DNA of 64,000 nt from contig JBGSPE010000011.1 of NCBI GenBank assembly GCA_041738755.1, forward strand, positions 6,658 through 70,657. The letters are read 5' to 3'. This stretch comes from Minisyncoccia bacterium. Lineage in GTDB: Bacteria; Patescibacteriota; Minisyncoccia; Phycocordibacterales; UBA918. A model generated the notes under the pieces. The model made no database searches and was not told the DNA's origin. It saw nothing but the letters and a program-made list of their open reading frames with translations. This document shows positions 1 to 64,000 of the stretch, piece after piece (positions within the stretch are counted from its first letter, which is position 1; every line of letters starts with the position of its first letter). The position numbers were made by a program, and so were the translations under genes.

Positions 1-70
1 GGGATGTAGCATAGTGGTAGTGTGCGCCCATGGGGTGGGTGTGGCCCGAGTTCGATTCTCGGCATCCCGA
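1..70 (+). tRNA. tRNA-Pro (anticodon GGG), 5' end truncated by about 1 nt at the window edge
   Basis: Cloverleaf by eye. The acceptor 3' strand CATCCCG (63-69) pairs with the 5' GGGATG plus one base before the window. The T-arm is CCGAG/TTCGATT/CTCGG (46-62). The anticodon stem is CGCCC/GGGTG (25-29/37-41) with loop ATGGGGT, which gives U33, anticodon GGG and G37. The D-arm is GCAT..GTGT. Confidence 0.55.
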
Positions 71-113
71 CAGAATTTCAAGATAATGGTTTATCGTTTA
101 AATATCAAAAAAA

Positions 114-139
114 GCCGAGCTATCGCTCGGCCTTTTTTA
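114..139. terminator. Rho-independent terminator hairpin (GCCGAGC-tatc-GCTCGGC followed by a T-run), bidirectional
   Basis: A GC stem flanked by an A-run on one side and a T-run on the other, lying between the tRNA and the convergent small ORF. Confidence 0.6.
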
Positions 140-367
140 TACGGATGGAAACAAAGGGAAGCCCATGGCCGCCTGTAGACGTTTACTCTTTTTCACGAGT
201 AGAATACCGGATGTAAAGATAGTTATTGCTATCGCCAAAAATATAATTTCTTCAATAGCTGTTCCTCCAGTAAGTACAATATAGACTCCTACCACTATTA
301 ATAGTCCAGCTGTCCAAATAACTGTAGAGAAAACCATGAAAATAAAATTCTTTATGAGTTCTTTCAT
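137..367 (-). CDS. small hydrophobic membrane protein (hypothetical)
   Basis: 76-aa ORF whose translation is almost entirely transmembrane-like. Confidence 0.3.
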   Translation of the reverse strand: MKELIKNFIFMVFSTVIWTAGLLIVVGVYIVLTGGTAIEEIIFLAIAITIFTSGILLVKKSKRLQAAMGFPLFPSV

Positions 368-369
368 AC

Positions 370-849
370 TTACCCTTCACTTTCTCGCTTCAATAGCTCT
401 GCTTTGTGACCAACGAGATTGGCAAGGAGTTGCAAGAAGGTAGCCACAACTGAGAGGGCTAAAATGACAGTTGGGAAAATAGCGTATGGCGTCAGGAGGT
501 AAAAGAACGTGACAGTAGCAGTCGCCCACACACCAATACACCATGGACAGGACAAAAGGTCGGCAATCGTACGACGCGGACCAAACTTTGGCTTCACGAG
601 TTCATAGCTCTTCCCTACCTTGGCAATATCCAAAAATTGCTCTCGGATAAATTTCGTAATCGCGTCATAGACAAAGAGTCGGATAATCCGCCACGAAGCG
701 AGTGTAATCAAAACAAAATCAACCAACTTGAGTTCGGCATACGGGATCCTCGACTCAGACTGCAGAATAATCGCCCCCATCACCACAAGCAGTGTGAAGA
801 AAAGCATGAACACAAAATTCCAAAAATACTGGTCGGTAATGCGAAGCAT
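370..849 (-). CDS. membrane protein with a CPWCxGxW motif (DUF1360-like)
   Basis: 159-aa ORF with several TM helices and the motif LSCPWCIGVWATA. Confidence 0.45.
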   Translation of the reverse strand: MLRITDQYFWNFVFMLFFTLLVVMGAIILQSESRIPYAELKLVDFVLITLASWRIIRLFVYDAITKFIREQFLDIAKVGKSYELVKPKFGPRRTIADLLSCPWCIGVWATATVTFFYLLTPYAIFPTVILALSVVATFLQLLANLVGHKAELLKRESEG

Positions 850-887
850 ATTGTTTGTAGTATACCATCACTCCCCCATCAAAATCA

Positions 888-1286
888 CTACTTATTTTTC
901 GACCTATACCCTCGAATAATTTGAATAATTGAACCAAAAGTAAAGATAAAATACAAAATGAATTGTGCCATTAAGTCAAACTGGTCGTTCATATTAAACC
1001 ATCCACCAGGCCTATGGTGAAATTCTAAGCTAATCACAAGCGAAAGAAAAATTATGACTGGTATTGTGAATTTAATAAAATTCCACCAACTATTGAATAC
1101 TTTATTCGGCATCCAAAATGTAACTATTGAAAAAACCAGGATAAAAGGAAATACTAAAAAAATGTCTTGATATTTATTGATACCATCTCCACAATAGACT
1201 GCACACACTCCAAACTGTCTTGTGTTGAAGAGAACAAATAGTATCAAGCTACCTATAATAGACAGAATTAAAGTCACATTTTTCAT
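888..1286 (-). CDS. hypothetical integral membrane protein
   Basis: 132-aa ORF with four predicted TM segments. It overlaps the downstream gene start by 4 nt, which suggests an operon. Confidence 0.4.
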   Translation of the reverse strand: MKNVTLILSIIGSLILFVLFNTRQFGVCAVYCGDGINKYQDIFLVFPFILVFSIVTFWMPNKVFNSWWNFIKFTIPVIIFLSLVISLEFHHRPGGWFNMNDQFDLMAQFILYFIFTFGSIIQIIRGYRSKNK

Positions 1287-3796
1287 ACTTTGGCTATACT
1301 TAGCAAATTTAATAATCTAACCAGTTCGCTTAATAATCTATACATCTCTTGCCAGTACAGATCTGTTGAAGTAGTAACGCCTTCTACCTGACCCATTGCT
1401 CGAACTCTAGTACCACCTCCTCCAGTATCTCGAGAAATTTCTGTAGGTTCTTCAATTTCTGAAGGAACTGTTGGTGATGGAGTAATAGATAATTCGATTA
1501 TTGAATTATTTGTAAGTATGTCAGCATCAATTACTCCGTCACCTTCATAGTCTATCGTAAGTGAACTTGAAGCTAATTCAGCTTGGGGGACAAATATAAC
1601 CTCTGTACCCACATCACTTGGAATACCAACAAAATCAATCCTCTCAACAAGCTCCTCTCCTTCCCATTCTTCAACTTCGAGCGTAAATGAACCAAACTCT
1701 TGTCCAAATAGTAAAAGTTCAGTATCTGATATATCACTAGGAACACTAATGTACTGCACTTCTCCAAAGCGTTGGTAGTAACCTCCTTCAATAGTCCTTG
1801 TTGTGCTACTTAATTCTCCCGCCGGACTTCTGAGCTTCATATCAAGTGGGGAATGTAACTGGTATACCACTCTATCTGTACTTTCTAAATTTACTGGATT
1901 TTCAGAAATATATTCAAACTCAAATTCTGAATTAATTCCTAGAGTATTAGCTATATAGGCTTGGACATCAGAGACTTCAAGCATGTCTTTATGAACGCGA
2001 TTTAATAATACATCGTTGTTGTATTTGTCTAAATCTAACCACAAGGTTTCTATATCTTCAATTGCTTGAGCACTACTACCCATAACTGTGCCGTCTCCTT
2101 CGGGTGATGTTGTGATTCTAGTTCCTAATTTTGGTTCATATTGAGTACACAGAAATAATATTCGAGAGACACATTTTTGATCAGTAAAATATGAAATGGT
2201 TGCCGGTGTCTGAACGCCTACTCCAGCAATTTGTGACACACCAAGGCTCGCTGGTGGTGTCCAGGCTGATTGAATTTGATGAGCAATATTCGCGTATTCA
2301 AGTAAAAGTGGGTCGGTCACTTCCGGGGTCGCCGAGTCACTTACATCTGGATCAGCTCGACCACTGCTCTTGCTTAAAAAACTATGGAGAGTGTCTTTGT
2401 CAGTGATTGATTCGCCAAATCGAGTTCGCCATTCATCAGTCGCTACCCCAGACTCGAAGATGATGACCGGATCAATTGCGTCAGTAAAATAGGCCTCACT
2501 CGGTAATAGGTGATGAATAAACGGCATAGTATTAATCAAAGTTCTACTCGTTACTTGATTAAGCACAGCACCAAAAGGACCAATTTCAGAACCATGGAGT
2601 AGAGATATGACTGATTCAGGAGTGCCGCTTTGCGGCACTCCGACTAATATTAAATTATCAATCTTTGGAAGAAGTGGATCATTGTTTGCTTCCAAAGTAG
2701 ACAAAAAAGCTTTTGCTACTAACCCGCCATTGGAGTGAGTTACAATAGTTACTTTCCCCGAAAGCGAGTCTTCTGCCATGCGAGCAATTGTTTGGTACAG
2801 ATAGCCATCTACATAACTTGCAGCCAACCCGCCTCTTACTTTCCCATCTGCCTCTGTGCTTTTTAAAATATCATCTAATTTAAGCCTCCAGTCGTACGGG
2901 ACTGCTTCAAAGTCCGCTATTACACCATCACTTTCTAAACTTTCAAAGTCTTCTAAAAATGATTTATATAAACTTAGGCCAAATGTTGCATCGACAATCC
3001 CGCTTGGTTCATTTGTTGTATAAATATCATTATCACTCCGTCCAGTAAAAGATGTGGTCAGTCGTAACTGGGCACAATCGCTAGGAGAAAACCATCGCTC
3101 TTTTATCCCGGGCCCTCCTCCACAAACATCACTTTCTTCATACAGTCGCGAACCCATAATCCCTGGCAGAAACAACACGCTCGAAGCACCGAGGGGTTCG
3201 GGAGTGGTATACGTGATGATGAATGGAATAGCCACGACTTCCTGGTAATCCTGGTAATACGCGTAGGCGGTAGCTGGTAAAAAGAAAGACTTGAGCCACT
3301 GTTTCCAGGTTGGTTCAGTTTGAAAAATTTGAATTGGTATTTCTTCAAACACCAACACCGCAACATACTCCCCTTCCGGAAGTGAGGAGAAATTAAAAGT
3401 ACCACCCCTCCTTACACCCACCTCACGATAATCATTCCCATCAGCACGATAGAGAGTACATGGATTAAAGTATGAATTTCCTGGCTTGTTAATCTGATAC
3501 GTACCGGAAAAGTCTCCGCCTTCAGATATTGTGACGATAGCATCCTTTATGAGCTCAATACCATTAATTGTAATATTGTAACTATATGGGTCTGGTGTAT
3601 CTGCATTAAACGGATTATTACAATCGTCTATTGGAGTACGTTCATCAATTAGTCCATCTCCGTAGTCATACTGGGTGATAACATCACCGCAGGCAAAGGC
3701 CGAGAGTGGTTGGCCACCCCATAGGATTACGGCCGCGAGGCCGAGAATTACTCCTGCCGTTCGCTTCATTACTTTTATGCTACCACCATTTTCCAT
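1283..3796 (-). CDS. large secreted alpha/beta-hydrolase (lipase/esterase, PGAP1/LCAT-like) protein
   Basis: 837-aa ORF. It has an N-terminal signal peptide (KRTAGVILGLAAVILWG), a nucleophile-elbow-like motif VTIVTHSNGGLVAKAF, and Gly/Asp-rich beta-rich flanking domains. Confidence 0.5.
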   Translation of the reverse strand: MENGGSIKVMKRTAGVILGLAAVILWGGQPLSAFACGDVITQYDYGDGLIDERTPIDDCNNPFNADTPDPYSYNITINGIELIKDAIVTISEGGDFSGTYQINKPGNSYFNPCTLYRADGNDYREVGVRRGGTFNFSSLPEGEYVAVLVFEEIPIQIFQTEPTWKQWLKSFFLPATAYAYYQDYQEVVAIPFIITYTTPEPLGASSVLFLPGIMGSRLYEESDVCGGGPGIKERWFSPSDCAQLRLTTSFTGRSDNDIYTTNEPSGIVDATFGLSLYKSFLEDFESLESDGVIADFEAVPYDWRLKLDDILKSTEADGKVRGGLAASYVDGYLYQTIARMAEDSLSGKVTIVTHSNGGLVAKAFLSTLEANNDPLLPKIDNLILVGVPQSGTPESVISLLHGSEIGPFGAVLNQVTSRTLINTMPFIHHLLPSEAYFTDAIDPVIIFESGVATDEWRTRFGESITDKDTLHSFLSKSSGRADPDVSDSATPEVTDPLLLEYANIAHQIQSAWTPPASLGVSQIAGVGVQTPATISYFTDQKCVSRILFLCTQYEPKLGTRITTSPEGDGTVMGSSAQAIEDIETLWLDLDKYNNDVLLNRVHKDMLEVSDVQAYIANTLGINSEFEFEYISENPVNLESTDRVVYQLHSPLDMKLRSPAGELSSTTRTIEGGYYQRFGEVQYISVPSDISDTELLLFGQEFGSFTLEVEEWEGEELVERIDFVGIPSDVGTEVIFVPQAELASSSLTIDYEGDGVIDADILTNNSIIELSITPSPTVPSEIEEPTEISRDTGGGGTRVRAMGQVEGVTTSTDLYWQEMYRLLSELVRLLNLLSIAKV

Positions 3797-3811
3797 CTTG
3801 ACCAGCCCTTA

Positions 3812-4522
3812 CCGTGAATTCCCGAGGTCTGACCTCGGGAATTCAGTACCAAACGAAATCCAATCTAACAATTCACTTTTTACATCAGTTGCTGTTGAAA
3901 AATACCTTGGAAAATGTTCTTGATTCAAGATCCTTGAACTTAAGTACTCATGGTTAATATAGGCCATTAAACTAGAATATGGATATAAACAAACGTCATT
4001 ATATATTTTTTTAGTCATATCAAAATATGTATCGTCTGATTCGTTAGATTTAAATAATTTGACTGGATTAAGATGTATATATGAAAAAAGATATTTTAGA
4101 TATTCATCTGAATCAGAGTGTTTTGCTTTAAAACGACTTTCAAACAAGCCTCCCGTTCTTTCATACTTTTTATTGAAGTACATCGAATACCCGGTCATTA
4201 ACTTACTCATAAATTTTGAAATACCCTGCTCTGCTAGTGGTGTGAGCAGCAAATGAAAATGGTTAGGCATCAAACAATACGCCCCAACCGCGACAAGATT
4301 TTCACCACGTTCGAATTCATAGATATTTTTGTGTGTCTTTTTAATATCTTTTATACTTACGGACTTTGTAGAGTTAGCAAGGTAAAGAAGACTTAGAAAA
4401 CGCTGATAGTCTTCTGGAGATTCGAAGATTATTCGCTTATCTGTACCTCGGTTGTAAACATGATAGAACTCCTGAGGTGCAAATTCGACGGTTCTTGTAA
4501 CCATACGGTTTAAGAATAACAT
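3812..4522 (-). CDS. REP-associated tyrosine transposase (RAYT; IS200-like Y1 transposase)
   Basis: Contains HVYNRG and the HuH motif YCLMPNHFHLL, and is about 230 aa, as expected for this family. The C-terminal tail of the ORF (EFPRSDLGNS) is a translation of the flanking REP palindrome, so the true stop may lie earlier. Confidence 0.75.
3815..3843. repeat. REP-like perfect palindrome GAATTCCCGAGGTCTGACCTCGGGAATTC
   Basis: Perfect inverted repeat immediately downstream of the RAYT gene. Related copies occur at 4528, 5005 and 5189. Confidence 0.8.
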
Positions 4523-4527
4523 TTTTT

Positions 4528-4558
4528 ATATATCCCGAGGTCAGACCTCGGGATATAT
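4528..4558. repeat. REP-like palindrome ATATATCCCGAGGTCAGACCTCGGGATATAT
   Basis: Inverted repeat just upstream of the RAYT start. Its loop (TCAGA) is in the opposite orientation to the 3815 copy (TCTGA). Confidence 0.8.
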
Positions 4559-4650
4559 CTTTCTGGGAAGCAGGTTTTAGATGGTTGGGTGTGAGTTTGG
4601 GAGAAAAATGATAGAGTACTCTATCGCTACAATGGGGTGGCGAATGATTT

Positions 4651-4974
4651 TTGAAGGAGTGTTCTTTTATGGACGATAATAAGGCTGATCAGCCGCGAGC
4701 AATGCCGGTGATGGTTGAAGGCATGAACGGTGCCTGTATGCCCGGTGCGAGCCACATGGCGTCGGCTGGGGTGGTTGTAGTCACGAGTAAGGAAGTGTTG
4801 GCCATACCTGATGATTGTCCGATGCTGGACCTGGGAGACGGCTTCTCCGGCACACCGAATACGGCCGAGTTGCTGCCGCAATCGGCACCTCAGCAGGCAG
4901 TCGCCTACTATGATGATTCGCCGGAGCTCGCTCTGAATAGCTTCTCGATTGATGGAGATGATGAAACGGAATAG
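4651..4974 (+). CDS. hypothetical small protein in a GC-rich segment
   Basis: 107-aa ORF in a stretch with visibly higher GC than its surroundings, flanked by REP copies. A longer ORF overlaps on the opposite strand, so it is unclear which strand codes. Confidence 0.2.
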   Translation: MKECSFMDDNKADQPRAMPVMVEGMNGACMPGASHMASAGVVVVTSKEVLAIPDDCPMLDLGDGFSGTPNTAELLPQSAPQQAVAYYDDSPELALNSFSIDGDDETE

Positions 4975-5004
4975 TCGGGACTGGCCCACTAATCAGTAGC
5001 ATGG

Positions 5005-5029
5005 TATCCCGAGGTCAGACCTCGGGATA
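5005..5029. repeat. REP-like palindrome TATCCCGAGGTCAGACCTCGGGATA
   Basis: Third REP copy. Confidence 0.8.
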
Positions 5030-5039
5030 GTAAAAACAA

Positions 5040-5310
5040 AAAGCCGGTTGGTGCGCGCGCATCAACCGGCTTTTCTCTTGTTTTTAGATTTCCCTAGGTC
5101 TTGCCTAGGGAGAATTTGGTTTCCTATAGTGAGGGGATGTATATAACAAAAAGCCCCGCCGAAGTTAATCGGGGGGCTTTTTGTGTGTTATCCCGAGGTC
5201 TGACCTCGGGATAGGTTTTATTACTGCTTTATCAAGGCGATACCTTGATAAAGCAGTAGGTGGATGGGGTCAGATACAAGAAAACCCCGCCGAGGCGGGG
5301 TTTTCTTTAG
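5040..5310. terminator. cluster of stem-loop/terminator-like hairpins interleaved with REPs
   Basis: Hairpins at about 5040-5068 (AAAGCCGGTTG..CAACCGGCTTTT), 5146-5183 (AAAAAGCCCCGCC..GGGGGGCTTTTTG), 5221-5258 (CTGCTTTATCAAGG cgata CCTTGATAAAGCAG) and 5281-5305 (AAAACCCCGCCGAGGCGGGGTTTTC). Confidence 0.5.
5189..5213. repeat. REP-like palindrome TATCCCGAGGTCTGACCTCGGGATA
   Basis: Fourth REP copy, with the loop in TCTGA orientation. Confidence 0.8.
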
Positions 5311-5348
5311 ACTAGAACTATTCGTTCAAAATCAAGGTAACTAATTAC

Positions 5349-7385
5349 TTAGTTAGCGTTGATGTTGATGAAGCTTGTTCGGAAATCTTGTGCTGGAGTT
5401 GGTGTGTATGTTTCATCATCAGCATCTCCTGCGATTTCGTCATCACTGAAGCCTACACCTGTGAGTGCTACTCGGTGTTGACCTGTAGTGTTGGTGTCTA
5501 CTGTTACAGTCAATGTGAATGTTTCAGTTTCTCCTTCTCGGACTGCGAAGAAATCAGATGATTCCTGGTCAGCTGTTGAAGAAAGTGTTCCTGAAACAGT
5601 TGTTGTTGCTCCGTTTGGACCTTCTACTGTGTAAGATACACCTGTAGTTGTAGCTCCGTTAGTAGCTCGTTCGAAGATGTAGAAGTCACCTTCTACAGCT
5701 GTTACTTCGAAGTCGATTGAGAATGAACCAGTTTGGTCATTGTCTCCAGTTGTGTCAGTTGTAAATTCAACAGCGTCAACTGGTACTACGATACCTTCAG
5801 CTACAAGAGTGTGTTCTTCACCGACAGCTGAACCATTGAGGTCACCACCGAGAATGTCATCAGCTCCTTCAGCGTCAGTTGAGTCTACGTCAGCGCTAGC
5901 TTCGATAGTTGTACCGTTTGAGTATCGATCAACATTGTTTGATGATTCTTGTGCTCGGAAGTCAACCATCACTACTACTGTTACTTCTTCGCCTTCATCA
6001 ATGACGATGTCACCATCGACGTCGAATTCGAACTTAGTAGTATTTGAGTTTGATACTGGTGAGTTTTCCGCATCGAAGATTTCACCATCGATTTCGATTG
6101 ATACATCATCGATAACCAATGATGAAGTTGTTGAGGTTTCAACATCTACGAATAGCGTATTGATTTCAACATCAGCATCTTCTGCTTCGAGAGTGTATTC
6201 AAGAACAGTTACATCATCTGTATCCTGATCTGTATCAACAATGATGTCTGTTGAATCTGGGTTGTTTGAACCAAGTGAGAAGGTAAGTTCTTCACCGTCT
6301 CCTTCAACTACAATGTCGAAGTCAACACCTTCTGAAGCTCCGATTTCATCAAATGAATCTTCGTCTTCAGATACACCATCAGCGTCGAAGTATCGTACGT
6401 CTGTTACTGCAATATTCCATGCTGCGTCAGTGTCGTCATCAACACCGTCAACACTTGACATGATTGTTGCTCCAACAAGTACTTCTACTTCTTCATCTTC
6501 TGGAAGGAAGAGTTCAAGACCTGAGAATCGGAATTCTCCGTCATCTTCTTCGAGGTATTCATCCTCGTCTGAAGCATCGAATTCTGCAATCATGTCGCCA
6601 TCAACCCAGAGGCTGATAGTTTCGAACGTTTCCCATGGGTCTTGTTCGTCAGTTGAAGTTGCAGCATCGAGTACGAAAGTGATTCGGTCGAGTTCGAGGT
6701 CACCATCTGTAGCTTCGATTGTAAGCTCAGCGATAACTTCGTCTTCAGAACCTTCTGGAATGTCAGTGTCTGGAGCGTCGTCGATTTCAAATGTATCGAG
6801 ATCACCTTCACCTGAAAGTTCCATCATTTCGTCATCCATGTCTTCGTCATCCATTTCTTCATCGTCCATTTCTTCGTCATCCATTTCTGCTGAAGTAACA
6901 CAAAGTGCGTTAGCCTTAGCTCGTGAACCTGAACCGAAGTATCCGGTTGGGTTTGAAAGGTTGATTGGTGTAAGGATTTCAGCTGCGTACTTTACTTGGA
7001 ACTTTGATACAGCTGCTGCTGTAGCTGGTCCGTAGTACATAGTTTCCATTCCCTTTGATCCTGCTCCTGAAGCTGACACTGTAGTGTCTGCATCTGAGTT
7101 AAGGAACTGTTGGAGCTTCATAACATCGTCACCAGTTGAACCTGATGAGAGGTCTCGTGTCCATGTGTATGGGCAGAATGAAGCTGAGCTGGTTGAACCT
7201 GCTCCAGCTGAAGCTGGTACGTCTGATTGTAGAGCAGCAACTTGCGCGAGCAAGTCGTTGATCATTGCTTGAAGTTCTTCAGTAGTTTGCGCTTGTGATA
7301 CAGGTGCAAATGCTGAGAACATCATAGCGATTGCAATCAAAGCTACTGTGAACTTTGATGCAACGTTTTCTGTGATATTCGTCAT
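5349..7385 (-). CDS. secreted, highly acidic, low-complexity surface protein with an N-terminal peptidoglycan-binding-like domain
   Basis: 678-aa ORF with an N-terminal signal/TM segment. It carries a PG_binding_1-like segment (DDVMKLQQFLNSD...YYGPATAAAVSKFQ), (MDDEE)n repeats and a long D/E/T/S-rich region. The antisense Ser-rich ORFs are artifacts. Confidence 0.55.
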   Translation of the reverse strand: MTNITENVASKFTVALIAIAMMFSAFAPVSQAQTTEELQAMINDLLAQVAALQSDVPASAGAGSTSSASFCPYTWTRDLSSGSTGDDVMKLQQFLNSDADTTVSASGAGSKGMETMYYGPATAAAVSKFQVKYAAEILTPINLSNPTGYFGSGSRAKANALCVTSAEMDDEEMDDEEMDDEDMDDEMMELSGEGDLDTFEIDDAPDTDIPEGSEDEVIAELTIEATDGDLELDRITFVLDAATSTDEQDPWETFETISLWVDGDMIAEFDASDEDEYLEEDDGEFRFSGLELFLPEDEEVEVLVGATIMSSVDGVDDDTDAAWNIAVTDVRYFDADGVSEDEDSFDEIGASEGVDFDIVVEGDGEELTFSLGSNNPDSTDIIVDTDQDTDDVTVLEYTLEAEDADVEINTLFVDVETSTTSSLVIDDVSIEIDGEIFDAENSPVSNSNTTKFEFDVDGDIVIDEGEEVTVVVMVDFRAQESSNNVDRYSNGTTIEASADVDSTDAEGADDILGGDLNGSAVGEEHTLVAEGIVVPVDAVEFTTDTTGDNDQTGSFSIDFEVTAVEGDFYIFERATNGATTTGVSYTVEGPNGATTTVSGTLSSTADQESSDFFAVREGETETFTLTVTVDTNTTGQHRVALTGVGFSDDEIAGDADDETYTPTPAQDFRTSFININAN

Positions 7386-8179
7386 ATAATAATTTATTTG
7401 TTTTGTACGTGATTAAGCACGTCGTCTGCATATCTGCAGACTTTAATTTGATAAGGCCTAATAAATATGAATTAATTCATATTCGTAAATGGGTTATCAC
7501 GCCACTTACGTAATATCACTAACTCAGAGGGTTACCCCTCTGAGGTTAGCTGTGATTCCGGGGTGCGTCAGTCAAGCGGTCAAAGGCGGGAATAGGTACG
7601 GCGGTATATCTCTTTTGAAGGTGGCTTTCGTTACCATAGTAAGAGGCCACGTTCGTAAGAACGTTTATTGCAAGGATATATAAATGATTGAGGGAGTGAA
7701 CTCCGACTCATCATTAGCTTGTCAATGAACATACACCCGAGCTGAAGCTTCTTCATATATCAGAGATGGTTTGTGGTCTTCACAAAGCACGTATCTGATT
7801 CAGAAAAAGCGCACTTCAGCGCAGTACTGTAGAGTGTAGCATTTTTGGAGAAAATATCCAGTTTTGTAATTGTGGATATGCAGAATTCAAGAATGAATTA
7901 AGCGCGTATTCACAAGACTTATGCTTGATATTTTCTAACTACAAACAACAGTACGTGGGTCTGTTATATAAGACGACCTCTGTCATGGCTTCTTACCCCT
8001 CCTTTTATTACAGAACAACAATAGGAAGTGTGCAACTATGGGGGTATGAGTGGATTGCGGAAGCGTGCGACAGCTGTCTTTTAATACTGCTGTCGCTCGC
8101 TTCCCTTCATCATGTGCGTATCATTTTGACTTATACAACACTCACACGTATCTAAGACACTTAATTATCTATAAGACAG

Positions 8180-9025
8180 TTATTTCTTTACCGAGTACTT
8201 AGACCAGCGTCTTTCTCCTTCACGGATTACTTGTCCTTTTTCTATGAGACTATTGAGTTCACGTTGAATTGTCTTTTCACTCACGTCGGTGATGATTTCT
8301 GCGATGTCTTTGATGGTAGCTTGGGGTTTGGCTTCAAGGACTGTCTTTATGCGGTCTGATCTATCGGTCAACTGACTGTAGACAAAGTGGGCGTCGCTAC
8401 TGATGTCACCGGCAGGAATCTGTACACGTTGTCTCCGCGGAGTCGTTACTCGTTTGTTACTGATGGCTCCGATTGATTTTTGAGTTAGGGTCTCTCCTCT
8501 CATGCCAAGTTCAGCCATACCAGAGAGTGATACTCCGGCTACTTTGAGATAGTGGTGATTGATGTACCGCTGCGTAGCATCAAGTTGCTCAAAGAGTATG
8601 TTGGTGATGTTCCCCGGGACCGCACCAGAGGCTTCGGCGATACGGAGTGTGCTCTCAAGTGAGACGAGACTATGGAGGAAGTGTTCGAGTCCTTCATACT
8701 CTTCGTGCGTCTGTAACCGGAGTGTCTCTAAGGCGACTTCGTGTGTTTGGAGCGCTTTGTCTTTGAGGTGATCAACGTGGATGCTTGTCTCTTGTCCTTT
8801 ATTAATGTGAGACAAAATATAGAAGATAACTGATACTAGCTTCTCTGTTTTCTTAAAGACATTATTAAAGTACTCAGAGTCATTTGCGAGTCTTTTAATC
8901 TGGAATAAGTTGTCCTTTTCTGAAGTCATAGCGGTGTCTTTTTGTCTTATAAGTTGCTCGGTTGTCTTAGACTCTACTATAAGGACATTTGAGACATTTG
9001 CAAGTAAGCGGTCCTTTCTTATCAA
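8180..9025 (-). CDS. hypothetical protein with a C-terminal winged-HTH-like DNA-binding domain (putative regulator)
   Basis: 281-aa ORF. The C-terminus IKDIAEIITDVSEKTIQRELNSLIEKGQVIREGERRWSKY resembles a wHTH. Confidence 0.4.
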   Translation of the reverse strand: MIRKDRLLANVSNVLIVESKTTEQLIRQKDTAMTSEKDNLFQIKRLANDSEYFNNVFKKTEKLVSVIFYILSHINKGQETSIHVDHLKDKALQTHEVALETLRLQTHEEYEGLEHFLHSLVSLESTLRIAEASGAVPGNITNILFEQLDATQRYINHHYLKVAGVSLSGMAELGMRGETLTQKSIGAISNKRVTTPRRQRVQIPAGDISSDAHFVYSQLTDRSDRIKTVLEAKPQATIKDIAEIITDVSEKTIQRELNSLIEKGQVIREGERRWSKYSVKK

Positions 9026-9096
9026 CGTCTTGGCGCGCGTGCGACATGGTATGATGTGCGTATTACGTGCAAGAATTTTGTTGATTTTTATTTCCT

Positions 9097-11295
9097 ATGG
9101 CCCGAAAAAAACCACTCAAGAAACCACCTCGTCAACCGCTGTTTGACGATCTTTCGCCGCAAGCGAAGCAAGCTATCTGGTCAGTCTTTATGGCGATGCT
9201 GGCAGTCTTCTTTTTGTTTGCACTCTTTGAAGCGGCGGGACCGGTTGGTCGGTATACGGACATGGGGCTCCGCTTCCTCTTTGGCAGTGGAGCATGGCTC
9301 GCACCACTCGCGTGTCTCTCATATATATACGTACTATTGAATCCACGAGAGAATCAGTCGCTCAGTGTTTCTAAAGCGCTCGGGACCGCCCTCTTCTTCC
9401 TGTCACTGTTTGGTGCCTTGGAACTCTACGAAGCAGGTAACGGAGGAGTGATTGGTCTCTCACTCGTGTGGCCACTTACCGCACTCCTTGGGGTCACTCT
9501 GACCGGAGTGTTGTTCGCTTCACTGATACTCATCTCGGTCTTTTTGCTTTTCAATACCGGACTACGATTCTCACTCTTTGCTCAAAAAGACGGTACTGAG
9601 GATGAGGAGGAATTTGATGATGAGTTTGAAGATGAAGAAGTTACACCTAAGAAAGGCAAAGAGAAACTTCCTGAACCCGAGGACGAAGAAGCAGACGATG
9701 ACAATAGTAAAGGTCTTACTGCGGTTGGAAAAGCCGTAGCAAAAATTGCAGCTGCTCGACCGAGCGAAATCGTAGTCAAAAACTTTAGTGGGACCTACAT
9801 TGCACCGTCCCTCTCACTCTTGAAGAAAGAGACGAGTAAGGCGCAGATTGGTGACGTGAAGGCAAACGCTAACATGATTAAACGAACCCTCCATGAGTTC
9901 GGTATTAGTGTGGAGATGGACGCCGTTGAGAGTGGTCCGACCATCACCCGCTACGCCTTGAAGCCAGCCCAAGGAGTGAAGATCTCTCGGATTGTTGGAC
10001 TGCAGCAAGAACTCCAGTTGGCTCTTAAGGCGAGCTCGATTCGTATCGAAGCGCCAATCCCGGGTAAGTCACTGGTTGGTATCGAGGTACCAAATCAGAC
10101 GAGAGCTACAGTCGGTCTTGCTTCAATGCTCGCTACCCCGGACTACACCGACTCCCCTCATCCACTGATTGTGGCTCTCGGGAAAGATGTTACTGGTCAC
10201 GTGCACTTCGCGAACGTGGCCCGGATGCCACACGGACTGATTGCTGGTACGACTGGGTCTGGTAAGTCGGTCGCGATTCACAATGTCATCATCTCGTTGC
10301 TCTTCCGGAACTCACCGGACCAGCTGCGCTTCATCCTCGTCGACCCTAAGCGAGTGGAACTCACCCTCTATAACAAAATCCCCCATCTCCTCACACCGGT
10401 TATCACCGACGCCAAGAAAGCTATTCGCGCACTCTCATGGGCAGTGAAGGAAATGGAACGACGGTACGATATCCTCGAAAGTGAGCAAGTGCAGAACATC
10501 AGCTCATACCACAAGAACGTCTACCAGCCAGCCAAGAAGGAATGGGAAGCCAATGGGAAGCAAGAAGAGGAGCGGGTAAATCTCCCGGAAGCCCTCCCCT
10601 ACATTGTGATTATCCTTGACGAGCTCAACGACCTGATGCAGGCGTACCCACGGGAACTTGAAGCCTGTATCGTACGACTCGCCCAGATGAGTCGGGCGGT
10701 CGGTATCCACCTTATCCTCGCGACCCAGCGTCCGTCGGTGAATGTTATTACCGGTACTATTAAAGCTAACGTACCAACTCGTATCGCCTTGGCGGTAGCC
10801 TCACAAATCGACTCACGAACGATTATTGACGGCGTAGGAGCTGAGAAGCTCCTTGGAGCGGGCGACATGTTGTACCTCTCTTCTGATAGTCCACGGCCTT
10901 TCCGCCTCCAATCAGCCTACGTCTCAGAAGAAGAAATCAAAAAAGTGGTGGATTATCTCCGCAAGCAAGCCTCGACTGACCTGTCTGACACGATTAACTT
11001 CGATGAAAAAGAAGAGAATGGTGGCGATAGCTTCTTTAAGTCACTGACTGGAAACGGTAATGAAGAAGCTGATGACGAGCTCTACGACGATGCCAAGCAG
11101 GCCGTCATGGAAGCTGGTAAGGCCTCGACCTCGTACCTCCAGCGAAAACTACGGATTGGGTACTCGAGAGCAGCGCGCCTGATTGACCTCCTTGAAGAAA
11201 ACGGTGTGATTGGTGCCCAAGATGGCTCGAAAGCCCGGGAAGTGAAGTATGACAGTGGAGAAGATACTGATGATGAGGAGCTTATCCGAGAATAA
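9097..11295 (+). CDS. ftsK: DNA translocase FtsK/SpoIIIE
   Basis: N-terminal TM helices, Walker A GTTGSGKSV, Walker B VIILDELNDL, and a C-terminal gamma-domain wHTH (YLQRKLRIGYSRAARLIDLLEENGVIG). Confidence 0.9.
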   Translation: MARKKPLKKPPRQPLFDDLSPQAKQAIWSVFMAMLAVFFLFALFEAAGPVGRYTDMGLRFLFGSGAWLAPLACLSYIYVLLNPRENQSLSVSKALGTALFFLSLFGALELYEAGNGGVIGLSLVWPLTALLGVTLTGVLFASLILISVFLLFNTGLRFSLFAQKDGTEDEEEFDDEFEDEEVTPKKGKEKLPEPEDEEADDDNSKGLTAVGKAVAKIAAARPSEIVVKNFSGTYIAPSLSLLKKETSKAQIGDVKANANMIKRTLHEFGISVEMDAVESGPTITRYALKPAQGVKISRIVGLQQELQLALKASSIRIEAPIPGKSLVGIEVPNQTRATVGLASMLATPDYTDSPHPLIVALGKDVTGHVHFANVARMPHGLIAGTTGSGKSVAIHNVIISLLFRNSPDQLRFILVDPKRVELTLYNKIPHLLTPVITDAKKAIRALSWAVKEMERRYDILESEQVQNISSYHKNVYQPAKKEWEANGKQEEERVNLPEALPYIVIILDELNDLMQAYPRELEACIVRLAQMSRAVGIHLILATQRPSVNVITGTIKANVPTRIALAVASQIDSRTIIDGVGAEKLLGAGDMLYLSSDSPRPFRLQSAYVSEEEIKKVVDYLRKQASTDLSDTINFDEKEENGGDSFFKSLTGNGNEEADDELYDDAKQAVMEAGKASTSYLQRKLRIGYSRAARLIDLLEENGVIGAQDGSKAREVKYDSGEDTDDEELIRE

Positions 11296-11300
11296 TACCT

Positions 11301-11681
11301 ATGGAACAGCGTATCTTGGATTATTTCAGTTTTCGTTCCCTTACCCTCAGTATTGTTGGGTTACTGGGAGTCTTGTGTCTCTTGCTCTTCCTTATCTTTC
11401 AGGCTCGGTATGTGATTGTGGGTCCGCAGATAGTGATAACCGAGGCGCCGCAAGGACCACAGAACCAGCAACAAATCTTCCTCGGTGGTCGGGCATATAA
11501 TATCTCTCGCCTCTGGCTCAATGATCGGCCAATTTATACCGACCCTCAGGGGAATTTTAAAGAGGCGCTTGTCCTCGAAAACGGCTATACTATAGCTACC
11601 CTACGAGCTGAAGATCGATACGGCAGGAGCACTGAAGTGCAACAGACGTTGGTCTATGCCCCGGCCAGCTTCGTGCAGTAA
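11301..11681 (+). CDS. hypothetical single-pass membrane protein
   Basis: 126-aa ORF with an N-terminal TM helix, immediately downstream of ftsK. Confidence 0.35.
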   Translation: MEQRILDYFSFRSLTLSIVGLLGVLCLLLFLIFQARYVIVGPQIVITEAPQGPQNQQQIFLGGRAYNISRLWLNDRPIYTDPQGNFKEALVLENGYTIATLRAEDRYGRSTEVQQTLVYAPASFVQ

Positions 11682-11725
11682 TAGACGGAGGTCTACCCTA
11701 TTTATAATCACGTAATCAAATTAGT

Positions 11726-12859
11726 ATGGCAGTCAAAAAAGGTCCAAAGAAAGCTCCCGTGGTCGCACGAAAGACCGGTGAAAAAAGTGAAATGAATGAT
11801 ATCGCAGAAACCCTGCGCAGTATCAAGACAAAATTTGGTGATGAAGCCATCATGACGCTTGATGAAAGTAAGAAGGTGGATGTTGAAGCTATCTCATCTG
11901 GGTCTATCGGACTTGATGAAGCACTCGGTATCAGTGGTTACCCACGGGGACGAATTATTGAAATCTACGGACCAGAATCGTCTGGTAAGACTACCCTCGC
12001 TCTCCATGCGGTTGCCGAAGCACAAAAGGCTGGTGGTATCTGTGCCTTTATCGATGCTGAACATGCGATGGACCCTGAATACGCTCGAAACCTTGGTGTG
12101 AAGCTTGATGAACTTCTTATCTCACAACCTGATAATGGTGAGCAGGCCTTGGAAATCGTGGAATCACTCGTCCGCTCTGGAAAGCTTGATGTGATTGTCA
12201 TCGACTCGGTAGCGGCCCTTACCCCACGAGATGAAATCGAGGGTGAAATGGGCGCCCACCATGTGGGTAAGCAAGCTCGACTGATGAGCCAGGCCCTGCG
12301 AAAACTCACGGGAATTGTCGCGAAAAGTAAGACGGTAATTATCTTCATCAACCAAATCCGCATGCAGGTAGGAGTGATGTTTGGTAACCCTGAGACTACT
12401 CCAGGAGGAAAGGCCTTGAAGTTCTATACCTCTGTTCGACTTGATATCCGTCGTATTGCCCAAATTAAAAAGGGCGAAGAAGTGGTTGGTGGTCGGCACC
12501 GAGTGAAGGTAGTAAAGAATAAGGTCGCTTCCCCTTTTCGCACCACTGAATTTGACCTTATCTACGGAGAAGGAATTAGTCGTGAAGGAGAACTCTTGGC
12601 GCTCGGAGAGAAATACAAGATGGTGCGTAAGTCAGGAGCGTCATACACCTATCTCCCACCAGGTGGCGATGAGTCCGCTGAAGTGAAGCTTGGACGTGGG
12701 TATGACGCCGCTCGGACTACCCTCCGGAGTGAAAAGAAGCTCCAAACTGAACTCTTGAAGAATATTCGGAAAGCAATGAAAGAAGATATGGCGCCTGCTG
12801 GCCCAACTAAGAGCTCAGCAAGTGATGATGAAGAAGAACAACTACCAGAAGCTGAATAG
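11726..12859 (+). CDS. recA: recombinase RecA
   Basis: Walker [14 protein letters not shown] and conserved RecA core motifs. Followed by a terminator at 12867-12900. Confidence 0.95.
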
Positions 12860-12866
12860 AGAGTAA

Positions 12867-12900
12867 AAGCCGCCGGGGCCAAAGGCCCCGCGGCTTTTCT
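12867..12900 (+). terminator. Rho-independent terminator after recA
   Basis: AAAGCCGCCGGGGCC aaa GGCCCCGCGGCTTTTCT. Confidence 0.7.
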
Positions 12901-12972
12901 ACATATTTCACCTCTTTATAATACCTCTTATTGTTATACTGAAAAATAGATTTAATACTCATTATTTATTTT

Positions 12973-13686
12973 ATGAAAAATCTTATATATCGTATACTCG
13001 CAGGGACTATTATATTGAGTATTCTAATTATCGTTAGCCTTGTCTTCATAGGTATAGCTAGCGACCAGGGTAGTTTACAAATAACTGATCAAGAACCAGC
13101 TATGAATTCAGACACTTATAGTGACGAGACCTTACAAAAACTCTATGCGGAAGGTAAATATGATGAATTAAAACAAGCGCTCGTCTCCGCTGTTAGCGAT
13201 CCTCTGACCAATCCTTTCTCACTCTATTCATATAGTGCCACGCTCTTTGAGTTAGGAAATCGAGAACAAGCGGCTTTTGTATTTTACTTGGCTCAAGTCC
13301 GAACGAGAGCATATACACAACTTGACCCAGATCCATCTGCTTCTGGCGCATTACGAGGAGCACTGAATGACGGTGTGGGGCAAATTATTAATCCTTGGGT
13401 AGGGTCTGATGCGGAGAGTTGGAAACGAATTGCTTTTGCGGCGGTCGCTTATGATCAAGGTCTTGGCTACCCTGCTCCGGAATTTGGAACTCCAAAAGAA
13501 ACCTGGGAAGCACTGATTGATGCCGAACGAGCGGCTTACGCCGCTGATATGGAGTCGTTTCTTGGTCCTCTAGACCAAGCTACCCATGCGATACAACGGG
13601 AACAAAACGGTCTCTATGCCGGACCATTGCAAGATCCTGGTGAACCACTACCAGCAGCATGGATCGAGCCTACTTATCTAGAATAA
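12973..13686 (+). CDS. hypothetical membrane-anchored protein (paralog A)
   Basis: 237-aa ORF with an N-terminal TM helix. Its C-terminal about 170 aa are clearly homologous to the C-terminus of the next gene, sharing NPF.LY.YS, NREQAAFVF..AQ.R and PW.GSD.E.WK. Confidence 0.45.
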   Translation: MKNLIYRILAGTIILSILIIVSLVFIGIASDQGSLQITDQEPAMNSDTYSDETLQKLYAEGKYDELKQALVSAVSDPLTNPFSLYSYSATLFELGNREQAAFVFYLAQVRTRAYTQLDPDPSASGALRGALNDGVGQIINPWVGSDAESWKRIAFAAVAYDQGLGYPAPEFGTPKETWEALIDAERAAYAADMESFLGPLDQATHAIQREQNGLYAGPLQDPGEPLPAAWIEPTYLE

Positions 13687-13818
13687 TTAATCTTGAAATA
13701 GCCAAAGCAGGGACTCTTGTAAAAGTCCCTGCTTTTTTACCCAATGAATACGCCACATCTGTACTTGGAGTTGCTATACTTTAATCAGAATTGTTTTAAT
13801 CTATTATCCTCACTTTAT

Positions 13819-15057
13819 ATGAACATAATTATTAAAAAAGCACTGACCCTCACCCTACTCATACTATTATTACCAATTACTACCCTATCAGCTGAAACAG
13901 CTACGGTTGAGGAACAACTCCATACATCTTCACTCCAAAGCGCTGCGACCAACCAGAGTCTCTATCGGTTTCCTCGAGTGCTTGGACATAGTACTGATGA
14001 AACTTCCACCCGAGTCACGAGAACTCTTGAACAAGCAATTGCGAGTGAATATGAAGATATTACTATAGAGCCACCAACTGGATGGTCAGTGTCTGAAGAA
14101 ATTGATGCAGATGGGATATTTTCAACTTATATACTCAATGAAAACTATACTGCCCAGATTGCAATACATCGTATTTATGACCCTGAAGTAACACTAGATT
14201 CTCTCACGGAAGAAATTGAAGCTGTCTGTGAAGTTTGTGGCTACACCATTGAGGACAAAGAGGAAGTAACCTTTCTTGAGGAAGATGGTATATTCTTTGC
14301 GGTACAAGCTGATGGCGAGCGATTTGATCAATATGCCACGGTGATTGATGACGTCGCATATATTGCTACCATCTCGGCTGGAGATGAACTCTGGGATAGC
14401 TATAAAGCTATCATGACTAAGAGTATTGAAACACTTGAAGTTATTTCAGTTGAGCCAATTAAAACTACTCCCATTGAACCTGAAGAAGTTGATACAGACG
14501 CCTTCGAAGCTGTGATTGCATTGATTGAAGCAGAAGAATTCGAACAAGCAGAAGTAGCAATCATTGAAGCGGTGGCAAATCCTGAGACTGACCCATTCAC
14601 CCTCTATGGATACAGTATTATTCTTTTCTATTTCTTGGAAAATCGAGAACAAGCGGCCTTTGTGTTTCATGTCGCTCAGCTCAGATCAGGAGCTTTTACA
14701 GAAACTCCAGATGATTCCGACTCTTATGGGTACTTTGCCTTACGCTCATCTCTCGATAGTATTACGGGAGAAGTTATTCTGCCTTGGCTAGGGTCTGATA
14801 TTGAAGCTTGGAAGAAACTAGCACAAACTGCCATTAATTTTGAACAAACACTCGGCTATCCAACGAACCTCCTTGGACTTGATGAAGCTGCGTGGGAGGA
14901 ATTGGTGGATGATGTGCGAGATGAATACCAAGCTGGAATGGAGGAATACTTACTCCCTGTAACTGAGAGCGAAGCCCGGGCCCTCCGAGCTGAAAACGGA
15001 CTCTCGGTTGGACCGTGGGAAGGCCCAGGCGACCCAGTACCAGTTGAGTGGAGATAA
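13819..15057 (+). CDS. hypothetical secreted protein (paralog B, carrying an extra N-terminal domain)
   Basis: The ORF 13744-15057 probably starts at the internal Met (MNIIIKKALTL..., signal peptide). Its C-terminal domain is paralogous to the preceding gene. Terminator at 15062-15092. Confidence 0.45.
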   Translation: MNIIIKKALTLTLLILLLPITTLSAETATVEEQLHTSSLQSAATNQSLYRFPRVLGHSTDETSTRVTRTLEQAIASEYEDITIEPPTGWSVSEEIDADGIFSTYILNENYTAQIAIHRIYDPEVTLDSLTEEIEAVCEVCGYTIEDKEEVTFLEEDGIFFAVQADGERFDQYATVIDDVAYIATISAGDELWDSYKAIMTKSIETLEVISVEPIKTTPIEPEEVDTDAFEAVIALIEAEEFEQAEVAIIEAVANPETDPFTLYGYSIILFYFLENREQAAFVFHVAQLRSGAFTETPDDSDSYGYFALRSSLDSITGEVILPWLGSDIEAWKKLAQTAINFEQTLGYPTNLLGLDEAAWEELVDDVRDEYQAGMEEYLLPVTESEARALRAENGLSVGPWEGPGDPVPVEWR

Positions 15058-15126
15058 CACAGACGTAAAAAAGCGGCCATAGGCCGCTTTTTTGTCTTCT
15101 CATATTTTCTGTACTGAATACATGTC

Positions 15127-16992
15127 TTACCAGCTTCTCCCTCCACCTCCACCTCCGCCTCCGCCAGAGCTACCAGAGGAAGAGCCTGAACTTGACCCTG
15201 AAGACCCTGAGGAATTACCATTTCTAGAAACAAATGTTTTTTCCGTACTGCTGGTGAAATTTCCAAAATCAGTCACAAAAGAATTCGCAGTAAAGTTCTC
15301 GACCGAACCACCTTGATACCAAGATGGATTGTGCTGATACATTTCTTCAAACTCCTTCGCCCACTTCTTCTCTAATCCGAATATCATGGCAAATGGGAGT
15401 AGTATTTCAAATAATTCTGGGGTTTTTTCTGGAGCATTGTGAAATTTGATACGCTCATCTTCGGCCACATCAATATACAATTTCAAGCCTTCAAGGTAAT
15501 AGGCTGCTTCAATTCCCTTTTCGGAATAGTGTAATCGTTTAAAGTTTTTTGAAGAGAAGAAATAGCCTAGAAATACATAACACACAAGCAACGCTATATA
15601 AGTAGCAAAAGCTATTGTCCCAAAAATAACCCACACAAAAACACCGGGGTTAACAGCAAAAAAGAGAACTAGAAATGGGTGCAGTTTAAAAAATGGTCGG
15701 GCGTATTCTGGGTCTTTTTTGCAAAGAAAATATCCAGACTTAGTTACTTCTTTGCTTAGCTCAGATGAAAGTGTGTATATATGTTGCCCAAAACTTGCTT
15801 TAATAGTATCTAGATTATTTCCACTAAGCATATCGAACAGTACTTTGCTGTACGTACTTAGGGTATCTTTCGAAGTATTAGTTCCGTCAAAGGTATATGT
15901 ATCTGGCAAAATAAGGTTTTCATCGGTTTTTTTAATGATGATATGTCCTTTAGTTGCAAGATAAATAGTCTGGGCTGATATCACGCTTGGTGAAACATCA
16001 ACAGCGCCCTTTAATACTGCAGCAGCGAGCAGTGGATCAAAAGAAGCAGGATCATACTGTGCAACAACATTGTACTTTTCAGATAAACGGCGAACACGCC
16101 GCCAGGCTGGCAATCGCTTTTTCAGTACGCGGTACAGCAGGAACGGAATCAAGAGGAGTGGCCAGTACTGCAAGTAATCTGGCTCGGCAGGTGCGACTTC
16201 TGGTGAAACTACTACATCGGGCGGAAAGGCTACCGCAATGGTCATACCTTGGCCAGGCATGAGTCCAGCCGGGCCAGTAAAGAAAATGTTTGAAGTAGAC
16301 TGTTTGGTATTTTGAACCACTGAATCATCACCACAACTGTTTGTCTCGTCAAAATACCCACAAAACGATCTGATTATGAGTCTATCTTCTGAAACAGATG
16401 GAATAGTGACCTTGGCTGAAACTTGTCCGATTGGAACTTCCCACAGGTCGCCAGTCACATTCCAATAAATTTCAGTCCGATCATCAAAATACCCAAGAGC
16501 ATTCTCTACGGTATAGGTAATAACATAGGTTTTTTTACCAGTTAGAAAAACTTCTGGGTCTCCGATTTTCACCGAGAACCAATAATAATCATCAGACAAC
16601 ATCGGAGAGTTCGGGAACAATCGTTCAAACCATGAGGGTTCACCGCTATTGAGACCCGTAGCAACAAATGGTTGCACGGTACCCATTTCATCAGTAACAT
16701 TAACATCAACGATTTGAATCTCCCCCACTGTTCCAATCACATTCGTCAGCGGAATATCGCGAATAATGCCTCTTCTTTCATTGATACCAAAGTTGTAGAC
16801 AATCGTTTCGGTTACGGTAACTATCCCATCAGCTTTTACTTCAATATCTACATTAAATGAATCGATTGATTCAGAATAGAGACTTTCTTCAACGAAGAAA
16901 GTCTCTTCATCTGTCATTTGTGCAGAGACAGGACTAAGAAGAACACCACTGAGTACTAAGGCTGTAAAAAAAGGTAAAAGGTAATATCTCAT
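15127..16992 (-). CDS. DUF2207-like membrane protein (extracellular N-domain, TM helices, Gly/Ser-rich C-terminal tail)
   Basis: 621 aa with a signal peptide, a large N-terminal domain, several TM helices, and a C-terminus GSSGSSSGSSSGSSGGGGGGGGG typical of the DUF2207 family. Confidence 0.55.
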   Translation of the reverse strand: MRYYLLPFFTALVLSGVLLSPVSAQMTDEETFFVEESLYSESIDSFNVDIEVKADGIVTVTETIVYNFGINERRGIIRDIPLTNVIGTVGEIQIVDVNVTDEMGTVQPFVATGLNSGEPSWFERLFPNSPMLSDDYYWFSVKIGDPEVFLTGKKTYVITYTVENALGYFDDRTEIYWNVTGDLWEVPIGQVSAKVTIPSVSEDRLIIRSFCGYFDETNSCGDDSVVQNTKQSTSNIFFTGPAGLMPGQGMTIAVAFPPDVVVSPEVAPAEPDYLQYWPLLLIPFLLYRVLKKRLPAWRRVRRLSEKYNVVAQYDPASFDPLLAAAVLKGAVDVSPSVISAQTIYLATKGHIIIKKTDENLILPDTYTFDGTNTSKDTLSTYSKVLFDMLSGNNLDTIKASFGQHIYTLSSELSKEVTKSGYFLCKKDPEYARPFFKLHPFLVLFFAVNPGVFVWVIFGTIAFATYIALLVCYVFLGYFFSSKNFKRLHYSEKGIEAAYYLEGLKLYIDVAEDERIKFHNAPEKTPELFEILLPFAMIFGLEKKWAKEFEEMYQHNPSWYQGGSVENFTANSFVTDFGNFTSSTEKTFVSRNGNSSGSSGSSSGSSSGSSGGGGGGGGGRSW

Positions 16993-17034
16993 ACCTAAAG
17001 TATAGCAACTTGGTCTGAAATATAGACCATTTTG

Positions 17035-17370
17035 TTAAACAGGACGATATTGTCCTTTCTGATTTGCAAAGAATAGTATCAAACGACTAACGATTGAAAC
17101 CGAAATCATCGCTATGAGTATGCTTATGAGGACTGTCAGTATCCTTCCTTCAGCAAGCGCATGTGTAAACGCATTGATTATAAAGTTTGGGGCATTAGAG
17201 AGTGGCGTAGCAAGAAAGTTACTTACGATACTAGCCACGTGGGTCAATCGCCCAAAGAGATACAGGCTCCCCATAAAGGCTATTCCTTGCCAAACCATTG
17301 CCTGCGTCAAAAAGCTCAACAGATAACTGTAGTAAACGCGCCGCATGATACTTCTTTCTAAACTGGTCAT
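17035..17370 (-). CDS. small membrane protein, possible anti-sigma factor partner
   Basis: 111-aa hydrophobic ORF directly downstream of an ECF sigma factor gene in the same orientation. Confidence 0.3.
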   Translation of the reverse strand: MTSLERSIMRRVYYSYLLSFLTQAMVWQGIAFMGSLYLFGRLTHVASIVSNFLATPLSNAPNFIINAFTHALAEGRILTVLISILIAMISVSIVSRLILFFANQKGQYRPV

Positions 17371-17403
17371 ATACGTATTGATACCTCTTTCTGCACTAAA
17401 AAG

Positions 17404-18021
17404 TTACAACAGACTTTCCGCTTCCCCGCTTTTGCTCTCTTTTTTAAAGGCAGCTTTGGCACGGTGAATCCTGGCTTTAATCGTTCCAACATTTTCACCG
17501 GTGTGATCTGCGATATCTTGGTGCGACCACCGTTCAAGATAATGTAACCGCAAGACAGCAGCGAAATGTCCAGGCATCCGGCTCAAAATACGCTCGATGC
17601 CATCGGCCTTCTCGGCAAAGCCGCTGTGCTCTTTTTGTTCACCTACGTATTGTTCAAATTCTGGATCAAGGGCGGTAAAGCGCTGCCCTTCTTTTATGAG
17701 CTTTTGGTATTTGGTAAACGCGGTATTAAGAAGTATACGATACGCCCAGGAGGAAAACTTAGCTCCCTCTTGAGGCCTGAAGCTATCGGCATTGATATAA
17801 ATTTTGGTGAAGGTATCGAGCACAACTTCTTCTACGTCGAGTGGATTGTGTAAAATTCCTCGTACTTTGCGAGTAAACGCATCCTCATACCGCTGAATCA
17901 AGAGCGAGAAGTACCAGGGTTTTAGTTTTGACTCCAATAACAATACTTCATCGCTCCGTTCTACTTCTGTATTATCTGAACCAAATCCCAACATAGATAG
18001 GTACATACTATCACTCAACAC
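17404..18021 (-). CDS. RNA polymerase sigma-70 family ECF sigma factor
   Basis: Region 2 (LLIQRYEDAF...VVLDTFTKIY) and a region 4 HTH (WSHQDIADHTGENVGTIKARIHRAKAAFKK). Confidence 0.7.
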   Translation of the reverse strand: MLSDSMYLSMLGFGSDNTEVERSDEVLLLESKLKPWYFSLLIQRYEDAFTRKVRGILHNPLDVEEVVLDTFTKIYINADSFRPQEGAKFSSWAYRILLNTAFTKYQKLIKEGQRFTALDPEFEQYVGEQKEHSGFAEKADGIERILSRMPGHFAAVLRLHYLERWSHQDIADHTGENVGTIKARIHRAKAAFKKESKSGEAESLL

Positions 18022-18101
18022 GTATTTTGGTAGCCTGGTTTGATTTACCTTTTGACATAAATCTGTTATAAATAAAGCCTTATTTAGATAACCACACGTT
18101 C

Positions 18102-18677
18102 ATGGCCGTCCTCTCATACAATGAAATAACTCTCAAAAAAGTCATTCTCCATGAAGGTGAACCCTATTTGGTGACCGCTACACACGTGTTTCGAAAACAA
18201 CAGCGAAAACCAGTAAATATCACCAAGCTCAAGAGCCTAAAGTCTGGCCGGGTGTTAGAAATCACCTTTCACCAAAATGAGACCGTTGAAGAGGCTGATA
18301 TGGAGACGAAGTCAGTAACTTTTATCTACCGTAAAGGTAATGAGTACTGGTTTCATATTGCCGGAAAACCAAGTGATCGATTTTTCTTGACCGAAGATTT
18401 GGTTGGCCCACAGGGTAAATTCCTCAAAGAACGCAGTGATATTGATGCCCTGGCATTTGAAGATGAAATTATTGGACTCAAATTCCCTATCAAGGTGGTA
18501 CTCAAAGTTAAGGAAGCGATGGACGCAGTTAAAGGTAATAGCTCAAGTGGTGCACAAAAGGAGGTGACACTTGAAACCGGAGCGACACTCATGGTACCGA
18601 TGTTCATTAATACGGGCGACACTATCAGTATTAATACTGAACTTGGAGAGTACTCAGAACGAGTTGATAAGGCATAA
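18102..18677 (+). CDS. efp: translation elongation factor P
   Basis: 191 aa. The domain pattern matches EF-P, including the KPGKG-region analogue and the conserved FRKGE..E/YWFH segments. Terminator at about 18682-18718. Confidence 0.7.
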   Translation: MAVLSYNEITLKKVILHEGEPYLVTATHVFRKQQRKPVNITKLKSLKSGRVLEITFHQNETVEEADMETKSVTFIYRKGNEYWFHIAGKPSDRFFLTEDLVGPQGKFLKERSDIDALAFEDEIIGLKFPIKVVLKVKEAMDAVKGNSSSGAQKEVTLETGATLMVPMFINTGDTISINTELGEYSERVDKA

Positions 18678-18717
18678 GGTAACCGCTCACCATGATGTAT
18701 GGTGAGCGGTTTCTCTT

Positions 18718-18912
18718 TTACTTAGTCTTAAACAGATTAACCAAGAATCTTACAAAATCTGCAGATACGTCTGGACCAAGATCCTCCGCCGGTCTTCGGC
18801 GTCGACGCTGTTTCCATCTTTCTGACCACAATAGGCGATCCTCATATGAAAGACCTACGAGATAGGGACGAATTAACCGACCAGGAGGCATGGGTCTATT
18901 GTCTACTTTCAT
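18718..18912 (-). CDS. small basic hypothetical protein
   Basis: 64 aa, Arg-rich (WKQRRRRRP). A good SD (AGGAG, 8 nt upstream of the ATG) is visible on the minus strand. Confidence 0.25.
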   Translation of the reverse strand: MKVDNRPMPPGRLIRPYLVGLSYEDRLLWSERWKQRRRRRPAEDLGPDVSADFVRFLVNLFKTK

Positions 18913-19042
18913 ACAACACTCCTCAGCATTTTGGTATTGTTTTGACTTTCTGAGCCGAGCTTAGCATATTGCTGCTTAGCTGGATAGGGATGGGTATATA
19001 AAAAGCGGACGGCCCTTTTGGGGCCGTCCGCTTTTTTGTATC

Positions 19043-19243
19043 TTAGTGCTTGATGAATGGCATGAGGGCCATAAATCGTGCTCGCTTCACTGCTTGAGCA
19101 AAGTTTCTTTGTCCTTTGGCTGAAAGGCCGGTTCGGCGACGATTCATCATTCGAGCGTGTGGGTTCACATTGCTCCCGAGACGCAAGATGTTCTTGTAGT
19201 CTACGTGGTGTAATGGAGTACGGTCTGATTGAATTTTTTCCAT
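19043..19243 (-). CDS. rpsR: 30S ribosomal protein bS18
   Basis: The segment RRRTGLSAKGQRNFAQAVKRARFMALMPF matches the bS18 signature. Located in the conserved rpsF-ssb-rpsR arrangement, with a terminator at 18990-19040. Confidence 0.85.
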   Translation of the reverse strand: MEKIQSDRTPLHHVDYKNILRLGSNVNPHARMMNRRRTGLSAKGQRNFAQAVKRARFMALMPFIKH

Positions 19244-19416
19244 GTTTTTTATGATTGGCTAGTAATAATTTCAAATTTTATTTCAGCGTATTCAGATTCT
19301 AAATTCAGAGGTGACCCAGATACTAGGCGGGCGAGGAAAATACTATGAGTGGGACTAATGTCCAGCGAATAGTATTTTACCGAAGCCCAACGCCGTAGAT
19401 GGGTTACATTCTGGAT

Positions 19417-19857
19417 TTAGAATGGGATGTCCTCAGGATTAATCTCCTCTTCAGGATAATCAGGTAATGATGGCGCCTTGGAATCATCTTGCGGGTTATT
19501 TCCAGCAGGAGCTGAAGTTGCTCCCGTACCGCCGCCAGTTGCTCCAAATTGGAAGCTATCTGCGATAATTTCGGTTCGATACTGCTTTTGGCCATCTTTG
19601 TCCCAAGAACGAGTGGTGATTCTTCCTTCAATATATACCGGTCGTCCCTTTTGTAGGTACTGACCCATGATGTCAGCTACCTTACCAAACGCAACGATGT
19701 TGTGATATTCAGTTTGTTCTTGCTTCTTACCATCCTTATCATTATAGGTTCGGTTGGTCGCCAGACTGAATGAACAGACAGAATTACCATTTGGAAGGGC
19801 TTTCTTTTCTGGATCTCGAGTGAGATTACCGTAAATCATTACTTTGTTGAGGTACAT
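19417..19857 (-). CDS. ssb: single-stranded DNA-binding protein
   Basis: OB-fold SSB motifs (NKVMIYGNLTRDPE...TEYHNIVAFGK) and the acidic C-terminal tip ...EDIPF. Confidence 0.9.
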   Translation of the reverse strand: MYLNKVMIYGNLTRDPEKKALPNGNSVCSFSLATNRTYNDKDGKKQEQTEYHNIVAFGKVADIMGQYLQKGRPVYIEGRITTRSWDKDGQKQYRTEIIADSFQFGATGGGTGATSAPAGNNPQDDSKAPSLPDYPEEEINPEDIPF

Positions 19858-19893
19858 AAATGTTAGCTGAATCGATTAGATGGATATTCCTGA

Positions 19894-20412
19894 TTATACC
19901 GTTTCTTCAGCCTCTGTGCTACCAGCGGTCTCGACAGGAACAACCTCATCTTCTACTTCGACATCGGCTTCAATTTCATCTACATCGATTGTTTCAACCT
20001 TCTTTGAAGCGATTGCTTCATGGAAGTAAAATGGATGCGCTTCTTCTACTTTGGTCAATCGGATGAGTAGGTGTCGGAGTAACTCCTTCATTCCCTCAAC
20101 TGTTTCAGTGACTTCAGCGAGCTTAGCTGGTTCAAGCTTGAACCGAACCCAGCCAAAGTAGGCACTGGTAAATTTTCGATTGCGTCCTTCAAGGTACTTA
20201 TCGATTTCGTATGCGAGATCGAATCGGGCAGGAGTTTCTTCATCGAAGAGTTCTGCGCCGGCTTTGGTAAGGTGGTTTTTGATGGTAGCAAAAACCGTAG
20301 CAACTTCCCCTTCAGCAACCGTTGGAAGTACGTGGAAGGCTAGTTCGTAGCTCGCAAGCTCTCGCTCGCTTCCTACACCGGCCTCGGCTGCTGGCATTTG
20401 TGAATCTGACAT
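19894..20412 (-). CDS. rpsF: 30S ribosomal protein bS6 with an acidic C-terminal extension
   Basis: The YELAFHVLP...LAYEIDKY pattern is typical of bS6. Its position upstream of ssb-rpsR supports the call. Confidence 0.7.
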   Translation of the reverse strand: MSDSQMPAAEAGVGSERELASYELAFHVLPTVAEGEVATVFATIKNHLTKAGAELFDEETPARFDLAYEIDKYLEGRNRKFTSAYFGWVRFKLEPAKLAEVTETVEGMKELLRHLLIRLTKVEEAHPFYFHEAIASKKVETIDVDEIEADVEVEDEVVPVETAGSTEAEETV

Positions 20413-20498
20413 TTAATTGTGTTGATCTAGTAACGAGCAAAACCTTACCATATATGTAGTCCCTGTTCAAGACACGGTCAGACTGATAGAATAGTGAC

Positions 20499-21422
20499 AT
20501 GTTGAATGTCTCTAAAGTAACTTGGCTCTTTGTCGTAATCTCTCTTTTGGCTATCGCAACAGCCGGGTACCTGGCTTTCGTAAGTATTGACCAAAAAGAC
20601 CAGATTGCCATGTTGCTTGAAGAGCGAAATATCTTTCTGACCAAATCTACTGCCCTTGAAGGGGAACTTAATACTGCAACCACTACGATTCTGACACTTG
20701 AAACTGAACTAGCCGGTCTCACGGGCGACTACTCTGCCCTCTCCGAAAACTACGAAGGAGAACGAAATAGAAATGAAGAATTTGAAGGTACTATTAAAGA
20801 ATTGGCCGGAACGGTTGGAGTACTTGATAAACTTTCTAAAACCGATGAGGAGTTATTGCAAAAGTATTCAAAAGTCTCATTTCTCAACGAACACTTTATT
20901 CCAGATAGCTTGAGTAAAATTGAACCAGCAAATGTCTACGACGAGAGTCGTGAGCACTACTTACACAGTAAAGTTGTGCCGTACCTCGAAGAGATGGCTG
21001 AAGATGCCAAAGCAGACGGCATTGATCTTTGGGTTGTGTCCGCCTACCGGTCATTTGAATACCAAGCTCAACTGAAGGGTCAGTACTTGGTAACCTACGG
21101 GACCGGTGCAAATGCGTTTTCTGCAGACCAAGGATTTTCGGAACACCAACTCGGAACTGCGGTTGATTTCACAACTGCGGGCCGGGGTGGAGCACTCGAT
21201 GGTTTTGAAACCACACCAGCCTACGCCTGGCTCCAAGAAAACGCACATGATTATGGCTTTACCCTGTCGTATCCGGAAGGCAACGCCTACTATGTATTTG
21301 AGCCTTGGCACTGGCGGTTTGTCGGAACCAAATTAGCTCGCGACCTCAAGAATGAAAACGCCAGCTTCTACGACTGGGAACAACGAAAAATCAACGAGTA
21401 CCTCATCAATATCTTTGATTAA
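20499..21422 (+). CDS. peptidase M15 family D-Ala-D-Ala carboxypeptidase (VanY-like), membrane-anchored
   Basis: N-terminal TM helix plus the motifs SAYRSFEYQ, SEHQLGTAVDF and EPWHWRF (zinc-binding H/D/H of M15B). Confidence 0.75.
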   Translation: MLNVSKVTWLFVVISLLAIATAGYLAFVSIDQKDQIAMLLEERNIFLTKSTALEGELNTATTTILTLETELAGLTGDYSALSENYEGERNRNEEFEGTIKELAGTVGVLDKLSKTDEELLQKYSKVSFLNEHFIPDSLSKIEPANVYDESREHYLHSKVVPYLEEMAEDAKADGIDLWVVSAYRSFEYQAQLKGQYLVTYGTGANAFSADQGFSEHQLGTAVDFTTAGRGGALDGFETTPAYAWLQENAHDYGFTLSYPEGNAYYVFEPWHWRFVGTKLARDLKNENASFYDWEQRKINEYLINIFD

Positions 21423-21523
21423 TCTTAAAGGCCCACCATGTTTACATGGTGGGCCTTTGCTTTCGGTCGCCAAATTACAGGGACCTCTAGGTTTGTATAA
21501 TTGGTGTATCTGTATGAAGAATT

Positions 21524-23620
21524 TTATTCTTTATGAACGCTCTCTTTTCTTCCAATGAACGCGGTTGAAATCAGTAAGACTCCGACGATGAAGAACGTAA
21601 CGATTCGCATCGTGATTGATAGTTCCCAAATTTCAACCAAGAGTAATCGTGCGACTACCCCACACAAGATACCTGCCCCCCAGAGACGAATGAATGATAG
21701 TTCTTTTATCCGTCCATAGACAAAGAGAACTAAGCCAATAACCGCATACGTTATCAAACTAATCGTAGTCGCAATACCATCAGCAAAGACGGCATGAAAC
21801 ACCAGCCACAGGTATATGAGTGAGTACAAACCTGCGAGAGAACCGAGTATCTGAACAGGTTTTTCTGAAGCTGCGCGCACAGCTTTTTGGAACGTAACAA
21901 TTGTTGCCAGCCAAAAGCCGAGTGTAATCGAAAGCAACATAAGTGAATCCAGGTGGAATAGGCCACCGTACCAGTCTAGACCAGTTATGTATTCAAACGA
22001 TAATAAAATCAAATACGGGTATGTGATCGAGAGCGTCATCGCCCACAGTTTAAGCACACGAATCTGCAGACGAACCGAGATGCTGTACGCTACCGTACTT
22101 CCCACCGCCACTACAAGACTAAATATTGTTGCAGCCAGGGTAAGTTCAAAGAGCACATTGAGCACAAGCAAGAACTGGATTAACACGAAACCAGCAGCAG
22201 TTCCAAGCAGGGTTACGCTGGCAAACAAGTGACGCTGTTCTTCCTTACCTCGACGCAAGCTGATTCCAGCCACGAGCAATGATGCTGTTACAACTAAAAG
22301 TGCAGCGAAGTCACGGTGCCAGATAGCTGTCTCCCACTGCGGTGACGTCATATGCTCAGTTGCGACCAAACACAATGGGAGGTAGAGCCAGGCTAGTGCT
22401 TGCCTCGCACTGCTATCAACTGAAACAAAACGAGTTGCCACAATGACAAGTGCCAGCTGTGCAGCATAGACCATGGTAAGGACTACTCCAGAGAATAGAT
22501 TGGCCGTCAAAGCCACCGCAAAGGCAAGACCGACCGCCCCATAGAGGTAGAAGGGCTCTTTTTTTCCCGTTCTTTGAAAGACAAAGAATCCAGCCAAGAT
22601 AGATATCACCATCCAGGCCGCGTAAAGAAAACTCTCAAATGCACCGCTCGTAGCTCCAGCAATCCAGAAGTACAGATAGAGTCCTGTACCAAGTCCCGTG
22701 ATGAGATGACTTGCCTTCATCGTATCAGCGTGGTGATTTAAAAGGCTGACAACATTACTTACAAAGAAACAGGCCGTGAAGGCAAAGGCAAAGATGAGGC
22801 CTTGGGTAAGTTGCTCCCCTGATACCCCTTCGGTAAAGTACGCACTCCAAAATATTACCACCCCCAGTGCAATTGGTGTTAGTACCAATGTATCAATACG
22901 GAAACCGACCCATAAGGTACCAAGAATCAAAAGCAGTAAGTAGGTTGAGAATCCAAGTAGGCTTGGTTCGGGTGAAGCGGTAAAGAATGGAGCGAGTGTA
23001 CCAAGTACAAAACTGGCGATAGCAAGTCCTGGTATCCGATCTCGAACACTCAACCAATTTGCTACTACTACCGGAATCACCATGAGTCCCAAAGCAATTG
23101 TTGGGGTGAAAAATCCATATAGCTCCCTAGCTGCCCATACACTCATAATGGTAATGGCTGATCCCAGCACGATAAAAATACTCCCTTGTTGCTGATTCAC
23201 CTTGAGGCGGTACGCACCAAAGGCAAATACACCTAAACCAGCGGCTACTCCAAAAAGTACTCTTCCCCATGGACCAATCCAATTATTGGCAAAGGCATAA
23301 CTTACAAACCAGCCAAACGCAATGAGCAATAAGAGTGCTCCAAGCTTTACGAAAAAGTCTTTTTTGAGCCAGGCAAAAGCATCAGCCGGCGGAGCATCAG
23401 GTGGTAGCGGCACGGCTTGTGGCATTGGTACCGGTGGCGGCACTGGCACCGATGGAGAAACTGCCGGTGGAATGGGTGACAACGAGGGCTGATACAGAGG
23501 TGCAGTTGCAACAGTTCTGATATCCGACTCCTTACCTTTTACTTTTTCTTCAAGCTCGGTTACCCGACGCGAAACGATATAGATATAGGCTGCGAGAATC
23601 GCAATAAGGATATATTCCAT
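21524..23620 (-). CDS. large polytopic membrane protein with an N-terminal Pro-rich segment (DUF2339-like)
   Basis: 698 aa with more than 15 TM helices and the N-terminal PLYQPSLSPIPPAVSPSVPVPPPVPMP segment. Confidence 0.45.
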   Translation of the reverse strand: MEYILIAILAAYIYIVSRRVTELEEKVKGKESDIRTVATAPLYQPSLSPIPPAVSPSVPVPPPVPMPQAVPLPPDAPPADAFAWLKKDFFVKLGALLLLIAFGWFVSYAFANNWIGPWGRVLFGVAAGLGVFAFGAYRLKVNQQQGSIFIVLGSAITIMSVWAARELYGFFTPTIALGLMVIPVVVANWLSVRDRIPGLAIASFVLGTLAPFFTASPEPSLLGFSTYLLLLILGTLWVGFRIDTLVLTPIALGVVIFWSAYFTEGVSGEQLTQGLIFAFAFTACFFVSNVVSLLNHHADTMKASHLITGLGTGLYLYFWIAGATSGAFESFLYAAWMVISILAGFFVFQRTGKKEPFYLYGAVGLAFAVALTANLFSGVVLTMVYAAQLALVIVATRFVSVDSSARQALAWLYLPLCLVATEHMTSPQWETAIWHRDFAALLVVTASLLVAGISLRRGKEEQRHLFASVTLLGTAAGFVLIQFLLVLNVLFELTLAATIFSLVVAVGSTVAYSISVRLQIRVLKLWAMTLSITYPYLILLSFEYITGLDWYGGLFHLDSLMLLSITLGFWLATIVTFQKAVRAASEKPVQILGSLAGLYSLIYLWLVFHAVFADGIATTISLITYAVIGLVLFVYGRIKELSFIRLWGAGILCGVVARLLLVEIWELSITMRIVTFFIVGVLLISTAFIGRKESVHKE

Positions 23621-23680
23621 GATACGGCTGGATTAAATAAATATACTTTCAGTATATCATTTGAAATGGCCGTCTCTTTC

Positions 23681-24544
23681 TTACTTTTGACCGAGGCTGG
23701 GGTACAACTGGACTGCGTTTTGTATAAGCTGGTGGCGTACCTTTTCTTCTTCCTCACCACGGATAAGGGCGATTGTCTTGTACACTTCCTCTACCATCCA
23801 CGGTTCTGCTCGCTTCCCACGGTATGGAACTGGCGCAACGTATGGACAGTCGGTTTCAGCATGAATGTTTTGCAGTGGCAGGGCTCGAACAACCTCTTCA
23901 TACACCTTGGCAAAGGTAATCACACCCGTGAACGAAACAGTGCCACCAAGCGCAAAGAAATTCTCAGCTTCTTTAATGGTACCAGCATAAAAATGAACAT
24001 TAAACGATACTTTGGCGTACTGTTTCAAGACTTCATAAACATCGAAGTAGACACTCCGTCCGGTCGGACTAGTCTCCCCTGGCTTTGGTCCACGGGTATG
24101 AATCATTAAGGGGAGGTTGTGCTCATTAGCAAACTGAATTTGGGCGATAAAATTTTCTTCTTGTACCGCATACGTCTCTGGTGGACAATGCCAATAATCA
24201 AAGCCACACTCACCAACTCCCACCACCTTAGGATGCTTCGCGAGTTCATCGTAGAACGCTTTATCAAACGATTCACCTCTACTGGTAAATGGAGCAGCTC
24301 CCTCTCCGGTTTCTTCTTCGTCATGGCGACCAGGGACAGTCTGAATAGGATGCAAACCAATAATGGCGTACATATGATCATACTCTCCCGCCAACTCTAC
24401 CGCTCTCTTACTGGTGCTTTCTTTTGTGCCGACATTAATTATTGCCACTCCCTTATCAGCACACGCAATAGCCACTTCAGCTACATCCTCATTGAAAGCC
24501 GATAGATTTAAATGGGCGTGTGTATCGATGTATTTAGTTTCCAT
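23681..24544 (-). CDS. tatD: TatD-family metal-dependent hydrolase/DNase
   Basis: IDTHAHLN at the N-terminus, and the HTR/ETDCPY motifs. Confidence 0.8.
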   Translation of the reverse strand: METKYIDTHAHLNLSAFNEDVAEVAIACADKGVAIINVGTKESTSKRAVELAGEYDHMYAIIGLHPIQTVPGRHDEEETGEGAAPFTSRGESFDKAFYDELAKHPKVVGVGECGFDYWHCPPETYAVQEENFIAQIQFANEHNLPLMIHTRGPKPGETSPTGRSVYFDVYEVLKQYAKVSFNVHFYAGTIKEAENFFALGGTVSFTGVITFAKVYEEVVRALPLQNIHAETDCPYVAPVPYRGKRAEPWMVEEVYKTIALIRGEEEEKVRHQLIQNAVQLYPSLGQK

Positions 24545-24929
24545 ATAGTTCCTGGTGACGTTGTTTTAAATCTACTTTTTGTTTGGCTTTGATAGCGTCC
24601 CACTTCTCTTCCGACACTTCAAGGAAGGCTGGAGCGCGCTCGGTGTATTTTTCAAGTCCATGTGCGAGAACTGCTTCAATGTTTGAGATGTATCCAGCTC
24701 GTTCAAGCTGTGCCAACACGCACGCATAGTCCCAAGCGATATCAGACAGCTCATCTGTCAAATATACCTGGTTGTCAATTTTGATTTCAGCTGCGACTTC
24801 TTCAACCTCATCTCGTAAGCCTGACAAATATTGCAGAGCGATAACGTCACTATCTCTACCCTGAAGACTGGGATTATGTTGAATATTCTCACGTGCCAAA
24901 GCAATGAGCTTTAAAAAGACTTCACTCAT
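24534..24929 (-). CDS. MazG-like nucleotide pyrophosphohydrolase domain protein
   Basis: 131 aa with an EExxE-like VEEVAAE motif and a DELSDIAWDY helix pair typical of the all-alpha NTP-PPase family. Confidence 0.45.
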   Translation of the reverse strand: MSEVFLKLIALARENIQHNPSLQGRDSDVIALQYLSGLRDEVEEVAAEIKIDNQVYLTDELSDIAWDYACVLAQLERAGYISNIEAVLAHGLEKYTERAPAFLEVSEEKWDAIKAKQKVDLKQRHQELYGN

Positions 24930-25468
24930 AAAGCCAAAAAATCTTTTATATAAGATTCGTAATCATTGAAATCAAGATAGTCATGCGTATCACCCTCGGT
25001 TGAAACAATGGTGAAGTAGCTACCATATTGTTGTAGCTTTGCGACTGTAAAATCATGACTCGTTGTTGGATCATCGATATTATGAAACGCCATACTCGGA
25101 ACAGTAAATTCTTGAAGAGCTGACCAATCTTCTGCATAGATATCCTTGGCGGCCATATCAAGTGGCATCCCAAAGAGCACGGCCTTTTTTGGATCTATTG
25201 CTCCGTCTGCAAACGCTTCTAAAGCCAATAAAGAACCTACCGACTTTGCAAACACATACCAGTCCCCTGCTTCATTTTGGTTATCATCAACGGTGATTTC
25301 GATTTTTTCAATCTCAGCTTCAAAATCAATTCTCTGCTCACCGGTTGACCAATGATTATAGTTTTGGACATACACGACATCAAACCAATCGAGGAAATAT
25401 TGCGCACACGCCTCACCCCACGCTTTGTTACGTTGGCTATTACCCGGCAGTATGAGGAGTTTTTTCAT
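24926..25468 (-). CDS. small alpha/beta hydrolase (YdeN/RBBP9-like serine hydrolase)
   Basis: 180 aa with a nucleophile elbow FAKSVGS and the fold pattern MKKLLILPG. Confidence 0.4.
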   Translation of the reverse strand: MKKLLILPGNSQRNKAWGEACAQYFLDWFDVVYVQNYNHWSTGEQRIDFEAEIEKIEITVDDNQNEAGDWYVFAKSVGSLLALEAFADGAIDPKKAVLFGMPLDMAAKDIYAEDWSALQEFTVPSMAFHNIDDPTTSHDFTVAKLQQYGSYFTIVSTEGDTHDYLDFNDYESYIKDFLAL

Positions 25469-26897
25469 ATGGTGACTCTAATCTGGTAAAGAGATTGTCT
25501 GGTTTTTTATTGGCTCGGACGGCGGCTCTGATAAGCGTACTTGTCTCCGGCATGCTCGGCAATAAAAGACGACCAATGTGAAGCAGGTCCGCCCGTAATT
25601 CTCCAATGATAATTTTTGCTTCTGCTTCATTTGTTTTAATGAGCTTGAATGGTTCAGTCTTGGTAATTTTTTCATCAAGTGCTTGTACCAAAGACCAAAT
25701 ATGATCCATTGCGGGTTGAAATGAAATCATATCCGGCACATCAAGTGTTGTAGGGTCAAGAAGCGGAAAATCTTCGGGCTCTAGGTGTGACTCAGCCATT
25801 TTCATTATGCGTGCTGTGAGATTACCTAAGCCATTGACGAGATTGGCCGTGTAGTACTCGTCCATCTTTTCCCAGGTAAGATCAGAGTCATCAAAGGGAT
25901 GAACGTGCCGTAAGAGGATATATCGAGTAGCATCCGTCCCGTAACGAGCCACCATCTCACTCGGGGAAATAACGTTACCAATGCTCTTGCTCATCTTCTG
26001 TCCGCCGCTATTAATGAAGCCGTGATAGTAGATAGTGTCAGTTGGCTTGATATCAGCTGAGAATAACATGGCTTGCCAGATAATTGACTGGAAGCGGACC
26101 TGATCTTTACCAGCCAATTGCAGGGTTTCCCCCTCATGCCAGAATTTCTTAAACTGTCCCTCCTCTTCTGGCCAACCGAGCGTCGAGATGTAATTGGTCA
26201 GAGCATCAAACCACACGTACATAACATGATCGTCATCGCCCGGTACGGGTACTCCCCAATCCATTCGGCTCTTTTGGCGGGAGATGCTCAAGTCTTCAAG
26301 CCCACCTTTTACAAAATCTATTGCCCACTGCCGTTGCCACTCTGGTGTTATAGAAGATTCTTTGGCGTAGAGTTCGAGCAATGCGTCTTCATAGTTTGAA
26401 AGACGGAAGAAATAATTCTCTTCTTCCAGTTCTACTGGCTCCATAGTCGGATGATTAGGGCACCGACCGTCAACCAAGTCACTCTCGCGTAAAAACATCT
26501 CATCACCAACACAGTAAAGACCTTTAAAGGTTTTTTTGTAGATGTCACACTTCTCCAAGCAGCGTTGCCAAATAGCTTGGGCAGCTGCTTTGTGCCCAGC
26601 ATCGGTAGTCCGAATAAAGTTGTCGTAGGAGAGATTCAAACCATCTTTGAGGGTGCTAAACGTGCTCGCGTAATAATCGACATATGCTTGTCTATCCTTC
26701 CCTTCAGCATCCGCTTTTTGGGCTACTTTTTGACCATGCTCATCAGTCCCCGTATTGAAAAAAACCTCGTGTCCCATCAGGCGATAGTAGCGCGCCAAGG
26801 TATCAGCCTGAACTATCTCAAGCGCAAACCCAATATGTGGCTCGGCATTCACATACGGCAAGGTAGTGGATATATACTTGGCTTTTTTGGCTTCCAT
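25440..26897 (-). CDS. metG: methionyl-tRNA synthetase (minimal form)
   Basis: P-Y-V-N-A-E-P-H-I-G-F (HIGH region), the KMSKS motif QKMSKSIGN, and YVWFDAL. The likely start is the Met of MEAKKAKY. Confidence 0.9.
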   Translation of the reverse strand: MEAKKAKYISTTLPYVNAEPHIGFALEIVQADTLARYYRLMGHEVFFNTGTDEHGQKVAQKADAEGKDRQAYVDYYASTFSTLKDGLNLSYDNFIRTTDAGHKAAAQAIWQRCLEKCDIYKKTFKGLYCVGDEMFLRESDLVDGRCPNHPTMEPVELEEENYFFRLSNYEDALLELYAKESSITPEWQRQWAIDFVKGGLEDLSISRQKSRMDWGVPVPGDDDHVMYVWFDALTNYISTLGWPEEEGQFKKFWHEGETLQLAGKDQVRFQSIIWQAMLFSADIKPTDTIYYHGFINSGGQKMSKSIGNVISPSEMVARYGTDATRYILLRHVHPFDDSDLTWEKMDEYYTANLVNGLGNLTARIMKMAESHLEPEDFPLLDPTTLDVPDMISFQPAMDHIWSLVQALDEKITKTEPFKLIKTNEAEAKIIIGELRADLLHIGRLLLPSMPETSTLIRAAVRANKKPDNLFTRLESPYEKTPHTAG

Positions 26898-27019
26898 ATC
26901 GCTCACTGTATCACAATTACACAAGGTTATACATCAGTTCTTTATAATTCGTGAAGTATTGATTTTATTGTAAATAATGTTACCGTAAAAGCCGTCCAAT
27001 TACAGTGAGGAGAAAGTTC

Positions 27020-27196
27020 ATGAAGTTCTTGAAGGACAACAGCGGTGCCACGGCTATCGAATATGGCCTGATTGCAGCGTTGATTGCGATACTTATCCTG
27101 ACGGTTATTACCGCCTTCACGTCCAAAGCCGATGAAGAAGCGCCGGTGTCTGTCGAAGAGATCGATGAATATGAACAAGTTTATGGGGATCCGTGA
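27020..27196 (+). CDS. Flp/Fap family pilin (Tad-type)
   Basis: The signature MKFLKDNSGATAIEYGLIAALIA with a G/ATAIEY prepilin cleavage motif, about 58 aa. Terminator at 27218-27258. Confidence 0.55.
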   Translation: MKFLKDNSGATAIEYGLIAALIAILILTVITAFTSKADEEAPVSVEEIDEYEQVYGDP

Positions 27197-27603
27197 CGTT
27201 ACAAGGTCTCACATCCGCTATTTCGCAACCACCTCCTAAGAAGGGTGGTTGCATTTTTATACACTCTTGGAAAACATAACCCACCCCCACCGGCTTCATT
27301 GTCACCAAAAGTATCCTCGTGCTATAGTCACGTTCTTACACACCAAAGGGGGTGAATGATGAATAAGTTCTTTCTATTTCTGCAGGCTTTTTTGAGCCTG
27401 GAAGTGGGGGTGGTAGTAGCTATTATGGTCGGAGCTATCGCAGCCACGGGGAGTATTGACTCTCGAAAAGATGCTGTGGTGAGCGTTGGGGTGCTGACGG
27501 TAGTACCGTAACGCTTCACTCTTTGATGAATACCTAGTTGCGTTTTTGCTGGTAGGTTGGTATAACATTTGTCCCATTCATGGGACAACCGAGGAGAAGT
27601 GAC

Positions 27604-27831
27604 ATGAAGAAGTTCGTTCTTTCCGCCATCATCGCTGCAGCTGGCACCGGCATTGCCTACGCCGCCAAGCAGGGCAAGCTCAGGCCGGCCGCCGACAAGA
27701 TGAAGCCCGCGCTCGACAAGGTGAAGGACATTCCGCTCGTCGCTGCAGCTGTCGACAAGGTCAAGGACCTGCGTTCGTCCGAAGCAGGAAACGATGACCC
27801 GATGATGCGCGACCAGGCCGAAGCCGCCTAA
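27604..27831 (+). CDS. small secreted/membrane-anchored protein in a GC-rich segment
   Basis: MKKFVLSAIIAAAGTGIAYAA... Distinctly higher GC than the flanks, followed by a terminator-like repeat at 27878-27915. The 214-aa minus-strand ORF overlapping it was rejected. Confidence 0.3.
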   Translation: MKKFVLSAIIAAAGTGIAYAAKQGKLRPAADKMKPALDKVKDIPLVAAAVDKVKDLRSSEAGNDDPMMRDQAEAA

Positions 27832-27877
27832 GCAGCCCAGCCTGACCTGCGAGGAAACCAAGCGATTACCCATCCCC

Positions 27878-27915
27878 GCTGCACAATCTGTGCGGCGGGG
27901 ATTTTTGTAAGAAAA
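27878..27915 (+). repeat. terminator-like hairpin module, copy 1 (CCCCGCTGCACAATCTGTGCGGCGGGGATTTTTGTAAGA)
   Basis: A near-identical module recurs at 28102-28140. Confidence 0.55.
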
Positions 27916-28101
27916 CCCCTTACTACGCGTCTTAAGGTCTGGAATAAACAGCTGGAGAATACTCTTGAGCATTCAGTACCTTGAAGAAGTCAGGCCTCAT
28001 AAAGTTCCCCTGCTTAAAGTGACAGCGTGGGGATACACCGCGGCCTTCGTACTATGGGCAGCCTACCAGACAATGCCTGTTTGGTGGCCGTTTTAAAATT
28101 T

Positions 28102-28140
28102 GTCCAACCCCCTGCACAATTTGGTGCAGGGGGTTTTGTA
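28102..28140 (+). repeat. terminator-like hairpin module, copy 2 (CCCCCTGCACAATTTGGTGCAGGGGGTTTTGTAAGA)
   Basis: Similar stem-loop plus an identical TTTTGTAAGA tail. Confidence 0.55.
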
Positions 28141-28198
28141 AGAGAATGAGCACTGAATCGTCTAGGGTAAGAGAAGTTCACAAACAAGGGGAAATACC

Positions 28199-28321
28199 AT
28201 GAAAAACACAAAATTGCTCCTCCTTGTAATTGCACTTGCGCTCGTTCCGGTTGCCTGCAACGAAGTAAGTGCTACGCTCGGACCGGTCCTCGACAAAGTC
28301 GAGCAAAAATTAGCTCGCTAA
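28199..28321 (+). CDS. 40-aa small secreted peptide (hypothetical)
   Basis: MKNTKLLLLVIALALVPVACNEV... with an SD-like AAGGGGA 8 nt upstream, followed by terminator 28341-28377. Not in the ORF track because it is under 60 aa. Confidence 0.25.
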   Translation: MKNTKLLLLVIALALVPVACNEVSATLGPVLDKVEQKLAR

Positions 28322-28371
28322 TGGTGCCGAAGACCAAACTAAAACCGCGTCGATACTCTCGACGCGGTTTT

Positions 28372-30045
28372 TTATTGTAATTTCGTGATGAGTTCAGTGA
28401 TGGCAACTCGCTCTTGCTCTCCGGTATCACGATGTCGAATGGTAACCGTGTCCAAAAGTTCTGGAGCATCTTGGCCAAGCGTTTCAAAATCAATTACCAC
28501 GCAGTACGGTGTACCGATTTCATCTTGGCGACGATACCGCTTGCCCACATTGCTGTTATCGTCCCAAATGACGTTACCAAACTCTTTCTTTAACATCATG
28601 AAGACTTCCCTGGCTTTCGCAACCAGCTCTGGCTTATTCTTTAGAAGCGGTGAAACCGCTACCCGGTACGGGGCCAAGTGGCTAGGTAACTTCAAGTAGG
28701 TACGGATTTCGCCGTTCATTTCATCTTCTGTATAGGCTTCGCAGAGGACTGCCGTAAAAGCTCGACCAACTCCGAACGATGGCTCCAGGACATGTGGAAT
28801 AAATGGTGCACCTTCAGCCGGTACGTACCGCATTTTTGTACCACTGGCTTCTTCGTGACTCTTAAGGTCATGATCAGTCCGGTAGGCAAATCCCGCCAAC
28901 TCATCAAAGCCCTTCCCTGGATAATTATATTCAAAATCAATTGTCCGCTTACTGTAGTGAGCGAGGTCGTTTTCTGGTACTTCGTACTCACGAATATTGT
29001 CCGGAGACAAACCAAGATGGTTATGCCAAGCAATAATATCCTGTCGAAGTTTTTCAAATTCAGCTTCCCACTCACTTTCGTTTACGAAATATTCAATTTC
29101 CATTTGTTCAAATTCTCGAACGCGGAAAAGAAATTCACGTGGAGCGATTTCGTTCCGAAAGGCCTTCCCTATCTGAGCAATCCCAAATGGTATTTTGGGT
29201 GACATTGAATCAACAACGTTTTTGAAGTTTACAAAAATCCCCTGAGCTGTTTCTGGTCGAAGGTAAGACTTTATGTCTCCCTGAGCTCCGACTTGGGTCT
29301 CAAACATTAAGTTGAAATCTTTTGGTGCAGTCCATGCTTTTTTACCACAATTTTTTGTTTTACAAGTAACTAAATGTCTCAAATAGTGATAAACGGCTGG
29401 TTGATGGAAATGGCTAAAATCAGATAAGAATTTATTCAGTACTTGTTCAAAATTATGAGTCGGATGTACCTGGTTCTCAATAATTAAGTCGAAATCAACA
29501 TCAAGGTCTCTAAATAAATCGACCATCATTTTGCTAAAAAATAATTTAAAATTATTTTGTTCAGCAATATCATATGATGTTTTTTCGATATATCCCCCAT
29601 ATATACCTAGCTGCATGTCTTCGTTATATCCAATGAACGAATCGAGTGAACTTAGAGATTGAAAAAATTCTTTAAATTGAGATTGTATTTCCGATTGTAT
29701 CTCTTGTAATTTTTTCTCATCTTCAATTAAATGATCGGCACGATATCTAGTATTACAATTCTGACAGATAACTATAGGGTCAGAAAATCCAGCCCCCGTA
29801 TGTCCACTCGCTTCCCAGACTTTCTCATTCATTAAAATTGCCGCATCAAGTCCATACATATCTTCGCGACCATCAACAAACAATTTCCACCACTCGCTCT
29901 TAATTCGGTTATTGAGCGCTACGCCAAGGGGACCTAGGTCCCAGGTACCTTTCAGTCCTCCGTAGATTTCACTCCCTTGGAATACAAATCCCCGCCTTTT
30001 ACAAAGGGATACAATCTTCTCCATCTTATCGTCGTGTGTGCTCAT
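28372..30045 (-). CDS. glyQS: glycyl-tRNA synthetase (alpha2 dimeric type)
   Basis: N-terminus RRGFVFQGSEIYGG..GTWD.GPLG, class II motifs, and a Cys-containing insertion. 557 aa. Confidence 0.9.
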   Translation of the reverse strand: MSTHDDKMEKIVSLCKRRGFVFQGSEIYGGLKGTWDLGPLGVALNNRIKSEWWKLFVDGREDMYGLDAAILMNEKVWEASGHTGAGFSDPIVICQNCNTRYRADHLIEDEKKLQEIQSEIQSQFKEFFQSLSSLDSFIGYNEDMQLGIYGGYIEKTSYDIAEQNNFKLFFSKMMVDLFRDLDVDFDLIIENQVHPTHNFEQVLNKFLSDFSHFHQPAVYHYLRHLVTCKTKNCGKKAWTAPKDFNLMFETQVGAQGDIKSYLRPETAQGIFVNFKNVVDSMSPKIPFGIAQIGKAFRNEIAPREFLFRVREFEQMEIEYFVNESEWEAEFEKLRQDIIAWHNHLGLSPDNIREYEVPENDLAHYSKRTIDFEYNYPGKGFDELAGFAYRTDHDLKSHEEASGTKMRYVPAEGAPFIPHVLEPSFGVGRAFTAVLCEAYTEDEMNGEIRTYLKLPSHLAPYRVAVSPLLKNKPELVAKAREVFMMLKKEFGNVIWDDNSNVGKRYRRQDEIGTPYCVVIDFETLGQDAPELLDTVTIRHRDTGEQERVAITELITKLQ

Positions 30046-30056
30046 GGGATTATAGG

Positions 30057-31973
30057 TTAGGGTTGAATCGTACCATTTCCTCTTTCAAAACCATACTCAG
30101 TAGACAGCTCGGTGGTGACCTGTCCGCCAATGGCGTTGAGTTCTGAATTGGTGAAGCGGTCCGTGGCGGTTAGGGTTTGCTGATTAACCAATACTGGAGT
30201 TATACCAACTTGTGAGGAGCTTGGCAAAAGTGAGACCGAAAATACGAGTTCTTTCGTTCGTCCGGTCTCGATATTGCCCGCTTGCCAGGTGATTTCTTTG
30301 GTCACAGGGTTGTAGTCTACCGTTCCATCACCAGTGTACTGATTGGTCCACTCGACATACACCGGTAAGGTAGTTTTGACGACGGTATTGGTCAAATCAT
30401 TTACTCCGGCTCTGGCAACCAGGTTGGCTTGGTAGACGGTAGCTTGTCCCACTTTGGGAGGGACTACCCCTGTTCCTAAATTCATCTGCGTTGCCACCTG
30501 CGCAATTGATGTGTAGCGGGCTTCTGCACGCACCGTACCCAAGAGTTGTTCTTGAGCACTACTTTGAGCCAGTCTCCTCGCATACACATTGACCAACAAC
30601 TCGAAGGACGCGGCATTTTTCGGTGCTAGTGGTGTTACTGAAAAATCTAACGTCCTTGTTTGCCCTGGTCTCACTTCTCTGAAGTCAGGGTTGTTACTTG
30701 GCTCAAAGCGAACAACACCTCGATTGGAATCGTAAAATCCACTTGAGGTATTTAATGATGATTCATTCAAAATATTTCCTCCCGGCACCACTTCTACCAC
30801 CATGTCGTAGACCGTTTCATCAAGTGTATTGGTGACAAAAATTTGTGCTCGGCCATTCTCCCCTTCTTCAATAACGACGACAGGGTCTTGCGACTGATTA
30901 ATCTCGACCCGGACATCAATGAACGGTCGTTCAATGGTATATTCGAAACTCGCAATCGCTAATGTTGAACCAACAATGAATTGATTATCCGGCCGAGCTG
31001 GTCCGGCATCTAGATTGATAACAAAGCGCTCATTGGCCTGACCACTCGGAACGCCCTTGATAGTAATCGTGACGTTTTGCTCAGGTAGAAGCTCATCAAT
31101 TCGCCACACGTTTTCATTAAAGACTGGTGCTGGGGTAGATTCCGAAAAGCTAAAGCCATTAGGATACTTCGCACTCACCAAAATATTTTTAAGCGGAGCG
31201 CTAGCGTTTGATTTGGCCCTGACCGTGATATCCATAGTTTGTCCTGAGGCGACTTTTTGAACTGAAGTCACCTCAAGCACCAGCGGCGAGGAAGTGATTT
31301 GCATCCGGTATGGTTCAGCCTCTTTGAAGAACATACCGTTTGAACCTACCATCCGATACTCAATCGTGGCAGTGATTTGTTTCTCTTCGTTTTCTTGCCC
31401 AAAGACTGCTACCTGCACAGGGATATTTTTGGCTTCACCAGGAGCGAGACCTTGTAAAGGGATACGTTGCTCAAAGAGGTTTTCAATTGGCTCAACAACA
31501 CTTCTCGTACCGGCTGGATATCGAATCACGAGCGTTGCCGTTTCAATTGCAACTGTATTTTGATTAGTGACACCAAACTGAAGTGACACGGTATCACCCC
31601 CGGCCAATGTACTAGGACCACTGATGTTAATGCTAATATTGTCGCTCGAAATAGCACTCCCACCCATCAACATGTACAAACTAGAAAATAGAGCGACGAC
31701 AGCAAAAATACCTAGACTACCAAGGAGAACATACTTGCGAACCTGACTTCGCTTGGTTGGTAGTTCTGATTGAGCTTCGGTATTAGCTGTTTCAACCTGA
31801 ACCAGGTTGGGGGTGGCTTCGGGATTACTTGGCGTATTCCAATTTCGTGCTACGTCGACATGCCTATCTGTAAGACTGTGTCGCTCTGCTATATTTCCCG
31901 CTGAACCACGAGCATAGAGTCGCTCGCGCACCGCATCGATATGTTCTTGATCACGCAAATCACTCATAGACAT
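30057..31973 (-). CDS. hypothetical membrane-anchored protein with a large beta-rich extracellular region
   Basis: 638 aa with a cytoplasmic N-terminus, one TM helix (YVLLGSLGIFAVVALFSSLYMLM), then Thr/Val/Asn-rich repeats suggestive of Ig-like domains. Confidence 0.45.
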   Translation of the reverse strand: MSMSDLRDQEHIDAVRERLYARGSAGNIAERHSLTDRHVDVARNWNTPSNPEATPNLVQVETANTEAQSELPTKRSQVRKYVLLGSLGIFAVVALFSSLYMLMGGSAISSDNISINISGPSTLAGGDTVSLQFGVTNQNTVAIETATLVIRYPAGTRSVVEPIENLFEQRIPLQGLAPGEAKNIPVQVAVFGQENEEKQITATIEYRMVGSNGMFFKEAEPYRMQITSSPLVLEVTSVQKVASGQTMDITVRAKSNASAPLKNILVSAKYPNGFSFSESTPAPVFNENVWRIDELLPEQNVTITIKGVPSGQANERFVINLDAGPARPDNQFIVGSTLAIASFEYTIERPFIDVRVEINQSQDPVVVIEEGENGRAQIFVTNTLDETVYDMVVEVVPGGNILNESSLNTSSGFYDSNRGVVRFEPSNNPDFREVRPGQTRTLDFSVTPLAPKNAASFELLVNVYARRLAQSSAQEQLLGTVRAEARYTSIAQVATQMNLGTGVVPPKVGQATVYQANLVARAGVNDLTNTVVKTTLPVYVEWTNQYTGDGTVDYNPVTKEITWQAGNIETGRTKELVFSVSLLPSSSQVGITPVLVNQQTLTATDRFTNSELNAIGGQVTTELSTEYGFERGNGTIQP

Positions 31974-31990
31974 ATTTAGTATACCATTGA

Positions 31991-32569
31991 CTACAAATGA
32001 CTGGTTGAAACCGCTAGAGCAATCAGTTTATCAAGAACAGGCTCCAAACTTGTATCATGAATGAGCGCGATAGTAGCAGGTGAAACATCTTTGATTTCAT
32101 TCGGCACCAAGACTGAGTCAACGTAGCCCAAATCAGTGAGGATTTTTACCTGTAGTGACTTTTCGACCATTCCTCGGTGTGTCAGTTCACCTGACAGTAT
32201 TTGTAGTGATTCATAAATAAAATCAAACAACTGAGGAGTCGGTTCTTCACCAGAAAAGAACCGTCGCAGGACTCGAAACATACTTACAATACTGCCTCGA
32301 CTAGCTTTGTCCGTAGCTAGCGTGTAGAAATTTGTTTCAGCTTCAACACTGCCAATTTTCCAACCACTTTTACCGCGGACCAAAGACACTCGTATGTATG
32401 AGAAGTCCTGCATCGCAAACCGCTGCTTGCTTCGTTCTTCACGAATACTGCGCGCATCAGCAAAAAGCATCCCCGCTTCCCGGGTAAAGAGTAAGTAGGA
32501 ACGGTCTGCAGTATTGCGATTAAACGTACCGCAGACGAGAGCGTGCGTAATGTACGTCTGGTACGACAT
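31991..32569 (-). CDS. recO: DNA repair protein RecO
   Basis: 192 aa with an N-terminal OB-fold pattern (YITHALVCGTFNRNTADRSYLLFTREAGM) and RecO-like length and architecture. The family assignment comes from motif resemblance only. Confidence 0.5.
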   Translation of the reverse strand: MSYQTYITHALVCGTFNRNTADRSYLLFTREAGMLFADARSIREERSKQRFAMQDFSYIRVSLVRGKSGWKIGSVEAETNFYTLATDKASRGSIVSMFRVLRRFFSGEEPTPQLFDFIYESLQILSGELTHRGMVEKSLQVKILTDLGYVDSVLVPNEIKDVSPATIALIHDTSLEPVLDKLIALAVSTSHL

Positions 32570-35500
32570 TAGACTTTTTTAATAGTAAAGATGAATTGCT
32601 CAGTATCGGTAGCGACTACTTCTCCGTCAGTGTCAGCGAAGCTAAGCTCGACCGCACCAACCGTCTTCGTAAGGAGAGATGCGAAGCTTTCAATGTTGGC
32701 CCGGCCAGCATCGGTCGCTTGCACCGTGAGGATAATCTGGTCCTGTGGGGCCAGACCTTCAGCCTTTCGTCTTCCCTGCACTGCTCGCATGAGTTCGCGT
32801 ACATTTCCTTCCGCAATAAGTTCTGGAGTAAGGGTGGTATCAATCATTACACCTTCTCCCACGATATAGTCTTTAGCGTTTAGTTCGTCGAGAATGATTG
32901 ATTGCATGGCGTCACTAATCTGAGGTCCAGTAACACTTGCAATTGGCTGTCGTACTTTAATATTTGATTTTGTTCGAGCTTCAAGTGCTGCAGTTACAAT
33001 TTCACGAGTAGCTACCATATCTACAATTATCTCCATTGGAACATCGGCAACTTCAGGCCATCGGCCGAGATGGACACTTTCTCCATCAGTCTCCTCTTTC
33101 ACCGCTTGGAAGAGGAACTCGGCATAAAATGGCATGGCCGGCGCCATCACGAGTGCTGTAGTGCGAAGGACATACCGAAGTGTTGAGAGTGCATGTGTCT
33201 TATCAGCTTCATTGTCTCCCTTAAAGCGGTCGCGAGAGCGACGCAAGTACCAAACCGAAAGATCATCAATAAACTCAGTCAGTGGTCTCGTCGCTTTATC
33301 AAACTCATAGTTTTCGTAACCAGCAGTTGTGGTATTCACGAGCTCTTGTAGTCGCGCCAAAATCCACCGATCCAGAACATGAGTTGAGTGGGCACTTCCC
33401 TTTGTACCATCAGCAAACATTTCATACATCTGGAGGACATTATGAAGTCGACCAATATTCTTCCGCTGCAACTCAAGTACTTCCTTACCTGAGAAATTAA
33501 GGTCTTCTCCCCGAACAACCGGTGAAGAGAGGAGGTACATTCTCATCGCATCAGCTCCAGCTTGATTAGCGAGTTCCATCGGGTCAGGATAGTTCTTGAG
33601 TGACTTACTCATCTTCTTCCCGTCCTCAGCCAACACGAGACCGTTTACTGCTACGTTTTTAAACGGACTCGTACCAAACAAGGCCACACCGAGTACCATC
33701 AGTGAGTAAAACCACCCTCGGGTTTGATCAAGTCCCTCAGCGATAAATTCAGCTGGGAATCTTGATTCCAAGAAACGTTCTTTATCTTTAAAGGGATAGT
33801 GATGTTGCCCATACGGCATTGAGCCACTTTCAAACCAACAATCAAATACATCTGGTACGCGCTCTAACTGTGTATCATTTTCAAACAAGATAACGTCATC
33901 GATATATGGTCGATGGAGGTCGAGCTCATACAAGTCATTGTGTGGTAGTGGTGTGAAGTTGAGCGTTCGCACCTCGGCGTTTTTGATATACGTCTTGAAG
34001 GGGTCAAGACATGCCTCTGTCGCAAAACCATTGACCACACACTCAAGCATGGTAAGCGGGTCACCGTGGGACACAATCAATATCTTTTTACCTTGATAGG
34101 TCTTCTCAATATCGTAGAGAAATTCCCCCATTCGCACCTTTACCTCATTGAGGGATTCAAGGCCAGCCACTGACTTCGTAAATTCTTCAAGTGGGTTTGC
34201 GTAATGTTGGATTTTTTCTTGATTTGGCTTGCCTTCGAGCTCACCCATCCCAGACTCTCGAATACGAGCATCTTCAATCAAGACAGAATCAGGTAAACCA
34301 AGCAACTCCGCAACCATGGCAGCAGTCGTTTTTGCTCGCGGCAACGGTGAATAAAAAATATAATCAATGTCAGACGGAAGACTTGCGACCGCATCTTTGA
34401 TTTGTTCCATTCCCTTTTCAGTCACCGGGTTGTCTTTAGTGGCGTCACCGTTGAGGAAGCCTTCAACATTTGAGCGGGCTTCAGCGTGACGCATCACGAG
34501 ATACTCATTACCACTTTTTGGTACATACGTCTTCAACTCATCGACTGAACCAATGACTACAAACGACTGTAACTCAGGATTTCGCCAGACCGGAAGTGGT
34601 GCCCCCCAGTATCGTTGCCGTGATACCGCCCAGTCTCGAGCGCCCTCAAGCCACTTTCCAAAGCGGTTGGTTCCGACGTGTTCCGGTACCCACTTCACTT
34701 CAGCATTAGCCTTTAGTAAGTCATCTTTGATTTTTGGTACGTTCACAAACCACGACGTAGTCGCGTAGTTTAGAAGTGGTGTCTCACACCGCCAACAGTG
34801 CGGGTAGCTGTGTGAAATATTTTCTTTCTTGAAAATCTTCCCGACTTTTTGCAGGGCTCGTAAGACTTCAATATCAGTGTCTTTGTGATCCACCCCAGCC
34901 CCTTCATCATCTTTTGGCTTTACCAACCGACCAGCAAACTCCGTTATAAATGACTTGAAGTGTCCTGCCTCATCAACATGGTGAAAGATTGGGACGCCGT
35001 GCTCTTGTGCGAGCTTCATGTCGTCGTCACCATACGCTGGCGCAATATGCACCGCACCAGTACCGTCCTCTCCTACTTCAACATAATCAGCGTGGCGAAT
35101 AACCCAACCATTCTTTGCTCCTTCAAGCTGTTGCTCCTCTATGTAGGTAAATGGTGGCTGATAGCGGGTACCGACCAGACTACTTCCCATCAACTCTTCA
35201 ACTACTTCGTGAGCAAGATCACCCAGTTGTGCAAGCCGTCCTTTAGCTAAGATGAAATACTCGTTCTCAATCTTTACCTTTACATACGTAATTTCGTTAT
35301 GGACCGCGGCAGCGATATTCCCTGGTAGTGTCCATGGGGTCGTGGTCCAAACCAAAAGGCTCGTATCAGTGACACTCCCTCCCTCATCCAACAGTGGCAG
35401 CTTCACGGTAACGGCAATATCTTTAATATCTTTGTAGCCTTGATTCACCTCAAAGTTTGAGAGGGTTGTTCCGCAACGTGGACACAGGTGCATACTTTTG

Positions 35501-36072
35501 AAACCTTCAAACACGAGACCTTTCTCATGGAGTGACTTAAATACCGACCACACACTTTCGGTGTAGCTACTGTCCATGGTCTTGTAGTCGTTCTGCATAT
35601 CAACAAACCGTCCCATCCGAGGGATAATTTCTCGCCAATCATCAGCGTAGCGTAAAACTGCACCGCGAGCACGTTCATTAAAATTCTTGACGCCATAGGC
35701 TTCAATATCACGCTTGGTTCCTAGTCCCAATTCTTTTTCAATCAGGTTCTCAAGCGGTAGTCCGTGACAATCCCACCCCCACTTCCGTTCCACTCGATAC
35801 CCATTCATGGTCTTGTACCGAGGAATCGCATCCTTCATCGTCCCGGCTAAAATATGCCCATAGTGAGGCAACCCGGTCGCAAACGGCGGACCATCATAAA
35901 AAACAAACTCGCCCTTGGGCTCCACTCCAGCTGGAGTAGCCACTGTTTTATTAAAAATATCGTTATCCTGCCAAAATTGTAGTATCGCCTCTTCACGCTG
36001 TGCGACATCGCTTTTGGGGACTTCGTTTAATACTTCTACCGTGTCGTTTTCACGACCTTTCATTAGACTCAT
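32569..36072 (-). CDS. ileS: isoleucyl-tRNA synthetase with an inserted histidine-phosphatase (PGAM-like) domain
   Basis: HIGH region PPFATGLPHYGHIL, WCISRQ-like WAVSRQRYWG, DLHRPYID, and KMSKS = KMSKSLKN. An extra domain of about 170-190 aa between PLPVW and DLHRPYID carries the RHAEARS, SPLPRAKTTA and IVSHGDPL motifs. Confidence 0.9.
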   Translation of the reverse strand: MSLMKGRENDTVEVLNEVPKSDVAQREEAILQFWQDNDIFNKTVATPAGVEPKGEFVFYDGPPFATGLPHYGHILAGTMKDAIPRYKTMNGYRVERKWGWDCHGLPLENLIEKELGLGTKRDIEAYGVKNFNERARGAVLRYADDWREIIPRMGRFVDMQNDYKTMDSSYTESVWSVFKSLHEKGLVFEGFKSMHLCPRCGTTLSNFEVNQGYKDIKDIAVTVKLPLLDEGGSVTDTSLLVWTTTPWTLPGNIAAAVHNEITYVKVKIENEYFILAKGRLAQLGDLAHEVVEELMGSSLVGTRYQPPFTYIEEQQLEGAKNGWVIRHADYVEVGEDGTGAVHIAPAYGDDDMKLAQEHGVPIFHHVDEAGHFKSFITEFAGRLVKPKDDEGAGVDHKDTDIEVLRALQKVGKIFKKENISHSYPHCWRCETPLLNYATTSWFVNVPKIKDDLLKANAEVKWVPEHVGTNRFGKWLEGARDWAVSRQRYWGAPLPVWRNPELQSFVVIGSVDELKTYVPKSGNEYLVMRHAEARSNVEGFLNGDATKDNPVTEKGMEQIKDAVASLPSDIDYIFYSPLPRAKTTAAMVAELLGLPDSVLIEDARIRESGMGELEGKPNQEKIQHYANPLEEFTKSVAGLESLNEVKVRMGEFLYDIEKTYQGKKILIVSHGDPLTMLECVVNGFATEACLDPFKTYIKNAEVRTLNFTPLPHNDLYELDLHRPYIDDVILFENDTQLERVPDVFDCWFESGSMPYGQHHYPFKDKERFLESRFPAEFIAEGLDQTRGWFYSLMVLGVALFGTSPFKNVAVNGLVLAEDGKKMSKSLKNYPDPMELANQAGADAMRMYLLSSPVVRGEDLNFSGKEVLELQRKNIGRLHNVLQMYEMFADGTKGSAHSTHVLDRWILARLQELVNTTTAGYENYEFDKATRPLTEFIDDLSVWYLRRSRDRFKGDNEADKTHALSTLRYVLRTTALVMAPAMPFYAEFLFQAVKEETDGESVHLGRWPEVADVPMEIIVDMVATREIVTAALEARTKSNIKVRQPIASVTGPQISDAMQSIILDELNAKDYIVGEGVMIDTTLTPELIAEGNVRELMRAVQGRRKAEGLAPQDQIILTVQATDAGRANIESFASLLTKTVGAVELSFADTDGEVVATDTEQFIFTIKKV

Positions 36073-36190
36073 ATGAAATTAATTATGTATATCAGACATG
36101 TATAAACGTGGCATATCAGGCCACGCTTTTGATAGTAACAAACTCTACCAAAAAGAAAAAGTCGCTGTTATGCGACTTTATTATCCTCTA

Positions 36191-36499
36191 TAAGGAGGGG
36201 TTCAGCTATTGAATGTCTTTCGAGCTTTCGGGAGCGGATTGGTGTCAGACCTCCCCCCTCGGTTAGGAGGGGGTTCAGCTATTGGTCTTGCGGAAGTGAA
36301 AGCAGGAAGAGGAGTGTCAGACCTCCCCCCTCGGTTAGGAGGGGGTTCAGCTATTAGATGTGCGCAAGCGCTGCTTGAAGCGGGAAGTGTCAGACCTCCC
36401 CCCTCGGTTAGGAGGGGGTTCAGCTATAACGTCGCGCCAGTGGTACTTGGTGGTGACAGTGTCAGACCTCCCCCCTCGGTTAGGAGGGGGTTCAGCTAT
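36191..36499 (-). CRISPR. CRISPR array: four 41-nt repeats (GTGTCAGACCTCCCCCCTCGGTTAGGAGGGGGTTCAGCTAT) plus one degenerate terminal repeat; spacers 31-32 nt
   Basis: Exact repeats at 36242-36282, 36314-36354, 36387-36427 and 36459-36499. A degenerate half-repeat lies at 36191-36209. The repeat has an internal 7-bp stem CCCCCTC/GAGGGGG. The minus-strand direction is inferred from the position of the degenerate (trailer) repeat and the cas genes. Confidence 0.85.
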
Positions 36500-36753
36500 A
36501 AGTGAGCGGGTAGGTTTTCCAAGGCTAGCTTGGCATCATCTGTGGGTGCTCATCCCCACAGCGGCGCTGACACGGCGCAAAAATAGAGACTTCACAACCC
36601 TCATTACAAGGGTTTCTGAATGCAATCCAGTTTCTCTACCGGTTGGAACCCTTTATGAGAAAAACATCACTGACTATAACTTTTTGCCAAGTGTTTTTCT
36701 CACTTATTTCAAAGACCAACTCAAGAGAAAATATACACTCCTATCTATTCTTG

Positions 36754-37527
36754 TCAAGTGCAACGAGAGTCGTGCCTCATTGGAAGTAGTGTGGGGGTAA
36801 ATACTTCTTTATGGTTCACCGCTTTTATAAATTTTGTAATCTGGAGATCCATATAATACTCGTAGGTATGACACTGCTTAAAATCACGAAGATAGTGCTT
36901 TTTCTGTAGCTGTTGATTGATTGCATGAAGTAGCTGAACTATATGCTCTTGGGTAAGTTTTTCGATTGGCTTTTTCTTCAAACGCAAAAATCGTAATACC
37001 TCAGTATCTACTACATCCGCTCGAAAAAGTTCAACGAGATCATATACTAGTGGCTTGCTCTTAGCTGTGCGTGGTTTATGCAATAATCCAATCGCGGCTG
37101 TTATGTCTCTTCGTTTAAGATTTTTACTAATCTTAACTGTAAGATGATGGTAGCCAATATCCAGCAGCTGATTTGTGACATCACTTCCTCGTGGTGCTCG
37201 ACTGGTAAACCTAGTCCAGGTTGGCAGTAGCGTACGGTAAACAGACCAAAATTGCTTAGCTGCTCTGGCTTCGTATAGTAAAATGTCTTGCATTGATGTA
37301 GGAGTACCTAGGATTGCAACTTCTCTTGGCATTTTATAGGCAGCCAACAGTGCTGAACGTTGGCGGATTTTGGTCTCAATGAGTACTACAGCACTTTTTA
37401 GTGCTAACGGTGATTGGGAGTATACAGACATCCGAGCTATCCACAAAGCATTTGTCATAGTATTAGCATAACAAAAAGGACGTTCGGTTGATACCGAACG
37501 TCCTTGAGCATTAAAGCAAAGTAGCAC
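36754..37527 (-). CDS. cas1: Cas1-like integrase lacking most of the N-terminal beta domain
   Basis: Cas1 catalytic-domain motifs are present: LYEARAAKQFW, NQLLDIGYHHL, and GLLHKPRTAKSKPLVYDLVELFRADVVD (GxLH...DLxExFR). Only about 30 aa precede the helical domain. The annotated start is a GTG, so the true start may be an internal Met (ARM-SVYS). Confidence 0.65.
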   Translation of the reverse strand: MLLCFNAQGRSVSTERPFCYANTMTNALWIARMSVYSQSPLALKSAVVLIETKIRQRSALLAAYKMPREVAILGTPTSMQDILLYEARAAKQFWSVYRTLLPTWTRFTSRAPRGSDVTNQLLDIGYHHLTVKISKNLKRRDITAAIGLLHKPRTAKSKPLVYDLVELFRADVVDTEVLRFLRLKKKPIEKLTQEHIVQLLHAINQQLQKKHYLRDFKQCHTYEYYMDLQITKFIKAVNHKEVFTPTLLPMRHDSRCT

Positions 37528-38878
37528 TCTCAGGCGCCCTGAGAAATTGATCCCGCAACGCTTTGGCTACAAAGATTTTTTTCTCATCCCCCAAGAGGGT
37601 ACTTGGTACTTCACCAGAAAAGGCCATACGTCTGACACTGCCTCCATGCTCTTTGGCTTTTTCTTTGAGCCAAGAGACCAGATACGCCAATGAACCCGTA
37701 TTTTGAGCCGCCCAGTTGGCACCAAGCGACCCACCACGTTCTGGCTTACTAGCATCAGCTAGCTTACCCGGCTTACTTCGGACAACCAGCTCAGTCACTA
37801 CAAAGTGAATTCCATGACCAGAAGCAACGGTCTTGGTACTACTTTGGAGACCGTACCCATGCTTACACTTGAATCGCCGTTCTGCTTTACTAAGCGGACG
37901 CTCCACTTCGGTGCGAAGCAGCCCATTTGCAACCACTCGTCGACGATTCATCTGCTGTTGTTCACCAAGGTGACGAAACAGAAACCGCCACGCAAGAGAA
38001 AGCTCTTCATGCTTTCCTGAACCTTTTGCTAACTTATCCTCAGCTACCAGTTGCCTGGTACGAACCGACAACGCTTCCAAGTGGGGCTTGAGCGAAATAT
38101 CTGAACGCCGAAATGGTATGACGACTTCACCATGCGGAGAAACCACCCCAATAGACGATGCTCCCAGTGCGACATACACTGCCGTATCAGGATCAAAGTC
38201 TTGAGTTATCGGCTGTTCAATTTCATACGCCAGCGATAAGGTAAGATGACCGGGTCGCTTAAGCCACGAATCACTGCGGGCAATAGTGAATTTCGCAAAC
38301 CGAAGAGCTGACTGGAGTTGTTCCATCTGGTAGTGGGCGACCTTAAAACAAAGTGTCCCACCAAAGGATCGCGGCGCCAATTGCACCATCCCACCCTTAA
38401 GGCGAAATGATGCTCCGAGAGCTCCCAGAATCACCTGAAAACGATCTTCAGAACATATCTTTGGCGATCGAGCATCAACATCACCCTTCTTCCGCAATTC
38501 GAAAAAGCTTTTGAAGGCTCCTTCGACCTGCCGAAACGTTTCGAGTACCCAATTAGTTGGTATTTTTGCTCGAAACAATCCAGCGCTCTCGTCCGCTGGA
38601 CGCTGTTCATCTTTGAACCGTGTATAGCAATCGAAGGCAGTGAGGAAACCCTTCACGTCCTTCTGTCTTTCATCATTGGACTTGGCTTCTTTGTACGCCG
38701 TGTACTGTTGGTACTGCCACTCCAGAGCGAGATTGTAATATTCTCGCAATCCATCGCTGATACGGTACAAAAGTGACTCTTGTTCTTTAGTAAGAGACAG
38801 TGGCCACTTCTGAGTGCGATGCATGATTGCCCGTTTTTGTTCGGCGGACTTCTGTTTAGCTGTTTGTGTTTGTGCCAT
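37511..38878 (-). CDS. TnpB/Cas12-like RuvC-fold protein (RuvC-I Asp replaced by Ala; Zn-finger/RuvC-III region absent)
   Basis: The N-terminus WPLSLTKEQESLLYRISDGLREYYNLALEW matches the TnpB/OrfB signature (RLyPT.eQ...L...fG..R.vyN). VYVALGASSIGVVSPHGEVV aligns to RuvC-I (vGiDlG...LS.G) but with A in place of D. VVTELVV is a RuvC-II Glu candidate, followed by W...LAYLVSWLKEKAKEHGG (w..l.YKa..G). No CxxC pairs are present. Strong SD AGGAGGTG upstream. Confidence 0.55.
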   Translation of the reverse strand: MAQTQTAKQKSAEQKRAIMHRTQKWPLSLTKEQESLLYRISDGLREYYNLALEWQYQQYTAYKEAKSNDERQKDVKGFLTAFDCYTRFKDEQRPADESAGLFRAKIPTNWVLETFRQVEGAFKSFFELRKKGDVDARSPKICSEDRFQVILGALGASFRLKGGMVQLAPRSFGGTLCFKVAHYQMEQLQSALRFAKFTIARSDSWLKRPGHLTLSLAYEIEQPITQDFDPDTAVYVALGASSIGVVSPHGEVVIPFRRSDISLKPHLEALSVRTRQLVAEDKLAKGSGKHEELSLAWRFLFRHLGEQQQMNRRRVVANGLLRTEVERPLSKAERRFKCKHGYGLQSSTKTVASGHGIHFVVTELVVRSKPGKLADASKPERGGSLGANWAAQNTGSLAYLVSWLKEKAKEHGGSVRRMAFSGEVPSTLLGDEKKIFVAKALRDQFLRAPESATLL

Positions 38879-38949
38879 TTGGCACCTCCTTTCTCAATGT
38901 CTATGTGCAAATTTCTAGTTAGACTTATATCACAAAAATATGTAATTGT

Positions 38950-40650
38950 CTACATCCGCTCTGGAGCCTTGATACCAAGCGTCCACAATCCATTTTTAAG
39001 TGTAGTGCCAACGAGCTTAGTGACAGCTGCCTTATATGGTGCGTACTTGTCATTACTATCAGCAATTTTCTCTACTGCATAGAAGCTATTGAACGCTCCA
39101 GCCAATTCTGTTAGATAGGTCGCCACTTTGTGTGGGGCACGTTCAGTCAACGCATTTTCAACTACACTTGGGAATCGTAATACGAGTTTTTCTACCTCGT
39201 ACGCGGTAGAAGGTATCGTGGTGAGATCTGGATATACCAAAGCGGCTGCAGCTTTTTCAAGTACTGAATTAATTCTTGCATACGTATACTGTAAGTACGG
39301 ACCTGAATCACCTTCAAATGAGAGGGCTTGGTCCTTATCAAAAATACTATCTTGCAAAATACTACCGCGAAGCGTCGAATACTTAATTGCAGCAATCGCC
39401 ACCGCTTCAGCCACTTCGTTGTCAACTACGGTTCCACTTTCTTTCATTTTTTCTTCAGCTGCTTGTTTCACTTCAGTGATAAAATCAATCGCCGAAATCA
39501 CATCTCCGGTGCGAGAGGACATTTTTCCGGTCGTTAACCGAACCATGCCGTGTCCAATATGTTCTGTTTTTGGAGCCAAGTCGGGGTACACTTCTTTCAT
39601 CGCACATAAAAGCACCTTGAAATATTCATTGATTTCATTGGCGGTTGAAATGATGGAGAGATCATATCCGCCAAACCGCTCAGCTTTTAGTTTTGCAAGA
39701 GCTAGTTCTTTGGCTTCGTAGGTAGGAAGTACTTCTTTATTTAGAAATACACGGGTATGAAGTCCGCGGGCTTCCCCATCAAAAATTCGAGCACCATCGC
39801 TTTCTGGAAAAATGTCTGGGTTATCAAGAACTAATGCTTTTCCATGTGGGCCTGCTTCACTTTCAAAAAAGTACTCATCAAACTGCGTATCAACCATTGC
39901 GTAGATGGTTTCAAAATATTGTAACGAGACGGTACGCCCTAAGTCATACAATTCATTAATAATTTCGTCTTCTCGGCTATAGACTTTTTTGTTGATTTCA
40001 CGAATAGCGAGAGCTGCTGACTCATCTGCTTTGTAGGTAGTGGCACCAAGCGCGTACGCTTGACCCAATGTTTTTGGAGTGATGGTATCGGAAGTGAGAC
40101 CAAGCTGTTGTATTCCCCACAGCGCGTGAGCTACGTGCAAGCCAACATCACCTTGGTAATTAACCCTGAAGGTTTCAGCCCCATTCATCATAAACAAGCG
40201 GGCAATACTCTCTCCTACCGCATTGGTAAATAGGTGTCCAATGTGAAATTCTTTAAACGGATTCGGATCAGTGTATTCAACCAAAACTTTTTTACCACTC
40301 CATGATTCATTGCTCCCGAATCGGGGGTGGGTCAATGACTCTTGTAATTGTTCTGTATGATACTCACGATTCAGAGTAAAATTAATGAACCCTGGACCAG
40401 CGACGATAACGCTTGCTAGTTGCGGTAACTGTTTTGCTTTCAGTAACTCTACAATTTCTTCAGCGACTACTTTTGGTGCCAGACCTCGCTTGCCGGCAAG
40501 AACCATCGCTACGTTTGTAAAATAGTCCGCTTCGGTATTTTTATCAGTCGGATAATCGACCACAAACGAAACTCCCTCGTGTCCTTGGGCAGCTAGAATT
40601 TCTTTTAACGCGAACGTTAGTGTCTCTTTCATTGCTCGTACAATACCCAA
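38950..40650 (-). CDS. argS: arginyl-tRNA synthetase
   Basis: HIGH motif FHIGHLFT, DALR anticodon-binding C-terminus, KMSKS-variant GKMSSRTG. 566 aa. Confidence 0.9.
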   Translation of the reverse strand: MGIVRAMKETLTFALKEILAAQGHEGVSFVVDYPTDKNTEADYFTNVAMVLAGKRGLAPKVVAEEIVELLKAKQLPQLASVIVAGPGFINFTLNREYHTEQLQESLTHPRFGSNESWSGKKVLVEYTDPNPFKEFHIGHLFTNAVGESIARLFMMNGAETFRVNYQGDVGLHVAHALWGIQQLGLTSDTITPKTLGQAYALGATTYKADESAALAIREINKKVYSREDEIINELYDLGRTVSLQYFETIYAMVDTQFDEYFFESEAGPHGKALVLDNPDIFPESDGARIFDGEARGLHTRVFLNKEVLPTYEAKELALAKLKAERFGGYDLSIISTANEINEYFKVLLCAMKEVYPDLAPKTEHIGHGMVRLTTGKMSSRTGDVISAIDFITEVKQAAEEKMKESGTVVDNEVAEAVAIAAIKYSTLRGSILQDSIFDKDQALSFEGDSGPYLQYTYARINSVLEKAAAALVYPDLTTIPSTAYEVEKLVLRFPSVVENALTERAPHKVATYLTELAGAFNSFYAVEKIADSNDKYAPYKAAVTKLVGTTLKNGLWTLGIKAPERM

Positions 40651-41820
40651 TTACTCCACTCTTGTCACGAGATTGGCTGGGCGACCATCTTTGATAATGA
40701 AGGTGCGTTGACCAAGCACCTGTCCGCGCCTCGTTTCTACACTACATCGCCAAGTACCGGGGAAATAACTTTCAATAAAGGTAAAGCCACCGTAGCCATT
40801 GCGATTGGCACCAGAAATTTGATAGCCAATCAGAGCATGTGGTTGCCAGTCACCGTTTGCGTCTTGCTTCTCCCAACGATGGAAAATCTCGGTTTGTAGT
40901 CGAACCGGAGCAAACACCCGAGCAAAGCAAGCCACCTGTCCTTGGGTCGGATTAATCATTGATGTCATATACGGTAACTGCCTCCATGACTCCTGTGTTT
41001 CTACTACGATACGATAGCTATTTTCGAGACGAACAACTGAGTGGGCAATTTCTAGTTGGGTCAGCGATAGAGGAATAGGTGGAATAATGCCAAGAAAATA
41101 AAACGTGTTGAGGGTGATGTAGATGGTGCCAAGACTGAGGATAATTCGCCGTATATTTGCTCGCATAAAATTCGGAACAATCCGGTGCAAGAGCTGGATA
41201 ACAATCGTCACAAAAATAAGTGCCACGAGACCACTCAAGACAAACATGAGGTCGCCCATACTGCCCAGCAGAACAGGTAGTAGTAGGACCAAGTATGAAA
41301 ATACCCCAATGAAATACACGATTACGTGATACAGCAGTCGGTCAGATCGTTTTTGTATAAACTCATTTGCTAAAATAACTGCAATGATAAGGAGCAAAAA
41401 TGGTGAGCTCGAAAACCAGTCACCACTCCGACCATAAAAAATGAGCATTCCCGAAAGGAGACCACCAAATGAATATTGCATCACACTCGGCATGAACCGA
41501 ATAAAAAATCGATTCATGAACCCGGGCGTTTTTTGGGCAACACCGACGTAAAACAAGAGGAGTGAGAAGGTGGCCAAGAGCGCGTAGGCAAGGAGAATGA
41601 GATTATCAAAGAGGTCATCGACCCGATTGAGCAAAATAACGTCAGTCGCAAACCCTAAAAAGAACCACATAGTTAACCACCGTCGTTTGATAGCGGACCA
41701 CAACTTTTTAAACCCTGATGGTTCTTGCATGCTGTAATCATAACAGACAAACAAAAAGCCGCCGCAATTTCCCAGAGGGAAATTGCGGCGGCAGATAACG
41801 GTATCGGTACCCTTATCCAA
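40651..41820 (-). CDS. hypothetical polytopic membrane protein with a C-terminal soluble domain
   Basis: 389 aa with eight or more TM helices and a C-terminal domain of about 110 aa. Confidence 0.4.
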   Translation of the reverse strand: MDKGTDTVICRRNFPLGNCGGFLFVCYDYSMQEPSGFKKLWSAIKRRWLTMWFFLGFATDVILLNRVDDLFDNLILLAYALLATFSLLLFYVGVAQKTPGFMNRFFIRFMPSVMQYSFGGLLSGMLIFYGRSGDWFSSSPFLLLIIAVILANEFIQKRSDRLLYHVIVYFIGVFSYLVLLLPVLLGSMGDLMFVLSGLVALIFVTIVIQLLHRIVPNFMRANIRRIILSLGTIYITLNTFYFLGIIPPIPLSLTQLEIAHSVVRLENSYRIVVETQESWRQLPYMTSMINPTQGQVACFARVFAPVRLQTEIFHRWEKQDANGDWQPHALIGYQISGANRNGYGGFTFIESYFPGTWRCSVETRRGQVLGQRTFIIKDGRPANLVTRVE

Positions 41821-42622
41821 ACATCTGATAGGTCTCTTTTGCCTTATGAACTCGAAAGCCTGGTGTTTCGGCTTGGATAAACTGCACCATAGCGAGCCGT
41901 GGCTTACCTGGTACCGTCGTGGAGCAATGCCATACTGGATGAAATTTGCGCCGACTGAGGAGCCATAGTTTCACTCCCCGAAACATAGCCACATGACCTT
42001 CCGGAATATTGACTGCTTGGTGCTGTTTTCCTTTCTCATGTTTGCATGTCATGAGCTGACCACCCTCATCACCAAAGTGCACACTAAAGAGGCTGCGGTC
42101 AATATGCGTCCGTGCACCAGTCTGACCTTCGACCGGTGGATAATAGAGACCTCGTAATGTAGTCGTCTCATAGGGTTGCTCTGGCTTAGCAGCCTGACGA
42201 ACCACTTCCTCAAGACTTCTGGTAAAATGTCGCCCATGTCCTTCATCAATAACCCGGGCTATGTTTACTGCTAAGGTATTCACCTCATCGTATAGTCGTC
42301 GCAAGACGTGCATGTGTGGCTTAACCAAGTCAGCCAGTTCGGGAGATTTCTGAATCAGGTGAAGTCCTAAATCAGACGCAAAGTGGAAGAAGACTTTGAA
42401 ATCCGCTCCCTGCTTACCATCTCGAGATATCAGACCCAAATCCGCTTCTATTTCTCCATGACGGGTAAACTTTGCCACCCCAAACTCACGAAACATCTCC
42501 ATGAGTGTGCGGTAGGCATTTTTTGCTTCAGCAATCAGCCCTGCGTCGAATGGTATATACGTGACGGGGTGATGGAGTAATTCACTAGCTTTGTGGCGCA
42601 TGTCATATGGCGCTGAATTCAT
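41813..42622 (-). CDS. putative Fe(II)/2-oxoglutarate-dependent oxygenase-like protein
   Basis: 269 aa with an HxD...H arrangement (ARTHIDRS ... WHCST). The family call is tentative. Confidence 0.3.
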   Translation of the reverse strand: MNSAPYDMRHKASELLHHPVTYIPFDAGLIAEAKNAYRTLMEMFREFGVAKFTRHGEIEADLGLISRDGKQGADFKVFFHFASDLGLHLIQKSPELADLVKPHMHVLRRLYDEVNTLAVNIARVIDEGHGRHFTRSLEEVVRQAAKPEQPYETTTLRGLYYPPVEGQTGARTHIDRSLFSVHFGDEGGQLMTCKHEKGKQHQAVNIPEGHVAMFRGVKLWLLSRRKFHPVWHCSTTVPGKPRLAMVQFIQAETPGFRVHKAKETYQMFG

Positions 42623-42745
42623 AATCCCCTCCTCTCAAGGTTCATTCCTATCCAGTGAGCAGTATACGAACATCCTTTGAGAAAGTCTAATATAAAAAAT
42701 ACCGGCCAGAAACCTGTGGTTTCTGGCCGGTATTTACTTCTTCTA

Positions 42746-44014
42746 CTACACAAATCGTTCCGGAACGGGAAACGCTTCGCAGAGTGTCTGTACTTCCTTT
42801 TGAATTTTCGCCTTTGCTTCAATATCATCCTTGGCTCGCATGGTCGCTATCATGAGTTCAGCGAGCTTTGTTGCCTCAGCTTCCTTCATACCTCTTGTTG
42901 TCATGGCTGGGGTACCAAAGCGAATACCTGATGGGTCCATCGCTGTGCGTGGCTCATCAGCAATCATATTTTTATTAAGCGTAATCCCAACTTCATCGAG
43001 CACAGCTTCAGCTTCCTTCCCTGTGATACCGAGAGAGCCAAATACGTCAGCCAAGAGCAGGTGATTATCTGTCCCACCGCAGAGGAGTCTAATGTTTTCT
43101 TTTTTAAAGACCACTTCCATGGCCTTAGCGTTTTTCAAAATTTGCGCGGCATAGTCCTTGAAGTTTGGGTGGAGCGCTTCTTGGAATGCGACAGCCTTGG
43201 CCGCAATCACATTCATGTGAGGGCCGCCTTGCATGCCAGGGAACACAGCTTTATCAATTCGCTTAGCGAGCTCGGCGTCTTCTCGCACCACAATCATGCC
43301 ACCTCGTGGACCACGCAGTGACTTGTGCGTAGTCATCGTCATCACATCAAACCCAAAATCAAACGGATTCTTAAGTACGCCACCAGCAATCAATCCTGTA
43401 ATGTGCGCAATGTCAGCCACTGTGTACGCACCTACCTCCTTTGCGATTTCTACAAACTTGGCGTAGTCGAGTTCTCGACTATAGGCTGAGAAACCAGCGA
43501 GAATAATCTTTGGTTTATGCTCAAGAGCCATCTGACGTAAATGATCGTAATCAATCTCCCCCGTATCAACGTCCTTCATTTTATAGCGAACAAAGTTGAA
43601 GACTTTGTTAATGGCAGTCGTAGGATGACCATGGGTGAGGTGTCCGCCATGTGAGAGATCCATTCCTAAGACGGTATCGCCTGGCTCCATAAGTGCGAAA
43701 TACATGGCGACATTTGCCGCCGCTCCACCAAGCGGTTGGACATTAGCATACTTAGCTTTGAACAATTCTTTAGCTCGCTCAATGGCAAGTGTTTCAATCA
43801 CATCCGTGAACTGTTGACCGCCGTAGTAGCGCTTGCCTGGGTAGCCTTCTGAGTATTTGTTGGTAAAGACAGAACCATTAGCTTCGCGCACGGCTTTACT
43901 GGCGTAGTTTTCACTGGGGATGAGTTCAATCCCTCTTCGTTCCCGCTCCTCTTCCCCGATAAGAGCGTTGTAGATAGCTTCGTCTTGGTCTTTGATGTAA
44001 GTATATTCGTTCAT
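42746..44014 (-). CDS. glyA: serine hydroxymethyltransferase
   Basis: The PLP-lysine region TTTHKSLRGPRGG and the SENY/KYSEGYPGKRYYGG motifs. Confidence 0.95.
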   Translation of the reverse strand: MNEYTYIKDQDEAIYNALIGEEERERRGIELIPSENYASKAVREANGSVFTNKYSEGYPGKRYYGGQQFTDVIETLAIERAKELFKAKYANVQPLGGAAANVAMYFALMEPGDTVLGMDLSHGGHLTHGHPTTAINKVFNFVRYKMKDVDTGEIDYDHLRQMALEHKPKIILAGFSAYSRELDYAKFVEIAKEVGAYTVADIAHITGLIAGGVLKNPFDFGFDVMTMTTHKSLRGPRGGMIVVREDAELAKRIDKAVFPGMQGGPHMNVIAAKAVAFQEALHPNFKDYAAQILKNAKAMEVVFKKENIRLLCGGTDNHLLLADVFGSLGITGKEAEAVLDEVGITLNKNMIADEPRTAMDPSGIRFGTPAMTTRGMKEAEATKLAELMIATMRAKDDIEAKAKIQKEVQTLCEAFPVPERFV

Positions 44015-44145
44015 AGATAAAAAGTTAGTGTAGGTAAAATCAGAGATGAACGAAGCGCTTAGATCATGATAGATAATAGTTAGTGATATAAGTATATCAT
44101 AAAAAAGGAAAGACCGGTCGCAGGCGACCGGTCTTTTACCTTACG

Positions 44146-44541
44146 TTAACTGATTAGAATTTCAGCCATCATAAGTAATTGGTACATACCGAAAGCGTAC
44201 CAGACTTTGTGTTTATCTTTGATTGATTTTGCAAATGACCCAAGAACGCTACCAAAAATTGCACCATACGTGGTAACAATTAATACAAGAGAGACAAGTG
44301 GTAACCATCGAATATTCTCAATGATGAGAAATCCGGCGACGGAACCAGAGAACGCTGAGATGAGAGAAAGTCCAACAAGGCTACAAAGAAGACAGAAGGG
44401 AGTAATTATCCCAATAAGCATACTGGGCAGCCAGTGAATGTGAAATATGTTGTACTTGTATGCAACCAACCAGTACCAAAACATCAGCAGCACCATGACT
44501 CCCACAGCAGAAACAGACGCATTCTGAATAATAAATTGCAT
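44146..44541 (-). CDS. small hypothetical membrane protein
   Basis: 131 aa with four TM helices, flanked by terminators at 44108-44140 and 44588-44630. Confidence 0.35.
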   Translation of the reverse strand: MQFIIQNASVSAVGVMVLLMFWYWLVAYKYNIFHIHWLPSMLIGIITPFCLLCSLVGLSLISAFSGSVAGFLIIENIRWLPLVSLVLIVTTYGAIFGSVLGSFAKSIKDKHKVWYAFGMYQLLMMAEILIS

Positions 44542-44645
44542 TATTGCCCCCTATAACAAACTCATGAAAATATAAAGTAATTCTAAAAAAAGTAAAGAGC
44601 GGCGCCTTTGGCCCGCTCTTTACTACGCTTGTAACTGCACAGCTG

Positions 44646-45626
44646 TTAAGAATTGGTCGGTCGATTGGCGTGGATGTCAGCATGAAAGCCCCCTACCACA
44701 GCCATCTCAGCTTTAATTGGTGGATGAGCTTCATAGTCATGAAGTGTGATGTGTTCTGGGCGGAACGATTCAAGTGACGTCACTTCATCACTAATAGTTA
44801 CCTTTGGAAACACAAATGGCGCTCTAGAAATTTGTTCTTTCGCTTGCTCAATGTGATTTTCATAAATGTGCACATCACCAAAGGTATGGACAAACTCTCC
44901 TGGTTCATAGCCCGTAATCTTGGCTAAAATCATCGTAAGGAGGGCGTAGCTTGCGATATTGAACGGCACGCCAAGGAAAATATCAGCTGAGCGTTGGTAG
45001 AGCTGGAGACAGAGCTTTCCTTGATTGATATTTACCTGGAACATATTGTGACAAATCGGAAACCGAGCCGCTTGTCCCGGGAGCGCCATCGCATAAAGGT
45101 ATTCTGGGTTCCAACTTGAAACAATTGCATTATGACAATTTGGGTCAGCTTTGATTTCGTCCACCACCCACTGCAACTGGTCTACCCCGCCACCATTTTT
45201 TCGTGGCCACTTGCGCCACATTTCTCCATAGATATGTGGGAGTTCACCATGGGTAGCGGCATAGTCATCATCGGTTTTGATTTTTTCGATAAACTCGTCT
45301 TTCGTGAGTTCTGGCCAGCCATTAGCTTCTCGTTTATCATTATAAATTCGCAGCGGGTAGTCGTTCCAGATATTGACGTTGTTATCAACCAAGTACTTGA
45401 TGTTGGTTTGCCCAGAGAGAAACCAATAGAGTTCGTGAAGCACACCTTTCCAGTACACCTTTTTCGTCGTCAAAAGTGGCAGCCCCTCCGAAAGGTCATA
45501 GCGCATTTGCTTACCAAAGAGGCTATGGGTCACATCTTTTGACTGGGCATCAACTTGCTTACTTCCCTTGTCTAAAATTTCTTGTACCAAATCAAGGTAT
45601 TGATACTCTGGATGTCTTTTTTCCAT
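44646..45626 (-). CDS. thyA: thymidylate synthase
   Basis: IVSSWNPEYL..ALPGQAARFPICHNMFQVNI...LYQRSADIFLGVPFNIASYALL (active-site Cys and conserved ThyA blocks). Confidence 0.9.
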   Translation of the reverse strand: MEKRHPEYQYLDLVQEILDKGSKQVDAQSKDVTHSLFGKQMRYDLSEGLPLLTTKKVYWKGVLHELYWFLSGQTNIKYLVDNNVNIWNDYPLRIYNDKREANGWPELTKDEFIEKIKTDDDYAATHGELPHIYGEMWRKWPRKNGGGVDQLQWVVDEIKADPNCHNAIVSSWNPEYLYAMALPGQAARFPICHNMFQVNINQGKLCLQLYQRSADIFLGVPFNIASYALLTMILAKITGYEPGEFVHTFGDVHIYENHIEQAKEQISRAPFVFPKVTISDEVTSLESFRPEHITLHDYEAHPPIKAEMAVVGGFHADIHANRPTNS

Positions 45627-45628
45627 GA

Positions 45629-46234
45629 TTATATTTTCTTTTTAGTACTAGTAATTTTTCGAACTGGCTTACCGGTTGGTTCAGCACCTTTCGGTGGGAC
45701 GTACCCAAGGAAGTTATTTTTGTGGTAACGACCGGTTTCTTGGTAGCTTTTTTTGGTGTGTGAGGAAAGTGTTGCAAACGAGAGCTGCGCGATTTCCATC
45801 CCGGGCCGCAACACAATCGGAACATTATTGAGATTACAGAGCTCCAGCGCGATATGGAGATAATGGCCTGGGTTTACAATACTAGCTGAATTGTGAACGA
45901 TGAGTCCGATACGGGCGAGGCTCGACTTTCCATTCACTTCAATTAAATACATATCTGAACCAAACTTTTCTTTTGAGTAGCCCAAGATACTGACGCCTGG
46001 ATGGAGAACAAACTCATCGCCATCTTTTATTTCGATTGTTCGCGTTGTAGGGAAAATTCCCTTCCCTGGGTCGATTGCTTTCGTGGAGTGAGCGTCATTA
46101 ATGATAAAGGTATTGCCTAACCGAATATCATAGGTGGCTGGCTGCAACCGCTTTGGATCGTACGGTTCAAGCGTAATCTCCCCTGCTTTCACCGCCGCAT
46201 GAATATCTTTGTCTGAGAGAAACATATTATTCAA
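45629..46234 (-). CDS. dcd: dCTP deaminase / dUTPase-superfamily protein
   Basis: Trimeric dUTPase-fold motifs (RLGNTF, SSLARIGLIVHNSASIVNPGH). About 200 aa. Confidence 0.7.
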   Translation of the reverse strand: MNNMFLSDKDIHAAVKAGEITLEPYDPKRLQPATYDIRLGNTFIINDAHSTKAIDPGKGIFPTTRTIEIKDGDEFVLHPGVSILGYSKEKFGSDMYLIEVNGKSSLARIGLIVHNSASIVNPGHYLHIALELCNLNNVPIVLRPGMEIAQLSFATLSSHTKKSYQETGRYHKNNFLGYVPPKGAEPTGKPVRKITSTKKKI

Positions 46235-46901
46235 CTAAAAATACTTTGTCTGTTCCGTAATACTCAGGCCAGTTTTGATTGTAGTGATCGAACATCCGAG
46301 CTAGCCTAGCTTGGTCTAACTCAACCACTCCCAGTTCTTGCATGAGCTCGTCCAATTCTTGACGGACCGTATGAGCATCAGCTTCATTGTGAATAATTTT
46401 TTCAAACTCAGCGAGATACCCGTACCCTGCATTTTTATCGAGCGACACACTTGCTCCTTTGTATGAATACTCTTCTCGTTCGCGGGACCATTTAGCCTGG
46501 TACGTAAAACCAGCACCAAGGAGTAGTTCATCAAGTTCATCAAGGGTAACCGGTACAGCCTCTTCAAATTCCATTCGCTTCACGGTATTGGCACTGGTAC
46601 CTTCATCAATCGAAGCTTTGACTACAAGTAGCACCTCGTCATTGCGCTGTCGGCTGCGAATCGAAAACTCCGTACCGCGTTCAATCACGACCTGTAATTT
46701 AGCTTGCTGCTCTTCGTTCAACAGTTGTGCAACTGCTTCGTACAAAGCAGTCATCTCACCTCCTTCAAAGTAGTGATTCAACTGAACATTTGTTCCCAAA
46801 CACACACACTCCGGATCAAGTTCACACATCTTTACCTTTAATTGTTCTGCAGCATCAGCCTCTCCCAGGAGACTTTTAATTTCAATTTCAAAATGTGACA
46901 T
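46227..46901 (-). CDS. CYTH-domain protein (triphosphate tunnel metalloenzyme / CyaB-like)
   Basis: The internal start MSHFEIEIKSLLG matches the CYTH EIE.K signature. The start was chosen to avoid overlap with the folA start. Confidence 0.45.
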   Translation of the reverse strand: MSHFEIEIKSLLGEADAAEQLKVKMCELDPECVCLGTNVQLNHYFEGGEMTALYEAVAQLLNEEQQAKLQVVIERGTEFSIRSRQRNDEVLLVVKASIDEGTSANTVKRMEFEEAVPVTLDELDELLLGAGFTYQAKWSREREEYSYKGASVSLDKNAGYGYLAEFEKIIHNEADAHTVRQELDELMQELGVVELDQARLARMFDHYNQNWPEYYGTDKVFLVE

Positions 46902-46974
46902 TACCTCTAGTATACCGTTTTGTATAAGAAGGCCAAAAAGACAAGTATCTCTGCATATGTCATAATCAAGACTT

Positions 46975-47502
46975 ATGGAATTACAGCCAACTAACACTGC
47001 CCCTTTAGTCGTTGTGGTCGCAATGAGTAGCGAACATCAGGCAATTGGTAATAAAAATGGATTACTCTGGCACCTCCCGGCCGACCTAAAACACTTCAAG
47101 CAATTGACGCTTGGCCACCCTATCATCATGGGTCGCAAGACGTTTGAGTCGATTATAGACATTCTTGGCAAGCCACTACCAGGACGAAGTAATATTGTTA
47201 TCACGAGAGACACTGCGTACCAATACGAGGGTGCTACGGTAGCCCATTCGCTAGCAGAGGCAGTTGAAATCGCACGTAAAGAAGATCCCAGCGAAATCCA
47301 CATTGGCGGCGGGGCTGAAATCTACAGACAAGTACTGCCGATGCTCGACCGATTACATGTGACATGGGTCTTTGATGAACCAGAAGCAGATACCTTTTTC
47401 CCACCATTTAGAGACGACTTTGAAGTAGCTGGTCAAAGTGATACACAGACACACGAAGGAATTACCTTCCAGTGGGTCGACTACGTCAGGAAGCGGTCGT
47501 AA
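46975..47502 (+). CDS. folA: dihydrofolate reductase
   Basis: VVAMSSEHQAIGNKNGLLWHLPADLKHFKQLTLGHPIIMGRKTFESI...GRSNIVITR...IHIGGGAEIYRQ. Confidence 0.85.
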   Translation: MELQPTNTAPLVVVVAMSSEHQAIGNKNGLLWHLPADLKHFKQLTLGHPIIMGRKTFESIIDILGKPLPGRSNIVITRDTAYQYEGATVAHSLAEAVEIARKEDPSEIHIGGGAEIYRQVLPMLDRLHVTWVFDEPEADTFFPPFRDDFEVAGQSDTQTHEGITFQWVDYVRKRS

Positions 47503-48191
47503 AGCACCCGAAACGTATCTTGCTCTGGCTTCACAAATAGCTCATCTTTAGTGAGTGTCTCGGTAAAGGTAAGGTTCGGCGTATCTCGGACAACCACGAG
47601 TGGTGTAGATTCATTCGTTTCTCCCATTGCGAGCGTTGCTCCGGCCGCAATTGCATCAACGATATTTGTCACCTCGACTTTAAACGGTCGGCCAAATAAG
47701 TCAGGTTTCCCCACATGACTGACTGTCGGTTCAAATCCCCACCAACCAATCGCAATGCCAAGTGCACCGCGCCTCAGTGGCGTTGAGTGACTGTCGACAA
47801 TCACCACTCCGATGTCTTTTCGCCCACTTCGTTTTACAAAATACTCGTACCACTCTTTGGCACTCACAAAGGGATTGTCTGGAAGGGTGATGTAATATCC
47901 ATCACCATTACTCTCATCTACTCCAGCGTTTCCAATAAATGCGTTGTGCTTGATAGTGAGCGGCGACGGCCAGTAGGTGCGCTCAATACTGACTTCAGCT
48001 TCTTCAGCTACCAGCTGCTTTTTATCAACCTCCCCCACTGGTACACAGTTCCCTTCATGAATCGCCACCACCTTTGAAGAAAGCACGATAATATCTCCGC
48101 TCTTAAGCGGTAGCTCAACTTCATCAAGAGCCACTCCTAAGTCGTCTTTAGGTGGCATAAGCGTTCTTAGCCTGACCGGAAAATATTCCAT
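47481..48191 (-). CDS. CofE-like gamma-glutamyl ligase family protein (F420-0:gamma-glutamyl ligase fold)
   Basis: GDIIVLSSKVVAIHEG and IGNAGVD...GIAIGWWGF patterns. 236 aa. Confidence 0.4.
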   Translation of the reverse strand: MEYFPVRLRTLMPPKDDLGVALDEVELPLKSGDIIVLSSKVVAIHEGNCVPVGEVDKKQLVAEEAEVSIERTYWPSPLTIKHNAFIGNAGVDESNGDGYYITLPDNPFVSAKEWYEYFVKRSGRKDIGVVIVDSHSTPLRRGALGIAIGWWGFEPTVSHVGKPDLFGRPFKVEVTNIVDAIAAGATLAMGETNESTPLVVVRDTPNLTFTETLTKDELFVKPEQDTFRVLYDRFLT

Positions 48192-48271
48192 TAGTTGCTA
48201 CTATACTGCTTTTTAGAAATAAAAAAACCAGGAGCACGAGACTCCTGGCAATGGTCAATCTGACACTGTGG

Positions 48272-48727
48272 TTATAGTTTTGACGGGCGCTTATCATACT
48301 CCTTCAGCTGTTCGAGTAAAGGGTGATCTTTAATCTGCATACACAGTAGACCCGTAAGATTCACAATCTCAAGATTAAGCAAAGTGCTGTTTGCCCAAAA
48401 GGATAAATCGAAAATTATCGGATGCCACTGAATATGTTTGTTTTGGAAAATTTTTCCAACCTGGACGTATTCACGAGTACAGAATGTGAATACCTTATGA
48501 AAGACATCCATAGCCTCAGTCTTAAAACAGTGATTCTTCTGATGGATTTGTTGCTCGCCTTGCAAGACGTACGTAGCATCGCTGAACTGAACGATAAGGA
48601 CTAGCCGGCGATTCAGTGTGGGTTTATCTTCATTTGATTGTTTGTCTTCCGGTCGGAATATTTTTGCGACCCGCTTCAGAGTGGTTCTTACCATTACTTT
48701 CGTCTCCGTAAAATGATTTTTGTGCAA
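48272..48727 (-). CDS. hypothetical protein
   Basis: 151-aa AT-rich ORF with no recognisable motifs. Confidence 0.25.
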   Translation of the reverse strand: MHKNHFTETKVMVRTTLKRVAKIFRPEDKQSNEDKPTLNRRLVLIVQFSDATYVLQGEQQIHQKNHCFKTEAMDVFHKVFTFCTREYVQVGKIFQNKHIQWHPIIFDLSFWANSTLLNLEIVNLTGLLCMQIKDHPLLEQLKEYDKRPSKL

Positions 48728-48927
48728 TTCCTGGTCTTAGGACGCACAGAACAATTTTTTCTTACAAAACCCTTTGATTAAGACACAAAACCGCCCTTCC
48801 GGGCGGTTTTGTGTAGGTCATTTGTATAGGTAGTTAATCAACAACCTTTACTCCTTACAGGAGCAGTACACCTTATCGCCACTTTGCTCCAGGTATTCGC
48901 AAAGTTACTGGCAAGGTCCGTAAAAGC

Positions 48928-49353
48928 TTACTCAATCACTTTTACGCCCATAGACCGACAGGTTCCTTCAACTGTCTTCATAGCTGCTTCAATTGAAGCG
49001 GCATTAAGGTCTGGCATTTTTGTCTCAGCCACTTCCCGTATTTGGGCCTTGGTGATAGTTCCAACGGTAGAAACCTTGTTCTTAGATGCACCCTTGTCCT
49101 TGCCAATCTTCTTAAGGATGAGTCGTGACATTGGAGATACCTTAACGACGAAGTCAAAACTTCGGTCATCGTAGACATTGATGATAACTGGTACCACATC
49201 CCCCATTCGGTCTCGAGTTTGTTCGTTGAATTGATTTACGAACTCTCCGATATTGATACCAGCTTGTCCAAGTACCGGTCCAAGTGGTGGAGCTGGTGTA
49301 GCCTTACCTCCCACTGCTTGTACTTTAATTTGTTTGGTTAGTTTCTTTGCCAT
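48928..49353 (-). CDS. rplK: 50S ribosomal protein uL11
   Basis: MAKKLTKQIKVQAVGGKATPAPPLGPVLGQAGINI... Confidence 0.95.
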   Translation of the reverse strand: MAKKLTKQIKVQAVGGKATPAPPLGPVLGQAGINIGEFVNQFNEQTRDRMGDVVPVIINVYDDRSFDFVVKVSPMSRLILKKIGKDKGASKNKVSTVGTITKAQIREVAETKMPDLNAASIEAAMKTVEGTCRSMGVKVIE

Positions 49354-49460
49354 GTTGTTTAAATTTATGTTGTGTGAGTAGGCCGTGGTCCATAGTCACG
49401 CCCTCCTCTGAAGCCCGCACATCGTACAAGAGAAATCGACTTTTTGCAACAAAAAATAAA

Positions 49461-49492
49461 AGCTGCGGTGCTCGCCGCAGCTTTTTATTAAG
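49461..49492. terminator. stem-loop terminator/attenuator between nusG and rplK
   Basis: AAAAGCTGCGGTGCTCGCCGCAGCTTTTTATT. Confidence 0.6.
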
Positions 49493-49737
49493 AGGACACT
49501 GTCCATTGAGGATTAGCCGTAGTGCGCCAAATTGAACGAGCATTCAATCCAGTCAAGCTTTTCTTTGATTATCTGCTCATGGTGATGTCACAAAAGCAAC
49601 GAGCAGCAAAGTGGAAGGGTTTGTGTCGGCCCAACTCAAACTGTCCTCACCCCCATTCAAGCGCTCAGCGTGTGGTCGATTGGCCTCGTTGCCATTGCAC
49701 CCAGAACCTGGGAACCTGAGTTCGCTCCACTGAGTAT

Positions 49738-49775
49738 AGCAAAAAGCCGCGGGTGAAGCTCGCGGCTTTTTGCTA
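49738..49775. terminator. stem-loop terminator downstream of nusG
   Basis: AGCAAAAAGCCGCGGGTGAAGCTCGCGGCTTTTTGCT. Confidence 0.6.
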
Positions 49776-49905
49776 TACATTTAACTAAACTTTCAAAATG
49801 AGATGTAGGACGCGAAGATTAGGAATTTTGCGAGGAAGACGTACTCAATGTACGGTGACTGAGCAACATTCCGTAGCGACAAAGTACTACGCTCATTTTG
49901 AGAGT

Positions 49906-50451
49906 TTAGACCTTCTTAATTTGGAGGAAGTCCAACTCTACTGGAGTCTCCCGACCAAACATAGATACCAATACCTTCACCTTTCCACTCTTCTCATCGA
50001 CTTCTCCAACACGTCCTTCGAGTTCCTTGAATGGACCGTCGACAATCGTCACAATATCTCCAGCTGAGAGATCTACCTTGTGCTTGACGGTATCAGTCGT
50101 CATTTGCTTCATGAGTTCATTGTACTCAGCTTCAGTAAGGGGAACTGGCTGGGTACCACTTCCTACGAAACCAGTTACTCGTGGCGTATTTCGGACGACA
50201 AACCATGACTCATCATCCACCATCATTTCAACCAAAACGTATCCAGGGTAGATTCGTTCTTCTTCAGTCACTCGCTTCCCTCCTTTCACGCGAATCTTCT
50301 TTTCAGTTGGAACAACCACATTGAAAATTTTGTCGTTCATGTTGAGTGAGTCGATTCGTTGCTTCAAGTTTCGAGCTACCGCATTCTCATACCCAGAATA
50401 GGTGTGAATGACGTACCAGTTTCGCTCTCCAGTGCTATGTTGTTTTGCCAT
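49906..50451 (-). CDS. nusG: transcription termination/antitermination factor NusG
   Basis: NGN domain NWYVIHTYSGYEN and KOW motif GDIVTIVDGPFKELEGRV. The start is taken at MAKQHS, overlapping the secE stop. Confidence 0.9.
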   Translation of the reverse strand: MAKQHSTGERNWYVIHTYSGYENAVARNLKQRIDSLNMNDKIFNVVVPTEKKIRVKGGKRVTEEERIYPGYVLVEMMVDDESWFVVRNTPRVTGFVGSGTQPVPLTEAEYNELMKQMTTDTVKHKVDLSAGDIVTIVDGPFKELEGRVGEVDEKSGKVKVLVSMFGRETPVELDFLQIKKV

Positions 50452-50455
50452 ATAA

Positions 50456-50644
50456 TTAGAATGTGTTAACGAGGAAATTAAGTCCTTGTGAAAAAAGGTA
50501 GTCAAACGCTCCAACGTAGAGTGCGACAATAACAGAAATAGCTACCACGAGTAAGGTGTAGAGGAGTGCTTGTTTTTGTGATGGCCAAGATACTTGTCTG
50601 AGTTCAGCGTAGGTAGCTCGGAAGTAGGTAGTGAGTCGGTTCAT
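50456..50644 (-). CDS. secE: preprotein translocase subunit SecE
   Basis: 62 aa with a single TM helix, a secE-like AELRQVSWPSQKQALLYTLLVVAISVI segment, and a conserved position upstream of nusG. Confidence 0.7.
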   Translation of the reverse strand: MNRLTTYFRATYAELRQVSWPSQKQALLYTLLVVAISVIVALYVGAFDYLFSQGLNFLVNTF

Positions 50645-51024
50645 GATAGTGGTGATTAGTGATAATGTTGCCCTGAGGGTGTTTTGATTTAAGGGTCCAG
50701 CGATATTGTCTAGGGCAAAGTGGTAACATTGCTGAACGTGCGTTCCTTTGCAGCTCTCCGCCAGTAGATTCTCCCTTGGGGGTCGAATCTACTGAGGAGC
50801 CTGCATGACCTAGTTTTTAGGAAGAATTTATTCGACCATAAAAACGGAAATGCTCTTGTGGTGAAATTCAGCATAGTCGCAGCTTTGCTGCTCCTTGCCT
50901 CATTTAAAAAAATCGCCTCTCGGCGGTTATTTACTATCATACGCTTATATCAAAAATTGTAAAGTGTAGCTTATACGAACGCAAAAAAGCCGGGGGCTAC
51001 CGCCCCCGGCCTTTTAGTAAAGCC

Positions 51025-51807
51025 TTATTTCACCTCGTACGTGACATTTACCGTCACGCTGGTCGTCTCCTCCCCGACTGGTAACTCTGGGCTCATAAAG
51101 TCACCAGCTTTAGCTTCCATAGCTACCGGCGTATCGTACATTGGATACATGCCCATATCTTCGTAGTAACTCACCATGCGGACAATTTCAACTCCGAGCT
51201 GGTCAGCTAAGATTTCTGCTTTCGCCTTGGCGTCTTCAATCGCGACCCTCTGGGCTTCTGCCTTTAGTGCATCGGTATCATCAATCGTAAAGGTAAGCCC
51301 ACTGATGTTACTAGCTTCACGTTCTCCAACTCCGGCGATAATTGCTCCCGCCTTATCGGTTGCTCGTACTTTCACGGTTACCGTTTGAAATACTTCAAAC
51401 CCATCTTCAATTTGCTCACCAGGAGGACAGAACGTATTGATTGGACACGGTCGTTCTTCAAACCGGTAGCGTGGCACAAGATTGTACCCTTCTGTTTTAA
51501 TATCTCTGTCTTCAATACCCTGTTCTTTTAAGTACGCTAAGATAGCATTCATCTTGGTAGCTGATTGTCCTTGGGCCTCTTCAGAAGTTGAAGCCTGTGC
51601 TTGTACCGTGAAAGAAAATTGTCCCAAGTCAGGCACTGCCAACACTTCTCCTTTGCCGCCAACCGAAATTGTTGATGGCATATTATTAGCATGTTTCGCT
51701 TGTTCCAGCGTCAGGTACGCATAGCTCAAGAGTGCAATAACTACAACGACGAGTGTCAATGAGCCGAGAGCTCGATTGAAGGTTGAGTGAAAAAAATGAT
51801 GGTCCAT
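51025..51807 (-). CDS. SIMPL/DUF541-domain periplasmic protein
   Basis: N-terminal TM helix, then ISVGGKGEVLAVPDLGQFSFTV...AILAYLKEQGIEDRDIKTEGYNLVPRY, typical of the SIMPL family. Confidence 0.55.
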   Translation of the reverse strand: MDHHFFHSTFNRALGSLTLVVVVIALLSYAYLTLEQAKHANNMPSTISVGGKGEVLAVPDLGQFSFTVQAQASTSEEAQGQSATKMNAILAYLKEQGIEDRDIKTEGYNLVPRYRFEERPCPINTFCPPGEQIEDGFEVFQTVTVKVRATDKAGAIIAGVGEREASNISGLTFTIDDTDALKAEAQRVAIEDAKAKAEILADQLGVEIVRMVSYYEDMGMYPMYDTPVAMEAKAGDFMSPELPVGEETTSVTVNVTYEVK

Positions 51808-51814
51808 ATACTGA

Positions 51815-52762
51815 TTAATTAATGAGTGTTAAAAAACTTCTAATTGCTCGTCGGATGGTTGCGCCGGTCTCTTCCCCTGTACCGCACACTTCTGTAAACG
51901 CAACCATATCTTCTGCTGCCAAGGACGGGGGCTGTACAATCTCTTCCATTAAATAGTACATCAGTGAACCCTCACCTTCAACGTGGTCAATGCCTAGAGC
52001 ATGCCCAAATTCATGTGCCAAGACGCGCTCTAGTTCTGCATCATTAGAAAACTTGTAGATATTTATCCGATCTCCCTGGTAGTCTCCCTGAGTAAACTCA
52101 CGACTAAAGCCAAACTGCTGATTATATGATTCTACTTCCCGGTTATACTGATCAACGAGCACTTGTCCTTGTTCCCCGAGCTTATTTACTTCCGCAATCA
52201 AGTCATTCAACGTTCTGGTTTCAGCCTCTAGCGCATCTGACTCAGTTGCCAAGGCTCGTCGCTCTGCTTCAAGCTCAGCAAAGACACTTTCTGGTGCACC
52301 TCCCTGGTCGTTATAGCGGGCCACTTCTTGATTATAGGTACGCAAGCGAGATTCATAGGCAGCCAAGCGAACTTCGTACGCATTTTTTAGCGTTTGGTAC
52401 TCTTGTTGCAATCTCTCAATATTAAAGAAGATTTCTTCATTAGTAGCCTTTTTTTCATCGAGAGCTGCTTTCTCGCTGGTCTCTGAGTCAGCTAAGGCTT
52501 GTCGTTCATCAAATACGAAATTTACGGTAAAGTCGGCCGACTCATCGTAGGTAAACAATTCCCAACCGCTTTCTTCTTCCCAGACTCGCTCAGCCGCTTC
52601 GACATGAGCCCGAGCTTCCAGAGGAGATAAATTAAATGAACTATCAATTTCACCAATTCGGTACGAAAGTGGCACTGGGCACAAGTGTTTAGTATCTTGG
52701 TACCAATACACACTACCAAGAACCAAGGTGGCAATGAGAAAATATAGAAAACTACTACGCAT
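51815..52762 (-). CDS. secreted zinc metalloprotease (metzincin/matrixin-like) with a coiled-coil region
   Basis: HEFGHALGIDHVEGEGSLMYY (HExxHxxGxxH plus a Met-turn) and a signal peptide. Confidence 0.55.
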   Translation of the reverse strand: MRSSFLYFLIATLVLGSVYWYQDTKHLCPVPLSYRIGEIDSSFNLSPLEARAHVEAAERVWEEESGWELFTYDESADFTVNFVFDERQALADSETSEKAALDEKKATNEEIFFNIERLQQEYQTLKNAYEVRLAAYESRLRTYNQEVARYNDQGGAPESVFAELEAERRALATESDALEAETRTLNDLIAEVNKLGEQGQVLVDQYNREVESYNQQFGFSREFTQGDYQGDRINIYKFSNDAELERVLAHEFGHALGIDHVEGEGSLMYYLMEEIVQPPSLAAEDMVAFTEVCGTGEETGATIRRAIRSFLTLIN

Positions 52763-53012
52763 AAGCCTTTAAGCTAAACATGTCTCGGAAGAAAAAACAA
52801 ACGGCACAGAGCGGGGACTGCGTAGTCGCGATACGTAGTCCCTATTCTGTGCCGTTTATAATATAAAACAGTTCGCAAGAGTGTTCTCTCACCCTTTCAT
52901 CATACCGCATCAGCCACTTCCGAGCGCAAAGATTTCAACAGGCAAAAGAAAATCCCTTGGACACTCGAAACGAATCGAAGTGTCCAAGGGACTAAGACTT
53001 AAAGACCATGAT

Positions 53013-53639
53013 TCAGACAGTCAGGTGCGGCACGACCAACTGCAGATAACGGTTGGTGATCCAAGAACAATCCTGGTCGAAATGATTTACCCAAACCCTA
53101 AGCCTGCTACGGTACTCGCTGACAATGGCGACGAATAATTTACCCTCAACTTCAAATAGAAAGAAGGTTGCGTAGTTACTATTACGTAAGAGGCTGCGAA
53201 ATCTATAAGCAAACCCGGTGATTTGTCCCTGACTCAGTACAAGTGAGCTAGGATCAGTTGAGAGCGAACCGAACAGAGTTTGATAATCGCCAGCCTTCGA
53301 CACCTCATAGATATCGACGACGGTTTCGTCTGTGTCATGACCAGCTCTGTCCGTACCCAGCGACTTAAAGTCATCATCAATGTTGCCAGTGAAGACGTCA
53401 CTTGCCTCTGCGAGCATTACTTCACCCTTCGTCGGAGCCAGAGTCGTCGACTCTTTATACCAAAGATACGTAGTGCTACGAATCCTACCTTCAACAACAA
53501 GACCAACTGGGTCGGTCAAAAAGCTAAGATGCCTTTTCAGTCGCAGCGGGTTTTCGATCCAATTCTGCATCATATCTGGCCGAACATCAGGCAATGCTTG
53601 ATTGATGACTGAGATGAACTTGGCAGTTTGTCTATCCAT
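53013..53639 (-). CDS. hypothetical protein
   Basis: 208-aa ORF with no recognisable motifs. Confidence 0.3.
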   Translation of the reverse strand: MDRQTAKFISVINQALPDVRPDMMQNWIENPLRLKRHLSFLTDPVGLVVEGRIRSTTYLWYKESTTLAPTKGEVMLAEASDVFTGNIDDDFKSLGTDRAGHDTDETVVDIYEVSKAGDYQTLFGSLSTDPSSLVLSQGQITGFAYRFRSLLRNSNYATFFLFEVEGKLFVAIVSEYRSRLRVWVNHFDQDCSWITNRYLQLVVPHLTV

Positions 53640-53847
53640 GACGTTTTTTCCTATCGGGTTTCGTCAGTCGCTAGAGGGCCTAACCATGTAATTGGGTTTG
53701 CCATAGCTGTCGATAGTCAATTACTTCACTTGCGACAGCTATAGCAAACATGTAAAAGAACTTCTGGTATTTGACTATAAAACTGGTTTAAATGCAATAG
53801 TACACAAAACAGCCGGTCGCGAAGCGACCGGCTGTTTTGTGTATTTT

Positions 53848-55536
53848 TTACTTCTTACTCGCTTCCTGTTCTTGCAACTTCTTGCGCACCATTTGTTGGG
53901 CTGCATTCATAGAGTGCTGATAGTAGAGACTCTTGATGCCTTGCTTCCACGCTTGGATATACAACTGGTTGATATCCTTCACTGGTGTATCAGGTGCCAC
54001 CATGATGTTGAGTGACTGACCTTGGTCAATGTATTGCTGGCGGTCGGCCGCTTGTTCAATAATCTTGCTTTGGTCGATTTCTGAGAAGGTTCGGAACACC
54101 GCTCGCTCATTATCAGAAAGGAAATCGAGGTGCTGAACTGAACCATCATTGTCTCGAATACTATCCCAGGTGACTTTGTCATCCTTTCCTTTTGAAGCCA
54201 AGAGCGCTTGCAAGGTTGGGTTTTTAATCGTCACCTTCATCTTCGCAACGTCTTTGACGTAGCAGTTTGACCAGATTGGTTCAATACCTTGTGAGACCTG
54301 ACCGAGAATAAAGGCTGAAGACGTGGTTGGTGCAATCGCCATAAGTGTACTGTTGCGACGACCATAGCCCTTGAGAACCTCTGGTTCTCCAAGCTCAGTT
54401 GCCAGTCGCTTTGACTCTTCTAGTGCCTTGGTATGGATAGTTGAGAATACTTCTGAGTTCAGCGTAGCCCCCTCATCACTTTCAAAGGCTAGCTCTTTAG
54501 CCTGCAAGAGTGAGTGGTAGCCAAGGACACCGAGACCGAGAGCGCGGTTGGCTTTCGCGAAGTTGTACGCTCGTGACATGAAGTCAAAGGCTCGACGCTT
54601 TTCTTCATTTTCATGATCTCGCATCGCTTCGAGCTTCACAATGAAGTCTTCCATCACAGCATCAAGGAAGGCGGTCATAGTTTCTACCAAGTCGGTATCT
54701 TTCCATGCATCATAGTGGAGCAAGTTGATTGAAGAGAGACAACACACAAATGACCAGTCAGCCTTGCTTGGAAGCATGATCTCGCTACACATGTTACTGG
54801 CGTAGATAGTGAGATTCTGATCTTTGTAGGCGTCAACAGTATTTTTATTGGCCGTGTCATTGAACATGATGTATGGGTAACCCATTTCACCACGTCGTTG
54901 AATAATTCGAGCCCAAATCTTTCGCTTGGCTTCATCGCCCGCAATCATACTCTCCATCCACTCATCCCCTACCGTTACCCCGTGCGTAAGCTTTTGGATT
55001 GGATTTCCTTCAGTTCCAATATCAAGGAACTCCATGACGTCTGGGTGCTCAGCTGGGAGATACGGTGAGAAGTGCCCGCGACGAACTGACCCTTGGCTTA
55101 CCACATTGATAAGGGTTTCAAACAGCTGCATGAAGTGTACCGAACCAGACGAGTGTCCATTTCCATCTGAAATTCCTGCTCCTCGCTCACGTACGGCTCC
55201 GAAGTAGCCTGAGCAACCTCCGCCGTACTTACTCATCATCCCAACTTCGGCGTTCGTAAAGAGAATACTCCCCATATTGTCATCAACGTACGACCCAAAA
55301 CAACTAATTGGGAGGCCTTTGTTAATACCAAAGTTTGACCACACTGGTGAAGCCAGTGAAATCCAGCCCTTTGACATGTAGTCAACGAACTTATCAGCGA
55401 AGCCTGGGCGGTTTAAAAATGTTTCCGCAGCTTTAGCTATAACGGTAATTCGGTCTTCGGCGGTTTGGCCTTCATTCAAATATCCTCGGGCTAGAAACGC
55501 GCGACTGTTATCGTTAAGCCAATACCATGGTTCCAT
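53848..55536 (-). CDS. nrdA: ribonucleotide reductase class I catalytic (alpha) subunit, short form without an ATP-cone
   Basis: The NMCSEI active-site motif, the APTTSSA loop, and the C-terminal SLYY tyrosine pair. 562 aa. Confidence 0.8.
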   Translation of the reverse strand: MEPWYWLNDNSRAFLARGYLNEGQTAEDRITVIAKAAETFLNRPGFADKFVDYMSKGWISLASPVWSNFGINKGLPISCFGSYVDDNMGSILFTNAEVGMMSKYGGGCSGYFGAVRERGAGISDGNGHSSGSVHFMQLFETLINVVSQGSVRRGHFSPYLPAEHPDVMEFLDIGTEGNPIQKLTHGVTVGDEWMESMIAGDEAKRKIWARIIQRRGEMGYPYIMFNDTANKNTVDAYKDQNLTIYASNMCSEIMLPSKADWSFVCCLSSINLLHYDAWKDTDLVETMTAFLDAVMEDFIVKLEAMRDHENEEKRRAFDFMSRAYNFAKANRALGLGVLGYHSLLQAKELAFESDEGATLNSEVFSTIHTKALEESKRLATELGEPEVLKGYGRRNSTLMAIAPTTSSAFILGQVSQGIEPIWSNCYVKDVAKMKVTIKNPTLQALLASKGKDDKVTWDSIRDNDGSVQHLDFLSDNERAVFRTFSEIDQSKIIEQAADRQQYIDQGQSLNIMVAPDTPVKDINQLYIQAWKQGIKSLYYQHSMNAAQQMVRKKLQEQEASKK

Positions 55537-55569
55537 ATACTTTCTTTCTGTTAGGCGTTGTTAAGTTTT

Positions 55570-56883
55570 TTAGAAGAGGTCGTCACTTGTGACACTTGAT
55601 GATCGTTTGTTGTAGTTGATTGATCGCTTGTGGAAGAAGTCGACGTGCTTGGTAGCAATAACTTCGTTATCAAACCAGTCTGTTTCCTCAAGGAGAGCGT
55701 CACTCACTTGGAAGATACGCGGCATACCAATCGCTGCGAGTGAATTATTGAACCGGTGTTTGATGAACTCCTTCACGTTAGCGGCTGGAAGGAAACTCAA
55801 TTCCCCTGCTTCATAAATCCAATCTACCACTTTGCTTTCAGCTTCAAATGCTTCGATACACGCTTGTTCAATCATAGCTTTACATTCATCATCAAACCAT
55901 TCTGGGTGTTCGCTCTTGATGATATTAATCACATCAATCCCAAACATACCATGGAGATTTTCTTCTTTTGAAGTCGCTTCAACTGCGTTACTAATACCTT
56001 TGAAGATATTTCGGTGCTTGTTGAATGACATGATAATCAAGAACTGTGAGAACAGTGAGACGTGCTCAACAAAAAGTGAGAAGAGCATGACTGACTTGAA
56101 GTACTCACGATTGTCTTGGGTACGAGATAGTTCACTGACCTTATCAAGGTAATCCATCCGTTCTTGAATAACGGGAATATTTTTGATGTTCTTGAATTCA
56201 TTATTGAGTCCAAGAATTTCAAGCAAGTGTGAGTAGGCGTCAGTGTGACGAACTTCTGACTCAGCAAAGGTCGCTCCGACTGCTCCAATCTCAGCCTTTG
56301 GCATCTTCTTGTAGATATCACCCCAGAAGCTCTTTACTGACACTTCAATCTGAGCAATCGCAAGCATGGCATTCTTGATAGCACTTCTCTCAACGTCGTT
56401 TACGTTGACGTGAAAATCCTGTACGTCAGATGTGTAGTTGAACTCGGTGTGGACCCAGTATGAGTGTCGAATAGCGTTTGTGTATTCGTAGAGATCAGGA
56501 TATTCGTATGGCTTGAGGTGCGCTCGCTTGGCGAAGATGTCTCGTTCTCGGAGTTTCTTTCGTTCGTTTCGGTAAATGATGTAAGTCTTGGCCGTAACAT
56601 ACAAATCCTTTTCCATGAGGGCTTGTTCTACCAAGTCTTGGATTTCTTCAACAGCTGGACTTCCATCAATACATTTACGAGCAATCGGGTCTTCTGGAGA
56701 GGCGGTACCAGCCTGCACACACATAGCGACCACTTTTTGGTGAGCCAGCTCAGCCACTTCAATTGCGACTGAACGATCTCCTTCACCGGTTTCAGCAAGA
56801 GCTTTCGCTACAGCGTTTTCAATCTTGGTGATATCAAACGGCTTGACTGAGCCGTCACGCTTGCGAATGGTTTCAATTTTCAT
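55570..56883 (-). CDS. nrdB: ribonucleotide reductase radical-generating (beta) subunit fused to an N-terminal ATP-cone
   Basis: The N-terminus IRKRDGSVKPFDITKIENAVAKA is an ATP-cone. The remainder is a ferritin-like R2 with two E..H iron ligand motifs (ESEVRHTDAY; EENLHGMFG). Confidence 0.75.
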   Translation of the reverse strand: MKIETIRKRDGSVKPFDITKIENAVAKALAETGEGDRSVAIEVAELAHQKVVAMCVQAGTASPEDPIARKCIDGSPAVEEIQDLVEQALMEKDLYVTAKTYIIYRNERKKLRERDIFAKRAHLKPYEYPDLYEYTNAIRHSYWVHTEFNYTSDVQDFHVNVNDVERSAIKNAMLAIAQIEVSVKSFWGDIYKKMPKAEIGAVGATFAESEVRHTDAYSHLLEILGLNNEFKNIKNIPVIQERMDYLDKVSELSRTQDNREYFKSVMLFSLFVEHVSLFSQFLIIMSFNKHRNIFKGISNAVEATSKEENLHGMFGIDVINIIKSEHPEWFDDECKAMIEQACIEAFEAESKVVDWIYEAGELSFLPAANVKEFIKHRFNNSLAAIGMPRIFQVSDALLEETDWFDNEVIATKHVDFFHKRSINYNKRSSSVTSDDLF

Positions 56884-57258
56884 ACGAATAATTATGCTTT
56901 TAAGGTTGTACGTTGGGACGTAAAATCACGCGCGAACATAATTGGTGGTAGATTTGTTAGCCTATGATACCGGCTAACACAATTAGGTTCAAGAGCGATT
57001 AGGTAAGGTTGCGACAAACACACCGCCGTATAAGTTTACAGCCTTTGAAACTTAGAAAGTTGTGTGTCTTACCTCCGACACACGAGACGCCGTGTGATTT
57101 ATTTACTATAGCATTAATCGAGGGCTTGGCCATTTCTCAAGGCATCAAAAAAAGGTTATTTTTCGTTCGCTATCCACAGGGTTTTTGGGGACAGCCGGTT
57201 AGAGAATACTTTTACGTTTTGCCAAGATTATCAACCGGTGAAAATTGTTTTGTGGTAT

Positions 57259-57300
57259 GAAAACAGGGCAGACACCGAAGGTGTCTGCCCTGTTTCTCTC
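57259..57300 (-). terminator. terminator downstream of mscL (AAAACAGGGCAGACACC gaag GTGTCTGCCCTGTTT)
   Basis: Long perfect stem with a flanking T-run on the minus strand. Confidence 0.7.
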
Positions 57301-57304
57301 CCCT

Positions 57305-57706
57305 CTACTTCGCTTGCAGTGAATCTCGGATTTCTCGCAAGAGTTTTACCTCTTCAGATGGCTCAGCGACCTTTTTGGCGGCCGCCTCTTCTTCGGCCTT
57401 CTTATCAAATGATGCCTTAGCCTTACTCATCGCCTTTACGGCTAAGAAAATTACCAAGGCAACAATCAAAAAGTCGATGACCGATTGAATAAAGACACCG
57501 TAGGTCACTTGAGCATTTCCTACGTTGTAACTCAAGCCAGAAAAATCTACCCCACCCATGAGTAGTCCAATCAGCGGTGTCACCACATCAGCCACTAAAG
57601 AAGAAACTATCTTCCCAAAGGCGGCACCAATGATAACTGCTACTGCCAAATCAATCACATTGCCCTTCATGGCAAAGGCTTTAAATTCTTCAATAAATGA
57701 TTTCAT
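57305..57706 (-). CDS. mscL: large-conductance mechanosensitive channel
   Basis: [34 protein letters not shown]... Confidence 0.9.
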
Positions 57707-57758
57707 ATATTGCTTATATATTTAAATATCTCCACTAATTACCCGAGTATACCTGATT

Positions 57759-58898
57759 TTAATGATGGTGGTGAGCGTGATGAGCGACATCGTGAGGATC
57801 AACGGTACGGGTACTAAAGTACCACGCAGCAACCAAAGTCGTAGCTGGTACAGCCAAAATCAACCCCATACTCCCAATCACAATTCGGACGAGTTCCACT
57901 GCTATCACTTCTTGATTAATACTCAGCCACCAATCACTTTGGGTTTTTGAATAGAGCAAGATAAGTGGTAGGGCGACTCCCACATACGCCAACGCCAACG
58001 TATTCACGAGCGACCCAATATGATCGCGCCCTACCTTAATCGCTCGATTATACAATTCACGCAAGCCAAGGCTCGAGTTCGCTGCTTTCAATTCCTGAAC
58101 TACCGAAGCTTGCGTAATCGACACATCGTCTAGCACACCCAAGATACCGATAATGATACTACCAAGTAGCAGTGCTGAAAGATCAAGCTCTCCATCAGTT
58201 GCAAAGTTAAGATACACCGACGCATCAGCACTGAAGCCGGTGAATTTAAGGTACCCCATCATGATGATGGTAAAGAGTCCAGTAATAATTACTGAGCTGA
58301 GGGTACCAATAAAGGCAATCCCGCTCCGAGCATTGATACCATGAGTTCCAAACAGAACCACAAAGAGCACCATCCCCGCAATTCCAATAATAGTAGCAAC
58401 GGGAGGGTATCCCGCTAAAAGCGCTGGTATCAAAAGGAGGAAGATAGCCGCGATACTCACCGCCAGAGAGAGTAACGCCCTCACTCCTTGCCACCTGGTA
58501 AAGAATAAGAGGATGACCACAAACAGTCCGATGGTGAAGAACAGGGCCGGCCGTCGTTCGTAATCAAAGTACGTAACGTACTCATCCCCATTGACGGTTT
58601 CAACCAGATTCACAAAAATCTTATCCCCCACCTCAAGGTCGACTACCTCATTTTCTATCTCCATCTCTTCTCCATCACGCTTACCAGATTGAAATACAAT
58701 CTTCACTACCTGTACGTTGGCAGTAGCGTCCGTACCAATAATCTGCCGCTCGGTTTCAGAAATAATCTCGAGCACTTCAGCTCGCGCAATTTCTTGATAA
58801 TCCTGATGGAGCTCTTGCGCCTGACTCAGTGCCGGCACAGAAAAAGCCACGAATACCAAGGTGGCTTTAAAAAATGAGACGCGCGACATAGAAACCAA
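57759..58898 (-). CDS. polytopic membrane protein (YibE/F-like), His-rich C-terminus
   Basis: 379 aa with a signal peptide, an extracellular segment, about seven TM helices, and a HDVAHHAHHHH tail. Confidence 0.4.
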   Translation of the reverse strand: MVSMSRVSFFKATLVFVAFSVPALSQAQELHQDYQEIARAEVLEIISETERQIIGTDATANVQVVKIVFQSGKRDGEEMEIENEVVDLEVGDKIFVNLVETVNGDEYVTYFDYERRPALFFTIGLFVVILLFFTRWQGVRALLSLAVSIAAIFLLLIPALLAGYPPVATIIGIAGMVLFVVLFGTHGINARSGIAFIGTLSSVIITGLFTIIMMGYLKFTGFSADASVYLNFATDGELDLSALLLGSIIIGILGVLDDVSITQASVVQELKAANSSLGLRELYNRAIKVGRDHIGSLVNTLALAYVGVALPLILLYSKTQSDWWLSINQEVIAVELVRIVIGSMGLILAVPATTLVAAWYFSTRTVDPHDVAHHAHHHH

Positions 58899-59088
58899 TT
58901 CCAGCTGAAATTACCAGGGCAAAAATAAGAACGAGAATAAATGATGCTTGATCCATATATATGAAGCTTAACGAACTTTCTCTACCATTGCAATCTTGTA
59001 GTTTTATTTTGTAACTCGACAAACGTACGTAAAACCGCTAGTATAGCGTCCACAGAGAAGGGTTGTATCCCCTCTTTGAAAACAATAT

Positions 59089-59161
59089 GGCGGCTATAGT
59101 ATAGCGGTTAGTGCATCGGTTTGTGGTACCGAAAGTTCGGGTTCGATTCCCGGTAGCCGCC
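59089..59161 (+). tRNA. tRNA-His (anticodon GTG) with G-1
   Basis: 8-bp acceptor GGCGGCTA/TAGCCGCC including G-1:C73. Anticodon stem TCGGT/ACCGA with loop TTGTGGT. T-arm GTTCGGGTTCGATTCCCGG. Confidence 0.8.
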
Positions 59162-59304
59162 CTAATGCCCTTGCCTCGCAAGGGAACAATCTAAATAAAG
59201 ATAATTTGGTTCAACTACGTTGGGTTATTTTAGTGCCTATTGTCCGTAGGGGAACCAGAAATGTTTTGAAGTCTTCCCACATGGTGCACACCGATTTTTT
59301 AAAT

Positions 59305-60117
59305 CTATTTAAGAGTTTCAATAAACTCTTTCACATCATCTTCCTTTGTCCGAACTTCATCAGATCGCTTCCAAACCAGATCAAATTGGGAGCGGAGTGT
59401 TTTTGCCAAATCACCACTTTCAACAATAAAACCGAAGCCTTCTTTTCGGGATGAAAGAAAGGCAATTTTATTTCCGTAAATCCAATACCCCATTGAAAAA
59501 TCGATATTATTTGGAGCACTTCTAATCTCACGTTTAAAATCGCTCCCAGCCCCAAGGTATGGATGCTTTTTAAAATTTACTACTTGATTCTCAGGCCAAA
59601 TAGCACGCACCGAAATGTTCCGCTTAATCCTTTCTTGATTATGCTTGCGAAAAAATTCTGGAGAAAGCACATCCACCATGGTTTCAATTGGCCAAAGTGC
59701 TTCTGTTTCAACATCTCGATAGAGCAGCATGTCTTTTAAAACTTTTTCCAAACCATCAGCTGATTCGTAGAGCTCAAGCTTTGGAGATAAGTAGGAGTCT
59801 GTCACTATTTCCCTCACTTGCTTCAATGACTCCCTGTATTGTTGTTCAGCGCTCTCTATCTCGGCTTTGTAATCAGAAAAAATGTCTGCAATTCTATCTG
59901 GATGAATTGGAACAAACCTTTTTACCCCGCTTTGTTGGGTTTCGGTTACCAAGCCCTTTAAAATTAGTCGTTTTAAAACGACATACACTGACGGTCGTGG
60001 AATCCCTGCAGATTTAGCTAATGCGCCGGCACTAACTGTGCCAGAAGAAAGTAATGTTAAATACAAGCGTGATTCTTCAGCAGAAATACCAATTTTCTCT
60101 AAAGATTTTTCGAGCAT
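59305..60117 (-). CDS. TrmB-family transcriptional regulator
   Basis: N-terminal wHTH LEKIGISAEESRLYLTLLSSGTVSAGALAKSAGIPRPSVYVVLKRL and a TrmB-like C-terminal domain. Confidence 0.65.
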   Translation of the reverse strand: MLEKSLEKIGISAEESRLYLTLLSSGTVSAGALAKSAGIPRPSVYVVLKRLILKGLVTETQQSGVKRFVPIHPDRIADIFSDYKAEIESAEQQYRESLKQVREIVTDSYLSPKLELYESADGLEKVLKDMLLYRDVETEALWPIETMVDVLSPEFFRKHNQERIKRNISVRAIWPENQVVNFKKHPYLGAGSDFKREIRSAPNNIDFSMGYWIYGNKIAFLSSRKEGFGFIVESGDLAKTLRSQFDLVWKRSDEVRTKEDDVKEFIETLK

Positions 60118-60233
60118 GTTGTTGTAACACTACAACACTATTTATATAAAGTCTATAATGGCCCAGTATAGCAATACATCTTTCGTGTTTTATTACGGTG
60201 ACAAAGATGTGTTCCACACTCAGGAGAAGTTTA

Positions 60234-60854
60234 ATGAACACGCAAAAAATCGTTATTGGTGATGGCAGCTTGGCAATCTACCGCAAGCCCCAGCCCGCTA
60301 TTTCTGAAGGCGGAAGGATGGCAACACACGCAGAACTCTTTACCGCCAATCTGGGCAAGCCGTTTCCGTGGGGAACACTCCCCCATGACAGCAATGCGCC
60401 TCTGCTCTGGAAAGACCGTCGCGTGGGCTACGGCGGACTGATCCACCATCAGTGGTTCGTTACGTCAGACGGTCGCTTCGGCGGCGCTGACAACGTCCCG
60501 ACTACCGGTCCAGGCGCTCTCCGCAACTCCCTACTGATCAATGGCGGTTGCGGCAGCGAGGCGGAAAACGAGGGCTACGCGGTAGTCGTCCAAACCGATG
60601 ATGCAACCCGACACATGTACCATAAGGTGCAGTTGCATGCCCTCGCGCACGTGGCGGCAGACGGTGGGCATATCATCGTCTCACCGATCCAGAATGGTGT
60701 GGTCTACGTGGGATTTGTCGGCCGCTGCCAACACTGTCCCAACGCGAAGGACATCTCCTTCAAGCAACTACAGGCGGCCTTACCTGACTTTGACTTCAAA
60801 CTTTTCCTTGAATGGGAAAACTGGGGAATCAGCTCAATCAGTCAAGCCGCGTAA
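60234..60854 (+). CDS. protein with a C-terminal NifU/Nfu-like domain, in a GC-rich segment
   Basis: The C-terminus GHIIVSPIQNGVVYVGFVGRCQHCP matches the Nfu G.V.L...G.C.gC motif. GC is clearly above the neighbouring genes. Confidence 0.45.
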   Translation: MNTQKIVIGDGSLAIYRKPQPAISEGGRMATHAELFTANLGKPFPWGTLPHDSNAPLLWKDRRVGYGGLIHHQWFVTSDGRFGGADNVPTTGPGALRNSLLINGGCGSEAENEGYAVVVQTDDATRHMYHKVQLHALAHVAADGGHIIVSPIQNGVVYVGFVGRCQHCPNAKDISFKQLQAALPDFDFKLFLEWENWGISSISQAA

Positions 60855-61060
60855 ATCAACTTACTGCTTATGCAGGCCGTGGTGTATAGAAACATACACC
60901 ACGGTTTTTCTTTTATAAAAATATTTCCCTCGCCTCACTCAGCCACCCCAAACACATTTCCTCAAACTGGTTCCACCCGAGGGACAGTACGTGCCCATTG
61001 GCAAAAGAAAATACTTCCCTTGTGGAAGTATTTTCTTTTGTTAATAGTGGCTAAGAAAGT

Positions 61061-61105
61061 GACCTGCGTCACTTTCGTCCGGAATCGAACGCCGGAGCGA
61101 TGTGC
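61061..61105. repeat. hairpin-pair motif copy 1 (GTGACCTGCGTCAC TTTCG TCCGGAATCGAACGCCGGAGC)
   Basis: A near-identical motif lies at 62060-62103. Confidence 0.6.
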
Positions 61106-61194
61106 GCTTGCAAACAAGTGAGGCGTGTCCCCGCGGCACCAGTTATTTTGTGAGGCATCGAAACAAAATAAGTTAGTGACCGTCAGGACGACTC

Positions 61195-61208
61195 CCCGGT
61201 AGCCGCCC
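61195..61208 (+). repeat. 14-nt direct repeat of the tRNA-His 3' end (CCCGGTAGCCGCCC), candidate attR
   Basis: Exact match to 59148-59161. Confidence 0.6.
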
Positions 61209-61269
61209 GGCAGAAACTCTAACCAGAAAAGCCCTCGTGAGAAGCTAGAACTGGTATACTACTATAGCT

Positions 61270-62016
61270 ATGGAAAGCATTACACCAGAAATTGAAGCTA
61301 AAAAATCACCTTTACATACAGTTACTCCACTGTCGAAATATCTGGCGATGGTTTTGTTTATTTTGCTGCCATTTGTTGGAGGTTGGATTGGATATACCTA
61401 TTCTCAAGAAAAAATAAGTGCAAAAGAACTAACAACAAATCCTGATGAATGGAATCTACCACAAAGTGATGATACTCAATACACTAATGAAATAGCACAA
61501 TTGAAACTATTACTTGCAAAAAAGTCTTTCCCTCAAACTGAAATGTTAAAGCCAGGTGATTTCCTTGGAGCATTTATAATCGAGTCTATAGATTATGAGA
61601 CAGAACGGAGTGGTGATGAGTATCAACATAGAGCAACCGTTAATTTAGTTGGTTCAACTACAATGAAAGGCAAAATACTTATTAGCACTGCTGATATGGG
61701 AGGTTCTGAATCTGGAAATACTGCATACACAATTACATTTCAACCTTCAAGTGAAGATAGTGAAGAAATTCCCTACCTAGAAGAGTTTATTCCCGGCAAA
61801 GATCAAAGTTTTTATATTGCAGGCCAAGAGCAATCTGAAATAGTTCGCAAAATTATTACAGATGCTGGTTGTGACGAAGATTTAACTATTTATTGCGTTG
61901 GTTTTGAGCCGACTAGTTCAGAAGAAGTTGAGATTGCTATCTCAGGGTTTAAATTATATGGCCAAAGTTATGCATCGGGAGTACCCAACCTACCAATTGC
62001 AACACTAGTTGAATAA
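61270..62016 (+). CDS. hypothetical secreted/membrane-anchored protein
   Basis: 248 aa with an N-terminal TM helix, flanked by the two hairpin-motif copies. Confidence 0.4.
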   Translation: MESITPEIEAKKSPLHTVTPLSKYLAMVLFILLPFVGGWIGYTYSQEKISAKELTTNPDEWNLPQSDDTQYTNEIAQLKLLLAKKSFPQTEMLKPGDFLGAFIIESIDYETERSGDEYQHRATVNLVGSTTMKGKILISTADMGGSESGNTAYTITFQPSSEDSEEIPYLEEFIPGKDQSFYIAGQEQSEIVRKIITDAGCDEDLTIYCVGFEPTSSEEVEIAISGFKLYGQSYASGVPNLPIATLVE

Positions 62017-62059
62017 TTGGAACATAAACACTCATGTGGTTTTTTGTTAACGGAAGAGG

Positions 62060-62103
62060 AGAAGGTGTCTAGCGTCACTTTCGTCCGTAATCGAACTGCG
62101 GAG
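62060..62103. repeat. hairpin-pair motif copy 2 (GGTGTCTAGCGTCAC TTTCG TCCGTAATCGAACTGCGGAGC)
   Basis: Shares AGCGTCACTTTCGTCCGnAATCGAACnnCGGAGC with copy 1. Confidence 0.6.
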
Positions 62104-62269
62104 CTATATTTATAAACGAGCCAGGGTGTAAGCAATATCAAAATAATGATCTTACGTACATATTTCAACTGACGCCTAACGGATTCTGTGTGTCCTAATT
62201 TTAAAGTTATATTTTAGACTTATTTTTTAGTTACTATTGTCCTTTATGGAACCCTGATATAATTTTTTA

Positions 62270-62965
62270 ATGAAACATAATAAATTCATAGGTTGGTGCC
62301 TAATACTTGGATCAATAGGGGTATTTATTCCATACACAATATTAACGATAATATTTAACTACCCCGACATTCTTCGCCTACCAGGTGGAGATATTCTCAC
62401 ACAATTTCATGCCGGAGGATCAACTCTTATTTTTACTTGGTTTGCTTTTGCCTTACTTGGAACACCTTTACTTTTAGCCTACATCCTTATTGGCCAGAAA
62501 TATGAAGCCCTAAATCCTCATATTCGATGGATTACCACCATAGGAGTTCTTTCAGCAATTTTACAAATGATTGGTCTGTTACGCTGGGTCTTTGTTGTTC
62601 CAGTATTAGCACAAAACTATATCGACGCTACCACTAATGAACTACGTGAATCAATTGTCATAGTATTCAATGCAGTACATCAATTTGGTGGAGTGTTACT
62701 TGGTGAACATCTAGGGCAACTTTTTACTATAATTTGGACCGTCGGGATTTCATTAGTGCTTTATCAGACACAAGTAATCAAAAAGTGGGTGGCTGTGTTT
62801 GGGGTAATCACCTCAACAATTTACTTTTTGGCGCAAGCAGAACTTTTTGCTACCGTTATACCTAATTTTCCCTACTTCGGTTTAGCAGGATTCATCGGTA
62901 GCACTCTTTGGCTGGTTTGGTTAATTATTTTGGGGGTCATATTTATTAAAGCTAATAAACATTAA
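62270..62965 (+). CDS. hypothetical polytopic membrane protein
   Basis: 231 aa with six TM helices. AT-rich. Confidence 0.4.
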   Translation: MKHNKFIGWCLILGSIGVFIPYTILTIIFNYPDILRLPGGDILTQFHAGGSTLIFTWFAFALLGTPLLLAYILIGQKYEALNPHIRWITTIGVLSAILQMIGLLRWVFVVPVLAQNYIDATTNELRESIVIVFNAVHQFGGVLLGEHLGQLFTIIWTVGISLVLYQTQVIKKWVAVFGVITSTIYFLAQAELFATVIPNFPYFGLAGFIGSTLWLVWLIILGVIFIKANKH

Positions 62966-63053
62966 TCTTACTTCTTCAAACAACCCAAAACATAAATTTT
63001 GAAACTGATTCAGCTCAGGAGGTCAATTCGTACCCTGATAGGAATCGTTGACT

Positions 63054-63668
63054 TTAATCAATTTCAATTACTGTTGTAGCAGGTAGTTTTTCTTTTATCA
63101 GTTCTAGGTCGGATGTTGCATATTCATTCCCTTTCAAATTAAGGATCTTGAGGTTAGAGAGGTTACCTAGCTCAAGAGGAAGTCCGGTAATGCGATTGTT
63201 AGAGAGATTCAGTTCCTCAAGCAGTTTTAACTGACCTATTTCAGCTGGCACTCCGGTGAACTGGTTGTTGGATAGGTCTAATACCTTGAGATTTTGCAGA
63301 AAGCGTATTTCTGCTTGCAATGAACCAGTAAGTTTGTTGTTCGATAGATTAAGTGTTTCAACCGTAGTTTCTTCAAATACGTACTTCGGTGTTTCAACAA
63401 GCCCCCTTCCACTTAGGTTCAGTGTCAATCCATTACTGACGTCAGGCTCAGTTTCATAAGGGTTAGGATTTATTTCTGATTCACTAAGCTCAGTCTCACT
63501 ACTATCACTCATTTCTGCCTCGATGGTTTCGGCACTACGGTAGGGTATATCTTTTGTCATCTGTTGATATGAAATTAAACCAACGCTGACAATAACTACT
63601 ACGAGGATGATTATTTTAAACATAGTATCTATTGTAGTACTTTGTAACGAAATAATATACACACTCAC
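63054..63668 (-). CDS. leucine-rich repeat (LRR) protein with an N-terminal membrane anchor
   Basis: Tandem LxxLxLxxNxL repeats (LNLSNNKLTG..., LDLSNNQFTG..., LNLSNNRITG...). Confidence 0.6.
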   Translation of the reverse strand: MSVYIISLQSTTIDTMFKIIILVVVIVSVGLISYQQMTKDIPYRSAETIEAEMSDSSETELSESEINPNPYETEPDVSNGLTLNLSGRGLVETPKYVFEETTVETLNLSNNKLTGSLQAEIRFLQNLKVLDLSNNQFTGVPAEIGQLKLLEELNLSNNRITGLPLELGNLSNLKILNLKGNEYATSDLELIKEKLPATTVIEID

Positions 63669-64000
63669 GACATCTAACCTCTCAAAGCAATTCTAACGTC
63701 TCCTACGGTATTACCCAATTTATTATTTACTTGCTCTAACTTTTAAAGTGTTTTTCTATACCAGGTATATCTAATAAATCTAATTTCTAAATGCAAGTGG
63801 ATTTAAAATAAATTAATCAAAGCATAATACAGTGGTACTGCTGGTACAGCTATCTGAGAAACGAAGAGTAAAAGTAAGTAATATTTCTTTTCTGGCAGAT
63901 AAAACCTCCTAAAGCTTGGGAGCGTTGAGTACTCTGCAAAAATCTTCTCAAAATTCCAAAAAGCTGAAAAAGTAATCTCAGCCATAATGAGTGCAACTGT

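What the first reader, a model, noticed from the sequence alone, without database searches (positions are those of the whole stretch)
33940..34515. Histidine-phosphatase (PGAM-like) domain inserted inside isoleucyl-tRNA synthetase
Between the conserved IleRS blocks ...RQRYWGAPLPVW... and ...DLHRPYIDDV... lies an extra domain of about 170-190 aa with all the hallmarks of the histidine phosphatase superfamily: the RHG-type motif (LVMRHAEARSN), SPLPRAKTTA (canonical SPL.RA.QTA) and IVSHGDPL (second catalytic His). The insertion is in-frame and has no intein signatures. It would give a 1167-aa IleRS with an embedded, apparently catalytically intact phosphatase or mutase module. I am not aware of this as a described aaRS architecture. 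It could act in editing, in a 2'/3'-phosphate or nucleotide phospho-transfer reaction, or as a regulatory appendage.
Basis: partly seen in the sequence, partly recalled or inferred. Interest (0 to 1): 0.75.

Follow-up and report, generated by a model that had tools for sequence, protein, structure and literature searches.

The report
Phosphatase domain embedded in isoleucyl-tRNA synthetase
The isoleucyl-tRNA synthetase of this ultra-small (CPR/Patescibacteria) bacterium carries a complete, apparently active phosphatase domain spliced into its catalytic body; hundreds of related bacteria share this undescribed design, so it seems to couple tRNA charging to an unknown phosphate-removal step.

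Summary
ORF 32569-36072(-) is a 1167-aa type-2 IleRS with HIGH, KMSKS and CP1 editing motifs intact. Residues 520-712 (window 33937-34515) are an in-frame histidine-phosphatase domain (Pfam His_Phos_1, E 1.5e-27). A fragment model (pLDDT 91) matches small phosphomonoesterases (PspA, PhoE, CobC, GpgP), not 250-aa mutases.

It is not a misassembly or an intein. An independent assembly carries the identical protein. All 120 closest homologues and about 105 of the 150 best 50%-identity representatives carry the domain. The catalytic residues R528, H529, R579, E606 and H669 stay nearly invariant, while the rest of the domain drifts to about 30% identity.

Relatives (Paceibacteria, Gracilibacteria, Peregrinibacteria) insert the domain at three different IleRS loops, in one to three copies. 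One relative has a HAD phosphatase instead. Others add GNAT, NUDIX, P-loop kinase or serine-hydrolase domains. None of 120 CPR LeuRS has any of these.

So phosphatase chemistry is selected in physical union with IleRS specifically. The substrate is unknown. My favoured guess is a phosphorylated tRNA end or nucleotide ligand, and an autonomous metabolic phosphatase is the main rival. I found no paper describing the architecture.

The parts
32569..36072 (-). ileS CDS: 1167-aa type-2 isoleucyl-tRNA synthetase with an embedded phosphatase. The public gene call starts 3 codons later and gives 1164 aa.
   Evidence: TIGR00392 scores 857.5 bits against a cut-off of 621.4; the best structural matches are type-2 IleRS (8c8w, 8wnd, 1ile).
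34516..36072 (-). IleRS N-terminal part (aa 1-519): first half of the Rossmann fold, CP core, CP1 editing domain and the first half of CP3, ending ...IGSVDELKTYVPK.
   Evidence: tRNA-synt_1 aa 30-516 covers profile positions 2-266. One search gives the secondary structure.
35854..35865 (-). HIGH signature (HYGH, aa 70-73).
   Evidence: H70, G72 and H73 are invariant.
35317..35346 (-). CP1 editing-site Thr-rich motif TTTPWTLPGN (aa 243-252).
   Evidence: Read from the sequence. The residues are invariant.
33937..34515 (-). Inserted histidine-phosphatase (His_Phos_1) domain, aa 520-712, at 'site A'.
   Evidence: E 1.5e-27; length stays 189-201 aa in 121 homologues; pLDDT 91.4; the fold matches PspA, PhoE, CobC and GpgP.
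34486..34491 (-). R528-H529 of the RHG motif (here RHA). H529 is the predicted phospho-accepting nucleophile.
   Evidence: 100% conserved in 121 sequences; conserved in all but 3 of 115 copies, the exceptions being partial or degenerate.
34336..34338 (-). R579, the second phosphate-binding Arg (SPLxR motif).
34255..34257 (-). E606, the predicted general acid/base, in the motif RESGMGELEG. This is the phosphatase-type 'E..G..EG' pattern, not the mutase 'ERHYG' pattern.
   Evidence: The motif reading rests on my own knowledge of the superfamily.
34066..34068 (-). H669, the second catalytic His (SHG motif).
34501..34524 (-). Conserved upstream linker VPKSGNEY (aa 517-524).
   Evidence: N is 80% and Y 67% conserved over 226 site-A proteins.
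33922..33957 (-). Conserved downstream linker FTPLPHNDLYEL (aa 706-717), leading into DLHRPYID.
   Evidence: P710 and N712 are 100% conserved. P 82%, H 61%, N 77% over 226 proteins.
32569..33936 (-). IleRS C-terminal part (aa 713-1167 plus stop): second half of CP3, rest of the Rossmann fold, KMSKS and stem-contact fold, anticodon-binding domain, and the type-2 C-terminal domain (DUF5915).
   Evidence: Anticodon_1 at aa 901-1044 and DUF5915 at 1074-1166.
33601..33615 (-). KMSKS signature (aa 820-824).
33748..33798 (-). 'Site C' loop (aa ~759-775), empty in this protein. In relatives it holds His_Phos, HAD, GNAT, P-loop kinase, Ser-hydrolase or DUF559 domains.
33379..33414 (-). 'Site B' loop (aa ~887-898), at the junction between the stem-contact fold and the anticodon-binding domain. 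It is empty in this protein and is the commonest His_Phos site in the Gracilibacteria/Peregrinibacteria-type IleRS.

Best explanation
Shown: aa 520-712 form a complete histidine-phosphatase branch-1 domain of the small phosphomonoesterase type (PhoE/PspA/CobC-like). It is inserted in frame at the tip of the CP3 module of an otherwise complete type-2 IleRS from a Paceibacteria (CPR) bacterium. The protein is therefore bifunctional. The synthetase part keeps HIGH, KMSKS and the CP1 editing site.

Inferred from the family mechanism: the embedded domain should hydrolyse a phosphomonoester through a phospho-His529 intermediate. R528, R579 and H669 would hold the phosphate and E606 would act as the acid/base.

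Shown by comparison: the union is ancient, maintained by selection and specific to IleRS.
- It occurs across Paceibacteria, Gracilibacteria, Peregrinibacteria and allies.
- It occupies three different IleRS loops, in 1-3 copies.
- One relative carries an unrelated HAD phosphatase in the same slot.
- It is absent from the LeuRS of the same lineages.

Inferred and not shown: the phosphatase works together with the synthetase on a phosphorylated form of an IleRS ligand. The most plausible candidates are the acceptor end of tRNA(Ile) (2'/3'-phosphate or pyrophosphate on A76) or an adenine-nucleotide by-product. That would make it an 'end-healing/clean-up' step that restores or protects chargeable substrate, rather than a glycolytic mutase.
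For: Domain identity and fold.

Catalytic residues: R, H, R, E and H are invariant in 121 close homologues. With the N535-equivalent position included, the full six-residue pattern is intact in 96 of 115 copies from all three sites. Most exceptions change only that Asn position or swap E for D, and 5 lose a core residue.

Selection pattern: the domain interior is only about 44% identical among close homologues, against 70-77% for the IleRS body, yet its length is fixed at 189-201 aa. The linkers are more conserved than the interior. The fragment with its flanks models as one rigid unit, pTM 0.87.

Breadth:
- All 120 nearest homologues carry it.
- About 105 of the 150 best 50%-identity representatives carry it, down to 36% identity.
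- 118 of 120 Gracilibacteria/Peregrinibacteria-type IleRS carry it.
- An independent assembly carries the identical protein.

Three insertion sites and 1-3 copies.

Displacement by an analogous enzyme: P0380 has a HAD_2 phosphatase at site C and no His_Phos.

IleRS specificity:
- 0 of 120 CPR LeuRS carry PF00300, GNAT or NUDIX.
- MetRS, GlyRS and ArgRS in this window are of ordinary size and domain content.
- No free-standing His_Phos gene lies in the 64-kb window or next to the other loci examined.

Companion domains in relatives handle nucleotide or RNA-end chemistry: NUDIX, P-loop kinase of the AAA_33/polynucleotide-kinase type, and GNAT.
Against: No activity, substrate or 3-D placement was tested.
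I cannot say whether H529 can reach the tRNA end, the KMSKS loop or the adenylate site, or whether sites A, B and C converge in space.
- The domain has no conserved basic surface. Median pI is 6.4, range 4.8-10, and it is 4.9 in this protein.
- Its surface evolves fast, at about 30% identity between copies. That argues against a large conserved RNA or protein interface.
- Its nearest characterised relatives all act on small metabolites.
- To my knowledge no histidine phosphatase is known to act on RNA ends.
- Presence is patchy. Insert-free IleRS are 59-62% identical in the body to insert-bearing ones, so the function is dispensable in some lineages.
Confidence: 0.45

Rival explanations
1. Autonomous 'passenger' enzyme. 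The domain is an ordinary small-metabolite phosphatase (for example a phosphoserine, riboflavin/cobalamin-pathway, sugar-phosphate or nucleotide phosphatase). It became lodged in a permissive IleRS loop in an early CPR ancestor and is kept because the cell needs that phosphatase. IleRS supplies only expression and a folding scaffold, with no mechanistic link to aminoacylation.
For: The nearest sequence and fold relatives are all small-metabolite phosphatases. The domain surface evolves fast and its charge varies. Presence and absence are patchy. The companion domains (GNAT, NUDIX, kinase, hydrolase) are typical small housekeeping enzymes. Intragenic duplication could explain the multiple sites and copies.
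Against: The association is with IleRS only. It is always internal and never terminal. It recurs at three loops, in up to three copies, and is replaced by a HAD phosphatase in the same slot. The site-A linkers are conserved. No free-standing copy was seen next to insert-free ileS.
Confidence: 0.3
2. Built-in protein phosphatase. The domain removes an inhibitory phosphate from IleRS itself, for example from the Ser of the KMSKS loop. HipA/HipT-type toxin kinases phosphorylate that residue in GltX and TrpS (own knowledge). It would work like the protein-directed histidine phosphatases SixA, PGAM5 and Sts-1.
For: All three insertion sites lie in the C-terminal half of the catalytic body, on either side of KMSKS in the sequence. 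P-loop kinase domains are co-embedded in some relatives. IMG pipelines name some copies 'SixA'.
Against: No Hip-like kinase or phosphosite evidence was found. The domain keeps the cap region typical of small-substrate enzymes, unlike SixA. The idea is entirely speculative.
Confidence: 0.07
3. It is the organism's glycolytic cofactor-dependent phosphoglycerate mutase, fused into IleRS.
For: The best NCBIfam hit for the segment is dPGM_arch NF038349. IMG names one relative 'bisphosphoglycerate-dependent phosphoglycerate mutase'.
Against: The score is 86.5 bits against a cut-off of 225. The motif after the catalytic Glu is the phosphatase type (E-x-x-x-G-x-x-E-G), not ERHYG. At about 193 aa the domain lacks the mutase C-terminal tail. 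Fold neighbours are phosphatases of about 200 aa (TMt 0.75-0.77) rather than 250-aa mutases (TMt about 0.6).
Confidence: 0.04
4. Non-catalytic appendage. The domain is a ligand sensor or structural module whose 'catalytic' residues are kept only for binding a phospho-ligand that regulates IleRS.
For: aaRS often acquire regulatory domains (own knowledge). The substrate is unknown.
Against: The complete catalytic set, including the nucleophile His and the acid/base Glu, is kept in 96 of 115 highly diverged copies. Replacement by a HAD phosphatase points to chemistry, not binding.
Confidence: 0.05
5. Artefact: chimeric misassembly, frameshifted gene pair or intein.
For: None was found.
Against: The reading frame is continuous and composition is uniform. 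An independent assembly encodes the same protein from a start called 3 residues later. Hundreds of homologues from many samples carry the domain. There is no Hint/intein hit. The C-junction 'PHN' is followed by Asp, not Cys/Ser/Thr.
Confidence: 0.01

Closest known systems
Small histidine-phosphatase branch-1 phosphomonoesterases: PspA phosphoserine phosphatase (4ij5), PhoE/YhfR (1h2e, 1ebb), CobC alpha-ribazole-P phosphatase (6e4b, 6nru), GpgP Rv2419c (4qih), and the riboflavin-pathway histidine-family phosphatase (9mmh)
   Same: They share the fold (Foldseek E 1e-12 to 1e-10, TMt 0.72-0.77), the ~200-aa size, the catalytic set R-H...R...E...H and the E..G..EG and GES...R motifs.
   Different: Those are free-standing enzymes, while this one is an internal insertion in an aaRS. 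Identity is only 20-27%. It scores below the cut-off of every NCBIfam equivalog, so its substrate cannot be transferred from them.
Type-2 (eukaryote/archaea-like) IleRS, e.g. Priestia megaterium IleRS2 (8c8w), T. thermophilus IleRS (1ile) and yeast IleRS (8wnd)
   Same: They share the overall architecture, the HIGH and KMSKS motifs, the CP1 editing domain and the DUF5915 C-terminal domain. Identity is about 30%.
   Different: Those have only a short loop of about 10-20 aa between ...IGSxxEL... and DLHRxxID in CP3. Here a 193-aa enzyme domain sits there.
Rv2228c-type bifunctional RNase H / CobC-like acid phosphatase (NCBIfam NF005567)
   Same: A histidine phosphatase of the same branch is fused to a nucleic-acid enzyme. 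The segment hits this model at 62.6 bits.
   Different: That is a terminal fusion, not an internal insertion. The partner is different, and the score is far below the cut-off of 326.
aaRS with inserted or appended hydrolytic or modifying domains: CP1 of Ile/Val/LeuRS, the INS domain of ProRS, and the NCBIfam 'ileS_w_GNAT' family NF040702
   Same: They follow the same principle: an extra catalytic domain is spliced into a synthetase loop.
   Different: The known inserted domains deacylate mischarged tRNA, and none is a phosphatase. NF040702 is a different lineage: it scores 245-311 bits against a cut-off of 1999 for this protein and its GNAT-bearing relatives.
Polynucleotide kinase-phosphatase (T4 Pnkp type) RNA end-healing enzymes (own knowledge)
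   Same: Some relatives combine a P-loop AAA_33-type kinase domain with a phosphatase in one polypeptide that binds tRNA. One relative uses a HAD phosphatase, the superfamily of the Pnkp phosphatase.
   Different: There is no sequence relationship to Pnkp and no ligase partner was seen. RNA-end activity is purely hypothetical here.

Membership tests
Histidine phosphatase superfamily, branch 1 (Pfam PF00300) | Profile match above the curated threshold | tested here: met
   96.9 bits against a cut-off of 21.7, E 1.5e-27, aa 525-706 covering profile positions 2-181 of 194.
Histidine phosphatase superfamily, branch 1 (Pfam PF00300) | Catalytic core: RHG His nucleophile, two phosphate-binding Arg, an acid/base Glu and a second His | tested here: met
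   R528, H529, R579, E606 and H669 are all present and 100% conserved in 121 homologues. With the N535-equivalent position included, the six-residue pattern is intact in 96 of 115 diverged copies. G of RHG is Ala here, and Gly in 81% of homologues.
Histidine phosphatase superfamily, branch 1 (Pfam PF00300) | Alpha/beta fold of the superfamily | tested here: met
   The AF2 fragment model has pLDDT 91.4. Foldseek top hits are all His_Phos enzymes, at probability 1.00 and TMt up to 0.77.
Histidine phosphatase superfamily, branch 1 (Pfam PF00300) | Phosphoryl transfer through a phospho-histidine intermediate (enzyme activity) | not testable with these tools
   This needs biochemistry.
Cofactor-dependent phosphoglycerate mutase (dPGM/GpmA/GpmB) | Equivalog HMM score above cut-off | tested here: not met
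   NF038349 scores 86.5 against 225, NF002901 45.7 against 261 and NF002339 33.5 against 316.
Cofactor-dependent phosphoglycerate mutase (dPGM/GpmA/GpmB) | Mutase-specific substrate residues (ERHYG motif, Arg pair, Lys) and the C-terminal tail, giving a length of about 250 aa | tested here: not met
   The sequence reads RESGMGELEG after the catalytic Glu, and the domain is about 193 aa with no tail. The list of defining features comes from my own knowledge of the family. Fold neighbours favour the 200-aa phosphatases.
Isoleucyl-tRNA synthetase, type 2 (TIGR00392) | Equivalog HMM above cut-off | tested here: met
   857.5 bits against 621.4.
Isoleucyl-tRNA synthetase, type 2 (TIGR00392) | Class I HIGH and KMSKS signatures and the CP1 editing motifs | tested here: met
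   HYGH at 70-73 and KMSKS at 820-824. TTTPWTLPGN and GTGAVHIAPAYGDDD are present and invariant.
Isoleucyl-tRNA synthetase, type 2 (TIGR00392) | Type-2 C-terminal domain and structural similarity to IleRS2/eukaryotic IleRS | tested here: met
   DUF5915 is at aa 1074-1166. The best PDB matches are 8c8w, 8wnd, 7d5c and 1ile.
Mupirocin-resistance IleRS MupA/MupB (NF000257/NF000258) | Exception-model score above cut-off | tested here: not met
   644-660 bits against 1900. It is a relative, not a member.
IleRS with GNAT domain (NF040702 ileS_w_GNAT) | Exception-model score above cut-off | tested here: not met
   311 bits against 1999 for this protein, and 245-303 bits for the GNAT-bearing CPR relatives.
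Intein | Hint domain blocks, an N-terminal Cys/Ser and a C-terminal His-Asn followed by Cys/Ser/Thr | tested here: not met
   No intein or Hint Pfam hit. The whole insert is accounted for by His_Phos_1. The junction 'PHN' is followed by Asp or Asn.

The most novel reading that the evidence does not exclude
In CPR bacteria, IleRS has become a scaffold for an embedded tRNA-end or adenylate 'repair and counter-defence' module. One to three histidine (or HAD) phosphatases, variably joined by NUDIX, PNK-like P-loop kinase, GNAT and serine-hydrolase domains, would remove phosphate, pyrophosphate or other adducts placed on tRNA(Ile), Ile-tRNA or IleRS by toxins or antibiotics. Possible examples are toxSAS-type 3'-pyrophosphorylation and Hip-type kinases. 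This would happen directly on the enzyme that must use the repaired substrate. That would be a new functional class of synthetase-embedded enzymes.
Probability: 0.2. Interest if true: 0.9.

Novelty: new variant of a known kind. Interest (0 to 1): 0.78.

Why it matters
Aminoacyl-tRNA synthetases are among the best-studied enzymes, and their added domains are catalogued as editing, tRNA-binding or signalling modules. To my knowledge and in the searchable literature, a catalytic phosphatase spliced into the catalytic body has not been described. Here it is near-universal in large parts of the Candidate Phyla Radiation, and it has been re-positioned, duplicated and even replaced by an analogous phosphatase. 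That implies an unrecognised phosphate-removal step tied to isoleucine charging in a major branch of bacteria that cannot yet be cultured alone. Three practical uses follow:
- It gives a directly testable entry point: one recombinant protein and one point mutant.
- It offers a potential lineage marker for CPR genomes.
- It is a natural example of domain insertion at three permissive loops, useful for aaRS engineering.

Tried and rejected
1. Misassembly or chimera: rejected. The ORF is continuous, composition is uniform, an independent assembly carries the identical protein and hundreds of homologues exist.
2. Intein: rejected.
3. Glycolytic mutase: disfavoured.
4. A general CPR habit of inserting domains in class Ia synthetases: rejected. 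0 of 120 LeuRS carry such domains, and MetRS, ArgRS and GlyRS in the window are normal.
5. Conserved basic RNA-binding surface: not found.
6. Free-standing His_Phos gene near ileS in the window, in 80 fetched loci or next to an insert-free relative: none.
7. Origin of the site B and C copies (hopping versus independent capture): undecidable. Copies are about 30% identical to each other and 27-28% to free-standing outgroups.
8. The NJ tree of the IleRS body is star-like, so gains and losses could not be counted. Only a patchy distribution can be stated.
It gave only 6 insert-bearing loci and no proper taxonomic census.
The afdb50 library was unavailable.
11. Nine literature searches found no description of the architecture.
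12. No T-box or other Rfam element lies upstream of ileS.
Full report
**Observation.** The window holds one long ORF on the minus strand, 32569-36072, of 1167 aa. The whole protein passes the NCBIfam equivalog model for isoleucine-tRNA ligase (TIGR00392, 857.5 bits against a cut-off of 621.4).

Pfam splits tRNA-synt_1 into two stretches. Between them it places His_Phos_1 (PF00300) at aa 525-706, E 1.5e-27, 96.9 bits against a cut-off of 21.7.

GC content is even across the gene, and no intein family is hit.

**The synthetase is complete.** HYGH (aa 70-73), KMSKS (820-824), the CP1 editing motifs TTTPWTLPGN and GTGAVHIAPAYGDDD, the anticodon-binding domain and the type-2 C-terminal domain DUF5915 are all present. 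They are invariant or nearly so among homologues. A full-length model, although poor (pLDDT 74.9, pTM 0.57), finds type-2 IleRS structures as its best matches: P. megaterium IleRS2 8c8w, yeast 8wnd and T. thermophilus 1ile.

**The insert is a phosphatase-type member of the superfamily.**
- A model of aa 478-745 is confident (pLDDT 91.4, pTM 0.87).
- Its best structural matches are ~200-aa phosphomonoesterases: PspA phosphoserine phosphatase (4ij5/4ij6, E 2e-12, TMt up to 0.77), a mycobacterial hydrolase (6s2q), a riboflavin-pathway histidine-family phosphatase (9mmh), PhoE (1h2e), TIGAR, CobC (6e4b) and GpgP Rv2419c.
- The same enzymes are the best PDB sequence matches.
- All NCBIfam equivalog models, including dPGM_arch, CobC, PspA and GpmB, score far below their cut-offs. 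No specific substrate can be transferred.
- The motif after the catalytic Glu (RESGMGELEG) and the lack of a C-terminal tail are phosphatase-like rather than mutase-like. This rests on my own knowledge of the family.

**It is real, old and under selection.**
- An independent assembly (Logan SRR28170465) carries the identical protein.
- All 120 closest 90%-clusters (64-100% identity; named members are Candidatus Parcubacteria, Paceibacteria or Pacebacteria) carry PF00133 plus PF00300.
- An exhaustive search of 50%-identity representatives returns 150 best hits. About 105 of them contain the domain, down to 36% identity to the query.
- In 121 close homologues the insert keeps a length of 189-201 aa. 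It is only about 44% identical on average, against 70-77% for the IleRS body.
- R528, H529, N535, T551, G554, S575, R579, A584, E606, E639, R647 and H669 are invariant or nearly so.
- Over 115 diverged copies the six-residue pattern R-H-N-R-E-H is intact in 96. Most exceptions change only the Asn or swap E for D, and 5 lose a core residue.
- The two linkers (..PKSGN.Y.. and F.P.PHND.YEL) are better conserved than the domain interior, over 226 proteins. This suggests a fixed docking geometry.
- In many relatives site A lies between the two CxxC pairs of the CP3 zinc knuckle. The window protein has lost these cysteines.

**Three insertion sites, multiple copies and an analogous replacement.** I mapped each phosphatase copy onto the query numbering and checked seven proteins with Pfam. 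The domain occupies three different loops in relatives:
- Site A, Q ~515|715, in CP3. This is the site used here.
- Site C, Q ~760-773, before the FPAEFIAEG strand.
- Site B, Q ~888|898, at the junction between the stem-contact fold and the anticodon-binding domain.

In 110 further IleRS (named members are Gracilibacteria, Peregrinibacteria and 'Patescibacteria group'), 73 have one copy, 32 have two, 3 have three and 2 have none. All three sites are well populated.

One protein (P0380) has no His_Phos. It carries instead a HAD-superfamily phosphatase at site C. Replacement by a non-homologous phosphatase argues that phosphatase chemistry is what is selected.

Other relatives add further domains, almost always together with His_Phos:
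- GNAT, in about 13 of the 120 listed hits;
- a DUF559 nuclease-like domain, in 5;
- a P-loop kinase of the AAA_33/zeta type, in 4;
- a serine hydrolase, in 2;
- NUDIX, in 1 (P0346), plus P0236 from the representative set.

**Specificity for IleRS.** A control search with a Peribacteria LeuRS returned 120 CPR LeuRS of 794-1024 aa (all but two are 794-860). None carries PF00300, GNAT, NUDIX or kinase domains. MetRS, GlyRS and ArgRS in this window are ordinary. No free-standing His_Phos gene lies in the 64-kb window, in 80 fetched loci or within 8 kb of an insert-free relative.

Presence is nevertheless patchy. Insert-free IleRS, including one named Paceibacterota, are up to 59-62% identical in the body to insert-bearing ones and have the canonical short loop at site A. 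The function is therefore accessory in some lineages.

**Mechanism.**
- Shown: a bifunctional polypeptide with an intact synthetase and an intact histidine-phosphatase catalytic apparatus.
- Inferred from the family mechanism: hydrolysis of a phosphomonoester through phospho-His529, with E606 as the acid/base.
- Inferred from comparative evidence: selection for a phosphatase physically joined to IleRS, and to IleRS only.

I favour action on a phosphorylated IleRS ligand, meaning the tRNA(Ile) acceptor end or an adenine nucleotide. Three observations lead me there: the specificity for IleRS, the repeated internal placement, and the nucleotide/RNA-end character of the companion domains (NUDIX, PNK-like kinase, GNAT).

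This step is not demonstrated. The domain has no conserved basic surface. Its surface evolves fast. Its characterised relatives act on small metabolites. The spatial relation to the active sites could not be examined. The main rival is an autonomous metabolic phosphatase that merely resides in IleRS.

**Comparison and novelty.** The parts belong to known families: type-2 IleRS and His_Phos branch 1. The combination does not appear in the searchable literature.

Automated pipelines have noticed it. IMG product names include 'isoleucyl-tRNA synthetase/phosphohistidine phosphatase SixA/...GNAT' and '.../bisphosphoglycerate-dependent phosphoglycerate mutase'. NCBIfam's 'ileS_w_GNAT' is a different lineage.

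I rate it a new variant of a known kind: an aaRS with an inserted catalytic domain, but with a new chemistry. The evolutionary pattern is unusually rich. Interest 0.78.

Noticed in passing
window 36170-38878: A compact type V-F CRISPR-Cas locus lies directly upstream of ileS. The CRISPR array has at least 5 copies of a ~37-40-nt repeat (GTGTCAGACCTCCCCCCTCGGTTAGGAGGGGGTTCAGCTAT, period 72-73) at ~36170-36505. Cas1 is at 36754-37527(-). A miniature 455-aa Cas12 is at 37511-38878(-) (PADLOC Cas12_x1, E 3e-85, with no Pfam hit and a weak TnpB hit). Evidence.
   Followed up: partly
window 25440-40650: Four aminoacyl-tRNA synthetase genes lie on the same strand within 15 kb: MetRS 25440-26924, GlyRS 28372-30045, IleRS 32569-36072 and ArgRS 38950-40650. 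A RecO-like gene (31991-32569) overlaps the ileS stop codon. The ileS-recO order is conserved in an insert-free relative (L082). Evidence.
   Followed up: partly
relatives P0195, P0346, P0236, P0182, P0350, P0381, P0223, P0208, P0179, P0276, P0294: CPR IleRS carry up to four embedded enzyme domains besides His_Phos: GNAT, NUDIX, P-loop kinase (AAA_33/zeta-toxin-like), Ser_hydrolase and a DUF559 nuclease-like domain. Some sit inside CP1 (for example NUDIX at aa 224-344 of P0346). Protein lengths reach 1859 aa. Evidence.
   Followed up: partly
relative P0380 (aa 567-733): This IleRS has a HAD_2 phosphatase at site C and no His_Phos. The HAD domain is closest to phosphoglycolate phosphatase and PpaX but scores below their cut-offs. 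It is an apparent displacement by an analogous enzyme. Evidence.
   Followed up: partly
relatives P0481, P0499 (CPR LeuRS, ~1010-1024 aa): Two Peregrinibacteria-type LeuRS carry a Y1_Tnp (PF01797, IS200-like transposase) domain in the precomputed Pfam list. This may be an in-frame mobile-element insertion.
   Followed up: no
window 53848-56883: These are the ribonucleotide reductase large and small subunit genes. The small-subunit ORF (55570-56883) carries N-terminal ATP-cone repeats, which is an unusual place for the ATP-cone.
   Followed up: no
window 33922-33957 (aa 706-717): The conserved C-terminal junction 'P-H-N-D' superficially resembles an intein C-terminal His-Asn. However, it is followed by Asp or Asn and there is no Hint domain. 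It is probably a docking linker.
   Followed up: yes
window 1-70 and 59090-59162: There is a partial tRNA at the very start of the window and a tRNA-His(GTG). No tRNA-Ile and no T-box or other riboswitch lies upstream of ileS.
   Followed up: yes

Follow-up and report, generated by a model that had tools for sequence, protein, structure and literature searches.

The closest described fold to that of the effector reported here is found in Cas12f (Un1Cas12f1 and AsCas12f) and ISDra2 TnpB, DNA cutters of similar size (~400 to 530 aa) that have a complete RuvC D-E-D triad and a zinc-finger (TNB) domain; each has a long structured RNA, the tracrRNA of Cas12f or the omega-RNA of TnpB. Type V-C systems reportedly pair Cas12c with a Cas1-only "mini-integrase," a pairing attributed to Wright et al. 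2019; Cas12c is a protein of ~1200 to 1300 aa, and V-C spacers are 17 to 19 bp long. RuvC inactivation is a recurrent trend in type V, and the accepted subtypes V-K and V-M, with some of V-C, lack a complete RuvC triad (PMC12669027); a passage of the same source describes Cas12c as silencing its targets without cutting. Cas12m (V-M) is compact, at ~600 aa, with a REC2 domain, a zinc finger, and a crRNA without tracrRNA. Its RuvC-I Asp is often replaced (H/N-D-D) with the other carboxylates kept, and it binds PAM-flanked dsDNA without cutting and protects against plasmids and phages (PMC11013384, PMC10442227); variants with H/N-D-D triads likewise bind without cutting and still protect cells (PMC11013384), and the noncanonical RuvC site of Cas12m2 binds the non-target strand (PMC10442227). 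RNA-guided binding is also the activity of dCas12f-sigmaE, array-linked dCas12f, TldR, and Cas12k, which have TnpB/Cas12f folds with RuvC mutations or C-terminal truncations (PMC13472631, PMC10705468). These dead derivatives occur in Bacteroidetes, Enterobacteria, or cyanobacteria; they have no adaptation gene and are linked to sigma factors, to fixed guides, or to Tn7-like transposons. Regulators of the TldR or dCas12f type direct a fixed guide, or a few guides, to host promoters and have a regulator or sigma-factor gene beside them.

In the 64-kb stretch of Patescibacteria DNA analyzed here (the window), the interval between argS and ileS holds, on the minus strand, an effector ORF (37511..38878, 455 aa), an N-terminally truncated cas1 (mini-cas1; 36754..37458, 234 aa), and a four-spacer CRISPR array (36170..36499); every feature located below is on that strand. 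cas2 and cas4 are absent from the locus, and there is no second array within it or anywhere in the 64-kb window. An earlier note on this DNA had listed these three elements, their motifs, the two flanking genes, and the lack of cas2 and cas4, and all of this holds. The locus is a real, complete, and very small CRISPR system of the already named Cas14e family. That name reportedly comes from Harrington et al. 2018; no functional study of Cas14e was found in the literature searched.

The effector and its RuvC site

The 455-aa protein matched PADLOC profile PDLC01225 (Cas12_x1, "CAS-V-F effector") with an E value of 3.3e-85 and aligned with Cas14e.1 (GenBank QBM02463.1) at 35% identity, with 95% of the query covered (E = 8e-58). 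Subtype profile and named relative both place it in the V-F/Cas14 lineage, which overturns the earlier note's view that it lies outside described type V diversity; sequence databases and profile libraries already contain the Cas14e family, and the window locus is a further member, not an orphan. The generic Cas12f model reached only E = 0.005, NCBIfam guided_TnpB matched the N-terminal part only (E = 7.8e-5), and neither Pfam OrfB_IS605 nor OrfB_Zn_ribbon gave a match. The protein is a divergent member of its family, with a 35-residue insertion at ~321 to 355 that is common to only two close relatives.

An AF2 model of the effector (pLDDT 88) adopts the TnpB-like WED/REC/RuvC fold of a type V single effector, in agreement with the TnpB/Cas12-like assignment made from the letters. 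The top Foldseek matches were ISDra2 TnpB (8h1j and 8exa; E = 4e-12 and 1e-11), followed by AsCas12f and dCas12f (9n9c), and the probability was 1.0 for TnpB, Cas12f, Cas12k, Cas12m, Cas12n, and Cas12p; Cas12m was a weaker match (E = 2e-5). TM-scores against TnpB/Cas12f structures were no higher than 0.62 (normalized by target length), and the C-terminal half of the protein has no sequence match in the PDB.

In a profile alignment, the family motif vaLGAS fell on vDLGIK of a PDB entry, a TnpB-like nuclease, and the Asp-to-Ala reading at RuvC-I (A237; codon 38168..38170) is therefore right. Across 97 core members this position is never acidic (A in 70, S in 19, G in 3, T in 2, H and K in 1 each). 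The RuvC-II carboxylate is retained: E363 (codon 37790..37792), at the end of the AF2 strand 358 to 362, is matched by D in 57 and E in 37 core members (97% carboxylate). A second conserved acidic residue, D375 (codon 37754..37756), lies in a lid loop, RSKxGKLAD, that AF2 models with low confidence (pLDDT ~50 to 60); it is D in 95 of the 97 core members (98%), versus 6 of 23 members of a sister clade, where the RuvC-I Asp is retained, RuvC-II is mostly Lys, and a conserved Asp follows strand 5. At the place of RuvC-III the model has a helix (431 to 447), joined to strand 414 to 418 by a 12-residue link without an inserted zinc-finger domain. The helix starts with E432 (codon 37583..37585), which is semiconserved (E in 56 and D in 10 core members), so that the earlier statement that RuvC-III is missing is only partly right. 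The claimed lack of a CxxC zinc finger extends to the whole family, for the 121 homologues, like the window effector, carry no CxxC within their final 150 residues. The RuvC D-E-D triad is thus incomplete: Ala at RuvC-I, an acidic residue kept at RuvC-II, and a semiconserved Glu at the third position.

With a residue essential for cutting missing, and the zinc finger too, the effector most likely acts by binding mobile DNA and thereby silencing it; we predict that it does not carry out the guide-dependent cleavage of dsDNA or ssDNA, as a homodimer, that characterizes the V-F/Cas14 lineage. RuvC-II is itself replaced by Lys in one lineage (L036), where RuvC chemistry is therefore dispensable. 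As to the term "nuclease-dead" in the earlier note, the loss of the RuvC-I Asp stands, but the term itself stays an inference, given the strong conservation of two carboxylates close to the former active site.

Mini-Cas1, leader RNA, and array

The second ORF matched Pfam Cas_Cas1 (E = 6.8e-22, profile positions 80 to 255 of 283) and TIGR00287 (E = 2e-24, positions 83 to 326 of 327); since the matches begin at 80 to 83, the N-terminal β domain is missing, as had been suspected. The mechanically called ORF runs from a GTG at 37527 (36754 to 37527), and the database gene call is 225 aa. A terminator scan found a 13-bp hairpin followed by a T run (37476..37505), terminator- or attenuator-like, downstream of the effector stop codon, ahead of the cas1 start, and inside the 5' extension of the GTG-started ORF. 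Because this hairpin fills that segment, the true start is probably the ATG at 37458, giving 234 aa. The mini-Cas1 family comprises ~100 clusters, and its 84 full-length members span 217 to 266 aa. All 84 keep the catalytic residues E54, H118, D131, and E134 (positions in the 225-aa call), with the catalytic Glu 54 to 61 residues from the N terminus. The family thus has the α-helical catalytic domain of Cas1 with its E, H, D/E metal site and lacks the N-terminal β-sandwich domain. It has no Cas2 partner either, with no recurrent cas2-like gene among 58 loci of the family.

A strong sigma-70-type promoter, TTGACA-16-TATATT (36730..36757), overlaps the cas1 stop codon; it matches the consensus boxes at 11 of 12 positions, the best in the region, and TTGAC(A)/TAnnnT boxes are found at the corresponding position in many related loci. 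Downstream of cas1 and ahead of the array lies a conserved structured noncoding RNA of ~220 nt (36500..36723, the 5' end being predicted from the promoter), which looks like a tracrRNA or omega-RNA-like scaffold; the earlier note had listed neither the promoter nor this RNA. An nhmmer profile of this RNA gave 50 hits and found it beside arrays in 42 of the 58 loci; no Rfam family matches it. In 25 nonredundant sequences, 40 pairs in six helices were 95.3% paired, versus 78.4% for shuffled and ~45% for slid alignments, with a covariation score of 0.49 versus 0.16. A loop in the RNA, GTGTCAG (36567..36573), is complementary to the repeat end CTGACAC, and RNAalifold paired the two sets of columns unprompted. 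This anti-repeat helix is 100% paired, with compensatory changes in three of its six pairs, and in a sister-clade locus (L058) the loop GTACCC faces the repeat end GGGTAC. The earlier idea of an array and Cas1 in place of an omega-RNA is therefore not supported. Like the tracrRNA of Cas12f or the omega-RNA of TnpB, the candidate scaffold is a long structured RNA, encoded here beside the array, but its anti-repeat spans only 6 to 7 nt, complementary to the spacer-proximal end of every repeat, and no long anti-repeat for the array repeat was found at the window locus.

The array has the same orientation as the cas genes and consists of four identical 41-nt repeats (36459 to 36499, 36387 to 36427, 36314 to 36354, and 36242 to 36282), spacers of 31, 32, 31, and 32 nt, and a fifth repeat (~36170 to 36209) with a degenerate 3' half. 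A leader motif, GAAAACC..GCTC, adjoins the first repeat here and in related loci. An intrinsic terminator (36151..36179; 8-bp stem and T run) lies 3' of the array, and related loci have equivalent hairpins. Family arrays hold 1 to 11 spacers, 122 unique in all, and related loci differ completely in them. The array difference between loci L036 and L037 resembles polarized acquisition; it may be a deletion, because cas1 there is a remnant. In two arrays, spacers resemble tRNA 3' ends. The window spacers had no match in the 64-kb window with 9 mismatches allowed, and all spacer searches were negative except one: the leader-proximal, newest spacer of locus L046 matches an intact rve-type transposase gene on its own contig at 32 of 32 positions, ~850 nt upstream of the effector gene, and the crRNA would be complementary to the sense strand (mRNA). 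A single protospacer yields no PAM and no target statistics.

The effector family is rare, with ~100 sequence clusters, and occurs in Patescibacteria only. Dozens of Patescibacteria loci share the order effector, mini-cas1, array, and the effector gene lies beside an array in the window and in most related loci with enough flank. Effector and cas1 are the sole gene families common to the 58 loci, Cas1 being present in 54; the flanks are unrelated housekeeping genes that differ between genomes. In L008, L029, and L036, cas1 is absent or a remnant, yet the effector, scaffold, and mini array are kept. The Cas14e.1 locus itself (L001) has the same effector family, a 233-aa Cas1, the leader, and a short array with a 70-nt period. 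These data contradict the suggestion that a once complete type V-F system is decaying here, or that the locus is an assembly artifact, an idea raised by the fact that both proteins lack parts present in canonical relatives; we hold it to be very improbable. The same truncations are found in all of the ~100 effector and ~100 Cas1 clusters, drawn from numerous samples and assemblers and with frames intact; effector ORFs are intact at 30 to 56% identity, with the invariant motifs AQNTG and GDxDAR; and conservation extends to gene order, promoter, scaffold RNA, and terminator. Effector, mini-cas1, and array form a unit that has been conserved.

Binding, cutting, or regulation

We consider it probable, if with considerable reserve, that the locus is functional, a minimal type V system of the Cas14e family whose effector binds DNA and does not cut it; a compact RNA-guided DNA-binding system had been proposed in the earlier note as well. 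The promoter at the cas1 stop codon would drive a single transcript that runs through scaffold and array to the terminator. The leader RNA, as a tracrRNA- or omega-RNA-like scaffold, and a repeat-spacer unit would load the 455-aa effector, the anti-repeat loop presumably acting in trans on the downstream repeats. The loaded effector would bind matching DNA without cutting and block transcription or replication of IS elements, phages, and plasmids, a mode of silencing for which there is experimental evidence in Cas12m and Cas12c; E363 and D375 would hold a metal ion or the displaced DNA strand in place of catalysis. Mini-Cas1 alone would insert new spacers of 30 to 33 bp beside the leader. We adopt Cas12m by analogy as the mechanistic model. 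The perfect self-target in L046, which coexists with the system, is counted in favor of binding; its tolerance could instead reflect the simple absence of a PAM.

E363 and D375 are conserved beyond what a merely inactive site would require. D375 could be a relocated catalytic residue, because it is present exactly in the clade that lacks the RuvC-I Asp, the sister clade having the complementary pattern. The effector might then be an RNA-guided nuclease with a rearranged active site, in which E363, D375, and E432 (acidic in 94, 95, and 66 of the 97 core members) make up a metal site in place of the canonical D-E-D triad, and it would cut target DNA or only process pre-crRNA; RuvC-dependent processing of this kind is known for Cas12c and Cas12j (reviewed in PMC10442227). 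We regard such a nuclease as unlikely, though worth serious attention: RuvC-I is never acidic in core members, the L036 lineage has Lys at RuvC-II, a third of members do not conserve E432, the L046 self-target sits alongside the system, and the low-confidence D375 loop does not fix its placement relative to E363. Cas12m, moreover, does not cut even though two of its three carboxylates are retained (PMC11013384).

Very short arrays, loci within housekeeping operons, the tRNA-3'-end-like spacers, and the three loci that retain effector, scaffold, and mini array without an intact cas1 would all fit a system whose chief role is to regulate host genes, as a repressor programmed by CRISPR; TldR and the array-associated dCas12f of Bacteroidetes are precedents (PMC10705468, PMC13472631). 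Most loci encode a catalytically intact Cas1, however, no other gene is linked, spacers are diverse and not shared between related loci, none from the window matches the window, and the sole identified target is an IS transposase gene, part of a mobile element; a regulatory role is accordingly rather improbable. Still further from what we expect is a complex that targets RNA, or that guides transposition in the manner of Cas12k, with no DNA silencing. Transposons have recruited nuclease-inactive type V effectors (PMC12669027, PMC10910872), and the L046 crRNA is complementary to transposase mRNA, but one protospacer makes the strand choice uninformative, genes for a transposase or for TniQ/TnsC-like proteins do not recur in the neighborhood, and, with only effector and cas1 recurring among housekeeping flanks, the layout is not that of a Cas12k-type transposon, which has Tn7-like or Mu transposition genes linked to it.

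A probable minimal adaptive system in Patescibacteria

On the binding reading, the system can be set against its nearest counterparts. The Cas14e family lacks the RuvC-I Asp and zinc finger of the DNA cutters Cas12f and TnpB. Like V-C, it would be a two-protein system, a non-cutting silencer (predicted here for the window effector) with a Cas1 and no Cas2, but its spacers are 30 to 33 nt and its effector is about a third the size of Cas12c. Unlike the dead TnpB/Cas12 derivatives, it is confined to Patescibacteria and keeps Cas1 and variable arrays. It is possible, with the chances somewhat short of even, that Cas14d/e of Patescibacteria constitute a type V subtype of their own and, of all complete adaptive CRISPR systems, the smallest: a silencing effector of ~410 to 455 aa without zinc finger or RuvC-I Asp, an omega-RNA-like scaffold in the leader that forms a 6- to 7-bp loop-to-repeat pseudoknot with each crRNA, and a single-protein mini-Cas1 integrase. 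Such a system would accept self-targets, among them IS transposase genes and tRNA-linked elements, and would domesticate mobile elements, not destroy them.

If the effector does only bind, it would be a natural "dCas" of ~410 to 455 residues that is still acquiring spacers; about one-third as large as dCas9 and more compact than Cas12m, it would be a useful compact programmable DNA binder. In addition, the system would be instructive as a halfway stage from TnpB and its omega-RNA to CRISPR, the scaffold RNA still being leader encoded and contacting the repeat through only 6 to 7 base pairs, and adaptation appearing to need one truncated Cas1. The hosts of the Cas14e family are ultra-small Patescibacteria, and the system may show how very small genomes run adaptive immunity on two small genes.

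Layout and conservation of the module

On the minus strand, five units follow one another head to tail: argS (38950-40650), the ORF for a 455-aa effector (37511-38878), a Cas1-like ORF with its stop end at 36754, a short CRISPR array, and ileS (32569-36072); an intrinsic terminator is found 3′ of the array, at 36158-36179. The array, situated between the Cas1-like ORF and ileS, is the only one in the 64-kb window. It has 41-nt repeats in four identical copies, ATAGCTGAACCCCCTCCTAACCGAGGGGGGAGGTCTGACAC, a fifth repeat that is degenerate in its 3′ half, and spacers of 31, 32, 31, and 32 nt. Given these five units and the identical repeats, the earlier note was correct in describing a three-element minus-strand locus (455-aa ORF, Cas1-like ORF, and array) between argS and ileS. 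The product of ileS (1167 aa) carries a His_Phos_1 (histidine-phosphatase) domain (E = 1.5e-27), inserted within the class I catalytic domain at residues 525-706 (window 33955-34500). A 15-nt tandem repeat in 4.1 copies, TTCGTCATCCATTTC, at 6828-6888, bears no relation to the CRISPR locus.

Pfam gave a weak HTH_OrfB_IS605 match to the effector and nothing else, and the NCBIfam model guided_TnpB matched over the N-terminal quarter only. The PADLOC profile “Cas12_x1, CAS-V-F effector” matched with E = 3.3e-85, and a search of 5.8 billion proteins returned 79 relatives of ∼400 to 550 aa, among them GenBank QBM02463.1, “CRISPR-associated protein Cas14e.1” (35% identity, 95% coverage). Judged by sequence, the locus is a member of the Cas14e family, filed under V-F by the PADLOC profile; with this relative and this profile match, the earlier statement that it fits no described type V subtype does not hold. 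The family is rare, since an exhaustive HMMER search of 1.84 billion cluster representatives yielded just 87 matches. Where a genome is named, the hosts are Patescibacteria (Kaiserbacteria, Saccharibacteria, Staskawiczbacteria, Moraniibacteria, Paceibacterota, and Parcubacteria), with the single exception of a contig binned as Bacteroidia.

A survey of relatives, which the earlier note had proposed, found the triad of effector, mini-Cas1, and array in conserved order across 58 genomic and metagenomic loci (L-numbers below): effector, cas1, a spacer region of 230 to 290 nt, and a short array whose period is 70 to 73 nt. In an all-against-all ORF comparison only the effector gene, in all 58 loci, and cas1, in 54, recurred, and the next clusters were antisense shadow ORFs or local neighbors. 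No cas2, cas4, or other partner gene was recurrent in the 58 loci. The flanking genes are housekeeping genes that differ between genomes; the original Cas14e.1 locus (L001/L002/L003, 5001-7520) lies within the ribosomal protein operon, between rplB (L2) and rpsS (S19), co-directional with it.

Many loci (L044, L045, L004/L005, L009, L048, and L058) carry a second leader and array, inverted, upstream of the effector. The two arrays of L044 (573-1181 and 3813-4421) are identical in every spacer, pointing to recent duplication, to gene conversion, or to a fold-back in the assembly; those of L045 have one spacer in common. At L008/L031 (3500-5300) and L029 the effector and scaffold RNA are accompanied by a mini array of one to three spacers, without a nearby cas1, and these may be fixed-guide derivatives. 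L036/L037 (4254-4910) represent one locus in two samples, with Lys at RuvC-II of the effector and cas1 reduced to a 68-aa C-terminal remnant. The array has three spacers in one sample and one in the other, the common spacer being leader-distal; because of the cas1 remnant, we dropped this difference as proof of polarized acquisition.

Matches of the Cas1-like ORF to Cas1 profiles begin at profile position 80 to 83. A 13-bp hairpin and T run (37476-37505, minus strand) lie between the effector stop codon and an ATG at 37458; this argues for a start at the ATG and makes the GTG-started Cas1 ORF too long, and the cas1 gene is most likely 36754-37458, encoding 234 aa. The hairpin may be an attenuator that holds cas1 expression low. 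The mini-Cas1 has ∼100 relatives, of which 84 are full length (217 to 266 aa). All 84 of these keep the catalytic Glu, His, Asp, and Glu unchanged, with the catalytic Glu 54 to 61 residues from the N terminus. The predicted protein is an intact catalytic domain minus the N-terminal β domain, as the earlier note had described it.

The effector active site

The AlphaFold2 model of the effector, made with 32 homologues, is confident (pLDDT 88, pTM 0.79). The closest solved structures are ISDra2 TnpB (E = 4e-12), AsCas12f, and natural dCas12f, followed by Cas12k, Cas12p, Cas12n, Cas12m, and Cas12o. Sequence searches of PDB chains, whether with the whole effector, its C-terminal half, or the family profile, gave one partial match only, to a designed TnpB-like nuclease. 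The family profile alignment sets “vaLGAS” opposite “vDLGIK” of the TnpB-like nuclease, so that A237 occupies the RuvC-I aspartate position; this confirms the Asp-to-Ala change read earlier from the sequence. Among 97 core members of the Cas14e-type family, position 237 is A in 70, S in 19, G in 3, T in 2, H in 1, and K in 1, and is acidic in none. Position 363, in RuvC-II, is D in 57 and E in 37, and position 432, in the first turn of the C-terminal helix, is E in 56 and D in 10. A CxxC motif was found within the last 150 residues in 0/121 homologues, which bears out the missing zinc finger; in the model, a 12-residue loop connects strand 414-418 to the last helix at the site of the TnpB/Cas12f zinc-finger/TNB domain. 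The best-conserved segment follows RuvC-II, RSKxGKLADxSKxERGGxLGxNWxAQNTG, and contains D375, present in 95/97 core members.

A sister clade of ∼400-aa effectors (proteins P0077-P0079 and P0126-P0150; loci L058 and L059) retains the RuvC-I Asp, in IDLGAGD. At RuvC-II this clade mostly has Lys; D375 is missing from it, and a conserved Asp follows strand 5. The mini-Cas1, arrays, scaffold loop, and locus layout are the same as in the core clade. We rejected this clade as an “active ancestor” because most members have Lys at RuvC-II. Both clades thus have noncanonical sites, in complementary ways, the core having Ala, then Asp/Glu, then a lid-loop Asp. This pattern would reflect either a loss of catalysis or a relocated carboxylate, D375 lying in a loop of low confidence in the AlphaFold2 model.

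A predicted structured RNA in the leader

The leader, the stretch from cas1 to the array, is conserved nearly end to end among related loci. A promoter, TTGACA-16-TATATT (36757-36730, minus strand), matches the consensus at 11/12 positions, and similar boxes occur in relatives. From 5′ to 3′ after the promoter, the RNA comprises an 11-bp stem, in which UGAGAAAAACA pairs with UGUUUUUCUCA, three or four more hairpins, and the conserved motifs GAUGA(A/U)GC and GAAAACC..GCUC, both single-stranded; the first repeat comes next. With a profile made from ten leaders, nhmmer detected the element in 42/58 loci, always directly upstream of an array and on its strand. Rfam, searched over 35800-39200 with E up to 1, returned no family.

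Covariation was assessed in an alignment of 25 nonredundant leader sequences. RNAalifold, unprompted, paired a hairpin loop (mostly GUAGCA) with the final six nucleotides of the repeat. The structure over which pairs were counted has 6 helices with 40 pairs in all, the loop-repeat pseudoknot included: 95.3% of cells were paired (78.4% in shuffled controls, 42 to 47% with partners slid), 163 cells were changed on both sides (control, 44), and the covariation score was 0.49 (control, 0.16). In 500 shuffles, no value as high as the observed one arose for any of the three measures. The loop-repeat helix was paired in 100% of cells, with compensatory changes at 3/6 pairs. The loop and repeat end are GUGUCAG and CUGACAC in the window, GUGCCGU and ACGGCAC in L044, and GUAGCC and GGCUAC or GUAGCG and CGCUAC in other loci; the sister-clade locus L058 provides a further independent case (GUACCC and GGGUAC). 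The loop is unlike the 5′ end of the repeat in both the window and L044, so the signal is complementarity to the repeat 3′ end and not a leftover repeat copy. A search for a long classical anti-repeat at the window locus gave chance 7- to 10-mers at most, and the short covarying loop was detected only through comparison of leaders.

We read the leader RNA as a tracrRNA/omega-RNA-like scaffold, which would be transcribed and act in trans, its loop pairing over a short stretch with each repeat, at the end next to the guide. The earlier note had placed the array and Cas1 at this locus instead of an omega-RNA; a covarying structured RNA does lie between cas1 and the array, and it is the main addition to that first reading.

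Spacers, proposed mechanism, and related systems

The four window spacers gave 19-nt chance matches at most to GenBank phages, no exact 24-mer match in IMG/VR, and no match in the rest of the 64-kb window with up to 9 mismatches. Approximately 110 spacers from related loci had no match in GenBank phages, nor did four further 24-mers have an exact match in IMG/VR. One of 122 related-locus spacers has a target. This leader-proximal (newest) spacer of L046 (1704-1735) matches, at 32/32 positions, an rve/rve_3 IS transposase gene on its own contig; the gene is intact (305 aa) and lies ∼850 nt upstream of the effector gene, which encodes Ser at RuvC-I. The 5′ flank of the protospacer on the non-target strand is ...CAAATGTCC. 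A perfect self-target tolerated beside the system fits a non-cutting effector, though a missing PAM would explain it too. As oriented, the L046 spacer would yield a crRNA complementary to transposase mRNA.

Some spacers share 5′ prefixes: 3/233 within-array pairs, in L039 (upstream array), L006, and L005, are identical over the first 9 to 12 nt (TGCTGCATCAAA, GAACATAAC, and ACAATCATC) and then fully divergent. Between arrays, 0/5123 pairs share a prefix of at least 6 nt. By chance, ∼0.001 pairs would be expected. The shared prefixes look like junctions with a constant end and variable flanks. In the window array, spacers 1 and 2 (36355-36458) are identical at 17/31 positions. Two unrelated arrays (L009/L039 upstream and L045 downstream) contain tRNA-like spacers covering the T-arm and acceptor 3′ end (reverse complements, ...GGCGGTTCGACCCCGCC... 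and ...GGGGTTCGATTCCCC...), which could be integrative-element attachment sites or host tRNA genes.

The best-supported account draws on the conserved set of parts, the RNA structure, the one tolerated self-target, and the absence of both the Asp and a zinc finger. A single promoter would drive scaffold, array, and terminator, and the scaffold with a repeat-spacer unit would load the effector. The loaded complex would bind matching DNA and block expression or replication without cutting, and mini-Cas1, unaided, would insert new spacers at the leader. The conserved carboxylates would bind the displaced strand or a metal ion, as described for Cas12m2 (PMC10442227). In the main rival explanation, E363, D375, and E432 would instead form a rearranged yet active nuclease site; we consider this unlikely, while giving it more weight than the others. 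Decay of a module with so conserved an order, regulation of host genes, RNA targeting, and guidance of a transposon in a family whose one recurrent partner gene is cas1 are all less likely still.

TnpB and Cas12f are structurally nearest to the effector, but characterized V-F effectors have a full D-E-D triad and a zinc finger, whereas the window effector has neither. Cas12m is nearest by predicted behavior. By gene content the nearest is type V-C, with a non-cutting effector and Cas1 without Cas2, a gene content that Wright and colleagues reportedly described in 2019. The likeness in the non-cutting effector also draws on the 2025 classification (PMC12669027). The natural dead TnpB/Cas12f derivatives TldR, dCas12f-sigmaE, and Cas12k share the idea with this locus in a different context.

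According to that classification, RuvC has been inactivated repeatedly in type V, and many TnpB-derived variants await description (PMC12669027); the Cas14e-type family fits this picture and is unnamed in the classification and its supplements. In the literature searched, which did not include the key 2018 and 2020 papers, we found no account of Cas14d-h, nor one of the family-wide noncanonical active site, the zinc-finger absence, a module with Cas1 alone, or the scaffold RNA. We conclude that the locus adds a new and divergent member to a family that already has a name and a place in profile libraries; it is not a new kind of system. The theme is already established; for specialists, a compact binding-only adaptive system with its RNA would be worth testing.

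Follow-up and report, generated by a model that had tools for sequence, protein, structure and literature searches.

A TrmB/Nfu-like gene cassette probably inserted between tRNA-His and a structured, repeat-bearing element in a CPR genome

The window, by which we mean the whole 64-kb stretch of DNA that was analysed, contains one tRNA gene, tRNA-His(gtg), placed by ARAGORN at 59090-59162 and matched by the Rfam tRNA model with 60 bits across 59090-59161; the G-1 is genome-encoded at 59089, as read from the sequence. Two divergent genes, a non-coding structured element and further open reading frames follow on its 3' side (Table 1). The 14-mer CCCGGTAGCCGCCC, which ends the tRNA gene, occurs in exact copies at 59149-59162 and 61195-61208, and identity between the copies stops at 14 nt. 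The initial annotation had recognized this repeat as exact, although it placed the first copy one position too early (59148-59161). Its recurrence is far above chance: when up to two mismatches are allowed the expected number of matches is 0.18 and no shuffle out of 100 came to three, while the sole further match in the window, at 12205 with two mismatches, falls within recA. As to a second tRNA-like gene as an alternative source of the 14-mer, ARAGORN gives tRNA-His alone in the window.

Table 1. Features at and downstream of tRNA-His, in window coordinates.
Feature	Position	Strand	Remarks
Sigma-70-like promoter upstream of tRNA-His	59016..59044	+	TCGACA-17-TAGTAT; consensus match only
tRNA-His(GTG)	59089..59162	+	Candidate integration target (attB side); carries the first 14-mer copy
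Left cassette end, class F3	59163..59262	.	TAATGCCC, hairpin, AATCTAAATAAAGATAATTTGGTTCAACTA ... TTTTAGTGCCTATTGTCCGTAGGGGAACC
TrmB-family winged-helix regulator (cargo)	59305..60117	-	270 aa; PF01978, 59.6 bits, 2.6e-16
Operator-like palindrome at TrmB start	60115..60138	.	CATGTTGTTGTAACACTACAACAC; nearly invariant at five diverged loci
Nfu-like protein (cargo)	60234..60854	+	206 aa; N-terminal ~120-aa domain and C-terminal Nfu-type CxxC domain
Intrinsic-terminator-like hairpin	60874..60907	+	3' of the Nfu-like gene
Right cassette end, type-B motif	60913..60996	-	Orphan peptide GHVLSLGWNQFEEMCLGWLSEAREIFL, then a stop, on the minus strand
Bidirectional terminator-like hairpin opening E	60997..61045	.	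22-nt arms; directly 3' of tRNA-His in relatives
E core	61046..61208	+	5' strand AGTGGCTA ... CCGGAATCG pairs with 3' strand ending in the second 14-mer
orf61270, next cassette	61270..62016	+	248 aa, membrane-anchored, no family match
Decayed partial second copy of E	62036..62125	+	nhmmer E = 1e-7
LRR gene	63054-63668	-	Adjoins the decayed type-A motif
Decayed type-A end motif, putative further cassette boundary	63668..63716	+	AATTCTAACGTCTCCTACGGTATTACCC; resemblance by sequence inspection; as a search query it matches itself only

The minus-strand gene between the repeats had been assigned to the TrmB family, and this assignment holds, with 59.6 bits against PF01978 lying above the Pfam gathering cutoff of 25.6; the scores against the NCBIfam equivalogs are far under their cutoffs, so that the protein should be regarded as a member of the family and not as an orthologue of the sugar-sensing TrmB. 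Its divergent neighbour had been credited with a C-terminal NifU/Nfu-like motif, for which the evidence is divided: the two cysteines of the CxxC, C165 and C168, are invariant across 37 homologues, but the NifU domain (PF01106) reaches 26.3 bits, just under the Pfam cutoff of 27. An AlphaFold model (pLDDT 90) matched the C-domains of CnfU, HIRIP5 and NFU1 with probabilities of 0.97, 0.80 and 0.77, respectively, all at E-values >0.01, and for the N-terminal domain of about 120 aa no solved relative was found. We regard the 206-aa protein as Nfu-like and as a putative Fe-S protein. In an exact-protein look-up it matched a 1.8-kb Logan contig only, and the YibE/F protein encoded upstream was not on record. 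The Logan contig L001, which is identical, derives from SRR28170465.

In other CPR genomes the pair recurs, again divergent, in four further chromosomal contexts, and the regulator is 64-66% identical to Nfu-paired TrmB genes in L002, L005, L006 and L007 (L numbers denote related metagenomic genomes or loci, of which about 90 were examined). With a candidate operator sequence, CATGTTGTNGTAACANTACAACAC, in the common intergenic palindrome, the two genes would appear to be a self-contained, conserved regulator/Fe-S-protein module, in which the TrmB-family protein probably represses the Nfu-like gene. The combination of a TrmB regulator with a two-domain Nfu-like protein is seen as a conserved module in CPR and some Alphaproteobacteria. 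The description of the second gene as distinctly GC-rich was accurate, since it is the most GC-rich 621-bp stretch of the window (0.567, z = 3.1); the TrmB gene is not unusual (0.395, z = -1.5). The compositional check proposed for the segment gave a mixed outcome, in that the GC of the Nfu-like gene deviates but the whole segment does not in tetranucleotides (z = 0.25), a value that is uninformative because the low-GC and high-GC genes cancel. The gap between 0.395 and 0.567 also argues against the idea that one donor supplied both genes in a single recent event.

The second copy of the 14-mer forms the end of a structured element of about 210 nt, here called E (60997-61208). Nucleotides 60998-61208 align with an element directly 3' of tRNA-His in L087 (nhmmer E = 2e-43, 85.8% over 212 nt), and identity to the elements of L073, L066, L050 and L025 amounts to 79-83%, which shows E to be homologous across relatives. 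At least 12 related metagenomic genomes carry E directly 3' of tRNA-His, ending in a 12-22-nt copy of their own tRNA-His 3' end; counted by the repeat, an exact copy of at least 12 nt lies 150-220 nt downstream at 12 of 48 tRNA-His loci. The copy follows the tRNA-His variant of each genome (CCCAGTAATCGCCC in L056, CCCTG in L070, TAGTCGCCC in L066), and beside other tRNAs E ends in 18 nt of tRNA-Trp (L002), 21 nt of tRNA-Ser (L082) or 15 nt of tRNA-Leu (L085). The 14-nt repeat is, on these comparisons, a family property of E and not a product of the TrmB/Nfu insertion. The terminal helix of E consists of two copies of the adjacent tRNA 3' end, one inverted and one direct, from T-loop to discriminator, with 14-20 Watson-Crick pairs joining the ends in 16/16 copies; covariation in the internal hairpins is strong, and the acceptor-like helix is imperfect in several copies.

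Raw folding energies (MFE) favoured the tRNA-sense strand of E in 21 of 29 copies (p = 0.002), but this preference was gone once each strand was set against shuffled versions of itself (z = -4.14 vs -4.09, p = 0.67), and the terminal helix alone shows no strand preference. Rfam gave no match to E in the window (E-values <=10) or in seven relatives (<=1). A second tRNA or tmRNA at 61046-61208, suggested by eye from a T-loop-like GTTCGATTCC and an acceptor-like GGCGGCTA/TAGCCGCC, was rejected by ARAGORN and Rfam. SRP, RNase P, 6S RNA, Y RNA, group II introns, IS110 bridge RNA and IS200/605 ends misfit in length or motifs, and associated proteins are absent from the vicinity. Ten matches of the 16-mer GTGTCCCGCGGCACCA to viral contigs were attributed to chance, none having E context by nhmmer. 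We found no promoter or recombinase associated with E, and a literature search returned nothing pertinent on tRNA-like elements downstream of tRNA genes; E is apparently a separate family that has not been described before.

Because E is 79-86% identical to elements that stand directly 3' of tRNA-His in relatives, the TrmB/Nfu DNA is an insertion between the two, of 1,834 bp (59163-60996), relative to the arrangement in which E follows the tRNA. The right junction at 60996/60997 reads ...GTACGTGCCC/ATTGGCAAAAG-hairpin in the window, as against tRNA...GCCGCCC/ATCGGCAAAAAG-hairpin in relatives (slashes mark junctions). Left (...CCGCCC/TAATG) and right (...GTGCCC/ATTGG) junctions have only about 4 nt in common, GCCC, without a long core duplication, as in LSR/SCC-like elements; so short an overlap fits a serine-type recombinase and not the core duplication of a tyrosine integrase. 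The initial annotation had instead taken the 14-nt repeats as attL and attR of a unit of about 2 kb. These boundaries find no support: the cassette possesses end motifs at 59163 and 60996 that it has in common with other cassettes, and what had been named there as evidence against such a unit, a 14-mer lying within a conserved unrelated element, is essentially the case. What survives of that proposal is the insertion at the tRNA-His 3' end, relative to related genomes, and the missing recombinase; the region is also a hotspot.

Ends of the F3 class also occur 3' of tRNA-His (L090), of a type-A motif (L071) and of a type-B motif (L032). The F3 left end of our cassette includes an inverted copy of the right-end motif and is unlike the left ends of LSR-bearing elements; a search for an LSR remnant in the 142-nt left spacer (tblastn) gave an antisense-tRNA tail only. 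The reconstructed circle junction, GGGACAGTA-CGTGCCC-TACTGTCC, has a palindromic core which could be used by a tyrosine recombinase as well.

The type-A and type-B motifs were found about 45 times, all on the tRNA strand and all downstream of tRNA-His. Type A encodes (M/L)LGDVVEDVRTVFERLGDTSIYIPTF; most of its variation is synonymous or conservative, and in L028 it is contiguous with a 568-aa XisF/CcrB-like large serine recombinase (LSR) that scores against the NCBIfam CcrB and XisF models. In L011, L012, L014, L036 and L038 the LSR gene lies against tRNA-His and its last codons are antisense tRNA, and C-terminal LSR remnants only are present in L027 and L043. These gene structures show the type-A motif to be the C-terminal tail of an LSR whose gene spans attP. 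Type B encodes G(H/R)(V/L)LxLGWNQ(F/L)E..CL.WL..AR..F, then a stop, whose position coincides, to within a few codons, in 8/12 copies; three others have an internal in-frame stop. No fetched locus has a type-B tail fused to a recombinase (the longest in-frame stretch, of 70 codons, has no LSR similarity), and the LSR attribution for the TrmB/Nfu cassette therefore rests on analogy with type A. By this analogy the type-B right end is probably an attR scar holding the tail exon of a recombinase, and both the motif and the TrmB/Nfu cassette were probably moved by an LSR.

The earlier statement that no integrase is present can be extended: no integrase gene was found in 59163-61208, tblastn found no LSR homologue in the 64-kb window, and none of ten integrase-sized ORFs in the window is an integrase. 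The Resolvase, Recombinase and Zn-ribbon recombinase that LSR elements carry inside is absent from the window, and our literature search found nothing pertinent on serine recombinases at tRNA genes in CPR.

The order NrdA/NrdB/MscL/YibE-F/tRNA-His is kept upstream in relatives, while all of the downstream content differs. In L057 a homologue of orf61270 (78% amino acid identity), with a homologous leader, stands 100 nt after tRNA-His, and L073 has tRNA-His, E and then the flank as in L057. The comparison with empty sites that had been recommended is thereby available: tRNA-His is directly followed by E in L087, L073, L066 and others and by the orf61270 homologue in L057, in distant relatives only. 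These "empty-site" genomes have YibE/F at 55-63% identity, and the closest syntenic genomes, L010 and L012, possess neither E nor the TrmB/Nfu cassette. The remainder of the window, 61209-64000, is low in GC (0.365, tetranucleotide z = 3.4). Other arrays carry APH kinases, GNAT, glyoxalase, HAD, SOUL, DUF3800 and an IS30 transposase as cargo. A convergent tRNA-Leu(gag) is found at a distance of 0.7-9.6 kb; of the 59 loci that bear tRNA-His, counting the window, 11 stop no more than 250 nt beyond it. The comparisons show a cassette-array architecture downstream of tRNA-His, in which the TrmB/Nfu pair is one cassette; the array is atypical in composition and lacks an integrase.

The reading we favour, with a probability of about 0.62, is that the TrmB/Nfu cassette was inserted site-specifically between tRNA-His and a pre-existing E, in a recombinase-less array of probable LSR origin, and that the repeat belongs to E. 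The host, a CPR (Paceibacteria/Nomurabacteria-like) genome, has an array of small cassettes downstream of tRNA-His, and the TrmB/Nfu cassette would have entered by site-specific recombination at the ...CGCCC end of that gene, when E was already present. The recombinase, now lost, was probably an LSR of the kind that abuts tRNA-His in relatives. In the elements of those relatives the LSR gene crosses attP, so that integration leaves the gene body at the tRNA side and a tail exon of about 27 C-terminal amino acids at the far junction; the TrmB/Nfu cassette terminates in what seems to be such an orphan tail motif. The regulator and the divergent Nfu-like gene would be served by one palindromic operator.

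Three other scenarios have to be weighed against this. A single islet of about 2,046 bp, comprising TrmB, the Nfu-like gene and a non-coding tail of 340 bp, which entered by tyrosine-type exchange and lost its integrase, would account for the exact direct repeat of the tRNA 3' end at its borders, for the intact tRNA-His and for the variable content 3' of the tRNA among relatives. We consider it very improbable: the distal 212 nt with the repeat are a conserved element that at least 12 relatives carry cargo-free after tRNA-His, end motifs shared with other cassettes delimit the cargo, and a tyrosine integrase was found neither among the window ORFs checked nor beside tRNA-His in about 90 related loci. 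The relatives in which E directly follows tRNA-His largely refute the islet. A different origin of the repeat is offered if E is immobile, a vertically inherited tRNA trailer in which hairpin-templated (quasi-palindrome) synthesis copied the 3' end of the adjoining tRNA and so enlarged the basal stem; the repeat would then be a mutational by-product, and presence or absence would reflect deletion between repeats. A perfect 2 x 29-nt palindrome in L069, which has the terminator loop at its centre and takes in 14 nt of the tRNA, is in keeping with such copying, as are the inverted and direct copies that always fit the local tRNA, Leu, Ser and Trp included, and the lack of a promoter or recombinase associated with E. 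Identical subtypes of the E core, however, stand beside different tRNAs and in hosts of different tRNA-His sequence type, hosts of one tRNA type carry differing subtypes, single arrays contain several copies of E, and the repeats mark the exact limits of presence or absence, the outer flanks being identical, all of which makes an immobile E improbable.

It is likewise unlikely, in our estimation, that the system works as an integron does, with cargo plus E as the mobile unit, E as an attC-like folded site, the tRNA 3' end as attI and the recombinase elsewhere. The 14-nt repeat would in that case be a functional cassette boundary. Such a scheme is suggested by the imperfect palindrome of E with its paired ends and covarying hairpins, by cargo that consists of typical accessory genes, and by the alternation of cargo and E (at +41, +2912 and +5799 in L071, similarly in L085, L089, L080, L055 and L043); that neither strand of E is favoured after composition control (z = -4.1 for both) is compatible with a DNA-level structure. 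Yet E also stands alone, without cargo, directly 3' of tRNAs, and where cargo precedes E, as seen in several arrays (window, L071, L089, L080, L043, L055), a type-A or type-B motif lies immediately before the E hairpin; as this motif reproduces the tRNA/hairpin junction, insertion between tRNA and E is the simpler explanation. The cargo, moreover, comprises two genes that diverge from a promoter region of their own, where an integron cassette would carry a promoterless ORF; the tRNA has no integron-type integrase beside it (the upstream neighbours being YibE/F, MscL and RNR), and no GTTRRRY-type core is evident to the eye.

It is conceivable, though in our judgement doubtful, that E stands for a hitherto unknown class of structured elements associated with tRNAs in CPR bacteria, a unit of about 150-210 nt which moves among His, Leu, Ser and Trp tRNAs and, with recombinase genes spanning attP, forms a tRNA-anchored, integron-like cassette-capture system. 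Three options can be envisaged: (a) a tRNA-mimicking RNA, with an acceptor/T-stem minihelix and G-1:C73, that arises by processing of the tRNA trailer; (b) a site for recombination or landing, made of folded DNA, which regenerates attB for serine-recombinase cassettes; and (c) a miniature element whose long duplication is templated by the target. Should E turn out to mimic a tRNA as RNA or to serve in recombination, it would constitute a new functional class, and also a caveat for tools that call attL/attR of islands from repeats of tRNA ends.

Several known systems resemble parts of this locus. The tRNA-sense strand of E recalls the tRNA-like domain of tmRNA, the viral TLS-His and Y RNA/YrlA, in that a helix reproduces the acceptor and T-stem of tRNA-His with G-1:C73, and a hairpin emerges between the acceptor and T-stem parts; unlike these RNAs, it has no Rfam match in the window or seven relatives, and ARAGORN finds no corresponding tRNA or tmRNA in the window. 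Casposons at the 3' end of tRNA-Pro produce a 15-bp target-site duplication (PMC5137440), and E is similarly flanked by a long direct duplication (14-22 nt) at a tRNA 3' end, but it is about 210 nt long and non-coding, has an extra inverted copy of the target, and shows no Cas1, PolB or TIRs. With integron attC sites E shares the structured imperfect palindrome at cassette boundaries, but an integron integrase and an R-box are not present. Tyrosine-integrase islands linked to tRNAs, and CIMEs, likewise have an intact tRNA at one border (here tRNA-His, 59089-59162) and a downstream repeat of its 3' end, and CIMEs are also integrase-less and accrete in tandem; here, in contrast, the repeat is neither made by nor bounds a gene-carrying insert but belongs to the non-coding E, which bears it cargo-free in relatives, and the junctions of the insert itself have only about 4 nt in common.

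The integrase gene of SSV-type viruses (Fuselloviridae) contains attP and is split upon integration into a tRNA gene. In the relatives of our genome, too, the recombinase ORF crosses attP and leaves a part at the other end of the element; the recombinases are serine and not tyrosine recombinases, the hosts are bacterial and not archaeal, and only the C-terminal stretch of about 27 aa is exchanged, the LSR body gaining a substitute tail read from antisense tRNA-His. In staphylococci, the large serine recombinases CcrAB and CcrC integrate SCCmec and psi-SCC at the 3' end of rlmH/orfX. The arrangement described here resembles this in that LSRs target the 3' end of one conserved housekeeping gene, units accumulate in tandem downstream, many without a recombinase of their own, and accessory-gene cargo is combined with short junction repeats. 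It differs in its target, a tRNA gene, and in its host, which is a CPR bacterium; in that the recombinase gene spans attP and leaves its last 27 or so codons at the distal junction; and in that the cassettes are far smaller (0.6-3 kb), with no recombinase found in the 64-kb window. Viewed simply as an islet, the locus is an ordinary case of decayed DNA beside a tRNA gene, and its context is less so. We suggest that the 3' end of tRNA-His in the CPR lineage studied here anchors arrays of very small, recombinase-less cassettes carrying typical accessory genes, which would amount to SCC-like or integron-like gene collecting in organisms with tiny genomes and a little-known mobilome.

The 14-nt sequence CCCGGTAGCCGCCC, which comprises the 3′ strand of the T-stem, the 3′ strand of the acceptor stem, C73 and one more base of tRNA-His (G-1 being read from the sequence at 59089), occurs exactly at two sites in the window, 59149-59162 and 61195-61208. 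With up to two mismatches, 0.18 matches are expected from shuffled sequences, and the only remaining near-match in the window lies within recA. The initial annotation had noted this exact repeat, with its first copy misplaced by one nucleotide, and had read the two copies as an att pair bounding an islet at tRNA-His. While the repeat is real, that reading is not supported, because the second copy is part of E, a structured element of ~210 nt (window 60997-61208) and thus the conserved unrelated element which the annotation had itself set against its proposal.

Twelve of the 48 tRNA-His loci with enough sequence exactly repeat 12 nt or more (maximum 22) of their own tRNA-His 3′ end 150-220 nt downstream, and the DNA separating the two is E in conserved form. 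A bidirectional terminator-like hairpin directly after the tRNA comes first, then the complement of the tRNA 3′ end, interrupted by a hairpin (this inverted copy sitting at the 5′ side of E), a conserved core and the direct copy. Window 60998-61208 matches the copy in the related locus L087 (nhmmer E-value 2e-43) and is 79-86% identical to five copies; the repeat in those five relatives is 19-20 nt long (CGATTCCCGGTAGCCGCCC), and a TT-to-CTC change has cut it to 14 nt in the window. Cores of the same subtypes follow tRNA-Trp (L002), tRNA-Ser(tga) (L082) and tRNA-Leu(gag) (L085, L025, L033, L057), where the direct and inverted terminal copies match the adjoining tRNA (18, 21 and 15 nt exact, respectively); the family is not specific to tRNA-His. 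E was absent from viral contigs, had no match in Rfam and showed no evident promoter.

RNAalifold on ten copies of E gave 32 pairs, with 91% of cells pairing on this structure and 18 pairs showing compensatory changes on both sides, compared with 8.5 +/- 2.0 in shuffles (none of 500 reaching 18) and 3-7 when the partners were slid. In all 16 copies the terminal helix is made up of 14-20 Watson-Crick pairs. On the tRNA-sense strand, E has the topology of an acceptor/T-stem minihelix with G-1:C73, whose acceptor portion is imperfect in several copies. Either strand folds much more stably than shuffles (mean z = -4.1), with no strand preference after composition control, and E may be an RNA, a folded-DNA site or a miniature mobile element.

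The inserted DNA has other boundaries. In relatives the junction reads tRNA...GCCGCCC/ATCGGCAAAAAG-hairpin-E, as against ...GTACGTGCCC/ATTGGCAAAAG-hairpin-E at 60996/60997 in the window; on this comparison we place the cassette carrying the TrmB-family regulator and Nfu-like genes at 59163-60996 (1,834 bp). Its two junctions have only GCCC in common, more in keeping with a serine than with a tyrosine recombinase, and joining the right end to the left end yields a palindromic core, GGGACAGTA-CGTGCCC-TACTGTCC. Beside the two genes, 340 nt of non-coding DNA lie between the 14-mer copies. The tetranucleotide check proposed initially found no deviation for the whole segment between the repeats (z = 0.25); it is 61209-64000 that deviates (z = 3.4, GC 0.365). 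An independent Logan assembly of 1,803 bp (L001), identical to the window, ends at 59183 in the left-end hairpin and at 60985 in the type-B motif (see below), not at the 14-mers; these end points may reflect assembly-graph branching at sequence common to several cassettes. Another direct repeat, likewise exact and 13 nt long (TTGGTTCAACTAC), lies at 59206-59218 in the conserved cassette left end and at 61649-61661 inside orf61270, the gene of the next cassette (61270-62016, plus strand), whose L057 homologue has it too; with an expectation of ~0.09 for such repeats in 3.5 kb, it is probably due to chance.

Coordinates of features in the window and in related loci
Feature	Sequence	Coordinates	Strand	Remarks
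tRNA-His(GTG)	window	59090-59162		sole tRNA gene of the window; ARAGORN; Rfam tRNA, 60 bits
Cassette left end	window	59163-59262		same class after tRNA-His (L090), type A (L071) and type B (L032)
TrmB-family gene	window	59305-60117	minus	
Nfu-like gene	window	60234-60854		206 aa; start is ATG behind AGGAG
Type-B peptide	window	60913-60996	minus	GHVLSLGWNQFEEMCLGWLSEAREIFL, then stop
Decayed second E copy	window	62036-62125		
Decayed type A motif	window	63668-63716		
E at another tRNA	L002/L003	12118-12297		after tRNA-Trp
E at another tRNA	L082	18830-18917		after tRNA-Ser(tga); oriented coordinates
LSR gene across attachment junction	L011	1470-3119		stored orientation
LSR gene across attachment junction	L012	471-2063		stored orientation
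LSR gene across attachment junction	L028	2291-3997		stored orientation

The right end of the window cassette is one of two end motifs, type B, which together occur ~45 times in the fetched loci, all on the tRNA strand and downstream of tRNA-His. Type A ends in ...GTTCGAACATCCTCTACGACGTCGCCC/ and its opposite strand codes for (M/L)LGDVVEDVRTVFERLGDTSIYIPTF, with mostly synonymous or conservative variation, random sequence and a stop coming after the peptide. The 568-aa XisF/CcrB-like large serine recombinase (LSR) of L028 has this peptide as its C-terminus (...LIHTW/GAVVEDVRTVYE...), and homologous recombinases adjoin tRNA-His in L011, L012, L014, L036 and L038. Because the last codons of the latter are antisense tRNA-His (...ELILSW/GGYRESNPNFRYHKPMH) instead of the native tail, for which the attP arm codes (GDVVEDVRTVFE...IYIPTF), the recombinase gene spans attP; upon integration, its body stays beside the tRNA and the native tail ends up at the distal junction. 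Only C-terminal remnants are left in L027 and L043, showing decay of the recombinase in place. Of the 12 type B copies, eight encode G(H/R)(V/L)LxLGWNQ(F/L)E..CL.WL..AR..F and stop at a common position or no more than a few codons away from it; three further copies have an internal in-frame stop. Since no type B motif fused to a recombinase was found in the fetched loci, its assignment to a serine recombinase is made by analogy. In L012 the recombinase gene is flanked by inverted repeats of ~150 bp (~140-290 and ~1850-1998) that begin precisely where the tRNA ends; the distal copy continues in frame into a native-like tail (GHLYDSARTYFQAKLG, then stop), suggesting an inversion or an invertible segment.

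Cargo homologues and a genome scan with the tRNA 3′ half indicate CPR bacteria (Nomurabacteria/Paceibacteria MAGs). L010 and L012 are syntenic with the window through NrdA/NrdB (80-85% amino acid identity), MscL, YibE/F and tRNA-His, and all content past the tRNA differs. A metagenome scan with a YibE/F alignment yielded 80 loci, in most of which YibE/F and tRNA-His stand as a divergent pair. At 0.7 to 9.6 kb beyond tRNA-His there is a convergent tRNA-Leu(gag); the region is variable, with a tRNA gene at either boundary. Eleven of the 59 tRNA-His-bearing loci (window counted) stop within 250 nt past the tRNA (L016, L017, L024, L029, L034, L037, L064, L067, L068, L075, L084), consistent with strain-level heterogeneity or with hotspot repeats breaking assemblies. 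The empty site sought by the initial annotation exists: in L057 the orf61270 homologue (78% amino acid identity) begins 100 nt past tRNA-His and its leader is homologous to window 61225-61269, and in L073 tRNA-His is followed by E and then by the same flank. Another flank, AGCATTTTGAAGTAGATTTTATAGG, comes directly after the tRNA in ~10 loci and after E in L066, L071 and L043. The resulting order in the window is tRNA-His, TrmB/Nfu cassette, E, orf61270 cassette, decayed E, DUF4386, LRR gene and decayed type A motif; other arrays carry APH kinases, GNAT, glyoxalase, HAD, SOUL, DUF3800, histidine phosphatase and an IS30 transposase. L010, the closest syntenic genome, has after tRNA-His (1009-2241, stored orientation) a low-GC methyltransferase, then a type-A motif and an AIR-synthase-like gene of high GC, a GC mosaic like that of the window.

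The TrmB and Nfu-like genes form a divergent pair in four further genomic contexts: within the topA-relA interval (Nomurabacteria, Paceibacterota), beside rpmG and beside KAP-NTPase/Rep/resolvase genes. The pair adjoins a Rep protein and a small resolvase in L007 (9192-11165) and an IS30-type transposase in L002 (4098-5015); neither E nor a type A/B motif was found near these two pairs, which suggests that the module is transferred in more than one way. In the window the genes are 17 points apart in GC, the TrmB gene being unremarkable (0.395) and the Nfu-like gene the highest of any 621-bp stretch (0.567, z = 3.1). In L002 and L005, the two loci for which GC was computed, the Nfu-like gene is near the genome background and not markedly GC-rich. 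This pattern suggests that the Nfu-like gene was replaced from a GC-richer donor; homologues were found in Alphaproteobacteria MAGs. The palindrome CATGTTGTnGTAACAnTACAACAC (60115-60138), which overlaps the TrmB start codon and is nearly invariant in five diverged loci (window, L002, L005, L006, L007), is a likely operator of the regulator. The Nfu-like protein gave a confident structure model (pLDDT 90), in which residues ~120-195 match the C-domains of CnfU, HIRIP5 and NFU1 (probabilities 0.97, 0.80 and 0.77; E-values >0.01); its CxxC cysteines are invariant, and no solved relative of the N-terminal domain was found. We infer a putative, regulator-controlled Fe-S carrier-like function.

The initial observation is confirmed and its interpretation supported in part. 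The islet is of an ordinary kind, DNA inserted at a tRNA gene and lacking a recombinase, with other boundaries and another probable mechanism than initially proposed. What drew attention to it is a signal belonging to an apparently undescribed family of elements, which deserves study of its own. We know of no described serine recombinase whose gene crosses the attachment junction. This arrangement is known for SSV-type tyrosine integrases, which are alike in this respect, whereas the enzymes here are serine recombinases. Casposons, which have a 15-bp target site duplication at the 3′ end of tRNA-Pro (PMC5137440), are the nearest precedent for long duplications in this position.
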